DNA of 63,652 nt, the filler included, from Lenisia limosa (lineage: Eukaryota > Protista > Breviatea), in assembly GCA_001655205.1 (NCBI GenBank). It is 11 parts of 11 records of this genome, joined end to end, with 100 filler letters (N's around TTAATTAATTAA, not from the genome) between each part and the next. Parts side by side here need not be neighbours in the genome. Positions count along the whole stretch, not along the records: positions 41,378 to 51,924 come from LPNZ01002283.1; positions 52,025 to 53,412 come from LPNZ01008841.1; positions 53,513 to 54,556 come from LPNZ01002457.1; positions 54,657 to 56,832 come from LPNZ01009858.1; positions 56,933 to 59,368 come from LPNZ01009620.1; positions 59,469 to 62,289 come from LPNZ01002030.1; positions 62,390 to 63,652 come from LPNZ01002211.1; 4 more parts are not named here. The stretch is one strand, 5' to 3'. Made by a program: the position numbers and the translations under genes. Every line of letters begins with the position of its first letter. The stretch's first letter is position 1. Positions 1 through 63,652 of this stretch are shown in pieces. Below the pieces are notes generated by a model. It saw nothing but the letters and a program-made list of their open reading frames with translations. It did not search any database and was not told the origin of the DNA.

Positions 1-115
1 TTCTCATTGCTATATATAGTGTAATGGTTTCAAATCATTTGCTTTTAAACTCTAAGCACAGTCGCGAATAGAAATTATTCCTTCCCCCCTTCCGATGCTT
101 CTCAACACGACCCAC

Positions 116-352
116 CTCGCCATTACTCTTCAAAGGCCGCCTGTTTGCTCTGACATTCCTTGATTCGGGGCGCTGGAACCGCTGGTTGGCCTCCGTTGTC
201 TTTGTCGATTGGCCTAAGGTTGAGGCCCTGGAGATCGAGGGTTGCAGGCCGCGAAACGAAAGGTCTCCCTGAAAGCGATTCTGGCTTTCATTGTGAACCA
301 AAGGCGCAGAGACTGGCCTTGGAGAGGGCTGGCAATAAGGAGACCGTTTCAT
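116..352 (-). CDS. Possible first exon of a hypothetical low-complexity protein running off the window start
   Basis: Open frame MKRSPYCQPSPRPV...LKSNGE ending at a GAG|GTGGGT donor; divergent from the Patched-family gene. No recognisable domain. Confidence 0.3.
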
Positions 353-762
353 TCTGCTACATTCCTAGTAAATCTTTTTCTGTTGCATTATATTTTATCT
401 ATATTTAGTTAGCGATAAATTATAATGAGCTTGCATTGTCAAAAGGGGGTTGGTTTTTCGGTTTTTTAGTTTTTGCATTTTTGAGGGTGGCATTTTTCGA
501 GTTGGCATATTGACTGATATTATTTGCATTTTTAACTCATTGATATTCTGAATAACTTCGATATTTGGCTTATTCAATTTCATTAGCATAGTAAAAACAT
601 AGTTGCTGATGGTTTTATCATACAACCTCGGCTTTCGGAAATGGAATAAATGCCCGAAAACTATTTTCTTCCAGTCCTCTTCTGCTCGTGCTTTCTCTTG
701 ATATTGTATGTATTAAGAAAGTATATCTATTCCGATAACGTCGCTCTTCTTTTTCTCAAACG

Positions 763-3700
763 ATGGGGCTTTCATCCGTTACTGATGAAAAGGTATGATG
801 GTATGGTGATGATGCCATCATAAATTTTCTTATTTACATGTGGACAATTCAGAGAAGTTTACCGTTCTAGTTCCGCACACTTTTCCTCTGGATAGGAAAG
901 CAGCTCTTCAACCACCCTCGAGCCGTGGTCCTTCTCTGTCTTCTTGTGTTCTCGGTGTTTACGGTGGGCGTGGCATCTGAAAGACGTTTGTCTTACAATT
1001 TAGGCCGGAATGGTGGCTTCCCCAAGTGAAGAACAACAAGGCTTTGAGGAACAATGGATTCCACAGGTAGGCTGAGCGTATACTGCCTCACTTTCCCCTT
1101 TTTTGCTGATTGCTTAGGATTCCCGTGGCCTCTCGGATCAGGCTAAAGTGACGGCAACTTTCGGTAAATCCGAAGGATTTGAAAAGTATGCGGCTGTTTA
1201 CTTGGCTATCTTTACCAAACTTCTCCAAACATGGTTTCAAGAATTAGTGTGGTGTTCGGATTTGAGACCAATATTCTCCTAAAAGCCAATCTTGAAGCGT
1301 CTCTTTCGTCCTTCTTGAATATCGTGGCAGTCAAAGGTGAGACGTATCTCTGATGCCCCACTTTCGGTTAATAATGGAGGAGTGAAATATTTCTATTTAC
1401 CGAGTTTTATCGTAAATGCAGTCTTTTTTTGACCCTTAGAGGGAAGCACAACTGTGGACGATCTCTGTTTTAAGCCGTACCCTACCGCGCCTTGCAAGGT
1501 ACGTCAACTTCGGGCTGTTCTAACCTTTTATGAAAAACAATAAAATAAGGACCTTGAGCAACTTGAAATAATATAGGAATTGAAAAACTGCGACCTTATT
1601 GTATTAAATAAGTGTGGAGTGTGATGTATTGGCTCCCCTTACCTCGGCAGCGTATGGGTCTCTTTGAGGTTTGGAACTTTAACAGCACTCTTCTCGCTTC
1701 AAGGTAGGATTATGCAGAAATGGTAGAATGATTGTATCTGGCTGTCACAATTTCGATTTGTTTTCCTTTTCATTTACATTACAAACACATGACATTGGGG
1801 CATGGCCATTACCCATCTGCAGAACGCAGGATCAGATATTGGATGACATTACGGCGAGTGAAGGTACCGGGCCAACCCATTTGTTTGGCGACCTCACCAA
1901 GGTCATCGGCACCGTTGTGGGCGGTGTGGTTTTGCTAATTGTAACATGGCTTATCTCAAAATATAACATCGATGTTTGCATCTTGTCGATGACCTTCTTC
2001 ACTGACCTTCAAGAAGCGTGATAGTTCGGGGAGAGTTGTGTCCGGAAGCGCAGCCTCCATTGTTATGCTTATGAAGGTGGGGCTTGAATGGATTACTGGA
2101 AAATGAGCGGCTTCCTTTCGTGGTTGTGTTGTTAATACTCTACCACTCTTCTTCGGAGGTAATTTGGTTGTGTTTCATACCTTGCCACTATCTAAGATAT
2201 ATTCACCTGGAAAGTTGGGATGCGGTGCTGNNNNNNNNNNNNNNNNNNNNNNNNNNNNNNNNNNNNNNNNNNNNNNNNNNNNNNNNNNNNNNNNNNNNNN
2301 NNNNNNNNNNNNNAAATTTTTTCAAATTTATTCCCCCCCAATCTACTTCAAATATAATTAATTGCTTGTTTTATTTATTTGGAGTTTCAGAGTTAGTGAT
2401 TTAATACCTTAGGGCGTGGATGAAGAATCAACAGAGGAAGAAGCACTCTTCGATTTTGAAGGCGAAATGGAGGACCAAATCGTAATTGAACAGGTGCGGT
2501 AAGAGGCTAAATTCAATAGTTACATTTGCCTTTGATCACCATTAACTGCAACCTGTCTTTTGAGTCTCGGTTCTTACTCCCACAGGACAATCTTGCACTC
2601 CTCGGAGGAGAGATCTACTATTTCTTCACCCGAAGTATTTCCGATGAACTAGGGGGGGCTATTCGTGGAGACCTTTATTTGGTATGTCATTATGAAGCGA
2701 AACTGTTGCGTTCATTTTCACTGCTGTTTTTCTTAGCTCTCAGGTTCAAGTGGCGATTTATCTCATTCTTGGCTTTGCTGTGCTGGTGATGGCCAAATGT
2801 CACAGTGTCAACTCCAGAACAGGTGGGCAGGAGCGTTGTTCTTTTCTGATGGCTAATTGAATTGTCAGCTATTTCTTAAAGTCAAGAGATTCAAATCTAA
2901 TTATCCATTAACTCTAACCGATGACGTAACAATGCAGGCTTGGCCCTCTTGGCGGTGTCGGCGGTATTTATGGCTGTCGGGTCGGCCTATGGGCTTGGTG
3001 CTTGGCTGGGCATCAAAACTAGTGATGTCGGTATGCGGGGCTCTCTTTTTTAATTAGCATGTATCGTTTTCAGGTTGCTTTCAGACCTGTAATCAATCAT
3101 TTTTCCACGCAATTATGAAATCCTCATTTTCTAAAGAGTGTCACTTGTAAATATGGGTGAACAAACCACTGATATGTTTGAATTGTCTTCCTTACTGTGG
3201 TTCCTCATCTTCCAGTAAACCTTGTCCCGTTCCTCATTTTGGGCATTGGCATTGATGACGCTCTCATTATCCTCGACTGTGAGGGGTCTCTACTGCACCA
3301 TGCGATTCAGACAATAAACTTTTCTCTCTCCCTATTTCCAACAGGCGATAACATTGTAGCCTTCAAGCGAATGCCGACGCGCTTCACACCCCTTGCTCGC
3401 TTCCGCTTCGGTAAGCCGCCCCGTTGCTCAATATCATCTCTTCTTTGAGAATTTCCTTGGACTTCCTTACGGTCTGAAAAAGTTCGTCAAACCGTTATTT
3501 ATCGAGAATTTATCGGGAAATTCAGTCTTTTTTGGGACCGTAGGGAAGGCCAGACATTACATTGAGGTTCTTTCGACTAAAGCCTCATTGGCTTCTTGCC
3601 CGTTTGCTTGCTTCTGACCTTTCAAGGGCTGGCCAACTCCGGGGCCTCCATTACGATGACGTCACTCACGGATATTGTTGTGTTCCTCATCAGCACCACA

Positions 3701-6700
3701 ACAAAACTACCCGCCATGTCTGCGTTTTCAGCCTACGCAGCCATGTCCATCTTCTTCCTTTACGTCTACCAGGTGGGCCCAAGTATCACGAGATAGCATG
3801 TTTGGATCTCAATGCACTTTCTTTTTTGGCCACTCACATCGCTTCAGTCGCTGTTCTTCAGTTCGCAATTAGTATTCGATCAGCGTCGCATCGACTACGG
3901 AAGGTGCGTCTTTTCTTGCTGCTCAAATGCGATCATATATGGGCAATAATTTAAATAAGTGAGGAAAAGTGGTGTTTTTTGCACAAAATAGAAACCCCGT
4001 TTTATACAGGTCAATTTCTGTACCCATAACAGGTCCATACCAAGAAACATATCATCTATCATACAAATGTGCAATAACCGCTGGATCTTTATGACCTAGT
4101 TTCAGTTGAGACTACTGCGAAATAATATTCACCGTGCAGACGTGACTGTTCCTGTTGTATCCCATGCCGGTTCTGCCGCAAGCCGAAACCTGACTCCACC
4201 GTCGCCGACCCGTCTCTGACCATAGTCACCCCTCCGCTGCCTGTCGAAATGGTTTGTCCGGGATATTTATCCTCCCCTGACTATTTAGGTTGATACTGGT
4301 AGTGAAGAAATGAAGGAAAAAGCCGATGAAAAGGGAGAAAACATTGAGAAAACTGAAGAAAAAGAGAAAACTGAAGAAAAAGAGAAAACTGAAGAAATAG
4401 AGAAAACTGAAGAAAATGAAGACAGCATTGTAATTGAGGAAAATTCTCAAGGCATTCAGGAAGCAGAGGCGAAGGAAGAAACCGTAGCTGAAGAAACTGT
4501 GCTGTGCGAGGAAGATATTGTCGAGAGCAACCACGGCAAACTTGTATGCTGGGGGGGGGGGGNNNNNNNNNNNNNNNNNNNNNNNNNNNNNNNNNNNNNN
4601 NNNNNNNNNNNNNNNNNNNNNAATTGCTCAAGACAAAAAGTATCCTCTTTTTAATACGTGTGTGAGAAGAAGTTAAGGTTCAATAACTTCTGCCCCCAGG
4701 AGTACACGAAAGAAGACGAGAAGAGAGAACAAGGCATCATTTACAGCTTCATGAGCGGCGTGTATGGACCCCTTGTTGCTAATCCGGTTTTTGATGTTTG
4801 TGGGAGGCCCCGCTCTTGAGAGCCTGTTTTTCGGTTTTACAAAAGACACTAATTGCCTGTTATAATGCTGCCTTATTTATTTCTCGTTTCAACATAAGAT
4901 ATGATATTTTCTACACCATATTAGATTTTGTACTCGCACCCCTAGCCTTCTACGCCACTTTTTATTTGAAAACAAGAAAGTTCACTAAATACTATCCACG
5001 ATTAATGCATATTCTGAATATCACTAACACATCCTTTTCACTGCTCAGGTCTTCATGATTCTGCTAACAATTGCCCTCTTTGCCATAGCCGCTGCAGGAC
5101 TCTACGCTGTGGGTTACTGGTTATTGGCACTAGTTGATGATGTGGTTGGCTTTGATCTGCAGACTTTTTGTCATCCCTCCCGAACTCACCGAGTAGATGA
5201 ACGAAGACTTGACACTGGAGGACCTAGTACCCGAAGGCTCCTATGTTGCCGACTACTCCATTGTAGGCTTTACTTCTCGAGCAAAAAGATGATTTTTTTT
5301 CTCAAACGCCCGTCGAGTTGATATTTTGCTTGTTGTTTCACATTTTAGTATCTTGAAGATGTTTATCCAAGCTCTGTGTTCTCCGTATGGGGGCCCGACA
5401 GTTTTATATTTTCACCTCCTACCTGTCCTCTGTTACAGTCTCTCCAATGTGTCAAAAAAACTGATATAGATATAAAAAGACCGATTATCCGTCAGTAGCT
5501 CTTAATGGTTGATTTGGAATATATCTCACAGTCCAGGTTCCCTTCTACGTAGACGACTCCACTAACGTGGACCTCTCCAACCCCGAAAACCTCTATGAAC
5601 TGAGGCGACTTGTGCAACTGGCAAACGTGTCTGAAGACTTCGACAACTCCCAAGTTTGCAGGGCTGAAAACAGCATTATTATGATTGGTCCTTGATAACC
5701 TGTCACTTGACCCCCCAGGTAGACTCCTGGGTGGAGAACTTTGCCACATATCTGAAGGCCACCAACTTCACTACTTACAAGGACACTGAGCTTCCTATTC
5801 AGGCCGAGTTCTACACTGCCCTTTCGGTTGGCGTCTTTTGGGCTTATTTAGGGCGTCTTTTGGCTTATTTAGGGCTGGCTTCTTTTTAACTCTTATTGAC
5901 AGCATTCCAATCCTTTATCCGCTCACTGACCTCTTAAGGCCTTCATGAGCCTCCCTCAAAACGGCAAGTTCAAAGGTGACCTTGTATATCGCAAGTCTGT
6001 CCTTGTGTCTTGTAGAATTGAGGTGGGCTAATGGCCAAGAAAACCCATGAACATACGGATAAGCCTGGACCGATTTTCATTGGGAAATCATGCAGCAAAT
6101 TGGTCAAGACTTATCCCCATAAACATTGTGATTGTTGTAACGTCGTAGCTTGGCATGTGGGCGATGAACGATAGTCTTGGCCTCGTGTACAACATGGACA
6201 AGTCAAGAGAGCTCTCAGATCAACTCGATATCGCAGTGTACCCCTACAATTCCATGTTTTTGACTGGCGAACAAAATGCTGTAATTAAGTTGGGTGGGGG
6301 GGGCATGGCGTATTAAGTTGGGGCATGGTATAAATATATATTGCCGTCATCATGCTTAAAGATCCATAGATTCACTAACGAGAAAAAGCCGAAAACAACG
6401 TTATTGGCTTGGAAGGGAGGGTGGGAACAAGGCTTCTGCAGAGGCATTTTCTGACATTTTAGGACGGAAACGATTCAGAACATCTCCTTCGCCTTCTTAT
6501 CTTGTTTCCTTATCATGGTGTTCTTCCTTCCATTGCACGTAGGTGGATTTCGAATACGTAATTTCTTCTGAAATGGGGTAGTACATGCACTGGCTGTGAT
6601 ATGCCTTGACCGATTATTTAAAAGGAATCTGATTTGTACGTCAAGACTTATTACGGGTTGTGGCTTTGTTTATTTTGTTGTTATCAACCCTTNNNNNNNN

Positions 6701-7848
6701 NNNNNNNNNNNNNNNNNNNNNNNNNNNNNNNNNNNNNNNNNNNNNNNNNNNNNNNNNNNNNNNNNNNNNNNNNNNNNNNNNNNNNNNNNNNNNNNNNNNA
6801 CCTGCTTGGTGAGCGTTCTCTTCGACACCTCTTCACATCACCCCATTCCTAGCACCATAATTCTTCATTGCTCATCAACCCTTTCTTTTCCGCATCATTG
6901 AAGCGTGTTCATTGTTCAGGCTTGGCCTACTACTGGGGTTTGTCCATCAATTCCATCACTGTGGCCTTCGTTATCATCAGGTGGGTAGGCGTGTTCTCCA
7001 CCCAACATATTGTCAAACTTCATTTCACAAATTATTTCCAAATATTGAACGGAGCTTTCTAGTTTTTGAGGGTTCACCGCTGCCTAAAGGACGGTATTCA
7101 ATAAAGCCTTGATCAGCATCAATATATTCAGACAAGTATAATACCCTGAAATATATTTACGGTGTAGCACGGGGCTCAGTATCGACTACTCAGCCCACAC
7201 CGCGGCCCATTTTGTCCACTCCCCTGGCAATGCAGCAGCCAAGGTACCGTGATGCATTTTGGGAATTGCGTTATGAATGCTCCATCTCATGTGGTGTAGT
7301 ATTTTATGATATACTATTCCATCAATAATATCATATAGTATTATTGATATGATTCTTTCATTACAGCATTTGAATAAAGGGTGTCTACTTTTATGGATAA
7401 TTTTTTTCGCAAATAAAACCTCTCAAAGTTCTAATTGCACAGGCGCTGTCAACAATGTCCACAATGGGAGCGTCAGTAACCAACGGGGCCCTTTCCACCC
7501 TGGTCGGCATTTCGGCCCTCGTGTTCGCAAAGTCCGCCATCTTCGTCGTCTTCTTCAAGGTCGGCAACAATTCTGTCAAACCTATAATGTACAGATTGGC
7601 TTTTTCTTTTAACTTCCTTGTTTTTGGTTGCCCCCTTATGTTCAGATGATGTTCCTGACGGTCCTTTTGGGTCTCTTCCACGGTATGGTGTTCTTGCCCT
7701 GTTGCCTGACCCTTCTGACAAGAATTTGTCGTGGGAGGGGGGGGGTTCTACAATGATAGGGCTATTGCAATTCTAATTTTGTTAAACTCTTATTTTCGCT
7801 CATCATTCAGACAAGCCAACCAAAGCAAATTCAACTCCAACAGCTTAG
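763..7848 (+). CDS. Patched/NPC1-family (RND superfamily) sterol-sensing-domain membrane transporter, multi-exon
   Basis: Spliced exons give TM1 (GKQLFNHPRAVVLLCLLVFSVF), EEQWIPQDSRGLSDQAKVTATFG, SSD LVPFLILGIGIDDALII (GxxxDD), GLANSGASITMTSLTDIVVFLISTTTKLPAMSAFSAYAAMSIFFLYVYQ, TM10 GLSIDYSAH, MGASVTNGALSTLVGISALVFAKSAIFVVFFK and MMFLTVLLGLFHGMVFLP; stop TAG at 7846-7848. The start ATG at 763 is tentative. Confidence 0.9.
2205..2340 (-). repeat. R1 intronic dispersed repeat (centre in N gap)
   Basis: tgggatgcggtgctg-N83-aaattttttcaaatttattcccccc, the reverse complement of the R1 ends, inside a Patched-family intron. Confidence 0.75.
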
Positions 7849-7973
7849 AGCATGGCACTTGTTTTTATTATTATGAGGCCGTGGGGGCTCTCAAATTTGG
7901 AATAGCATCTCAATTTTTTATCCCATCCTTGGATCTTTGTTTGGAAGGGGAAACAAACAGTACATTGAAGAAA

Positions 7974-10560
7974 CTAAAGCAAGCTACGGATTTTACGGGC
8001 CATGAGGGGGATGAAACGCTGTTGAGACAATTCATCCTGGGGGGGGGGGGNNNNNNNNNNNNNNNNNNNNNNNNNNNNNNNNNNNNNNNNNNNNNNNNNN
8101 NNNNNNNNNNNNNNNNNNNNNNNNNNNNNNNNNNNNNNNNNNNTACACACCTCGGGCACCAGGGCTATAAGTGGCGGTAACACAGGGGACAACACCGACG
8201 CGAGGCTTCGACGCAATGATGCCGCCTCTGCGGCCGGGAGGACTGCATGGTTAACACAGTAAAGCAACAGTATAACAGTCACCCCCAATTAAATCCGAAG
8301 ACACGCACCATTTGGAGAAAGGAAGAGGGAGGTGTAGCGCTGGAGCAGAACAAGCGTGGCTTCTAGCGTTCGCTTAGCCACTACCGAGCCTAATGAACGT
8401 CAGTACTGAAACAGCACGGAACCTATCCCCCCAAATGTCCCGCCAACAGAGTTGATAAAGGTTCTATTTTGTTTCACAATGGTACTCCCCCCCCCCCAAC
8501 CAGTCTTATCTCGACTGGCTGTGACAAGGAGCTCTGAAATGCTTGATATGGGGAGTTGCGTGTAGGCGAGACGAGACCCTAAAGCGTGACTCTTCCATTC
8601 TGAGTGTTATGGATAGCTCCAGATGTATGGAAGCTGATTAACAACTCATTTGACCCGAGATGAGAGCTGCGGGTCTTCTCATTATCCTTGATAAATATTG
8701 ATATTTTGTTTTGCTTCCGATTTGTATCCCCCCCCCCCACCTGCAGGGAAGGGTGAGCCGTCACAGCAGAACACCGGCGTAGTGACCGGGATCTGACAGG
8801 CAACCTCCAGGAGGTGACAGACTGTAGGAGGTCAAACGGGGTAAATCAAGGTGAACGATGGCATAAGGGATGCCATCATTGACAATTTAACAATAATAAC
8901 TCTCTTGGCCTCAAGGGTCAATATGTTGACATCTATCTGGCATCTTGATGTTGGGTAAATTACCTTTTTCTTATTTCATGAAAGACAAAAAGTATCCTCT
9001 AAGTGTGTAGGTTCGTCCTTATGACCTCAAAGGAGGCAGGTCACACATACATACGTATATATATACTAATATACATATAATTATGTGTAATTACGTGTAC
9101 ATATGATATTCTACTATTATATGATAAGTATGGTGTTCTATACAACATATGATGTCTCCAAGTGCGGCAATAGATGTGCACCTCTTGATAACCCCGTACC
9201 AGTTTCAGAGAGGAGGGGAAGGCAGGTGGCGGAGAGGTTGGGGAAGGAGGACGGGTTACTGCAATGTCACAAATGAACCAATAACTAAGGAATAGNNNNN
9301 NNNNNNNNNNNNNNNNNNNNNNNNNNNNNNNNNNNNNNNNNNNNNNNNNNNNNNNNNNNNNNNNNNNNNNNNNNNNNNNNNNNNNNNNNNNNNNNNNNNN
9401 NNNNNNNNNNNNNNNNNNNNNNNNNNNNNNNCGAGACGGCTGAGGATGACTGATGCTCTTGCGGCAAGCTGCAGCGAATACTCCGTGGCAGGATGGATTG
9501 CTACAGGGCATGAGGTTCTGCTGGTTTGCTTTTGAGAAAGTAGAAGTATGTTTTGTGGCCATTGTTAAGGTAAGTTAAAGTACTGACAAAAGGATATCAA
9601 GTTATCGAAATGTTCGATAGCCATCTTTTTAGACTGCAACCCCCAACCTACGGCTGATAAGTCCGACAATGTTGCGTTCGGTCACCCATTTGCCAATGAA
9701 AAGCGCAATTTCCTCTTGCTTCGGTAGACTCCTACTCGGTCAAAAACGGCATAGCGACCACTACTACTACGGTTTCATCACAGATCAAGTAAACATCAAA
9801 CTAGAAGCTGTGCACAGAAATAATCACGGGGGAGCAGTCAGAACTACCTACCCCTCTTTCCAAAGAACTTTTCTNNNNNNNNNNNNNNNNNNNNNNNNNN
9901 NNNNNNNNNNNNNNNNNNNNNNNNNNNNNNNNNNNNNNNNNNNNNNNNNNNNNNNNNNNNNNNNNNNNNNNNNNNNNNNNNNNNNNNNNNNNNNNNNAAT
10001 TCAGCGTAATTCTGGAACACGAGGGGGCCTGTTGCGGGAGTACCAAGGCTGAAACAGTCAATCATATCGTGTTTACTTCTCTTGAAAACTAAGAAATAGA
10101 TATTCATTATTCTCTGCGGTCCGAAAAAGACCGTCAAAATATCAATATATCGAGGATTGATCAAGATTCCCTACAGACATGCTAGTAGTGCAAGTCAAGC
10201 CGCAGATGGCAGCAACAACGCCTCTCTCCCAAAGAGCCGCGGCACCGAGGGGAGTCCTGGAGCATGAGGTGTAATATGACTGATAATCTGATTGGCTGTG
10301 GAGTTGAAATAGCCCAGGAAATATAGCAACATTACGAAGATAGCCTGAATATCCCCCCCCCCACTCCGCGATGGTCATGAGGAAGGCCATTCTTGCCCTG
10401 ACTTCATAGAGCGGCTCTCTGGTGGTCTTGGACGCCGTCTTGACAAGCAGGTTCCTAAGGGCAGTTTCGCTCTCAGTGATGTCGGTGGCAATGCTGTTGA
10501 TGTAGCCATGCCGGGCGATATGCTGGACCGTGCGCTGGCCACGGTCAACGCGCACCTGAT
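7974..10560 (-). CDS. Hypothetical multi-exon, probably alpha-helical protein (5'-truncated at contig linker)
   Basis: Series of minus-strand GT-AG exons, e.g. RNLLVKTASKTTREPLYEVRARMAFLMTIAE, SLPKQEEIALFIGKWVTERNIVGLISR, GSRLAYTQLPISSISELLVTASRDKT, HAVLPAAEAASLRRSLASVL. Family not recognised. Confidence 0.5.
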
Positions 10561-10577
10561 ATATCAGCGTGCTTCAN

Positions 10578-10676
10578 NNNNNNNNNNNNNNNNNNNNNNN
10601 NNNNNNNNNNNNNNNNNNNNTTAATTAATTAANNNNNNNNNNNNNNNNNNNNNNNNNNNNNNNNNNNNNNNNNNNN
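10578..10676. other. Artificial contig-joining spacer (N-run + TTAATTAATTAA + N-run); same spacer at 12337, 39008, 41322, 51969, 53457, 54601, 56877, 59413, 62334
   Basis: Identical 12-mer (stop codons in all six frames) centred in a roughly 100-bp N block, ten times in the window. Confidence 0.95.
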
Positions 10677-10790
10677 AAAATTGAAAAATTTATGAACAAA
10701 AAAAGTCCAGAATCAACTCTGTTGGCTGACAACAGAAAAGGGTTAATAACAACAAAAACAAATAAAACCCAGGCCAGTCGCTTCCATAAT
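10677..10790 (+). repeat. R1 intronic dispersed repeat
   Basis: aaaattgaaaaatttatgaac...aatcaactctgttggctgacaac...gggttaataacaacaaaaac...cccaggccagtcgcttc. Confidence 0.85.
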
Positions 10791-10818
10791 AATTCAATAG
10801 TCAACATGTGACCCCACT

Positions 10819-10917
10819 TGAGCTTCAGTTTGGTTCGAAAAAGATCGGTAAAATATCGATAGTTTTCGAGGATTTATCGAGTAATTCATATTTTTTTCGA
10901 ACCGAAGTGAAGGCCCA
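10819..10917. mobile_element. R2 MITE copy (further copies at about 3450-3550, 38423-38505, 56636-56732, 58820-58930, 60550-60632; remnants near 24935, 25270, 61830, 63425)
   Basis: AGCTTCAGTTTGGTTCGAAAAAGA...ATCGATAGTTTTCGAGGATTTATCGAG core...TTTTTCGAACCGAAGTGAAGGC. Confidence 0.75.
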
Positions 10918-10940
10918 ATCAATATGGGGCCTCACCCCAC

Positions 10941-12255
10941 CTGGTTAGCACCAAAGTCTATGGTTTCATCCGAGCCCTTGGTTCCTGATAGAAGAAGCGC
11001 AAGTTGCGCCGGCGTGGTAGATGGCAGCAAAAGCGGCTTCGGACCCCTAGAAAACAATTAATACATTCACCAGAAAATAATTAATACATGCACCAAAATC
11101 GTAACAGAGTCTAGATTCTGAGATGAAATTACGAATTCTGTAACAGCGTGGTTTAGGGCTTCTGAGGATAATGGGAATCCCATATGAGAAGTATTGAGCA
11201 TGCGTGCTATTATTAATCCAAAATAGGGGGGCCGTACTTGAAGATTCCGGCGTCTGGGTCGAGCTTATCCACAGCGTCAGGGAAATTGTGGTCTAAATTG
11301 TGAGTATCAGGGAAAATATAGTCAAAATTATGAGGCTCTAAGAACCCCCAGAAAAAATAAATGATATTATCCCCTTCTAAACTGCCGGAGCCTGATAGGT
11401 CATAACATACATTTGACTGTTTGAAATAAACATAACCTATTTCTCCATCCTATATATTATGAATGTAGGAAAACTATCCTGGTCAATCCGCGGTTCTGGT
11501 GATAAAGCTATCCTGGTCAATCCGCGGTTCTAGTGATAAAACTATCCTGGTCAATCCGTGGTTCTGGTGATAAAGCTATCTTAAGCCCTCTGTAGAGCAT
11601 AACCAGATTTACCAGCCAACAGAGTTGATTTGGGCTTTCTTGTTTCATAAATATTCCAATTTTACTCCCCCCCCCTCCAACAAATAAGATTCACCACAGT
11701 TGAAGCAAGTCTTAGAATCCCGGCATGGGTACGGTAGTTCTGAAGAAGCTGCCAGATTTTGGGGACAACAACCGGTTGATGCATGTCTTGGAGGCGCTGA
11801 GGAACAATTGCGTTGTCTGCAGAGTGAAACTCAAAAGCCCCAAAAAAACTAATTCTATTGATAAATCCTCGACAAAATTTCGATAATAAAGCTGACACAC
11901 ATTGCCATCCATATAATATGAAACTTGTAATTAACACAAAACGTAATAACAATTATGAAGATTAACTCAAACAAGGCCCTTCCACATACTTGACAGCAAA
12001 CAAGGCCCCTCCACATACTTGACAGATTTTACCCTCCCTCCCCTCAAACATACATATCATATCATATTGTTCATAAAAAACCCTTTCATCAATTTTTATT
12101 TTAAAAAAATAAGGACGCTAAAAACAATACCGCCATTTTTAGATGAGCTCATATACCCAGCCCCACGGTCTGGTTCGAAAATTTCAATAGCGTAAGGGAA
12201 GCCTCCTGCATTTTGAACAGCCGCTCTCGCCTGCTCCTCATGGTAGAAGAGGGAT
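10941..12255 (-). CDS. TRANK1-like UvrD/superfamily-1 helicase, internal fragment
   Basis: Joined exons RSLFYHEEQ... and IWQLLQNYRTHAGILRLASTV...HNFPDAVDKLDPDAGIFKGPKPLLLPSTTPAQLALLLSGTKGSDETIDFGANQ match the recalled TRANK1 segment (QNYRSHSGIL...FPESFDRLPRDSGLFDGPKP...IEFGAHQ). Confidence 0.8.
11474..11580. repeat. Tandem repeat, 34-bp unit x3
   Basis: ctatcctggtcaatccgcggttctggtgataaag, in a TRANK1-like intron. Confidence 0.9.
11605..11672 (-). repeat. R1 partial copy, inverted relative to the usual host orientation
   Basis: cagccaacagagttgatttgggc...tttcataaatattccaattttactcccccc, about 20 nt inside the donor of a TRANK1-like intron. Confidence 0.8.
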
Positions 12256-12392
12256 CTGAGTGATAAGTTTCATTACTAGCATTGTAAAAATANNNNNNNN
12301 NNNNNNNNNNNNNNNNNNNNNNNNNNNNNNNNNNNNTTAATTAATTAANNNNNNNNNNNNNNNNNNNNNNNNNNNNNNNNNNNNNNNNNNNN

Positions 12393-14378
<1,986 letters not shown>

Positions 14379-14551
14379 AGTATCCGTCGTATATTGGATC
14401 AATGGAGAAAATAAGAAAACGAAAAATAGCAAAAATATTTAAAGCTTATATACCTAGGTATGCGCCTATCCAAGTTATTGCATTTAGCCATTCTTTTTGC
14501 ACTTCCACCATTCTCTTTGGGTGTTGATCTCAGTTATCCTATCAACTGAGA

Positions 14552-15337
14552 ATGGCAAGGAAAAAAAGAACGAGAGGCAGTTCTGTTAAGGAAACAGTCC
14601 TTGTTGGAGACAATGATCCCATCCCTGAGACCTGGGATGAAATTGCTGACCATATTTTAGACGCATACAAGACAATTGTTTTTCCTTTCGCGGAAGGTCT
14701 GTTGGAATCGTGCTGCATTCTTCATATTTAAGCCTTCTTCGCCCAGTTTAACGCTCTCTAGACTTTAGGGAACTAAAGGGTCAGTATATGTTCAGCCCCT
14801 TGGCGATTCGCATCATCCTGGAAGGGGCACAGTCATGGGAGGTGCCGGAAGACCAGCTCTTCGCGTACTCCAAAGTCAAAGGAGAGAAGGTTGGAAGGGG
14901 TTTTTCGGAGACTGAAGTGGAAATAATTATTGATTAATGACGCAAACCAAGAGTGATGGACTCTTTGTGACATATCCTGCTGTTATAACTCAAAGTGCTC
15001 AGAGGTTATGAGATTATATTGTGTAACATCTAAGTGCTTTGTAAAGCCGAATAATTATTATTAAGTTATAGGAAGTAGAGCTTAACTTGAAATCAGGGGG
15101 CAATAGCTTAGAAGGCCACTTGTAAGGTTTAACATGGAGTGTTTGTTCTGAAGAAGTCATAAAAGTCAGAAGCTAGGTGGCATCATTCTTTCTAATTCAT
15201 TTTTCATTTATCAAGTAGAACGACAGCTTTATAATGCCGTATTACATTATCATCATTGCCCAAGTCCCCGTACACATTCTAACATGGTAGCTAAAGGCGT
15301 TGCTCGCGTCCCCCGAGGCCCCTTGGGAGCCATGTGA
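14552..15337 (+). CDS. Hypothetical small protein
   Basis: Exons MARKKRTRGSSVKETVLVGDNDPIPETWDEIADHILDAYK, PLAIRIILEGAQSWEVPEDQLFAYSKVKGEK and a possible terminal SPRTHSNMVAKGVARVPRGPLGAM*. The joins were not fully resolved. Confidence 0.3.
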
Positions 15338-15368
15338 CCAAGATGGCAGACCGCTGGTCGCCGTCATA

Positions 15369-15438
15369 TGCTCAAATGGCGTGGCAGTGGGGGGTGTCCT
15401 GTTTGCTCAAATGGCGTGGCAGTGGGGGGTGTCCTGTT
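15369..15438. repeat. Tandem duplication, 35-bp unit x2
   Basis: tgctcaaatggcgtggcagtggggggtgtcctgtt. Confidence 0.9.
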
Positions 15439-15789
15439 TTGTTCTTTATTTGCCATTTAGTGCAATGGCTCATCTTATTTTTTTTGAATACTGCTCAAAC
15501 TCTCATGTTATTTTTTGTAACGGGTATTATATATTACTACGTGATATGCAAAGAGATCTTGTGAGGTTTTTTTTCTAATTCCTCATGTCCGCTATTCATA
15601 TGGAGTGAGTTATTCTGGTTAAATCTTCCTTATGAATATGTATTACAACATGTCAGTCAGTTCTTCTAGTATATCCGGAGTGTTATTGTCATCTTTATGT
15701 TTATGGAATTATCGCAAGCCAGTTCTGACCCCCCCTATCCCTCCAATTATCAGCTATAAACACAGCCCATTGAAATAACCGCCATGTAG

Positions 15790-16444
15790 AGTGAAGATGA
15801 CCCTGATGGCTTTGCCTACGAAATCGATTACGTAGTTGGCCGGCCTGAGACCGCAAAAGAAACACCAGATATCAAGGTTAGGTCAAGAGCCAACCGAATC
15901 AGAGAGATTTTGTTTTGTTTTGTGTGAACATTTTCTGAGACAGTATTATTTTCACGTCCCCCCCCCCTAGTAATAACTCCACCCAGATTCACAAGAGTAA
16001 TGTGACTAATGACACACGCTACATTCTTGGAAGTAGAGAAGAGTACGAGGCCGTCTGCGCCGTAATCGGCCAAGAGCCTATGGGTAGGTGAATACTTAAA
16101 ATAAGATACTGAAGGAGGATGTAGGCAAAATTGACGTCTTTAGAAATTGATGAGGATGGAATTGAGCGACTATTGGCGGAGGAAGATCTTGACTCTGACG
16201 TTGAAATGGACGAGCTTGTTGGCGAAGACGATAATATGAACCCGGAGGACCCCTGGGTGGGCCGGATTTCCACTCTTCCTTCATGCGGATTCTGATTGTT
16301 TTTCTAAATTGTCGTCTTATTTGATGTTTTTTTTCTTTTACATCACCCCCCTAAAACATATCCTTCGTTTGATATGTGTAGTATACGGAACGGTCTGAGC
16401 CGAAGTTTAGTAAGAAGCGGCAAAACTTCAAGAATATCTATTAG
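15790..16444 (+). CDS. Hypothetical acidic protein (3' exons)
   Basis: In-phase exons SEDDPDGFAYEIDYVVGRPETAKETPDIK / ILGSREEYEAVCAVIGQEPM / EIDEDGIERLLAEEDLDSDVEMDELVGEDDNMNPEDPW / YTERSEPKFSKKRQNFKNIY*. Start not resolved. Confidence 0.45.
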
Positions 16445-16533
16445 CTGGCTGGCAGCCCCATGGTTTTGTTTCTGTTCTATTCTTCTATTGTTCTGATTTA
16501 ATTGTTTTCAAGTTTTACTTTGGTGATGGAGTA

Positions 16534-16631
16534 AACAACGTCAGGCTCATGCATTGACTGGCGTATAAACAACATCAGGCTCATGCATTGACTGGCGTAA
16601 AAACAACATCAGGCTCATGCATTGACTGGCG
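16534..16631. repeat. Tandem repeat, 34-bp unit x3
   Basis: aacaac(g/a)tcaggctcatgcattgactggcgta(t/a)a, intergenic between convergent genes. Confidence 0.9.
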
Positions 16632-16959
16632 TTTTTTTTTTGTAGCTTTATCTTGGGCTTAATTAGAAAGGTAGCAGGTTGACGAAATATCCCGGAATAA
16701 ACAGAAAAATACATTGAAAAAGTTCTCAAAAACATACTACAACACAACAAAAAAGTTACAAATACATTCAAGCCATGAAAATTTCCCCGATTTCTCCTCC
16801 TGATGTGACGTAGACAATAATATCCTATTGGTTGTGAGTAAACAGTAAACACCTCCAACGTAAAATATCAACATACACATGAATGTGGTAGTAAATTCAT
16901 TTATAGAAACAGATTTATTTATTACGAAATGAGTCAAAATATCACAATCGATCTAATAA

Positions 16960-19900
16960 CTACAGTAAGCCCCCATCCACCTTGTCGTCCTTTCGGTAGA
17001 AGTTCATGCTGCACAAGGGGTGTGACACTCGATACTCTTCCGTCTCAACATTCTGCACTCCTTTTTCACCGTAATTCTCACACGTGATTTGCCCTATGTT
17101 GATTAGCGTTAAAATTCGAACAATGATATTCCTGGAAGACTTATTATCGAAATGCAGTCAAGTTTGGTACCCAAGTGAAGCAATATCTCAATATCTGATA
17201 TTGTTGAGAATCAGTGACTCTCATGAGTTTCAGTTTAAACTTGTAATTCACATAGAATGATATGATATCAGATAACAGTATATTAATGCCCCCCCCCCTC
17301 CGCGCATACCTCGAACAGGATGTGGGCTAGAAAGGAATGAGTAAAGTCCGCGATACTCCCCGAACACTTCAACTGTTTCCTCCCAGGGGATGAATCGCTC
17401 ATGTTCAAGGACCCCCCGTGACCCCAGGCCAGCTGAAATGAGACTGCCTTTTTGAGGCAGAAGAGACGGCGGCGGGAGTGTACCGATGGCAATACCGGTG
17501 CTGGGGGGGGGGATTGAAAATGAGCGGATTAGACTGTCCATACCTTCATCTTTTATCGGTATTAATTCCCTGTGCCTTATAAGGGGTTGCCTACAGTGCT
17601 ATGCTTATGGATGCAACAGAGGTTAAGCTAATGAAAGAATGAGGAACATGAAATACGATGTGAAGAAGCACGAGGACCCCACACACTGTGTTTCATAGGC
17701 AAAATACGAACCATCAGGTGACGACACCGGAGGCGATATCGCATTTCGGTCACTCTGGGGGCATTAGGTGTTTTAAGGAGCATAAATAGGGCGGCTCGAA
17801 AAAGATCGGTAAACTATCGATAGTTTTCGAGGATTTATCGAGAAATTCAGTTTTTTTCGAACCGAAAATGAAGCCCTAAGCACAAAGAAATTGCTTTAAA
17901 GCGGACCCTCTCACAGTAGCTACTTGGGTTAAGTTTCCACAAAGCCGCCCCTCGGTGTAGAAGATGTTGGGTTTCCTGAATGGCTTGTATCCCTGGAGCG
18001 TGAGCCTCCCCAGGAATATTTGAAAATAACATTCTGTCAGATAAGCCACTCAAGAAGAGTACTATTGAGGGTAAGCTGCGGGGGGGGGGGACGCAGCAAG
18101 CTGTGTACACGAAGTTGTCAAATATTTTGTACTATCATCATTTTCTCTTTTAAACGTAATGGAGTAGACAACTTCAGCCAGACACCCCAATTATGTCCAT
18201 ATTAATGCCCCAGAAGCCAACAAATATGAGTCTCCCAGGTCCAGGGCTGAGCCATTCTGACGAAGGCTTCTGGCCCTAAATAATAAGAGATGGCAAGTGC
18301 TGCAGATAGGTTCCAAAACGGGAATTGATCAATTTGTATGTAAATATGCATACTATACATATAGTATGTGAATATGTATTGATATTCTCATAATGCCGCA
18401 GACCGTCCAGGCGTTCTTTTCCAGTCTGAACAAAAGCGATGACGTGGGGGATTTCGCGGAATCTGTTGAAGTAAAATATTGTCTTTTCACTACCGGCCTC
18501 TTATGTGCAAAACCGGACAAGGAAAAATAAATCAGTGAATTATTCCTTTTTAGGGGCTTTTTGAGATCCATAAATTACAAATGACAAGTTAAAACTGATG
18601 AACATATCCGCCTACCAATATGAAGACAAACAACCCCTGCAAGATCAACTGCGGACATAATGTGACTTTCGAGTATTGAAGGTGGAGCTGGCTTGGGGCA
18701 TGGCGATAGGGAGATGAATGAAACGCCTATGGAGTGAATTATCAAATAGTTACGCGTGATAAAATGTCTTAACATAGTATATCATAGTATTATATGATAT
18801 ACTAGGCAAATTTACTTTCCTTTTTTGGAAGTGTAAAAATAAAAATTGCCTGACTCACCAATGTTTTTGACGGACAGCATCAAAAAAGGACTCGGGTTAC
18901 CCTAGAGCGTGAAGTTTGTGGCTAAATGGGATGGGTAACATTTAATCATGTTATATCATAGTATATATAATATATACATTGCCATCTACTACATGTATTA
19001 TACGTTTTGTATAAATAATGACGGCACATGATACATATCATATCATATATGATATATATATGTATGATTGTTGAGATGATCCGCTGTCAACGCCCACCTC
19101 CAGGATGAACGGTCTGCAAAACGCAACATGGAGCACCTTTTTCGCAACGCTAAATATTGAGAAAAGCCGGATAAAATACACCTCATTTCTGAAACTGAAT
19201 GAATACGTAATTCTGAAATTATATGCTCTATCATGCTCATAAAATAAACCCATACATCCCCACTCGATTTGAAGGATAATGCTTTCCTCTGACAACACAT
19301 GAATATAAGAGGTTCCACTCGGCCTTTCTCTGAGTATCGCAACTTTGTTCTCGCACGGCGTCAGAGATATGACATCGTCATCGGAACAGCTAAAATTGTC
19401 AAGGGCAAACCTCATTTCAGTTTGAGATTGGTAAGATGTTTTGATTAATGAGAGTACTTCATTCTGATACGGCATAGATAATATTATGACATTATGGGGT
19501 GAAGCACTAATCAAATAGTGAAAGTAATCAGACAAAAGACCCCGGCTAACTCGTCAACCCATGTGGTTGTTTGGAGTGCTTCCTCTGTCATGTCATACAA
19601 GACGAGATTACTCCCTCGAAGCCCGATCCACTTATTGCTATTGACAAAGGTCACATGCTCAATACAGTCTATAATATTACTCCCTCATCTCTCGGAAAAC
19701 CAACCTGAGACTTTCGCAGAGAACTGGTAAACCTGTTTAGCAAAAACGTTTTTCTGCTGTAGATCCGCTCCTAGTTAATAAAATATAAAAACCAATATAA
19801 TAGTACAGCTTGATAGTGCCATCAGCAGACGCGACCAAACACTGGTGTTCCTGATAATGTCCAAGTGAAAAAGACAGTTCTGAGTTGTTCTTGGTGACAG

Positions 19901-22900
19901 TAATGGTATCGAGGCTTGAATCTTGCATGCTGAAAACTGACATATTGCCATCCATACACCCGATGAAAACTGAGTCTGGATATTGAGCTTGAGCAAGGCA
20001 AAGGGTCGTCATAGTGGAATAATTCTGGAGCATTCGCGTACCATTTAGAAACTCGAGCGTCCTTGGAATTGACGGTAGTGACGCAATGATACGCACCAAC
20101 TCATGTACTGATTCTTGATAGCGGAAAAGGTGTACCGATTTTGAAACCCAAAACCCAATGGAAATGACCCTACAAGATAACAACAAAAGCAGCCACACTG
20201 TTTCTGGGGGTTCACACCAACAGACGAAATCGACTCATCTGTCACCCATCGCAACATCTGATTCAAAGAACTGCCGCGCCACCTCAGTAGCACCACCTCC
20301 TTATCTAAAGCATGACATTCTTCTTTACATCATCTCAATACGGGAACCCAGTCTCACCAGAAGCGATGAGAATCGTATCACCCTGGCAAGAGGAGAACAA
20401 AATTTTGGATTGTGTTGAAAAGAGTTCTTCAGCTGTCTTCACAACCGTTTGTTGGTTCAATAGATAAATCCCATGGTCTTGACAATAACAAGGGAATGCA
20501 GCAAACCAGAAATGACGTATGAATGCTCTTGGAATTTTCCAGTGTTTATAACAGGATGCAAAGGAAGCTCTTGTCTATGGCGTGAAACAAGCTTAAACCT
20601 ACGTTGCCCCAATATTCAAATTGAGTAAGTAAGTGGTTCCATTTGAAAGAAGAGACTGTGAAACGATCACTTCGTTTTCCTGATTAGGCAACAAAAAACA
20701 ACATTTATGGGGTAGACTCGAGAACCGCTAATGGCTTCATATGAATGTCTTTTCACAAGTCCTATCCCGGATGTGTCTACAATGTGACTGGAAACAACCA
20801 ATCTCGCAGTACAGTAAGTGAGCGTGACGGGGTTTTGCGAGGCAGTCACAATGGTCATTTTGTCAGAAGTCTGAAAAACGGTACTATCAATCACATGGTC
20901 TGGGAAATGAGAATAGCCAAACGCAAACCATGGCTATGGAGGAGAACAGGAGCCAATGTTTCTGAGAGGTCCACTTGGTAGTACTTGGTGCCTTGACCAC
21001 CCAGAATAATTATTTTGGAGTCAATTATTGACATTTGCATCAGCTAGGTTAGAGAGTAATGATAAAACCGTTTCTTGACTCGTGATATACTGTATTACCA
21101 CAGTTGAAAACGGAGAGTGACCAAAGGAACAGTCTAAAATGAGGTGAGATTGAAGAAACAACAATCCTCCATCAAAACCGCGCACAGACTATCATGATAA
21201 ATATTATATATGCATATACTGTTTATATTGTGCAACATGGTACATTTTATTGGTGTAAGGTACGAAAAAGCAGTCCAATATTGTGGTGGTTTGCTGATCA
21301 TAGAGCAAACCTGAAGTATACGGGGGTGGAGCCAGCCATTTGAGAGTGTCGGTAGAACAGTCCAGGACATAGCACCGATTTTCAGCCTGATTTCGTGATA
21401 ACAAAAGCCACTTCGATGAGTCGATTATGCGAAAGTCTTGTTTAATAGTTATTATCATCATGTAAAGAAAGGAAATTGACAGTTCTTTCCACAGTCGTTA
21501 CAACTTTCAACATGCCCCCATACAGTGGCGTAGATCGCATGTTCCTTGACGTCTAAAGCGGCTTTGAAGATGAAACAGTTTTCCTTAAGCACATCTCGAG
21601 GCTCTAATTATGACAAGTGAACCAAAGTTGTTAGAAAAATACTTCTGATGAAAAAGAACTGAAACAACTAAATCTCCGATATTTGCCTTCACAGCACCCT
21701 ACCCACCCTTGATATTTTGGTAAGTTGAGAGGTCCCACACTTCAAAGAAGATATGTGGCGATGATGGAGCCGATCTGAGCCATAAACAAAGGTACCCAGC
21801 CTCATAGATGTAAATGCGAATCGCTATTCCCTGCTGTTGACTAGAACCTTCACCAAAATGTATTCTGATCCATTTCACTGTTCTATTCAAAAAAATAAAA
21901 CTATGACAGGATAGACACTTCTTACTATATCAAAACCCCAACCTGGAGGTGCTGACAAGGACAAAGTAAGGTGACCCCATGTCCATGAAGATGTCAGAAT
22001 AGCACGGCACTGGCTGCAATGATGGTGAAGCGCCTCAACCCAAGTATTTATTGACATTTATCATATTCTGTGTTGAAAACTTGTGAAAAGTGTTTTGATG
22101 TATGACAAGAAAAGAGTGAAAGGACTGTGGATAAAAGGATTAAGATGATCAATATATTTCATAATCCTTAATATAAATGCTAACGTTGATAAAGGAACAG
22201 GCCCATGGTTTGGCTGATGATAGGTTCGTTGAATCAGTCCTCTCAATTCCGAGCGGAGATGCGGAGAGCTCGTGGACCACAATCTTGCTGGGAAGGCTGA
22301 CGGACACATAGGCTTTAGTTCCTATCCATTTCGCATACAATAGAGCTGCCTCCACTATCTGAAGTTGTGAAATAAAGGACGTTTCAATGACTAATATTCT
22401 CGAAAATGTATTACTAATTACAAACTGAAAAGCAAAGGTGAAATGAAGACCATCAAAGAAAACAACGCCAAAAATAAAAACACCAAAAAAAGGGGGAAAT
22501 CATCAGACTATGATTTAATGTCTGACTTTGGAAAATTTCCCAATAATATCAATTCTCCCACCTCTTCAGGAGCATTTTCAAAGGAGCATTGGATAGCCAT
22601 GTTCAAAGAAGCCTGGCTTGGAATTGGGTGGAGAAATTCTGAATTGTCACTAATCCCCCGGAGCAATGGCCTTCCTTTGGTTTCAATAACCTAAATTCCT
22701 CTCCTTATTATTTTCTTTTTGGTCACTTAGAATCCCTGAGCATGTCATACTGACCTAATGTGGATTCTTGTTGGACCAGACCCGGCCCATTGGTCAAGGC
22801 ACAGACGTGACACGTGTTGCTGAGGTCAAGGACTACAAGGGCGTGTGGGCCTCTACAGGGGTCAGTCAGAGATACACATCTTCAGGATGCTCATGATAAC

Positions 22901-23341
22901 TAAACCTTTTTGTTTTCGGGGGTTGAATTTATAAGATATGATGATAACATAACACCAAATGCGTAATGAATAAAACAATAATAATAAATCCACCCAACAA
23001 GCGAAGGTGCGGGGGAAGTTTCATAAGCGTCATAGAGACCGGAGTAAACGGAAGGCTCCACGTCCCATAATGATGAAGAACCCTTCCTCTCAGAACAGCC
23101 ACGCAAATTGCTCGTGACTAGGAGGTGAACGATGGGGAAAGACCAAGGAATGAGATGGAAAACGCCTTGAAGCGATTGCGACCCACTGTGAGGAAGGCAA
23201 CACCATGGTCTTCACTGGTGGAGAAGGGTGAATGAGAGAGGATGCATGTTGCCGGCTGCAAGACCTGCGGGGAGAGTTGCATGGCTCCTCAGCAAGATCA
23301 ACTGTAACACATTCAATAGCAGTTCTCAGAACAGAAGTCAC
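16960..23341 (-). CDS. Divergent DDB1/CPSF160/SF3B3-family triple beta-propeller protein (closest to DDB1)
   Basis: Colinear motif matches to recalled DDB1: IVTAS...VDTSGIGL (IIRNGIGI); QMLRWVTDESISSVGVNP...ISIGFWVSKSVHLF...SIPRTLEFL...VFIGCMDGNMSVF (EVACLDITP...AIGLWTDISARIL...IPRSIL...LGDGALFYF); QETQHL (EERQHL); SRGVLEHERF (SVGKIEHSFW). Ends are tentative. Confidence 0.6.
17787..17878. mobile_element. R2 hAT-type MITE
   Basis: Ends TAGGGC...GAAGCCCTA; internal TIR part TCGAAAAAGA/TTTTTTTCGA; flanks AGCATAAA / AGCACAAA (8-bp TSD, 7/8 identical). Confidence 0.8.
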
Positions 23342-23810
23342 GGAATCTTTTCCTTGGCGGGCTTAAATATTTATTTAACTAAAATAACATAAAATAGGAA
23401 GAGAAAGGGGAGGAAGGAAGAGGAAATGGGTAAGGGGTAAAAGGAAGGTAAAGGCAAGGTAAAGGTGACCCAAAATTGAGGATGCTGATATGTAACATTA
23501 GTTACACGAGTTGGAAAATATGTAAATCTTTCCAAAATAGGCAAGCACATCTTTTCAGTCTAATGATGGCGTCTAAAGCTAAAAATACCTTGTATTATTA
23601 TTGTATTATTGTTGTTTTGTTATTATTAGTTATTATTATAGTGGAAATAGCTGTTATTAGTGAAAACTTAATCACCAAGTACTGAATTCCTGCTTTGTTT
23701 TTTTGTGGGTCGTTTCAAAAGATTAATTGTTCAAACTACACACTCGCTTCTGCTATTCTTAAAAAACTCTTTCTAATATGATTTGAAAAGAAACCTGTTA
23801 AACTATTCGA

Positions 23811-26800
23811 ATGTTATCATCTGTCAAAATGGTCAACAGTTTTATTATTCTGCTGGTTCTCTTGGGAGTTTTCAACTTCAGTGAAGCTGACGAAGGCTGC
23901 CAGCATGACTTTTATGTTTGTTTATCTGTCTAATTTTGCAATCAAAATATGCTTCATTTGTTGACGACTTCCCCAAACCCTCCATCTCATTTTCTTCCCC
24001 ATTCAAAAGGGAGGATGAGGCCTCACCTCTAACTGTCGTTTTCGACACTTCGCCTCTTTATCTTGACCCTTACGCCTGCTTTGAAAATGGCCCTCGATTT
24101 GTCCCTGTTGTTATCTTGTTCTAACCAGTTTGATTTTGAGTTCCCAGCCCCAACAGGCCTCCCGGTGTGCAATGAAAACCTCGGCATTGTCACAAGATGG
24201 TTCATTGTTTAACTAACCCAGCTGGGTGGACTGTCAAGATAGCACTAATTTACATTTTACAATTACAGAAAACAGAAGAGAATACCTAGAAACAGAAGTT
24301 TTGCCGCCTTTGAAACGCACAATCAGTCGGCTTCTAAAGTCAGTCAGTCATGGAATTGAACTTAAATATCAATAATGCCATCATCGTAATATAAGCATAG
24401 CCATGTGATATATGATAATTGCACAAAATTCACAAAAATCAAGTAATATTGTTAGTAAAATAACTGTGCTATTCATGAAATTTCAGGAAAACCCTCTGCT
24501 TGTTCTGGGATATCAAGATGTCTACTGATCTCTCATTGTCCGAATTTGTGTTTTGACTTGTTTTGGCTTGAATATGACCCTTCAGTGTACACGCACCTGC
24601 ACTCGGCCGTATCCGTCTTGATCAAGGTTGTCTGTTTTTTCTAACCAGTTGGATGCCCCTGGGTCCCGATCCAACCTGCGCTACCAAGCCAGTTTGTCAC
24701 TCAGGGCATTGAGGGTAATGAAATCGTGATTCGAATCATCTCAAGACCTATATTCGGTTTCTGCCTTTCTTTTACCAGGCAACGTTCTGGCTTTTGCTGT
24801 GACGTGTCAGTTGCAGGTTCAAAACAGACCGGTCCTCGGGTTTCTCAATATGAACGCAGGCAATTTCATACCTGACTCAGATCATGAAAGTCAGTTCATC
24901 AGCAATGTGGGAGGGGAGGGGGGCTTCTTAATAAGGCTTCACTTCGGTGAACAGAACTTATTATCGATCAGACTTCTCGAAATCATCTTTTAGATCTTGA
25001 TACATGAGGTGTTTCATATCTTCGGCTATTCAGCAGCCTACTACTTTCAACGGTCAAACATTAATCTGTCATATTACGTGTCAAGAGACACTGGTAACTA
25101 TCGCCAGAGTTCTGAGGTTGTGCGTGAGCTCTAATTAGGTGATATCCATTATGGGCGATCAAACGTGGTTCATCACCGACACTGTGAAAGAAACTGTTCG
25201 GCAACACTTTAACTGCTTTTCACTTCCAGGGCTTGCAATGGAAAACAATAACGTGGGTGGCGAGGGGTTGCTTCACTATAGTCTGAAAAAGCCAGAGAAT
25301 TTTGATAATTATTGAAAAACGATCGAAAAAACAATCTTTTGTCAGTTCTTTACTAACATCCCAGGTTCCTCCCAGTCATAGTGAGAGTCAAATGCTGTTC
25401 GCTGATGTGGGAATTCCTTCAACTGACGTTGTAGATCATGAACCAATTTGCTTCAATATCCCCTGAAATGCTTGTTACAAACGTGTCCTTGGCCTTGTTG
25501 CATGACACTGGGTAAGAAGTCTGGCATTCCAACCCTTATTTTTCTTTCTAAAAGTTTATTTGATGTCTCCAGAAGGCCATTTTTAGGGTGGAAAGCGATA
25601 TTTTTCTTTAATTATTTGCACAAACAATATCACCATCACATTGTAGGTTTTACGATGCCAATTTTGAGGAGGCTGATGAGTACTTCTTTGGGCGAAACGA
25701 AGGATGCGGCTTCATCAATGGTGTGCTCCTTCAACACTGACCGTTTAGACTGTTCCAATGAGGGCGACTTGTACTTCTGTGATACTGACGCTCTTGGATG
25801 TGCTTATGACGGAACAGGAATCGCACAATGCCGTTCTATCCCTGTTTGTTTTGCTTTGTAACCTTGTCAATTGAAGAATGTTCGATCTGGGTTGGCTTTG
25901 ACAACACTGTTTGTTCAAATGAAAACAACTTCTTTGCCAATGAGTATGCTGGCTATTTGATCCATATTCCAGGCTTTGAACCACTCCAAATATGACAATC
26001 CATAGGAAGGACAACACAGGTGAATCGTTCACCAACACATCGTATTGCTTCACAGGTGCCCTTTCCCAGGTAGGCCCAACTTCATTACTGTCATACCCAC
26101 CCCATAAAGAATGAATCCTATAAATACGCAACTGAGCCCTTCACTAATGAAACAGACAACCACTGCTGAGCAGCGTGGTTACTGTCTCGAGTACAGGTGT
26201 TCAGGTGGAGACAACGTTGAGGTCTTCGTAGGGTCTTGGTAGGCCGCCTTGCGACTGACCTTCAGGCTCCAATGTCCCTTGAGAAGCTCCATCAACATCA
26301 ATGGAGGATTCACCCCGGATAGCTTCATCAACTGCCCAGTTAACATCTACCAAGCCAGGGCCATGTGCAATAGTATGGTACTTCCGCAGTTTAACTTCTT
26401 AGAAATGTCAACCTGCCCCGAGGATCACTACAATTTTGAGGTTCTGCTTATCGAATCTGATTTGTGTAGGGAAATTGTAAACCTTGTTCGATGTGTCTAT
26501 TGAACCAATTCATTGAGGAGGAATGCACTGCATTCACAAACAGGAAGTGCAAAGACTGCATGGATTGTCAACCTAATGAGGTTTGCTGGCCATTTTCACC
26601 CTTATGTTTTAGTTTGAAACAGCAGCATGTACACTGCTGGCAGATACTCAATGCCAAAAATGCACAAACTGCACCAATGTCCTCATCCAGTGCTCTCGAT
26701 TTAGTGATGCTATTTGTGGAGGTAACTTCTAAGTTTTAATGAGCCTCTTGTTTCGACAATTGTGACTACTTGGGCCCTCTTGGGATGGAAAGGTGAGAGT

Positions 26801-27191
26801 GGTTACCTTATTATATTTGCTTGAACAACACCATCTTTTTGGTAGACCATATGTGTCCTTAAACTTGAAGTCTGAAGGGTAGGCTTTAATAACAATTGCA
26901 GGTGCTTCTGTGACGAGCAGTGCCTTATGTTTGGTAGGGGCTTCTAGGAACTGTTTACCCCTTCTCAATGATTTACGATAATCTTCACATCTGAAATTTT
27001 GACTTTATGGTGGTTTTCACCTTGCAGATGACTGCTGTTTTGACTTCGAGGAGGAGTGCATCGAAAAATGCCCACCCGACTACTATTGGTGCGAAGGTAA
27101 GGCAACATTGTGTTTGATTGGTGTAGAAGAAATCAATGGCACAATCAATGGGACGTGCATCCATGTTGATGAAATGTGCGGCACGCAATAA
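23811..27191 (+). CDS. Secreted leishmanolysin/GP63 (peptidase M8) with C-terminal TNFR-like Cys repeats and a somatomedin-B domain
   Basis: Signal peptide MVNSFIILLVLLGVFNFSEA, Cys-switch-like GCQHDF, ILIHEVFHIFGYS (HExxH), PPSHSESQMLFAD-IMN (third His and Met-turn), VSLALLHDTGW. Tail EECTAFTNRKCKDCMDC, ACTLLADTQCQKCTNC...CSRFSDAIC, CFCDEQCLMFGDCCFDFEEEC; stop at 27189-27191. Confidence 0.85.
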
Positions 27192-30100
27192 TCCCCTCAT
27201 ACTGTTACATAAAGGAAGAACCTCAATTTGAGGCTTTTTGTTTTGGGATACAGACTGAAGGGTTAGGTGATTTAAATGATAAATGAAATGACAACCACGG
27301 AACCCCCTAACCTTAATAACTCGCTTTATATCAAGGATTTGTACAGGTTTGTGGATATAATCATCCATTCCAGCCTAGTGGAGGTGAGTGGTTAAGGTAC
27401 AGTAAATAGCTCAAGAAAGTGAAGTGGATTACTAAAAACAAGAATACATGAAACAAAATGACAATTATGTCGCTCACTTTTCGAGCGGCTTCGTGGTTCC
27501 ACGCCATGACAGAAGCCGATAATCCAATGATAGAGGGTCGTTTTGACTTGTCGGGTTGCCTGTGTGGTTATTCAAAAGAAAAGCTCAAAAACTGAAAGCA
27601 GTATAAACACCTAAGGAATGAAGGCCTACCGTTCACAAATGCATTTAGCGCAATCCAGTCCGTTCATTCGAGGCATTTGGATGTCCATCAGAACCAGGTC
27701 GTAACTGGGGGTCAAGGAACATTTTCATAAGCGACAAGTGATGCTATCATATAGTATACAATTTTTATCTATAGCTGATTTATTGTTTTTTTATTATTAT
27801 CAAAGATTGTAAGATAGTTTGCAAAAGAGAGTCGCCAATACCACACAACAAATGACAATAGCCTACACTGTGCTTTCCATCTTCTCAATGGCTTCGATTC
27901 CATCCTCGCATTTGTCGGTAGAACAACCCAGTTTTGACAGCACCAACTCAATAACTTTCAGATTTATGGGATTCTAAATCATGAAATAAAATGAAAATAG
28001 GGTAGACAAGTTTATCAGTTCAACTCTGGTCAGAGGTTGCTTACATCATCAACGAGAAGGATACGCAGGGGAATTTGAGGTGACAGTTGTCGCACTCGCT
28101 TTTTAGACCTTGGGGACCAGGTTTGGCTTCGTGGGGTGGGGGTAGGTGAGGGGGTTTCGGAAAATGAGAGGTCGATGACCGGGGTGGATACAGTGCTCCT
28201 TGTTCTGGAACTGGTCAGTGGATACAGTGCTTGTTTTGGAACTGGTCAGTGGATACAGTGCTCCTTGTTCTGGAACTGTTCAGTAAAGTGATATGAGGGA
28301 AGGAAAAAGAAGTTTCTGACTGAATCATTAGAATATATAGAATGCGGGGATATTGAAAGGTCTTCAACATAGTGTTCAAAACGACCTCTCACATATTGGG
28401 CTGCACCGAAGGGGCCAATTGAATATTGTAGTCAATCTGGTGGATCAGCAGGGATATCACTCGCAAACCTGGGCAGAGGGTGTGGACGGCAGAATGAGGG
28501 GAGTTGTTCCCGGAGTGTTGCTGTTGCTTTTGCTTCGTGTGAGCAAGGCAGATTGGAGGCAATCAAAGAATGTTGCGTGACGCGTGGGGAAGGAAAGCGA
28601 TGGTTTGAGCCCCCTTTTCAGCTTGGGTGCCAATGCGTTGGTCATGAGAACCACGGGGAGTTGAGACATCTTGTTAGAACAAATAATAAACCTCAAAGAG
28701 CTGGGGGAATCGCTTTCTTGTCCAAATTGATTCACAGACAACACACTACAAAATAAGAAACCAAAAGAGACCACAGGTACAGTACGTATGATATCATTTG
28801 CCAGCATTTACAGCCAATAAAACCGCTTACAATGGGGTACGAAGTGCAAGACTTGGCGATAACGGCTTTCTCGAAAATGGTCGTATCGGAGTATACGGTA
28901 GTCTGCACGTTCCACACGGCTGCCATTTGCTGCAGCATTTTCCCTCGAGTCATAGTCATCGGTGCCGGTGGCTTAAGCGGACCTTTCGCTTGGTGCAGGG
29001 GGGACGTCGCCATAGTCTACCATGTCAAAGCGAAGAGTGGAGAATATAGAAGAGGACCCCCTCCCATATTAATAATAATAGGAGTTTTATTGAACAGAAA
29101 ACGACCACAAACCTCTTCCTGATAATGAGGATCACAGATCAATATTTCCTTCCCCGCAAGCTCCTGGTCTCCGTTCAAAACATAGTCATAGACATGGGGA
29201 CAGTCTTCAGCAGATGAATGCGATGAATCCGACTCTTTCTCATTAATTTGGGCAGCAAATGTGAAATGAAACGCTGAGCCTTGGTTGACCTTGGACTGGA
29301 CCCAAATTTGCCCTCCCAGAAGGTGAACAAGGCCCTAAAGAGGGGTGATGCGCAATTAAGTGAAATATCGTGAGATGAGAAAAGTAATTCAGATGTTGCA
29401 TGCACCCCCTCACTCTGCAGATGGCAAGCCCCAGGCCGGCACCATTGCGGACACTGTTACTGTCGTCAGCAGCCTGCTCGAACGTTCCAAAGACCCGGCC
29501 CACGTCCTTAGGGTGGATTCCCTTGCCCTGAGCGGTTATAGTGGTTGAAATTTATGAAACAAAGCAAAACAAAAACATCAAATGGCAAACAACTTTTAAA
29601 TACAGCCAAAATATTGGTACTATTGTTTTGCATTTGCGATGTCCTTGCTATGTTAACCTTCATATAGCGACTCAGCACTCCAACTACCTCATCTTGAACA
29701 GAAATCTGAATATACGTCATGTTTTGCACATCCACGGAGGGGTCCATGTCCATGTCAGGCTCCCTGATGTTGTTATGGAATGTTCGTAGGGATGAGGAAG
29801 AGTCGTAAGTATAATGTACAATAAAAAGAAAAAGAGGAGTGGTGCCAAGTTGAGCAATATCAACTCACCTCTCAAACTTTGGGATTTGATACTCCAGCGG
29901 CACAGGAGCTGAAGTGGTAAATTGTGATATACACCAACTTATAGTAGACATCTCTCAAAAAATTGTTATCACGATTAATATATGATATACAATTATAAGC
30001 ACTACATATTAGCTCCATATGATATGTATTCATCATATGAATAATAGACATAACCTGCAAACTTTCATGTGTAAGTCTGGTCGGGCCAAGAATAGGCGAA

Positions 30101-33100
30101 GGCTCTACCAACACTGAACGGCCAGCATCCGGGGAAGGAATACCTCGAATTCCGTCAGACCGTGCAGCGTTGTTCTTTGGCTTGACCTCTTTGTTGACAA
30201 GGATTTGGAGGTCCTTGGACATTTCGAGTGGACGAAACTTGGCAGACGCTGTGCTGGCGTTTGAAGCCTGGAAGGAGTCAGGAAGATAGACATGCTGGTA
30301 TTTGAAGCCTGGAAGGAGTCAGGAAGAGAGACATAGGGAAGATTACATTGAGCAAAAGCCTCTTGAAAAATAAGAATTTTGGTCCGTATACAATGTATTA
30401 GACTGTTACATATCAATAATATAGTAATACAAATATATTTGTTTCCCATATGCTAACATTTTTCTCAAACAATAGCAGCCAGCCCCATTGAGAGAAGAGG
30501 TAAAAAAGAACAACAAAAATAAACAAAACACAAACATTTTTTTTTTTTTTTTTTTTTTTNNNNNNNNNNNNNNNNNNNNNNNNNNNNNNNNNNNNNNNNN
30601 NNNNNNNNNNNNNNNNNNNNNNNNNNNNNNNNNNNNNNNNNNNNNNNNNNNNNNNNNNNNNNNNNNNNNNNNNNNNNNNNNNNNNNNAAAATGTTGCCAA
30701 AACTCTCAGAACTTCCATGATTGTTGGAGCTCTAATGGTTCATAACAACATTGAAAATGTGACACAACTCTCAGATCCAAATAAAAATGAGTCATATCTG
30801 GGGTGCTGCTCACCTCAATAGTGTCGAGCTGGTCCTTGATTGTGAGCGGTTGCTTGAGTTTCGCACTAGCAAACAGGTCGGTGTTGAGAAGGGCTGACGA
30901 AACAAAAGGTTTGTTTTCGAAGAATGGGTTGGTGTTTGGGACGGGAAATCTTGGGGATATTGGAGGGCTTGTGTTGTGCGGGATCTGAAGGTGAAGGGTG
31001 AAACATAACTTCCCAATAAGTTCGAGAATGTGACGAGAAATTCAATCTTTTTTAGAAGTGATGGGAAGCCCTATAGTAAAGTGGAAAGATGCTTGCCCGT
31101 CCTAATAATCAAATATCCCACCTTGTTGTAAGGGGAGCGTTTTTTCGGGTTCATTTCGGGTGTGACATTTGACGGGGATGAGCTCTGAACAACACTCGCT
31201 TGCACCACCACTCGTGACCCGGTGGGAGAGAATTTGACTAAATCGTAAGGGGCAGTTTCCTCAGCATTTGAGAAGCTTGACTATTACAAAGGTACAAATG
31301 TATATTCCCTGATGGATCAATAGAATATACTATACTATATGATGATATAGTTATATGATATGTATATTATGCATATCAGTATACTATAGTATATAATATA
31401 GTATATGATATACAAAGGAAAATCGGTCAAAACTTACCACGGTTACTGTATATGATATAATATACTATACATACAAAGGGGTAAAAATCATCTGGCACCC
31501 CCTTACTGGCATTATTTAGTAAGTTGATGATGACCTGAAGAACTCTCTCTCGGTCAGATACCACTGTTTCGGGAAGAGACGGTTCAAGCTCCCATAACAA
31601 CGTTATTGACTTCTTCCGTGCCTATAAAGGGAGTAGCGTTAGCGTTGCAGTGGACAATGTTTGCAAAGTAAGAAGACCTGTAAAGTACCATCACTGGATG
31701 CCGCCAACCATCCTTACCCCCCCACCAAACAAGCAACTAGCTCCATGGCCTGGGCTATGACTTCAACCAGGTAAATGGTTTCATTTCGAATGGTCACCTT
31801 CAGGTGTTATTAATAGAACAATAGAAGGGGGGGAGGGGGTCGACAGTGGACAAAGGGAAAACAGAATAACTCCAGATACAAGACCAACCAATATTTACAT
31901 GTACATACATATAGTTTCATCAGAAAAAAAAATCATTCAATTAATCAACTTGCCTCTGAGTACAACTCAAACTTTTTTTTAAAAAAGCAAGTGTGAACTC
32001 TATGAAGAAAACAGGTGTTATGAAACCCGTCTTTTTGAGTACCAAGAAAGACCAAGTGCAAACCTTTCCAGCAGCGAGTTTCTTGAAGTCCAAAATGTCG
32101 TTGACAAGACTGATTAGGAGGGCGCCACTCTCATGCATCGTTGACACTATCTCCCTACAAGGTTAGAATTGGAGGATTTTAACTATTGCCTTACAATATC
32201 ACATCCCCCAATATTCAAAAATGATAGTTGTCTTTCGAATGATACATTGACCCACTTATGCTCGGGATCCAAGTCTTCTTCCATGAGAACCTGGGCTAAC
32301 CCAAGAACACAGTTCAGCGGGGTACCTGTTGGGTTATTGAAGCAAAACAGCGATGTCCAGAATATGAGAAAATAAATATAAAATCTTAAACAGGTAATAA
32401 TGCAGTAATAAATAACAATGATTTGGTGACCTGGAGAAGAAAAGAAGAGAAACTCACGTATCTCATGACTCATGGTTGATAAGAACGCAGTTTGCGCCTG
32501 GGCCACACGCTCAGCCGCAACCTAAGGTTTTAGGGGGGATGCAGGACAATATAATGATAATCACACAAGTCAGCCGACCTTTTGGACAAGGTAGTCATCA
32601 GCTCGTCGCCTCTGGGTGTTGTCGTGATGTACAACGTCAATCAGCAGTCTGGGGCCCTGGACAGATCAATTGCTATGGGGCTACATTCATGAGTGCAACT
32701 AATTTTGAAATCTAGTTTTAGCCATAATATTACAAAGTTGCAGTGGGAAAAGAACATTGTCTACTGTCTGAAGATTTGTTCATAAAAAAGCCTTTCGCTT
32801 TTGCAATTATGAACCCTCTCACGTTGACAGAATGAAAGAAGCAGGCGGAGAATATGAGTGTGATATCTAAGAAGTTGCCATCAAGGCTCTTCATCACGGT
32901 GTTGATCTAAACTATCAATATGGATAAGGGTCTTCCAGATATTTGAATCTTGGGAAACAAAAGAAATCCATTGCGAGACAAGCTGTTTGTTTCTCAAGAT
33001 CAAACAGACTCACAGTTTCCATTTCCACACCCAAGCCCCAACCTCAATGACTCGCTCGTTCTGGTGGAGGGCAACAATGATCCGCTTGAACTCTTCCACA

Positions 33101-35980
33101 AATGCTGAAAAGAAATAATGAGTGCTGTTTTCATATGGTAAATCAAAAACCAAATCCAAATGCAATCTATTGAGAATCATCACTGTAGTAGTGAACCACG
33201 ACCAACCCGAGGTGTAGCAGTATCTTGCTCGTTCAATGAGGTCATTGCGCGTTTTAGCGCCGTAGAGGTCCACAGCAGACTGATTGGCGTCAACCAGTTT
33301 GGTGTGGCCCAAACACGTTGTTACGAGCTGCGGGTTGTTCTGGGGGGTTAATACCTGCGGGTGGAAACTTCTTTGGTGCAAGAAAACACATAGCTAAATA
33401 TAATAGTGTGATACAGATAAAATAGGGGGCTGACAAATGACTTTGTAGTTTGGAGAGTAGCCTACATCTAGATATAACTGGAGATTTGGGATTTCTCTGA
33501 AATTGATTTTCTCCAAAATATGAAGCACCAATGTGTAGTCTTCGACAGTCCTGTACAGTAAAAAATAAGTCATGATATCAGCAGCTCTGATTGTCAGCAT
33601 GTAATTGTATTCGAAATATCCCGGCTGCCTACATAGCTACAGGAGCATTGAGGAACAAGCCTCGGAAGCGGGTTTCGGACTCGACAAAAGAGCGCTGGCC
33701 TCGGGTCATATCGGTGACAAGAATGTAAGCTACGGAGACCTGGGGGGGTCAATGCTTCATATTGAGAGAAGTGATTGTTATAGTTTTTTCCATTTCGGAA
33801 CGCAGCGAATGCTACATCCTCCTCTCCCTACCAAGGAGTAGTCCTCATCAACAGCCTTCCAATGTACACGAAGCTCCTTTTGGCCAATATTCGACTGGAA
33901 CCATGTTTGTGTCGCTATTTCAGACTGCATTTGATGAACAAAAGGTGAATCGGTTTCCAATAAATATTGTTATTACAGTTGAATATGTGAAATATAGTGA
34001 AAATTGATGTTTCAAAATGAAAAATGTTTTGATATACTATGTATAATGACAAAGCTCAAAGGCATGCCTCGAGCACATTACATAAACAAAGGCTAGTGTT
34101 AATTTGAGACCACAGAGAGGCTCAGTTCACTCACCTTCTTCATGAGCATTGCCTGTATGGTGTGGTGAAAAGTAGCCAACGACTGTTCACTCATGTCACG
34201 GAAGGGCGTGTCTGACCTCCGCTTCCCAACCAGTTCCTAAGATGACGATTACAGTCTAAGATGGAGGTACCAGTAAAGCCTTAACATATCAGGATCTTGG
34301 TTTTAGAAAACTGCTGTGTTGAAACAAATATAAATCCGACTTAAGATCACCATTACCCCCTAGTCCAGCCCACCTCGTCCAAGGGAATTCCAAAGAGTTC
34401 TCTGAACATGGGGTTGGCAGCCCTGAACATAACAAGTCCCGAAAGCTCCTTCAGAGTGCCCAGGTCACAGAAAATCTTCTCGGCATCATCCGCTGTGTGA
34501 ATCCCAAGCTACGAGCGGTGAGTAGGGATAGTGCACTATCACAAGTTTTTGAAAAATCCTCTATTATTTGCATTCTTTTTGTGACGGCGCTTTTGCTGAG
34601 AAAAAGATTGTCTAATCTTATACTACCTAGTTTCAATTCTCATTTCTATATATTGTGTTATAATTTAAGAAAAACTCTTAATGGAGAACAGACAAAGAGC
34701 GGACTTCCCGCACCAGGTACCCCCCCCCCTCCCACTTCTTTGACTCGTCTGAGGACCTCAGAGTAATCAAACACTAGGCACGGCACGGGAAGGATGTCGA
34801 TATGCGCAGCGTCAAAGGTTGACTTCAGAGGGCAGATGGGAAGCTCAAATTCTGAAGCATGTTATTGTTTCAAACTAGGATCATCATAATAGGCGGCCAT
34901 ATTCATCTCATGCTTGTTCGTAGTGTGTCACTTTGTGTCACAATATCCTTTACCTACTTTCCGGTTCATTGAAGCTTGGAAGGGACAGTAACGATGAAGA
35001 CGATCTAAGGGATTAGTTTCATTCCATTTATGAATTTGACAAAAAAAGGCTCACAAAAATGATACCTAAAGAAGGGGATAGCATTTAAAATTTCAGCTGT
35101 ATTAATTCATAAACAACAAATAAATCTGATTAGCTGGCGTGGCCAGATGGCTAAATCCAAACCTGCCCACCTTGTGAGGTTTGATTGCGATGACAGAAGC
35201 GCCTGGCTTGATGGAGAAGCACAGCCGTCGAGAGACAGGTAGTTGGCCATGTCGGCCTCAGGCGGCATTTTGTCGTAGTCGTTGGCGTAAGATCCAATAT
35301 GCGGCAGCGTAGCAGCCAACGATGGAGACTTTATCGCCATGGGCTGTGTGCTGGGATATGACACCACGCCCTCATGAGAAACGGGTAGGAATGCCACGCT
35401 TTCTGACGTGCGGACATATTGAAGAGGCGAAATCGCGCCAGGACTTTCCATGTCCGAGTGAGGCGACTCCGCAGTCTGCTGGCCATTTGCCTGTGTTTTC
35501 GGTCCTTTTGGTGTGGGAACGCCAGGCTTCAGGTGGGCTGGCGGGGGGAACACGAATGGACTGTTGCGATATGTCGTAAACGGGGAAGCGGCAGGGGAGG
35601 GTTCCACGTCCGGGGCAGGATGGATCTGGGCAGCGGTGTTTGGACTCGATGGAGTAAAGTTATTCAAGTTTAAGGCAGGCGGTCTTAACGCAGTGAAATG
35701 TGCCGGGGAGGGGTTCCTATCACTGTCTCCTCGAGGCTTGTCAGTAGGGGATGAGGATCTTGACAGCGGATTGACAGGGGAGCGAATCCCCGTCGTTGGG
35801 GCTGGGTGAATCGATGATCCGGCATGACTGCAGGGAAATTAGTACGGGAAGAGACTAAGCTTACCTAGGGAAACCATTAGGAGTTGTAAACTGCAATCTG
35901 AGGTCATTTGGAAGCTGGAACTTTCTTTTAGGCGCTATTGCAGCCTGTTTAACTGGCCCTGAAGGCTGTAGGCTTGGCAT
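26985..35980 (-). CDS. Hybrid histidine kinase: disordered N-terminus, PAS-PAS, HisKA, HATPase_c, degenerate receiver, receiver
   Basis: PAS RAANPMFRELFG and LVDANQSAVDLYGA; H-box FLSTMSHEIRTPLNCVLG; LVNDILDFKKLAAGK; N-box VLQVIINLLNNA-KFS; ISVQDE; GAGLGLAICR; LLGGQIWVQSKVNQGSAFHF; REC LRILLVDD...YDLVLMDIQMPRMNGLD...IIGLSA...GMDDYIHKP. Start (35980) and C-terminal end are tentative; the conserved core ends near 27310. Confidence 0.92.
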
Positions 35981-36350
35981 TTGGTTCAGGTCATTTCAAC
36001 CGTGCTTATTCACCAACATATTATTCAAATGACTCTCATAAATTACAAAATTAAACAGTCTTAAAGCCTTTCCACGCTGAAATTCTGGGGGTTTTGAGAT
36101 TTTTACTTTTTGGATCAATTTTGCGCATACGTGGACGCAAACTAATTTTTTTAAAATTTCATTTAAGCGTTAATTCGCAACCTAACAAGTATTTTTGGAT
36201 AGCTGTCATACTTTTTTGTTACTCGTAGACGGGACCCTTTACACAAACTACTCTTCACATTCTTATTTGCCCTGGAAGAACCTTATCTGTGGCCCTTTCC
36301 CTGATTTGTTGACTGCTACTTGAATAAATAGTGTTATAGACGCAAATAAA

Positions 36351-37004
36351 ATGGCTTCCAAAGGTCTTCTTTCCTTGGTAAGATGATTCGTCACAAAACT
36401 CATCTTTTTCAGACTGCCAGAGCGGCATCTCAAATCACAAAAATCCTTGCCCAGCAAGCCAAGCCTCACTTTGGATTGCGTATTGCTATCCAACGCGGCG
36501 GATGCTCAGGTTTGTGAGGCGAGATCTATGTTCCTATCAAATTCTCGGTCACCTTTTCAGGACTGAACTACAAACTTGACCTTGTTGAAAAGGCCGAGCC
36601 CGGGGATGAGATCATTGAAATGTTCGGTGCCAAGGTTGCTGTCGACCCCAAGTCTGCTGTTTTCGTTACCGGCTCAGAAATCGACTATGTAAGCGTAAAC
36701 ACTAACGTATTTCACAAAGCTTCACTTATTTTTCGTCTTCAAATGATTATTATCCAATGTTGAAAGTGTTATATTAATCAGCTGTCCTTGGGAGTTACTT
36801 ATGTGATATGATATTAGAGTGGATCTAGCATTTATTTTTCTGGGCTGAAGGAAGCAAAACTATCTCCTAATTGGTTTTGTCGTTTTGAAGAAGCTATGAC
36901 AAACTGTCACATTTTAGGTGACTGAGAACCTGAGAAGCGAGTTCAAGTTCAACAACCCCAATGCCGCTGCCAAATGCGGGTGTGGAGAGAGCTTCAAGAC
37001 AAAG
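36351..37004 (+). CDS. ISCA1: A-type iron-sulfur cluster assembly protein (IscA/ISCA1-like)
   Basis: MASKGLLSLTARAASQITKIL...FGLRIAIQRGGCSGLNYKLD...VAVDPKSAVFVTGSEIDY-VTENLRSEFKFNNPNAAAKCGCGESF. The final residues after 37004 are unresolved. Confidence 0.92.
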
Positions 37005-37302
37005 GTTAGACAATACCAATCAGTGCACCTGTGGGATTTGGACCTTGATAGAGTATTCAATCATTTTTTATTGTGTTGTGATATGGATAATGGAGTGCAA
37101 TATATAATATCAGCCATTCTGCACAATTGTCATAACCCTTTCAGCCCGACGGCGACAAATTCCAGGCCGTACAGGAGCTTCCTAAGTCCGAAAAGCCTGC
37201 CCACAATACAAAGTAATTATTTATCAGAGGTCCAACTTTTTCGGTACTGAATTAAGAGGGCGGATTTCAGTGTCAATACAGAGGGATACCACATGCAATT
37301 GT

Positions 37303-38754
37303 CTAAGAAATCTGGGGCGGTGCTAGCTGCTGCATTTCCTCCATACTTTCACGCAAGCCGCTGCTTTCCAAGGACTACAGGGTCATAATGAGCTGGTTAA
37401 TTAGCTGTCATTATTTCACATAGACGGACCAACAATTCAGCAGACGTGACCACTAATTCCCCTGACATATTGCAAAACTAACAGCTCTGTACTAAACCAA
37501 AGCATCACGAATACGGCGTGAAGCATATTGCCAACGATCTGCAGTACCTGTTGCAAAGTCGACTGCAGCTGCATCATATCATTAGACACATTGCTGATGA
37601 CGGACTCCGCCTCTTCAATGAATGCGCGCTGGGACGCCAAGGATCTTTCCATTGCCTTCGCCAAATCATCAAAGCCTATAGAATCAAAGGCAACCTCTTT
37701 TTGGAAATCAAGCTCTAATATGGTGTGTATGGAACCTTCCGTATTATTCAAAAACACACCAAAATCGGTGATTTGTGTATCATTTCATATCAACACAAAG
37801 ACTAGTATAATATCGCTGTGATGACAAGAAGACTGGTATAATATCGCTGTAATGACAATTGACAAACACAAACCTTGAAGTCTCCTCAGCCGGTTCAAAC
37901 GGTGCGAAATGTTAAGTGCTATGTTTTTGAACGTTGTTACCTAGCCAATAAGAACCAGAGTGATGAATGGTAATTAGTAAAGCAAGTAGGACTTCTCTTC
38001 AGAAGAGAAAAGACCAGACATTTATTGAGAGTTATTTTTGAAGAAGTGAAATCCAAGCAAGGAAATACAACGCGGTACGGAAATAACACTCGATAATGAT
38101 ATCGACACCGTGAAAAATGTATAAATGAGAAATAAAACAAGGTATTGCCTGTTTTAAAGTTCAAATATTATGCAATTCTGCAGCAACACACCACAGACGT
38201 ACCTTCTCATCGACAACAAGCGGGTTCTCAACCAAGGTGTCTACAATCTCAAAATACGCACAAACCAAAGACCGTGATAGTTTCCACACAGAGTTGACAT
38301 CATCTAAAATTACAAAGAAAGAAAACTGTCATTGGGGAGGTAGTTGGGCACCCCTGCGTCTTCCAACGAAGGCGGTTCTGCACCAAACTAATGAAATCAA
38401 AACCTTAATATCTCTATGTCACTAGGGTTTCACTTCGGCTTTAAAAAGATAGATTTTATTGAGATGTTTCCTCTTGATTTCCCAGTCTTTTACAAACCGT
38501 AAGAGTAAAATTAAGGCTGCAGTCGGAGCGGGAGAGCAAAAGGAGCCCTTAAATACTGATACAAAGCACGATCCACAACCAACATTTTCCGTGTAGCCAA
38601 AAACCCTGTACTCCCCAGTTGGCACTGGTGGAGGGGCGGGAGGGGTGATGACGTAGCCTTCCGGCACAGTCTTCCTTGTCAGTCCTTCGGGTATCGTGGC
38701 GCCATGCTTGTAGAGGGGAAAGTATGGCGGCGGTGGGGGATATGTAGACTGCAT
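37303..38754 (-). CDS. MED7: Mediator complex subunit 7
   Basis: MQSTYPPPPPYFPLY...PPPVPTGEYRVFG; LVENPLVVDEK; NISHRLNRLRRLQGFDDLAKAMER (compare NIHHLINEYRPHQARETL); stop at 37303-37305. Confidence 0.8.
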
Positions 38755-39159
38755 TGTCTTGGCTACGGTAATCGGTCTAAACAGCCATAATGCTAAAGGG
38801 GTGCTACTGTGCTCTTGGGGGAGTGAATGTGATTATAACTCACGTTCAACAGATCGAGAGGGATTTGATTTGATGAAAAAGGTGACACCACTTCCCAGCA
38901 AAGACATGCATAACCCCACTCTACTCCCTCATGAAGTGCAGATATATTCTCCCCCCCCCCCCCNNNNNNNNNNNNNNNNNNNNNNNNNNNNNNNNNNNNN
39001 NNNNNNNTTAATTAATTAANNNNNNNNNNNNNNNNNNNNNNNNNNNNNNNNNNNNNNNNNNNNAGGGAGGGAGGGAGAGAGAAAGAGAGAGAGAAAATGA
39101 TAAAAAAAGAACGAAAGAGAGATAGAAAAGAGAGAGAGATAAAAACAGAGAGAGAAGAA

Positions 39160-40301
39160 ACAGAGTGGAGGTCTACACATCCAGATGAGAGCAATATATC
39201 CAACTTGGGACCAACCTGCAGGGGAAACTGGGGACAGGGGTGCTTGGCTCTAGGAAATAAAAACAGAACAAGAAGAACAACCATGGGGAAAATGAATAAA
39301 AAACGCTGTTGATCCAAACCTGATTTTGAGAGGAGGCCTCATCAACAACAATGGGCTGCGAGGGCGGTACCGGCTCCTCCTCTTCGTCCGGCTTGATGAC
39401 GACAGGTGGCAATGGCGGTGGCTGAAAGTGTCATTTTAGTTATGATTATCATTGTCGGTGTGTTCCATTTATTATTGTATTTTTACCATGGGATCGATAA
39501 AACCAATGCCTTTACTGTTATGAATACTAGAAAGCAGAAGGAAATGACCAACTGATCCAACGAAATGACAAAATATTAATTCAAGAAAATAGGTAGCATT
39601 CAATTCTAGGTGAACCTTGCTACTGAACAGAAAGAAGAAAAAAAAAAAANNNNNNNNNNNNNNNNNNNNNNNNNNNNNNNNNNNNNNNNNNNNNNACCAC
39701 CATCCAACCCCCAACCTGTGGAGGACCATCAAGGGTGGACTGATTTGTCTGTTCAGAGGGACGAGCGGGGGGTGCTAAGGTTAAGTGAGGGAAACAAACC
39801 CATATTCAGCAAATAGTATTATTATATCTACCTCAGTAAGTATCACCATTCATAAAAAACCAAAAACACAAATAAAAAAAATAAAAAACCTGGTAGAGGG
39901 CACATGGGCTTCTTAGGTCGACGGGGAACTATAATGTCAAGAAGTTGCCTCATTATAACCACCTTCAAAGCAAAATGCGATCCCTACTAACCTGCAGGGG
40001 AGATCTGAACATCCTCAATGGGAATGACATTTTCTTCGGAGGGATCTGTCATCCTAACTGTTCTAGGCACTCTTGGGGGGATTCTCTTTCCGGTAGGGGG
40101 CCGAAGAAGTGACCTTAGATTGGGTTGGTCAGATCTAGGGGGAAGAGGTACTGGTGAGGTGGTGCTTCTATAATCTCCAAAAGCAAGTCCTAAATCAAGA
40201 GGACAGCGAACTGAGACACGAGGGAGGGGAGGAGGTGCCACACTAGAAAGTAAGCCGAAAAAAATACTTCGACAAGGATTCCCCTTCCGCCTATTAATCA
40301 A
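39160..40301 (-). CDS. Hypothetical proline-rich protein, fragment
   Basis: Minus-strand exons PPPLPRVSVRCPLDLG...EDVQISPA and PPPLPPVVIKPDEEEEPVPPSQPIVVDEASSQNQ with GT-AG borders. No domain recognised. Confidence 0.35.
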
Positions 40302-41774
40302 AATGGAGCATACAATGATGTTTTTGGGGGACGTTTAGGTAGAGCTGGTGTTGTATTCTCGAAGCAGTTTTCCTGAAATCACAATAAGAACCAGACCAAA
40401 ACAGCGTATAAAACTGATTAAGTGCCCCAACAAACAGTAGGGAGGCCAAAAGTGGCCTTCCACCACATTATCTCATCGTCAGAGCTTCATCAAACAGCAG
40501 ACGCTTCACTTAATAATCTTTTTACAATATTTAACTAACACCTAGACCAAATATAGCTGTGGAAACTCTCAGCTTTTGAAAAAAAATATTAAATGAAGGG
40601 CTTTCAGAGATAAATACCTTCAGGATTTAACTCAGGTTATATAACTATAAGCTGTTGAAACAAAAGAAAGCGAAAAAACCAAAAAAAAAAAACTAAAACT
40701 ACTGCCGGTACGGGCTCCTTTGCCTGTCTTGGGGTTTTATAACCCTTAACTTTATCACACCCCCATGTGCCTTTTTGATTGGCTACTGGTTACTGCCACC
40801 CAGCTTGCACCCAGCTGTCACCATCCATCTCAACTCATTGAACACAGACTGAGCACTACATTTTAGTGACATTTGACATTTTATGTAGTTATATGTTGAC
40901 AGTTATGTTTTGTAAGATAATACATAATACATAATACAACTTTGGCTTAGTTCTGCAGAAACACTTCAGCTAAAACATCTCGGCTGGTCTGTAATAATCA
41001 GTAAGAAAGAACAGTTACATGACCCGGGGGGAGAGAGAACTTCAAGCATTTGATATCTTTCAATGCAGTTTGGGAAGAAGTTATGGTTCCTATCCAAACC
41101 CACCTCAAAGCCACATTGGGTAGGGTGGTTGGTTGTGCCATCTATCTTGCGCTCACGATGTGCACAAGATCCGGGTAAGGCACCCTCATTAGCTAGGTCG
41201 TCAAGATTGGGTTCGGATTAAAAAGTCGAACACAATAAGAAAAACAACATAATTTGGTTTAAAAGAAGTCGAGGTTTNNNNNNNNNNNNNNNNNNNNNNN
41301 NNNNNNNNNNNNNNNNNNNNNTTAATTAATTAANNNNNNNNNNNNNNNNNNNNNNNNNNNNNNNNNNNNNNNNNNNNGTTATGTATGGTCACCTATGTGT
41401 ATTTATATGAAGAAATGATCTACGTATACTCAAACTTGACGAGCCATACAATTCTGAAGATTATTGAAAAAGAACCAAAGAGTAGCATTGTGGAATTGGT
41501 CAAAGGAGGGGGGTATAAGAACCATACTAGACATTTAAGCATTGACACCTGTCCCCTCACAGTTTCTTTTGCGACAATAACAATGAATGTTGCATGTGGG
41601 ATTGATGAGCGTTATCTGGTGGGTGAGAAAAAAAAATAGAAAAATGGAGTCTCAATATTGAAATATGACAAAAACTGATGTGAAATACAATATAAAATAG
41701 TATATAAACAATTTGTATCTGACCGAGTCCGTTCACATCATCGCGCTAATAAGCGATATTGGATTATAGTATAT

Positions 41775-44700
41775 TCACCCAATCATTTTTCTTGCAACAC
41801 TGTGGACACCACTTTCTGCGTGCCTTTCCCAGCATCTTGTAAAAAATAACAAAATGGCTACCCCTCGTCCACAATTCAACAGCCACCGACTGAAAAAAGC
41901 AGGGCTGGTGGAAGATCTCTGGATGTGTACCGGCTGCTGAGTGAGGAGGAAGAACAATCAGATAAGTGTTTCTTATTGCTCTAAAAGAGCAAGATATTTA
42001 TACTTAATGAAAATTTCAAGATGAATACCCACAGTGGGTCGCCTTGGAAGGTCTGGTGAAACCGCCTGTACATTTGTAACCTGATCAGCGAGGAAAGAAA
42101 GTGGTGATGCCACGGTCTTATGGGTCTGATCGGAGATAAACAACTTTATGTGGGAATAAAAACCAAAATAATCATATTCATTTCTAACCTGCGTTGCGGA
42201 AGGCTCAGCAGTGGGGGATGGTAAGATTGCATTCGGTAGATTTTGAAGAGAAGTATTGTGAATGGACTGAACTGACAGCCTTGGAATGTCCTTAAGCGTA
42301 AAAAGAGTGAGAAAAGAAAACATCAGGGGAAAGAAGGCAGGAACTACACAACCATCAACATGCATCCTACCATATTTGCACCTCCCGTTATGCTGTAATA
42401 ATCAGGATGCTGATAGGTGGGTTCAAGATTATCGTTTCGTTTTGGCGACAGTTCAAATTTATCCAAAGACCCAAATGAACTTGAGCACAATGACTCCATG
42501 TCAACATCAACATGTTCGCTTTCTTTGAAATCTTGAACTTCATTGGACCCAAGCTGGTTGCGTTTTTCATTCACCTTGAGTATAAAAACAGTAGTAGAAA
42601 ATAGTGTATCTATCTATCAATACTAACCTCCGCCATGAAGAGAAACTGTTGGCGCTTTTGACCCATCTGCTTAGTTCTCTCAACACGCTCCTTTCTACGC
42701 TGCTCGAACTCCGTCTTTCGTTTTAGTGCACTTTCTTCTCTACGTTGCGCAGCAGCTGCTTGGCGGTCTTTCAGGTCTTTACGGGACCTGGGCTTTGGCT
42801 GGCTCGACTTGAGAGTCAAAATCGTTCCTTTCAGAATATGGTTGTTTTCATTTGTATTAAGCCATGCATGCGAAAAAAAATATTTTAACAAGAGCTTCCC
42901 TACGGTCCACAAAATATGAAATGCATGTAGCTCTCATATGTAGCTCTCATATTACTGAATGCTAAGAAGTGTTTCACTGGGAATTTAGTTATTTGTCAAC
43001 AAACCATTGGAAGTTGGGGCTTAGCGATACTCAACATATCGTCTCCCTGTGGGGCCAGGTTCTCGGGTTGATTTTGTGGATGACTTGGTTTGTGTGTCCC
43101 AGGAGTTGGCTTTGCAACGGGTATTTCCAATACGGATGCTCCAAGACGGCTTTGTGAAGATTTTGTTGGCGTTGAGTGCAGTCGGTTAAAGAGAGCCTGC
43201 AACATCAATGTATATACAATAAAAGGTTCAACAGCAGTCTGCTTGGTGTTACAAATTAGAAAGTAGCTGTTGTATGTTGAAATGACAAACAGATAATTCA
43301 TTTAGCTTGTTCCAACCTCTCTTCTCAGCTTAGCAGCAGATTTTTGGGATGTAGACTGGGGGTTTGGGGAAGATGTAACGGGATTTGGTTTATTTGGGGA
43401 GGGTGGAGAAAGCATATCACCCAAGGAAAACTCATTTGGTGGAACAGCACTCTGTTGAAGATGTTCTTCATCTAATCCGAACATCAGGGCAGAAAGCAAA
43501 AGAGAGAATTTTGGGAGGGGTATATATACAATGAATGAGAGTGTTAAAACAGTCAGATAACTTTAATCTCCTCCTTCATACCAAACACCTGAGCATTGCC
43601 TTGGGAGGGAGGTTGATGGATCTCGGGGAAACGTGGTTGAGGAGGGCGTTTAATTGAGTGGACAAGGGGCTGTAATAAGCTGGGTTTTGGCTTCGTGAAT
43701 CTGGTCTAGGTTTATCAATTAACGTTATCGAAAAACAAAACGCTTTCAAATTAAACAATAATAGAGCAATGAATTCGAATATTGCACCTCAGTGACTTCA
43801 TCAAAATGCCTCCGCTTCTTGTTCTGATAGAGCTTCACTTTCGGTTCCAAACTATTTATTGAGAATTTATCGAGAACTCAGTCTTTTTGAGAACCGAAAG
43901 TAAACCTCTAATAAATAATATCAATTTTAACATGGCTCTTTTGAACCGAAAGTGATTAAAGACTTCTGGTTGCAGTGTGGGGCATTTTCACCGTATTAAA
44001 AAAATTACCACACAAACACACCTCCATATCATTCATCTGCTGTGAGATTGGGCTGTACACTTGGTGCTGACTCAATAACAGCGAAGCCGTACCAGGCTTG
44101 GATGCCGCCCTTGGCTGAGATTTTACAAGTACTAAACAGTCAAAAACTAAGCAGCCGAATCAATGTGTGATCGACAGTATAGTGGTCTTTATTGGAAAAC
44201 AGGGATGCCGATATTGCTTACTTGCTGACGAAGGTGGTGGCTGTAAGAGAGAATTCGGAATACCCAAAGCAGAGGCCACCGAGTTTGGGGCTACAATGTC
44301 AGCATTTCTCAGCGTAATTAAGTAAAATGCTGAAAACAATTGGAACCATGCAAATCACAAACCAGTTAAATGCAATCAACTCTTCCTCCTACATAATGAA
44401 CCTTTTAAGGTGAATGTGGAACGACCATTTGTGGGTGGTAGATTCGTGTCTATATGGTAACTATATCACCCAAAAATCCAGATAACGTAACAATAATTGC
44501 AAGATAGCAAACATTGCATTTGCAGATGCTCTGGGGAAATCGCAAACGGCTCATCATCACTCTCATTTGGTTGATCAAATGATCCAACAGAGGCCCAAAC
44601 AAGCGGGTCGCGAGTGGGTGTTACAGGGGCAGGAGGCAGGTCTAAATTGACGGTAAAGGGTCCAGATAATAGGTGGAGAGAGGGTAACAAAAGGAAGAAG

Positions 44701-46690
44701 AGTGGGTAAACTATTGCCCCAAAATGTGAAATGCAAATCAAAGAGTTGGGAGATACGCTTGGATAAATAAAATTATCATGTTTTCATTAAAGAAGTCCAA
44801 TTATTGGTATGAAAATGCAGTATAATAGCAATCTCAGCTCAGAGGTAAAAAAAAAATCAAATCAAAGATCCTCTGAGGTCACACCTTCGATGTCAGGAAG
44901 ATCAAGAATATCATCGAGAGTAAGGGCAGATGGGGAAATCTGGGAACTGGTTGAGACAGCGGTAGCTGAGGCAATTGGAGAACGGGCCGCTTTGGATCTG
45001 AGGGTCAGAAGAATATACCTGGTAGTATTTTGAAATAAAAATATAATATTATCTTGGATACCACAGCATGACTATAAAATCATATTTTAATGTCAACGGG
45101 ATCCATTTCTACCTAGTTGGTGTTTTGATTGCTGTTGGGGCTGAGAGCCGCTGAACCCATTTGCTCCTCCTTTCTTGAGCCGGAGATATCACTGCCTTCT
45201 TCTAACACGGTGTCATTTAAACAAACAAAAGGAATGGAAAGAGATATAATTACAACTAGTATAACTGATATAATATCATATCCATATATTGTAAATTGAA
45301 TGAAGTTTGCACAAGTCACGGAGGTATTTAAAAGCAGGGTGCCAAAACGAAGAAGACTCGGCGTTGCTACCGAGACTTCTTCCAGCTGTAAAAACCCAAT
45401 AGCCAACACACATCATGTATGGGGACAGCATCTGTCTCACGAGCTGGTGGAGGATACTCAAAGGTTGGTGGAGTAGTTACTGGAAGGGAAGAATCTGGGG
45501 GGGGGGGGGTAAATTGGAAAATAAAGAAATAAAAAACAAACCAAAATCACCTTTGTTGGCTGAAAAATGACATCTATAAAAAAGGAAAAGAAAAATACTA
45601 GCAGATACAGCTTGAAAAAAGGTAAACAGTTCACAATATGATGTCCAAAAGAAGCATCTTCGGCAAAAAAACAATACAATAATATCAGCACTATCGCAAA
45701 CAAAAAAAAAAAAATTCAAGTTATCGCTTTGATTTTTTAATTCTCACCAATATGAACCCTCCACAAACATAATGAGGGTCGGGCATAACCATCCTTTCGG
45801 CGAAGAGGTGTGGGTGGCAAATCTGTAAAAATAAAAATGCAATACCCCCATTTAATAATGATGCGTTCAAAAACTAAAATAATATCATATCGTATTTATC
45901 ATATACTTTGTACATACATGATATATCCTGTTCAGTGCATTATATCATATTATATCATATTAAATTGTCGTTAATGTACCTTTCCCATCTAGAACAGCCA
46001 GGCAAGGCAACAAATGAATTATTTGGGCCCTGTAGTGCTTTCGCCTGAAAACACAGTAAGAGTGTAAAGTGAAGGCTACCTACCTTGAAACCGGTGTGTT
46101 TTGGGTATCCAAGTTCTGGAGGTTTTTGAGAACTGCAAGTGGTCGCAAAGCACTTGGAGAGAGAAGATGCGTATTGGCCAGATTCAAACTGTTTGAGGAA
46201 TGAAGAAAAGTATGTCAATACATAGTGATGTAATTCTTAAAGTAGCAATACAACTTGACCCAGCAAACGTTACAAGAGCATGTGGGATATCATCAATTAC
46301 CGCGAGAGGATTACTACTGAGGTCAAGCCATTCAAGTGAAGCAAGTTGGCTTATTCCTGGGAGGTGAGGGACAAATATGCAAGAAAGGAAGTTCCCATTC
46401 CCACTAACCCATACAAGACTTGAGATTGTTGTTGGAAAGTACCAAAACACGTAAAGCAGGAAGATACAACGCTCCAATACATGTTATTTGGTTTGAATTA
46501 AGGGAAAGTCGCTTTAGAAAACCGTTACCAAGTCCTTCTAGTTCACCTTGACAGTCAGAAAAATATCCCAGACAAGTGTTCGCCGGGTAACTTACGTATT
46601 TCATTGCATGACAGATCAAGTGATTCACATTGGAGACTTCTAATGTCAGGGCAACGTTGGATGGACTGCTCTAAGCCTCGTCAACATAAG
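41775..46690 (-). CDS. SDS22-like leucine-rich-repeat protein with LRRcap and long low-complexity/coiled-coil C-terminal region (5' part in N gap)
   Basis: ESLDLSCNEI, FLKRLSLNSNQI, LRVLVLSNNNL, LEWLDLSSNPL, LNLANTHL, LQNLDTQNTPV and LRRcap HYRAQIIHLLPCLAVLDG. Downstream minus-strand S/P-rich and charged (QRREESALKRKTEFEQRRKERVER) exons are assumed to belong to the same gene. Confidence 0.6.
43828..43910. mobile_element. R2 MITE copy
   Basis: TIRs TAGAGCTTCACTTTCGGTTC / GAACCGAAAGTAAACCTCTA; no TSD retained. Confidence 0.7.
45497..45610 (+). repeat. R1 copy abutting a 3' splice site of the LRR gene
   Basis: G-run + taaattggaaaat...aaatcacctttgttggctga; the acceptor AG (minus strand) is at 45495-45496. 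Confidence 0.7.
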
Positions 46691-47544
46691 NNNNNNNNNN
46701 NNNNNNNNNNNNNNNNNNNNNNNNNNNNNNNNNNNNNNNNNNNNNNNNNNNNNNNNNNNNNNNNNNNNNNNNNNNNNNNNNNNNNNNNNNNNNNNNNNNN
46801 NNNNNNNNNNNNNNNNNNNNNNNNNNNNNNNNNNNNNNNNNNNNNNNTTTCACATTTCGAGTTTTTAAAATCTCACTCAATCTCTTCTATTCTATTCTCT
46901 TCATATATATATATATATATATATATAATCAACGACGACAGACTGTACCCAACCGGCGAACAAGCTAGGAGGTGTAAAGAGTGGGGGGATCGGGTCCCCC
47001 ATTTTACGAAGTATTGTACACGAAGTCCACGTCATCAAATCAGAATTATTCCATTTTCAATTCCCAGCTCGGGTCATGCAGGGCCACGGGAAATTTTCAA
47101 ATGTTAAAAAATGTGGAAGTGTCATTGTTATGAAGCTCTTATGAAGAGAAACAGGGAGAAACAAGTAAATGTAGAGGAAGAGAATGAGGATGTGATGATT
47201 TTTATTACAGAAATATCCAAAAATGAATAAAGATGAGAGTGTAACAGAAACAATTTAGGAGTATAGAAGAAGAGTGAAGCAAAGATGAGTCAAGATAAGG
47301 AGAATACTAGTTTGACAGGCGAAATCGGTTATTCTACGACCTGAGAACGCCCAAAATGATGAAGGGAGAAGTGAAAAATTCGAAACAGCTTGCGCCCAGG
47401 TAAAAATACGCATCATCAGTTATGGAGTTATGGGAGCCTGTCCCCCCCCCCCCCCCCNNNNNNNNNNNNNNNNNNNNNNNNNNNNNNNNNNNNNNNNNNN
47501 NNNNNNNNNNNNNNNNNNNNNNNNNNNNNNNNNNNNNNNNNNNN

Positions 47545-47648
47545 GTTGGTTTTGTTGTTATCAACTTATCAACCCTTGTGTGTTGTTAGCCAATTCATCT
47601 TGGGCTTTTTTATTTTGGTTTCATAAATTTTCCGATTGTACTCCCTCC
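47545..47648 (-). repeat. R1 copy
   Basis: ttttgttgttatcaac...cccttgtgtgttgttagcc...gggc...tttcataaattttccgattgtactccc. Confidence 0.8.
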
Positions 47649-48556
47649 CTTCTCCCCTTCATAGGGATGGGTGAGTTATCTGCCGACTGCTTCATGTGTC
47701 AACTTACTGAGTGAACGGCCTATTCCCCCCTCAAAACAATAACATTACGCCCCTTCACATGGCTGCCGTCAAGGGTATTGAGGCTTCTGAACGCCAAAAT
47801 TGAGGTGGTGTATAATGGGGACCGAACCGGCTTGTGCCCATGTAAAAATACGGCTGCCAAGAATAGGCTTCAGGTTGTCTTTGTTCAACGTCCCTGTATA
47901 TATATAACTTCCTAGTATAATATTAATATGGTAGTATGTCAAACGTTCAAAAAATAGGTATAATGGGATTAAAGCGATTTCGTCTTGGGCGAGAATATAA
48001 TGTAGCAGTTTCTCAATTGCAAGGGCCACAGAGTTCTCCAAAGTCAAGTCCCAGGCCAAAATACCTGTTTCCCAAATGGATCACTGTCCATAATAATACG
48101 TGAGGAGTGTTCCTTCTTGTATTCGACTTCGGCACGAACTACACTTCCAAATGAGGCAGTTATACTCTGCTTTTCCGTGGAATATTGCAAGAAATATGCA
48201 CCTTTCTATATATATTGTCGTTTTCTAGGTAATAATAACTTGTCCTGAAATATTAGGGCAATTTCAAAGTCAAATCGTATAGTTTTCAAGTCTAAAATCA
48301 CACAAAGAGCTAAATGCCATTAATTTAGATGATGATTTTAAACAGAGACATTACTGTGCCCTATAAAGGTTCAACTAATAATCCCACGAAACGATTAACT
48401 CAAATTATACATTTGTCCACCCCAGGCCCCAAATCGCAAGAAGGTTACAAAATGTTTATGTTTTTTAGTATGTCCAAATGATGTCACTACCAATTCAGAA
48501 ACAAAAATCGGTTAAATAACGAAACAAATGTGTACAGAACGGTAAAAAAAAATAGG

Positions 48557-50338
48557 CTAATTGTCTGAATTGTTGGTGTTAATACGGTGAAGAAGTCCCT
48601 AGATTGTCAGATACAACAACCCATAAGTGTGAAGTTATGTATGCCGGCAATAAACAGTATGTGTACTGTAAATGCAGCAACATACGCAAAAGACAGAAAA
48701 GGTCAAAGAATGAGTTTCTGACTTACATTTCTGCCCAATCTGCCAACCAACACCAACATACTTGGATTTCCTTGGCAGGGTTTAGGTTTTTGGGGCAAGT
48801 ATTGGTACAGTTCTGAATGAAATGACATCGGTTTACGCGATCGGGCTCTTCATTGAGATACTTCAGTCGTTCAAACGCCTCACCGTCACGGCTACAACGT
48901 TAGAAGAGCTTTTTTGGCTCATACACCAATGTGCACCCAATTGAGTTGATATTTGTACACTAATCTACAAACTATTCCCTTTCAGTAAACTTGATAGGCC
49001 ACACACAATTTTATCCAAACAGCCCTCCCACGAGTCTTTAACCCAGCGCGAAGCATGGAGGAGAGCAGAAGGACCAAGGTAAATGTCAGAGCGCCACCAG
49101 TAGCTCGGACAGGAGGTGCTGCAACAGAAGCACAGAATACACTGAGTGATCAATGTTGGGTTAACCACAGCAGCATATGCAGAAATGGAAAGTATTTTGG
49201 ACAGAATGTAAAGCTACACACACCTTATTTTTTGGTGAAATTGATTCAGATATAACTACAGAAAGATCTTTTTCGGAAAAACAACAACAAAAATCCGGCA
49301 TTATTTTGCAAAATTCTTCCAAGTTTTACAAGGACGGAATCCCCCAAAAAAAAAGATTGGAAATCAAGAATATAGAGTTAAGTCTGCTCCAACCTCGTAT
49401 TGTCCATTCAACTTCTGGCGATCTTCCTTCGATTGAATAATCTCTTTGCCGTCAACAGGTAGGGACGTTTCCTTTGGCTACGTGTGTAATCATATATCCC
49501 CCCTCCCCCTTCACAAAGGTTTGATGTCAAATCATTCTCTTGACTCAAAAGAGCTGATACAAAAATTTTCAAAAAACAAAATATCTAACCTGGAGATACG
49601 GTTGGACAGCTGCATGGGCCTCATAAAGCTAAAAAAACAATGAAACCGCGTCCACATAAAGGCACAAACACCCACAAAAACTCACTTTGGTTAAATCAGT
49701 AACAAGGTCCTTGATGATTGTCTGATGTGGAAGAGGTCTAATTTCTTCAGACTGAAAAAATCAGCTTTCCAAGTACGTTCGATTTGGTTGTAGAAAAGAG
49801 GGTTTTACATCTTACCCCTTTTTCGGAAATCGGGGTGATACATGCAAGGCGGGGCTTCCCATTGATAAACATTGCACAAGATCCACAAATACCTGAAATA
49901 TAATGTGTCATATATAACTCAGGGAAACAAAATCTTGAATGAATATGCTATAATCCCCCAAATCAGGCATACCTTCACGACATGAACGGCGGAATGAAAG
50001 GGAGGAATCTTGTTTGTGTTTAATCTAAAATATATTACACATCGAAACCATTACCCTATATTACCAGTAGCTCAAATACTCACCTCATGCAAAGCATCAA
50101 GGACCATTGGGCCACAATCTGAAAGATCAACGTCATATGAGACCATCTTTGGGGTCTCTTCCGCGTCACGATTAAACCTTTCAATTTTAAACCTCTTCAT
50201 CTTCTGAAAGGAGTCAGAAGAGCAAAATAACAAAAGGAAACTAACCGGAACTGCAGTTGAAAACGATCTGGAGGCATTGTTGTAGAATGAAGTAAGTAAA
50301 ACATTGGTCAATGATCTCACAAGGCCGTTGGCTAGCAT
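48557..50338 (-). CDS. SDHB: Mitochondrial succinate dehydrogenase iron-sulfur subunit
   Basis: Presequence [10 protein letters not shown]...RSFS; [10 protein letters not shown]; [20 protein letters not shown]; [16 protein letters not shown]; [16 protein letters not shown]; [21 protein letters not shown]; last exon [13 protein letters not shown]. Confidence 0.95.
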
Positions 50339-50670
50339 ACTGTACCTAAAGATCGGAGAAATGGTTTCTGATGCTTTCCCTTTTTGCAAGTTTTACTTAT
50401 ATATATGGTTTACGGGTTCGTTTGTGTGGTCTGAGTGGTGAGTTCCGAAAACCAAAATCCCTCCCAAAACGCAAATACTTGGATGGGTTTTCCCCCATGT
50501 AATTATCATTCCCGCCAGCATTGAAATCCTGCATTCCCTGCCATCCTGCCCCTCCCCCAACAACAACCGACACCAACAACAACTGCAGCAACACTGCAAA
50601 CAACAGAGAGACAGATAGTAACAAAACGGCACCCCACACAAGTTTACACCGCCACCACTGTACATATAAG

Positions 50671-50909
50671 ATGGTGAAGATTAGTGAAACTATCACCTTG
50701 ACTCTGGCTTTCTTCTGCCTTGTCTTTCTAAAAGTGAGAAAGTGACACTCAAGTGGATCTGATATAATGAAGTAATTGGAAAATTGTTTTTATATTTGCT
50801 GGATACCATATGCACTTCAAATATTCTCTCTTCTTTCTTCTAATATATCAATATATCATAAGAACTTTCATTATGATTAATAATTAAAGAATATTAATTC
50901 TTTTTATTT

Positions 50910-50954
<45 letters not shown>

Positions 50955-51478
50955 GCTTATTAATATATAAGATATTGGATGGATGTGAAGAATGTGGAAT
51001 GTTGTGCATGGAGGAAACTAACCGTCGGTCGATTTTTGACATATGATGTGCTTCTTTTTGCTTCCTGTTTAGATCTTGCTGCATTGTTAACTAATAATAT
51101 GACCGTTACGTTTCTAATTCCTGGCAGGTTAGTGCAGGCAGCAATGGTAACTATACTTGGACCCCCGCCAAAGACTTTACTTTAACGGGCTACTCGATAT
51201 TGAATGGCGAGAAAGTTCCTTTTAGGTGAGATGGGCGTGACCGCAAGAGTACACTTTATAATGGTATTTTCAGGCTGATTTTTCTGGTGGATCTATTCAC
51301 ATGGTAATATTTAATTTTGACATTTTAGGTGGTATTCGAGAGACAATGCAAGGGTATGCCATCATTAGTTTCATGGATACTTCATTCCCTTCTCTTCACC
51401 CTCTCCCTCTAGAATGTCCGTTTTGAAACGCTAGTCATCTCTGGACCTGTCATGTCCATCATAACTGATGAAGATGTG
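50671..51478 (+). CDS. Hypothetical secreted protein (3' end unresolved)
   Basis: In-phase exons MVKISETITLTLAFFCLVFLK|VSAGSNGNYTWTPAKDFTLTGYSILNGEKVPFR with a signal-peptide-like N-terminus; later exons ADFSGGSIHM and NVRFETLVISGPVMSIITDEDV. Confidence 0.55.
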
Positions 51479-52268
51479 GTAGGTTGGGTGTGGTGTAATT
51501 AGTTGTAGTCAACAGAAAAATATGGGTAGTATATTACAGCATCTTACAATCCTTTTCGGGGAAGTTACTGCCAAAGAATCCTGCCATTTTTTTGGAAACT
51601 GTCGTTGAATTAAATTTGAGCAATGTTCCTTTCTCATAATACAACCCTAATTGGCCAAAACCTTTCCTTTGAAAAAATGCATAGAATGAAAAGGGATTTG
51701 AGAAAGCTAAGGGGGATCTCACAGATACATCTTTATTTTTTATTCTCATTGCTGTATACAAGGGGAATTGTAAGCTGACACAAAATATTGGCGAAGTATT
51801 AAATGTTTAGTTTTATATTGAAACGAATGTATTTTGTGTATTTGAAGGCCACGCTTCTTCGACACTTACAATCCCACTTAATACTTCTACCTGAAAACAT
51901 CACTATATAGCTACTATATATGCGNNNNNNNNNNNNNNNNNNNNNNNNNNNNNNNNNNNNNNNNNNNNTTAATTAATTAANNNNNNNNNNNNNNNNNNNN
52001 NNNNNNNNNNNNNNNNNNNNNNNNCGTCCACACCATCACAATTATAAGAGATATTGGATTATAGTATGAAATTAATTCACCCAATCATTTGCCTTCAAAC
52101 TCTGTGCACACAACTTGTTACACAATCATCACACCCTCCCCACTGACACTCATTCTACAATCATCATAGAGCCCTGACACTCATTCCACAATCATCATAG
52201 AGCCCTGACACTCATTCCACAATCATTATACAACCCTAATACTCATTATAATCATACAGCCCTCCCAC

Positions 52269-53168
52269 CCGAAAGCTCCCTGCGATATCGGCTTGATGAT
52301 CTGAAAGTCGTTGATAGAGGGGGTCTGAAGGGCCCTGCGGACTACGGGCGAACTGGGGGTGAGGGAGGTAAGAGTGGAAAGGGGAAATAATAATAATAAC
52401 AATATGTAGCAATGAAAAATAAACAATAATAATCATAATTCGGAAAAGATGGGGAAAATGATATTTATAGATAGTTTATGAGGAAGAAGTGATATTGGCC
52501 CACCTGTCATTAGCAGTGACACTAGATGTACGCTGTTGCCGAACAGCAGCTAAAAATGTAAGACAATCAAAGAACGCATTGTATTAGTTTTGAGGAATAT
52601 GTTAATAGAACAAGGTAAAAAAACAAAAGCCATTTTACACTCTCAAATATCGACGAAAATAACAGCACTTCTATGACATCAATTATACAATGTCAAAGCT
52701 GAGAATATACCCCCTGACACCACACATCGTATAAATTCACACACATCGTATAAATTCACACACANNNNNNNNNNNNNNNNNNNNNNNNNNNNNNNNNNNN
52801 NNNNNNNNNNNNNNNNNNNNNNNNNNNNNNNNNNNNNNNNNNNNNNNNNNNNNNNNNNNNNNNNNNNNNNNNNNNNNNNNNNNNNNNNNNNNNNNNNNNN
52901 NNNNNNNNNNNNNNNNNNNNNNNNNNNNNNNNNNNNNNNNNNNNNNNNNNNNNNNNNNNNNNNNNNNNNNNNNNNNNNNCCATCGTATAAATTCACACAC
53001 ATCGTATAAATTCACACACATCGTACATATATATTCACACACATCGTATAAATTCACACACATCGTAAAATTCACACACATCGTATAAATTCACACACAT
53101 CGTATAGGCTCGGGAGTGTTGGACCTCAACCGGTGAATCTCGGCCATTTCGCCTCTTTTGCTCGTGAG
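52269..53168 (-). CDS. MAST/Greatwall/IRE-type AGC protein kinase, fragment at the start of the kinase domain
   Basis: Exon 52352-52269 encodes SPVVRRALQTPSINDFQIIKPISQGAFG, the PSIxDFxIIKPISxGAFG signature of this subfamily; two small upstream exons. Confidence 0.75.
52725..53105. repeat. Minisatellite, about 21-bp unit (partly N)
   Basis: catcgtataaattcacacaca repeated on both sides of an N gap. Confidence 0.9.
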
Positions 53169-53190
53169 CTGCGGGGTAAGGAATTAGAGG

Positions 53191-53310
53191 ATTGGAAATT
53201 TATGAAACAAAAAATCAACCATGTTAGCTGACAATAAACGACGGTTGAAACAAAAAAAAACATACAAAGCCCAGGCCAGTAACTTCTGCAGCACCGCATC
53301 CCATCACTCC
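53191..53310 (+). repeat. R1 copy in kinase intron
   Basis: attggaaatttatgaaac...gttagctgacaa...aaagcccaggccagtaacttctgcagcaccgcatcccatcactcc. Confidence 0.85.
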
Positions 53311-53512
53311 AGAGTACAACGAAGGAAATATCAATGAAGAATATTACAAAGGAAAGGAAATACCAATAAAGAATACTACAAAGGAAATACCAATAAAGAA
53401 TACTACAAAGGANNNNNNNNNNNNNNNNNNNNNNNNNNNNNNNNNNNNNNNNNNNNTTAATTAATTAANNNNNNNNNNNNNNNNNNNNNNNNNNNNNNNN
53501 NNNNNNNNNNNN

Positions 53513-54273
53513 AGTGCCTTGTGTAGTCACCCGAATTGTTTCGACGATCTCAAGATCTTCAGGGAAGGTCCTACAGAAAAAACCTCGGTGTGCTGAGGGT
53601 CAATTGGCAATCAGTATTCTTCACCATCGTCTTTCAACCTGTCTTTCAACCTTCACCATCGTCTTTCAACCCGTCTTTCAACCTTCACCATCGTCTTTCA
53701 ACCTTCACCATCGTCTTTCAACCTTTACCATCGTCTTACAACCTTTATCGTCATCTTGATCACCTTTACCATCGTCATCATCATCACACCATCGTCATTT
53801 CCTTTATCTTCATCTTCATCATCATACCATCTACATAGTACATCATCTTTATCACCTTCATTTTCTTTACCATTCTTTATCTTCGAGGGATACATAAAAT
53901 ACGTATCATATATATCATATATTATAGAGTGTTTCTTTAACCTCACATTTTATAGAAAGTTTCTTTGACATTTTATAGGACTGTTGAAGTTCGCAAAACG
54001 GCAGTTGTTGAGATTCTTGCCAACAGTCCGCTTCCCCTTGAACCCTATGCGTCTCTCCCTGCTCTTGGACGGTGGGGGTTATACAAACTGTGGACGGCTT
54101 CGGCCAGATACAACCTTGTTTTTATTTCTTATTGCAATATATTACATATTAATTTGGTTCTGAAAGTCCAAAAGCCAATGTCATTTTAACATTTCTCACC
54201 CTTCAGATTCTTGTTGCGTCACGAAGGGCAAACCGTCGCTGCCGGAATAGTTACTAAGGTATACCAGGCCTGA
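53513..54273 (+). CDS. HBS1L: HBS1-like translational GTPase, C-terminal domain III
   Basis: VPCVVTRIVSTISRSSGKVLQKKPR|TVEVRKTAVVEILANSPLPLEPYASLPALGR|FLLRHEGQTVAAGIVTKVYQA*. Closer to recalled HBS1 (LGRFMLRYGGSTIAAGVV) than to eEF1A or eRF3. Confidence 0.75.
53610..53740. repeat. Minisatellite, about 21-bp unit, in HBS1L intron
   Basis: ttcaccatcgtctttcaacc repeated with variants. Confidence 0.85.
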
Positions 54274-55974
54274 TTTCACTCTGATTCCAATGTATACTAG
54301 TTTTTCTTCACTTGGCTGCTTCTAATAGTAAATCCATGGGAAATAATAACCTACAACTGATGGATTGTTTGGACGGCTTTAGCCAGATACAACCTTGTTT
54401 TTTATTTCTCATTGCTATATGATATGTATGTCAGATGATATATTTACATATTAGATAGATAGAATTCTATTTGTTCTATAGTATATATAGTATATAGTAA
54501 AAAATATACAGTAATATACTATACCACCATGATTAGCGTGATGGTGTCCAAGACCCNNNNNNNNNNNNNNNNNNNNNNNNNNNNNNNNNNNNNNNNNNNN
54601 TTAATTAATTAANNNNNNNNNNNNNNNNNNNNNNNNNNNNNNNNNNNNNNNNNNNNCGAAGTCTGACAAGTCAATAGTTTTCATCTTTTAACTCTTTTCT
54701 TGGGGATACTAGGCCCAAAGGGGTGCAGGGAAGTACTATCACAAGTAAATAGTTAAGACTGTTACACCCCTCCCATACATCCAAGAAGAATTGGCAACTC
54801 CTCAACAAATCGCGTGCTGTAGCCCTCTACCATCTTGAAAGGCTGGGGAGTGAGAAAATAATAATAAAAAAATTATAAAATAGAAAAATAAATAATAATA
54901 ATTATATTAAATAATATAAAAAAGAGATAAAACACTAATAGATCTGTTTCTCATATATGATATGATATGATAATCCCCCCCCCCCCCCAANNNNNNNNNN
55001 NNNNNNNNNNNNNNNNNNNNNNNNNNNNNNNNNNNNNNNNNNNNNNNNNNNNNNNNNNNNNNNNNNNNNNNNNNNNNNNNNNNNNNNNNNNNNNNNNNNN
55101 NNNNNNNNNNNNNNNNNNNNNNNNNNNNNNNNNNNNNNNNNNNNNNNNNNTGTTGGCTGACAACACACAAGCAGTCGCTTATACAGCATCGCATCCCATC
55201 ACTCCAGCGTACTAGAATCGCAAACAAAGAATCCATAAAACAACCCAAGTTAAATAACAATTGGGATATACCCTCCCATCAAGGGACTTCGCACCGTCTA
55301 CGTTATTCCCGACCCTCCACACGTCCTCAAGCGATGGACAAACATCGACTACGGATGAATATTTGATTCCACTTTTTGGCGATTTTCAGTTCAAGTGCAA
55401 GAACCGGAAGAAGCTGTGTTGTAAGTTTGCTGGAAGTGTCATAGATACTTTTCTCCTGCATCATTTTCTGACATACAGGATGATGGGTTTAAAAGCAGAA
55501 AAGCTTTGTCAGTGTTTGTTTTTCATTTCTTATTGCTAGTGTTTTCTGACAATACCGACAATGCAAGGCTTAGATAAGCATAAATTAGTACAGCAAAAAT
55601 CGATTGAGGCAAAATGCCGAAAACTGGTACATGCAGAGAAAAAAAAAGCTGGAACTGTGGAGTCAGAAGATGGTTGAAACTAAGATGCGATTGAATCATT
55701 GGGTCTTAAAGGTATCTATGAAAGACCCTGAGCTTGAGAGCATTTAGCCAACCTAATAAGACTATGTTAACAATCTGACGTTAATCGGATGCTAATGTAG
55801 AATTTAAAGCAAGCTTGGACCTGCCTTTGTTTTTTTTTTTGCAAGAAAGATAAAAGTTGTTGATTACGATACACAGAATATACATCATATCATATAGACA
55901 CATGTAAGAAAACAGGGCTTATACCCCAAATAGACAACATGCCCCTCTTCTTTGAACCATAAGACAAGGTATAG

Positions 55975-56122
55975 TCAGGGTTTCACTCACTCCGGAAAAT
56001 GAGTGAAGTATTCGATAAATCCTCGAGAGATTTCGACATATTTCGATTCGATATATCATATGTATATATTTCGATAAATCTTCGATAGTTCACCATCTTT
56101 TACGTACCGGAGTGAAGCCCTA
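55975..56122. mobile_element. R2 hAT-type MITE (longer variant)
   Basis: Ends (T)CAGGGTTTCAC...GTGAAGCCCTA; flanks AGGTATAG / AGTTATAG (7/8). Confidence 0.75.
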
Positions 56123-56168
56123 AGTTATAGTCTTTTGGACCTTAGGAAAAACGAGTTGTTTGGCCACA

Positions 56169-56832
56169 TCACTCACCAATTCCCTCAGGAGTGATATAGC
56201 GGTAGTAGATCTCACTATACTCCAACTTGGACAGGCCACTTGGGAGTTTCGATGGAGATAGGCCTGAAATATGGGATGTTAGGGGGGGGGGTGAGNNNNN
56301 NNNNNNNNNNNNNNNNNNNNNNNNNNNNNNNNNNNNNNNNNNNNNNNNNNNNNNNNNCACACAGACTGGCAAGGAAGGCGGAACCAGAGAAGATGAGTCC
56401 CGAGCCACAAATACTGCGGGTAACAGGCGGATGCGCAAAGAGAGGGTTTCCTAAAACGGAAGGTGAATAAAGGTTTCCTAAAAAGGAAGGTTAATAAAGA
56501 AATACAAAAAGGTGATTTCTTAAAAGGAAGTTTGCCAAAAAGGATTTACTATGTAAAATAGTATCTATTTGAAAAACAAAGATCCCCTTAGTAGCGTATT
56601 AGGATAACTATTACCTCAAGTGAAAAATATTACAATAGCTTCACTTTTGTTCCAAAAAAGACCTAATCCTCGATAAATCCTCGATAGGTACTTGATATTT
56701 TTTCAGTCTTTTGGAACCGAAAGCGAAGCTCTTATTACCTTTAGTGAGGCTTGAGGGCTGGGCGAAGGCGCGACCAAGGTTGTTAAGGAGAACAGCAGCC
56801 TCGTCACTGACTATGATGTGCTGCATGGCCTC
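56169..56832 (-). CDS. Hypothetical protein fragment
   Basis: Exons EAMQHIIVSDEAAVLLNNLGRAFAQPSSLTK|GT and ...LPSGLSKLEYSEIYYRYITPEGI|GT. Confidence 0.35.
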
Positions 56833-57139
56833 NNNNNNNNNNNNNNNNNNNNNNNNNNNNNNNNNNNNNNNNNNNNTTAATTAATTAANNNNNNNNNNNN
56901 NNNNNNNNNNNNNNNNNNNNNNNNNNNNNNNNTCACGCTTATAAGAGATATGAATGATAGTGTAATATTAATTCACCCAATCATTTGTCTTGATCCTGAA
57001 AACGATTGGCAACAGATAAAGCTCAATATCCATGTCAGGACTTTTGTGGTCAGTATATACTCAAACAGTACCCCTCCTCCCCTTTATTAAACACAAACGA
57101 AAGAGTAACTTGGCCATACACATAAAAGAGTAACTTGAC

Positions 57140-57630
57140 GATTTGGGCTTTTTTAATTTCATAAATTTTCCAATTTCACCCCCCCCCCCCCGNNNNNNNN
57201 NNNNNNNNNNNNNNNNNNNNNNNNNNNNNNNNNNNNNNNNNNNNNNNNNNNNNNNNNNNNNNNNNNNNNNNNNNNNNNNNNNNNNNNNNNNNNNNNNNNN
57301 NNNNNNNNNNNNNNNNNNNNNNNNNNNNNNNNNNNNNNNNNNNNNNNNNNNNNNNNNNNNNNNNNNNNNNNNNNNNNNNNNNNNNNNNNNNNNNNNNNNN
57401 NNNNNNNNNNNNNNNNNNNNNNNNNNNNNNNNNNNNNNNNNNNNNNNNNNNNNNNNNNNNNNNNNNNNNNNNNNNNNNNNNNNNNNNNNNNNNNNNNNNN
57501 NNNNNNNNNNNNNNNNNNNNNNNNNNNNNAATTTATGTAACAAAAAATGCCCAAATCAACCCTGTTGGTTATCATAACAAAAAAAAACAAAGACCAGGCC
57601 AGTCTCTTCTACAGCAACATCCCCATCATT
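57140..57630. repeat. Two R1 copies in inverted orientation flanking a long N gap (others at 6655-6692, 55151-55205, 58590-58632)
   Basis: 57140-57190 reverse (gggc...ttcataaattttccaatttcaccccc); 57530-57630 forward (atttatgtaac...gcccaaatcaaccctgttgg...gaccaggccagtc). Confidence 0.75.
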
Positions 57631-57676
57631 CCAGTAAAACAAAGAAATTCAGACGATGAATATTGAAGGTGGGAGG

Positions 57677-57774
57677 TATGGCTTCACTTCAGTTTGAACA
57701 ATAACGGTAAAATATCGATAGTTTTCGAAGATTTATCCAGAAATTCGGTCTTTTTTGAACCGAAATGAAGCCAA
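57677..57774. mobile_element. R2 hAT-type MITE
   Basis: TATGGCTTCACTTCAGTTTGAA...TTGAACCGAAATGAAGCCAA; flanks GTGGGAGG / GTGGAAGG (7/8). Confidence 0.8.
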
Positions 57775-57980
57775 GTGGAAGGTTTAAATGTGTACGTATG
57801 AGGGGTGGGGGGNNNNNNNNNNNNNNNNNNNNNNNNNNNNNNNNNNNNNNNNNNNNNNNNNNNNNNNNNNNNNNNNNNNNNNNNNNNNNNNNNNNNNNNN
57901 NNNNNNNNNNNNNNNNNNNNNNNNNNNNNNNNNNNNNNNNNNNNNNNNNNNNNNNNNNNNNNNNNNNNNNNNNNNNNNNC

Positions 57981-58810
57981 CTTCCATATAAGGTAACCCA
58001 CCTGGGAACTGAGCGTAGACGCCGTGTCCCTCCGCGGCCGAGCTAACAACCTTCTTTTCGCTCCGGAGAAGTCCGGTAGTACTGGGTCGGGCCGAATCAG
58101 GAGGTTGTGCGTTCGGGTCGGCTGTACTGCTAACCGATGGATCGGAATGACATCGGCCACGGCCTTCGGACTTGGGGTCTTCGACCGGGGATAGCATGGG
58201 GGCTCTAGAGGTGATTATGATAATGATTATGATGTTGATGATGTTGATGGTGATAATGATGATAATGATGACGATGATGGTGATGATGATGATAATGAGG
58301 TGAGGTTGTTTTTGTTAAGAATGGTAGCGTATGAATCAAGGGTGACAGTCACGAAATGAGCTCTAAAAACAACAAACCTGGGGGGAGGAGGGGACGTGGA
58401 AGGGTTGTTGTTGGCAAGGGNNNNNNNNNNNNNNNNNNNNNNNNNNNNNNNNNNNNNNNNNNNNNNNNNNNNNNNNNNNNNNNNNNNNNNNNNNNNNNNN
58501 NNNNNNNNNNNNNNNNNNNNNNNNNNNNNNNNNNNNNNNNNNNNNNNNNNNNNNNNNNNNNNNNNNNNNNNNNNNNNNNNNNNNNNNNNAACAAAACAAA
58601 CAGGGCTCTTCTGCAGCACCGCATCCCATCACTCGGGGGGCAAAGTTGACCATTTAAGAACAAAAACAAAAAAGGCCGTACACACAGCTATATAATATAC
58701 AGAAATGAAATACCCCAAGTGAAGCCCTAAAGATGCCCCACCGGACAGGGGTCGAAACCAGGATTTCTCTGTTGCCGCGGGGGCCTCCAAGAGGCTCAGG
58801 AAACTCTGCA
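57981..58810 (-). CDS. Hypothetical low-complexity protein fragment
   Basis: GC-richer minus-strand segments with open frames and donor sites (e.g. CCAG|GTGGG near 58000), separated by repeat-filled introns. Reading frame uncertain. Confidence 0.2.
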
Positions 58811-59723
58811 AAAGTTATATATGGCTTCACTTCAGTTCGAAAAAGATCGGTCAAATAGCGACAATTATCGAAGATTTATCGAGGATTTATTGAGAAATTC
58901 CGTCTTTCTTTGAACCACAGTGAATCCCTGAGAATAGGGGTATAATGAGGGGAATTCTGGGGGGGGGGGGGNNNNNNNNNNNNNNNNNNNNNNNNNNNNN
59001 NNNNNNNNNNNNNNNNNNNNNNNNNNNNNNNNNNNNNNNNNNNNNNNNNNNNNNNNNNNNNNNNNNNNNNNNNNNNNNNNNNNNNNNNNNNNNNNNNNNN
59101 NNNNNNNNNNNNNNNNNNNNNNNNNNNNNNNNNNNNNNNNNNNNNNNNNNNNNNNNNNNNNNNNNNNNNNNNNNNNATTGAGAATTCAGTCTTTTTTGGA
59201 AAGATTTTCGTTCAATTATCTCTAACAAACGATTTTTTATACGTGGGGCTTCACAACAAAGAGCACAATACAAATTTATTGATGATTATCAAAAACAATC
59301 CAAGCACGAACTTTGGACAAAAGAAAAGGCTAAGATATCCCTATCATATCCTTAGCTTCTCTCAAGAANNNNNNNNNNNNNNNNNNNNNNNNNNNNNNNN
59401 NNNNNNNNNNNNTTAATTAATTAANNNNNNNNNNNNNNNNNNNNNNNNNNNNNNNNNNNNNNNNNNNNTTGAGTATAGTATGAGGGAGACTTTGGGATCT
59501 GGGGGGTACAAGTATTATATCAAATCGTATATGATATGCTCCAATATCTCTTATAAGTTAGTATGACCACTGCGTCCAGATACAAACTTCTTTAACTATA
59601 TTCACTTTGTGAGATTTTGATTTTTGAGATGTGTCAATTTCTTCATTTCTTCATCTGCTCTTAATTTCTACTTTTCTATTTCTCTTTTTTAAGAACATGA
59701 CATAGCAGCGACGATACACATAT

Positions 59724-59756
<33 letters not shown>

Positions 59757-59767
59757 AGATAGATAGA

Positions 59768-59850
59768 TAATCCAATATCTCTTATCAGCGTGATGATGTG
59801 GACGGCTTCGACCAGATACACCTTTATTTTTTATTTCCCATTGCCATATA
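59768..59850 (+). repeat. R3 dispersed repeat (other copies at about 1-15, 41715-41800 rev, 52025-52100 rev, 54088-54135, 54367-54420, 56933-56990 rev, 59538-59590)
   Basis: Shared string ccaatatctcttatcagcgtgatgatgtggacggcttcg(g/a)ccagataca(a)cctt...tttattt(c)tcattgc. Confidence 0.75.
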
Positions 59851-59895
59851 CCAGATAGATTATTATTCTGCGACTTTCACTAACTCCCGATGTAG

Positions 59896-59991
59896 GTAAT
59901 TGAGCAGTTGGAAGATTCCATTATCGCTGAAGAGACCTACCCTGGTTCAGCAACGTCGTTTTTGAAAAACATGGTTGGTGATGAACAGTGA
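59896..59991 (+). CDS. Terminal exon of an unidentified gene
   Basis: Strong CTAAC...TGTAG acceptor followed by VIEQLEDSIIAEETYPGSATSFLKNMVGDEQ*. Confidence 0.35.
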   Translation, partial: VIEQLEDSIIAEETYPGSATSFLKNMVGDEQ

Positions 59992-61261
59992 CCGGAATAA
60001 GTGTGCAATTAATTTTTGAGGATAAATTAGTGCTATCGTTACATTATGTTCCACTTCTCCTGTTTCACTTCAAAGTATAAAATTAATTCCTCAATTAATT
60101 GCGGGGAGTACAACTTCCAAGGTTTTATTATGTTTTAGCAGCCTGCTTATGTATTAAAACTATGATCTTTATGATCCTAGTTTAAATAGAGACTCTGTAT
60201 TTTGTAAATCATATGCATCTACACAGTGTCTTGACCGATTTTCCTTAGGAAATAAGAGGGCAAATCGGTCAAGACGGAGCCTTACTCGTGCGCCATGTGT
60301 TTTTGACTTTTAACCCTGCCAGGTTCTTTATGACGAGCCTCGGTGCTTCAAGGCGTGATTTAGTGTAAGCTTTCCATTGTATAAATTGTTTACCTCAACG
60401 TTTACAGAACTAAAGGTAGTGGTCACAAATCCGTACTATTTGAAGAACATGAGGTGGCGGGCCAGTTCAAGGCAAACGGAATGTTAAGTAAAACCGGAAC
60501 TTGAACATTGTGAAACGCCAGGGTCGAATTAAATAGAGGGTAATGTCACTGGGTTCCTAAAAAGACAGATGTTTTCGATCCTCGAAACTATCGATATAGT
60601 TTACTGGTCTTTTGTATTGAAGTGTAGTCCTAATGCAATATTCTGTGTTTTCTTAAAATCTTTATCATTAAAACAAAAACCATATTTATCAGTGGTTATC
60701 CCACGGCCTCAGTGACCACCTGACCATAGTTAATGTGGAATTAATTCCCTTCTGTTCATAAGACCCAATTCAATGCCGTAGTGGAATGTGACGCCACAAG
60801 CTGTATCATTTGTCAAAGATCTATCAATACTAAACAATCTTAAAGAAAACACTTGCCAAAGCCGAACATAACTAAAGAGAAAAAGGCATACAAACAAAAA
60901 TTAAATACAAAACTATATAAGCGGCGGAAGAACATCAAAGTTTTTGGTTTTAATCGGAGAGAGAGACTTCCTTGGATTTAACCTGAAATGTTATACAAAA
61001 CCAAGTCTGTAAAGATGAGAACTGCAAATTGGTGGCATTTGGCATGCTATTGGGTTACATAGCCCCCACCCCAAGAACAAACATCAAAGTAGTCCATTCT
61101 TCAACCCAAATGGCATCACATTATACTCAAATATGCCCTGTTCACAGGTAAATGCTACTAGATCTCCTGATCATCTTATTTCTCAATTCCGTTACCTGAC
61201 TTTCTCTAAAAATAAAAAACCAGCAATCGGACCAATGAAGCCGTAATAATACCCTTCCCAC

Positions 61262-62170
61262 CTCAGCGGTGTCATTTCCTGCTTTATTGGCCCGAGTAGC
61301 TGCGACGTGAGGCTCAAAGCCGTGGACTGCATAATTGGCGACGGCGTGACGCCATGAAGAACCGAAATTGCCGGCGAGTCCGTGTAGGACCCTTCTGGAC
61401 TCGTGTCGTCCTGGCTGACACTAGACTGGCGGACTAGAGGTTCGGAGACTGGGGTTGGTGGAAGAGGAGGCATTCGGAGCGAGTGGCCTGGGGGGGGGGT
61501 AAAATTGGAAAATTATGAAGTTGATAACAATAAAACAAAGCCCAGGCCAGTCGTTTCTGCAGCACCGCATCCCAGGTAAAATTGGAATCTTGGCGTAAAG
61601 GTACTTATCATGAACGTAAAATACTGCTTTTAAAAAATGGGAGAGGGGAGTGGGGTGAGTGAGAGAGGAGACAATTTGGAAAATTTATGAAACAAAAAAA
61701 GAGCCCAAATCAACTCTATTGGCTGCACGTGGGTTGATAACTACAAAATAAACAAAGCCCAGACCAGTGCACCGCATCTGGGGAGAAGGGGAGGAGCGGC
61801 TTTTACACAGTCTCAAAATAGTCAGGATTTCACGAGAAATCTTCGATAAATATTGATATTTCGGCGGTATTTTTCAGTCCATGGAGAAACTCAAGGTGTG
61901 AATGAACAAGATAGGCTGAAACAGGAACACCATCACCTTTTAAAATGAGAACTCTCAGTCTCCTTCAGCTAACCAAAATATCCTTTCAGCCCTAACCAAC
62001 CAAAAGATCCTGGAGTGGTCGGTTCCCGTCTATACGTGGGAGTGGTAGGTTCACGCCTATACGTTGGCGTTGCGGGCTCACGTCGGTATGTTGGCGTGGA
62101 CGGCTTGGAGCGACACGTGGGTGTGGTATGTCGACTATATTGATATGTGGGGGTCCGAGGCTCGCGGTAC
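61262..62170 (-). CDS. Disordered S/T/P-rich protein fragment carrying a TPTYRREP(A/T) nonapeptide array
   Basis: Exon 62170-62001 (YREPRTPTY...PSTPTYRREPATPTYRREPTTPTYRREPTTPGSF) splices in phase to exon 61487-61262 (GHSLRMPPLPPTPVSEP...). Confidence 0.65.
61490..61780 (+). repeat. Two tandem R1 copies (61490-61573, 61674-61780) in one intron
   Basis: Both match the R1 consensus; the first directly abuts the acceptor AG at 61488-61489 (minus strand). Confidence 0.85.
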
Positions 62171-62389
62171 CTGGAACCAGGGTTAACAAAAATGGTTCCA
62201 TTAAATCTCCACTCAAAAAAGGCTAGTCAACTAAATATGCGATTGTCTATCACTCCTGTCACTCCTATCCTACTATCGCCCCCCCCCCCNNNNNNNNNNN
62301 NNNNNNNNNNNNNNNNNNNNNNNNNNNNNNNNNTTAATTAATTAANNNNNNNNNNNNNNNNNNNNNNNNNNNNNNNNNNNNNNNNNNNN

Positions 62390-62472
62390 TGTGATGTTGT
62401 TATCAACCCTCATGTGTTATCAGCCAAAAGAGTTGATTTTGGGCTTTTTGTTAAATTTTTCAATTTACTCCC
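62390..62472 (-). repeat. R1 copy forming the 3' end of a WDFY3 intron
   Basis: tgttgttatcaaccc...cagccaaaagagttgattttgggc...aaatttttcaatttactccc, followed by atttcag|exon. Confidence 0.85.
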
Positions 62473-62479
62473 ATTTCAG

Positions 62480-63652
62480 CTTGCAGTCTACACTCTCAAC
62501 GGCACGCTAATTTGCCGAGGTCTTGTTGGTAGAGGAGACCATGGAGCGGTAACCAGCTTGAGCTTGGCTGAGGGCCCAGCCTGGTTGGATACTTCCGTGA
62601 TCATCACCGGTCACTTGTGCGGCGAAATTAGGTGGGATGTTAGGGAGTTAATTGATTTTTTTTTTATTATTAGTGTGTGGGGGAGGGGGCTACTACTGCT
62701 GTTATCACCATTATACCCATAAATTTTCAAATTTTACAGCCCATTCTGTTTTGTTTTCTTGTTTCGTATTATTCATTTTTACACACACACCAAACCATAT
62801 CCCTTTTTTATTATTTTTTATCATTGGTAATATGATAAATATAAATATTCTCATGATATTATGCCCCAGATAATTAATATAAATGTTCTATAAATATTGT
62901 CATATTGTTATTTTCATTTTTATGATTTACCCCGCCCAGATGCTGGAGTTTAGTACCCATCAATATGGCCACAGACGAAATAGCCTCACAGCGGCTCAAT
63001 ATTCCCGAGTCCATGAAAAATGAAGTCTGGTGTAGTGGCAAGGTGACGGGGTTATGAGTATTGTCAGTAATATTCTTAATATTATTATTATTTGGATAAG
63101 TGTAAAGAGGGGTTAGGCGGTTTCATTATTTCTGAGAAAGGAGGAGGCAATTTACTATACTAAAACTGCCCATTTAAACGTGTATTTCCCATTTCTAAAC
63201 TACTCCACACCACTGAAACACCACTGCACGTTTCTCTCATATTTCCCCCTAACGACGCAGCGACAAACTAGTCCCGGCGCGACCTGTGATGCTACTCCCC
63301 ACGGTGATGGGACTTTCGGATGGGGCTTATCGCTACGACACATTCTCAGAACCCATGCCTCTCCGGTTACCTGTCTTTCGCTTACTTCGTATGAGGGATT
63401 TCGTTGGTATATTTCTCTCAAAAATACTAAATTTCTCGATAAATCCTAGAATATTGATATTTTTACCGGGCATTTTTGGAAAGTAAAATAGAATTACTGT
63501 TTTCAACATTGAATTTCCCTTTACCCCACAGGGACTTGAAAATGCTGTATTCTGGCGACTTACACGGGCGCATATACGCCTGGGCCCTTCCCGAGTCGTC
63601 TGTACATTGGCAGCGTGATGGTGACGCTCTCCGCTGTCCGCTGTGTTCTACT
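62480..63652 (+). CDS. WDFY3: WDFY3/ALFY (BEACH-WD40-FYVE family) C-terminal fragment
   Basis: LAVYTLNGTLI...WLDTSVIITGHLCGEIRCWSL, HILRTHASPVTCLSLTSDLKMLYSGDLHGRIYAW, then the FYVE onset HWQRDGDALRCPLCST. The BEACH domain itself is outside this contig. Confidence 0.8.

Follow-up and report, generated by a model that had tools for sequence, protein, structure and literature searches.

Introners are defined by similarity that extends to the two ends of the intron, with secondary insertions removed by filtering (PMC9860276, PMC12130899). R1, the repeat described here, likewise lies in introns of unrelated genes, and certain introners bring a single splice signal and recruit the other from their surroundings; in contrast to introners, R1 reaches just one intron end and is found in both orientations (PMC9860276, PMC12130899). 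In non-autonomous Penelope-like elements of the Chlamys clade, such as MRC1, copies are described as often 5'-truncated, head-to-tail insertions occur in partial or multicopy form, (C)n stands at the insertion site, and neither a TSD nor a canonical hammerhead is discernible (PMC8557442). In its 5' truncation, partial head-to-tail tandems and (C)n end, R1 appears to resemble these Chlamys-type Penelope-like elements, and no TSD or hammerhead core was found in it. Its monomer, however, is only ~135 bp, and the passages on MRC1 report no relation to splice signals (PMC8557442).

The strand bias of R1 is reminiscent of mammalian intronic TEs and Alu, where it is explained by selection against the cryptic-acceptor orientation. 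Those mammalian elements avoid acceptors, whereas R1 accumulates there, and unlike Alu, R1 appears to replace a constitutive branch point and not to make alternative exons (PMC3088655). The host introns in turn recall those of Giardia, Spironucleus and Trichomonas with a fused branch point and 3' splice site, in which the branch A lies at a near-fixed, short distance from the AG. There, introns are sparse and motifs strict, whereas here a loose TNAY occurs in a very intron-dense, repeat-invaded genome (PMC6679479).

Copies, orientation and hosts of R1

R1 is a high-copy repeat of ~135 bp that lies inside introns and never spans them. A profile built from the copies of the window (the whole 63,652-nucleotide stretch of Lenisia limosa DNA that was analysed) finds 16 copies in it, 15 of them at E≤1.2e-5 (Table 1). 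The 16th is the N-split copy at ~2200-2343, whose pieces score E = 0.006 and 0.6; the best decoy match in the reversed window has E = 1.3. The initial annotation had described about 15 copies of a ~150-bp repeat. The repeat is real and the count stands, while the length is corrected to ~135-140 bp. Identity among the seven near-full copies is 62-83% with gaps counted. Weak alignments to the introns at 49478, 49142, 29528, 62632 and 5263 were treated as compositional and excluded from the counts. In DNA run X1, the summed depth, which does not equal copy number, is 16,000-212,000 over the copy at 12712-12850 versus a flanking depth of 16.9; 896 contigs were aligned. Scans of metagenome and viral sequences with R1 patterns gave 0 matches.

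Table 1. Copies of R1 in the window, with their host introns and the basis of each assignment.
Feature	Position	Strand	Orientation	Context and basis
R1, N gap 2231-2313 inside	2200..2340	+	sense	Patched-like intron 2077-2412; profile, Pfam Patched
R1 relic, weak, doubtful	6381..6413	-	antisense	Patched-like intron 6289-6462; E = 0.014
R1, 5'-truncated	6653..6692	+	sense	enters N gap 6693-6799; profile
R1, 5'-truncated	8439..8497	+	antisense	minus-strand intron 8390-8500; G-run directly after donor GT
R1	10677..10788	-	sense	downstream of TRANK1-like donor 10940; 3' end and acceptor in unsized gap
R1, 5'-truncated	11607..11675	+	antisense	intron 11293-11681; G-run 4 nt after donor GT
R1, full-length	12712..12851	-	sense	RNA-verified PCYT2 intron 12698-12961
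R1, 5'-truncated, with C13 and AG	45495..45572	-	sense	LRR gene intron 45495-45747; profile, exon joins
R1	47547..47652	+		host strand not assignable; profile
R1, full-length, degenerate 3' end	53169..53317	-	sense	flush with AG 53169, kinase-like gene
R1, 5' part	55151..55214	-	sense	predicted minus-strand exons (gene prediction only); 3' end in N gap
R1, 5'-truncated, C13	57126..57191	+	antisense if scaffold right	unplaced 260-bp piece between gaps
R1	57530..57636	-	sense	predicted minus-strand exons; 3' end in N gap
R1, 5' part, C6 run before	58589..58642	-	sense	intron 58378-58741; 3' end in N gap
R1, internal deletion, with C10 and AG	61488..61581	-	sense	intron 61488-62000; TTTAC A at -13
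R1, second, upstream copy in the intron	61656..61780	-	sense	intron 61488-62000; profile
R1, 3' part	62390..62479	+		5 nt from candidate AG 62478-9, WD40-like exon; TTTAC A at -13

Among window copies with an assignable host, 12 are sense and 2 antisense, which corresponds to 11 versus 2 introns. Three more stand apart, namely one antisense copy on an unplaced mini-contig (57126-57191), one unassignable copy (47547-47652) and the weak antisense relic (6381-6413). In the extra contigs (G001), R1 is sense in 8 of 8 introns. Pooled, this gives 19 sense versus 2 antisense introns (p=2e-4), or 19 versus 4 once doubtful cases are included (p=0.003), counts that leave out the copies at 47547, L049:1448 and L052:3157 because these have no host strand. 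The excess also holds when run frequencies, which predict 42% sense, set the expectation (p=8e-5). These figures are close to the nine in ten reported initially, and the description of R1 as a non-autonomous, sense-biased mobile element in introns is supported, including by the out-of-sample contigs.

Both solid antisense copies begin 1-4 nt after the donor GT (8500; 11681), via the same G/C-run. The half that ends in CAG is missing from 3/3 antisense window copies versus 3/11 sense copies (p=0.055). A second repeat family, R3, is likewise sense-biased without abutting acceptors. The bias is therefore not special to R1, and much of it may be ordinary selection.

Host exons were defined with a gene finder self-trained per region, followed by manual curation. 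One of the 14 visible R1 acceptors, that of intron 12698-12961, is confirmed by RNA (depth 132). Stop-free exon joins define the acceptors at 45495, 61488, 2412 and 53169, one open exon defines that at 62478, and donor 11681 is fixed by the reading frame; three window hosts are gene predictions only. RNA contigs cover neither the 45495 nor the 47547 copy and give no evidence either way. Searches returned no spliced proteins for the TP-repeat, LRR and kinase-region exons, which is weak evidence, and most short exons gained little from Pfam or PDB. The L001 host is a candidate galactokinase-like gene, from a match at E = 1.2. The N gap 6693-6799 probably hides a short exon too, judging from the donor at 6809. 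The WD40-like exon near 62390..62479 may instead use an AG at 62485-6.

Acceptors and branch-point-like motifs

Of the 14 visible acceptors, 11 have their AG ≤5 nt from the terminal R1 copy. R1 is also flush in 7 of 8 introns of the extra contigs, where several short fragments are weak matches (E 0.002-0.22) that favour the truncated, flush class. Copies lie nearer to the splice site they face than under uniform placement (p=0.014 for seven window copies, p=0.004 for five G001 introns), and sense copies turn their C-run end towards acceptors, the two solid antisense copies towards donors. The distance from the C-run to the AG is 0 at 45495 and 61488, 5 nt at 62478, ~2 nt at 53169 and ~17 nt at 12698, in agreement with the initial annotation, which gave at most ~10 nt for 45495, 61488 and 62478. 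An AG follows the R1 end in 11 of 21 cases (hand tally) versus 11 of 38 other C-runs, which is not significant (p=0.10). Identical TTTTAC-C9-AG ends occur at three loci (61488, L001:619 and L006:5489), so the AG could be carried by R1.

Introns without R1 contain a TNAY with its A at -8 to -13 from the AG in 76 of 84 cases, versus 23-25 of 84 in three control windows (p=2e-16). C-runs before the AG and G-runs after the GT are native to these introns as well. Runs of C≥5 (16) lie mostly in the 3' part of introns and runs of G≥5 (22) mostly in the 5' part, and T exceeds A in 69 of 84 non-R1 introns, as on the R1 sense strand. At the 11 flush acceptors, the A of the R1 TTTAC lies at -9 to -13 in seven and at -16 to -18 in three, and the motif is absent in one. 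In 10 of the 11, the R1 TTTAC is the TNAY nearest to the AG, as in the LRR intron 45495-45747, where its A is at -16. The motif peaks at -13 in R1 versus -9 in native introns.

Initially, R1 was thought to carry its own 3' splice signal. It is indeed often flush with acceptors, but its useful part is likely the terminal TTTAC, a branch-point-like motif, and not the pyrimidine tract. C-runs are native, and in the intron 13044-13206, which is RNA-verified, splicing passes over an internal C10...AG without the motif. Branch use is read here from motif position. In the Patched-like intron 2077-2412, the AG is 72 nt downstream of R1 and has its own branch-like motif. In the PCYT2 intron 12698-12961, R1 and the AG are separated by a branch-like motif of the host (A at -10). 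This is the sole RNA-verified R1 acceptor and it keeps the host's own branch motif, so that a supply of the signal by R1 is inferred.

Anatomy and class of the element

Truncation affects the 5' end in 15 of 28 copies and the 3' end in 0 of 26 (hand tally over the window and G001; p=5e-6), although selection could be an alternative cause of this one-sidedness. A fixed 5' end is common to 8 of 14 window copies. Partial tandems with head-to-tail joints are present in X1 (12847 to 12720) and in L006 5301-5487; in the latter, the inner junction 5346/5347 lacks a C-run and the C-run stands at the unit ends. The copy at 61488..61581 has a 12-nt repeat of its own 3' end directly before its 5' end, and 36 X1 contigs show a G7 consensus beyond the R1 end. 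The sense strand has an intron-like polarity, with a G-rich start containing GT, a T-rich body, the branch-like motif and the C-run. The initial annotation saw no clear TIR, TSD or poly-A, and this is borne out. The ends share just a 5-7 nt imperfect inverted repeat, no TSD was found in nine copies with both ends, and R1 has no poly-A.

Several classes fit R1 poorly. A tRNA-derived SINE is contradicted by the missing tRNA-like head (ARAGORN 0, no Rfam match), internal T4-T6 runs and a tail of C rather than an A-rich one, and a MITE (TIR DNA transposon) by the short imperfect inverted repeat and the lack of TSDs. Helitrons have a 5' TC and a 3' CTRR with a subterminal hairpin; R1 ends without TC...CTRR and its folding z is not significant, with no stable or conserved RNA fold in five sequences (z -0.7 to +0.8). 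Against a retrozyme or snoRNA retroposon, seven doubled copies contain no hammerhead core on either strand, and Rfam gives no match. Non-autonomous elements of the Chlamys type share 3' similarity with an autonomous RT + GIY-YIG element. An RT-encoding partner of R1 did not emerge from G001, where the RT examined, one of two, is of group II intron type. True MITEs (family R2) and DDE-type DNA transposons are also present in the genome.

R1 is not an introner either. In the RNA-verified intron 12698-12961, R1 fills ~140 of 264 nt, and no copy spans donor to acceptor, in keeping with the earlier judgement that it is not a classic introner. Two solid antisense copies depart from the single orientation of introners, and of the eight copies in the window whose 5' end is intact, none begins at a donor. 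The introns 8390-8500 and 6289-6462 failed end-anchored tests against 91 introns as whole antisense R1 relics. The suggestion that R1 creates introns is not supported by these results.

Possible routes to the acceptor

The explanation we favour, with an even chance of being right, is that R1 is a non-autonomous retroelement that is predicted to insert at C-runs and would be tolerated at acceptors, since its terminal TTTAC likely takes the place of the host branch point. Target-primed reverse transcription starting from a G/C-run would fix the polarity of R1, produce 5'-truncated copies and partial tandems, and hide any TSD. An R1 copy landing just before a C-run-AG would push the host branch motif away and put its own TTTAC back at about the right distance from the AG. 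Antisense copies would be purged, as their strand is rich in A and has at its end a C-rich CAG, a possible cryptic acceptor.

Alternatively, R1 might carry, or home to, the whole acceptor, as a mobile RNA ending in TTTTAC-C(n)-AG that pairs with and replaces existing acceptors and is possibly copied from excised intron 3' ends. This would account for the identical ends at three loci and the flush position in 7 of 8 out-of-sample introns, and it fits the lack of a promoter-like tRNA head or Rfam match and the R1 pieces in RNA contigs, found at low depth only (5.5-24 versus 132 for PCYT2, although contigs cannot show RNA level). However, the TTTAC-to-AG spacer varies among the remaining flush copies, no AG accompanies the antisense copies, which end at donors, inner tandem junctions lack both C-run and AG, and a variable intron template would not give one fixed 5' end. 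Together with the non-significant AG excess over other C-runs, this makes the proposal improbable. Similarly unlikely, in our estimate, is that R1 is a splice-signal parasite, a promoter-less retroelement that takes the 3' end of excised host introns as its RNA. Base-pairing would guide it to branch-point-C-run-AG acceptors, and thousands of genes would now splice through an R1-written branch point.

If R1 were instead mobilised as DNA, MITE-like or Helitron-derived, and inserted blind to splicing, its bias, truncation and flush ends would stem from purifying selection alone. We regard this as doubtful given the missing TSDs, Helitron ends and stable fold and the strongly one-sided truncation, even though the ends do share a short inverted repeat, the genome houses MITEs and DDE-type transposons, most non-R1 introns, like the R1 sense strand, have T>A and R3 is sense-biased too. 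Selection-driven orientation bias near exons is known in mammals, yet TEs there are depleted near acceptors, where R1 is enriched (PMC3088655). Least probable is that R1 is an old introner whose introns were later lengthened on the 5' side by other insertions. Its intron-like polarity and the many copies ending at an AG would suit such an origin, but the intact 5' ends are ≥55 nt from the donor where visible, and alignment of the R1 5' end to 91 intron starts singles out no R1 intron. Moreover, several R1 copies may occupy one intron, and antisense copies exist.

In the main texts of the open-licence full-text literature, we found no case of a mobile repeat supplying the branch point of existing introns. 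Should the pattern of R1 reflect only C-run targeting and selection, it would be a neat, if modest, variation on behaviour already known. If, on the other hand, R1 gives a working branch point, mobile elements would relate to splicing in a third way, next to introners, which make introns, and Alu, which makes alternative exons. R1 would then take over the core signal of existing introns, at a site normally purged of elements, and 16 copies in 60 kb, together with the near-fixed distance between branch and AG, would constitute a natural experiment on branch-point tolerance and intron-signal homogenisation.

Extent and genomic setting of the R1 repeat

A profile built from the window's own copies of R1, with the reversed window as decoy, returned 15 matches at E<=1.2e-5 and one copy split by Ns; the best decoy scored E=1.3. 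This confirms the intronic repeat of about 15 copies described in the initial annotation, whose size of ~150 bp is revised to ~135-140 bp. Identity between copies is 62-83%. The window is eukaryotic (GC 42%), contains numerous N gaps and is matched by two public runs of one study, X1 (DNA-like contigs, possibly the assembly's own source) and X2 (poly-A RNA contigs). Across the R1 copy at 12712-12850, depth in X1 climbs to 16,000-212,000 from 16.9 on the flanks and drops again on both sides, indicating that the R1 family is large. The A strand is defined here as the R1 strand whose end reads TTTTAC-C(n). Past this C-run, seven further G are common to 36 X1 contigs, after which no firm consensus follows (agreement 0.41).

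Fourteen GT-AG introns, spread over three genes, are RNA-confirmed; with exon chains they form a hand-curated set of 91. The chains are mostly stop-free, for example in the Patched-like gene (~620 aa across 20 exons). By their motifs, we take other genes to be TRANK1-like, WD40/BEACH-like, a Rim15/MAST-like kinase and a DDE/pogo-like transposase. Further repeats and features are listed in the table.

Repeats, genes and gaps beside R1 (window positions unless a contig is named)
Feature	Position	Remarks
R2, palindromic, MITE-like	10816-10925, 17783-17883, 55972-56124, 56631-56738, 57673-57781; 58816-58935, 3458-3554, 43826-43914, 61809-61895	window, and others; ~100-110 bp, long terminal inverted repeats, intronic; also in contigs of bacterial MAG G001
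R3, asymmetric, intronic	41699-41811, 51721-51761, 52025-52112, 54085-54149, 54359-54429, 56932-57003, 59520-59600, 59755-59857	window; ~130 bp
R3	L006 5097-5212, 7613-7685	contig outside the window
Two similar ~70-bp stretches	47340-47440, 47790-47893	either side of an R1 copy with no assigned host; possibly a fourth family, intergenic region
DNA transposons, terminal inverted repeats	L006 1418-3753; L001 ~865-2635; L049 ~1000-1815	contigs outside the window; transposase-like ORFs split by introns; L006 element lies within an R1 copy in a host intron
PCYT2 4-nt microexon	14232-14235 (-)	predicted, required by the reading frame
Hybrid histidine kinase gene	27478-35827 (-)	~30 exons
HExxH metalloprotease-like gene	~24000-27200 (+)	predicted
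HBS1/eEF1A-like C-terminal fragment	53513-54556 (+)	Pfam E=0.014; between unsized gaps, with kinase-like sequence on the minus strand around it; this part of the scaffold is probably misplaced
N gaps coinciding with G/C-runs	6693-6799, 54991-55150, 57193-57529, 8051-8143, 58972-59176	some probably conceal short exons or more R1 immediately before C12-13-AG acceptors

Orientation and position within introns

In the window, the A strand is sense to the host in 12 R1 copies in 11 introns, three of these hosts (55151, 57530, 58589) being based on predicted exons, and antisense in two copies. There are also one doubtful antisense copy in an unplaced piece, one weak antisense match and one unassignable copy. 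In the window alone, the sense bias claimed earlier gives p=0.02 at 11:2 introns and p=0.12 at 11:4. An R1 end had also been placed near the AG at five acceptors: no more than 5 nt separate the C-run of the terminal copy from the AG (termed flush) at 45495, 53169, 61488 and 62478, and 17 nt do so at 12698. At a further visible acceptor, 2412, the distance is 72 nt. The two solid antisense copies start 1-4 nt past the donor GT, so that in either orientation the same R1 end faces the nearest exon.

A pattern scan also matched one contig of the bacterial MAG G001, in which contigs C39, C43, C46, C67, C69 and C71 carry R1, R2 or R3 alongside intron-rich genes. These contigs are eukaryotic contamination and would derive from the same eukaryote or a close one. 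Forty-one of the smaller G001 contigs, scanned together with L001, held 14 R1 pieces, six of them weak (E 0.002-0.22); 12 had an assignable host, in eight introns. All eight were sense (p=0.008) and seven were flush with the predicted acceptor. At E<1e-3 only, 6/6 introns were sense, giving 17:2 combined with the window (p=7e-4), a count that retains the N-split copy at 2205. The L006 gene is stop-free across 12 exons with the predicted R1 acceptors; if the AG at 3854 is used instead, the reading frame is lost.

Host splice signals and the probable contribution of R1

In this very intron-dense genome, the 84 introns lacking R1 almost always have a GTNNG donor, contain more T than A in 69 cases, and carry G-runs close to the donor and C-runs close to the acceptor. 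Counted back from the intron end, the A of a TNAY motif falls at -8..-13 in 76/84 (peak -9), against 23-25/84 in control windows, and we infer that this is the native branch point. A comparable arrangement is the fused branch point-acceptor known from Giardia and Trichomonas, where shifting the motif abolished splicing (PMC6679479). The RNA-verified intron 13044-13206 bypasses an internal C10...AG with no TNAY motif there, so a C-run and an AG are insufficient for acceptor use.

At the 11 flush acceptors, the A of the R1 motif lies at -9..-13 in seven and -16..-18 in three, and is lost in one. This spacing suggests that R1 is probably the branch-point region there. In the three non-flush cases a host motif at -9 or -10 stands between R1 and the AG, and the sole RNA-verified R1 acceptor, 12698, is among them. 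The useful part of R1 is likely its terminal TTTAC, not the pyrimidine tract proposed earlier; at 12698 R1 does not supply the nearest branch motif.

Mobility and competing explanations

By hand tally, the 5' end is truncated in 15/28 copies whose 5' side is visible, the 3' end in 0/26. Head-to-tail joints occur in X1 and in L006, where the inner junction (5346/5347) has no C-run, which puts the end of the monomer at TTTTAC and makes the run either target or tail. As annotated initially, R1 copies yielded no TSD; nor did they yield a hammerhead core, a tRNA head, an Rfam match or a stable RNA fold. According to Craig and colleagues, Chlamys Penelope-like elements show truncated 5' ends and partial tandems, target (C)n with the TSDs hidden, and include non-autonomous members arranged head-to-tail (PMC8557442). 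R1 resembles these elements and is a candidate member. The RT checked in G001 is of group II intron type.

Introner surveys require similarity spanning both boundaries and leave out secondary insertions (PMC9860276, PMC12130899). R1 was rejected as an introner: intact 5' ends are never at the donor, several copies may share an intron, both orientations occur, and no whole-intron relics were found among the curated introns. The initial caution that R1 is not a classic introner was justified, its option of intron creation is not supported, and a decayed introner is highly improbable. A carried or homing acceptor is doubtful: an AG follows 11/21 R1 ends and 11/38 other C-runs (p=0.10), which counts against a special acceptor preference. 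Pure run-targeting is inadequate as well, since 19/23 R1 are sense, above the 42% expected from run counts (p=8e-5), and orientation selection is also needed. R3, mainly sense (~9/10 placements, assigned by hand, p=0.02) and neither flush with nor adjoining acceptors, points to a general filter favouring T-rich strands. In mammals, selection yields orientation bias near exons but depletes elements at acceptors (PMC3088655); R1 differs in building up there. That R1 is a DNA element, with nothing but selection behind its pattern, appears unlikely.

Overall, the initial observation stands, and its interpretation is supported in part: for a sense-biased, non-autonomous mobile element, not for intron creation. 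We see about an even chance that R1 is a C-run-targeting non-autonomous retroelement whose copies persist at acceptors by mimicking the branch point, with selection acting on their orientation.
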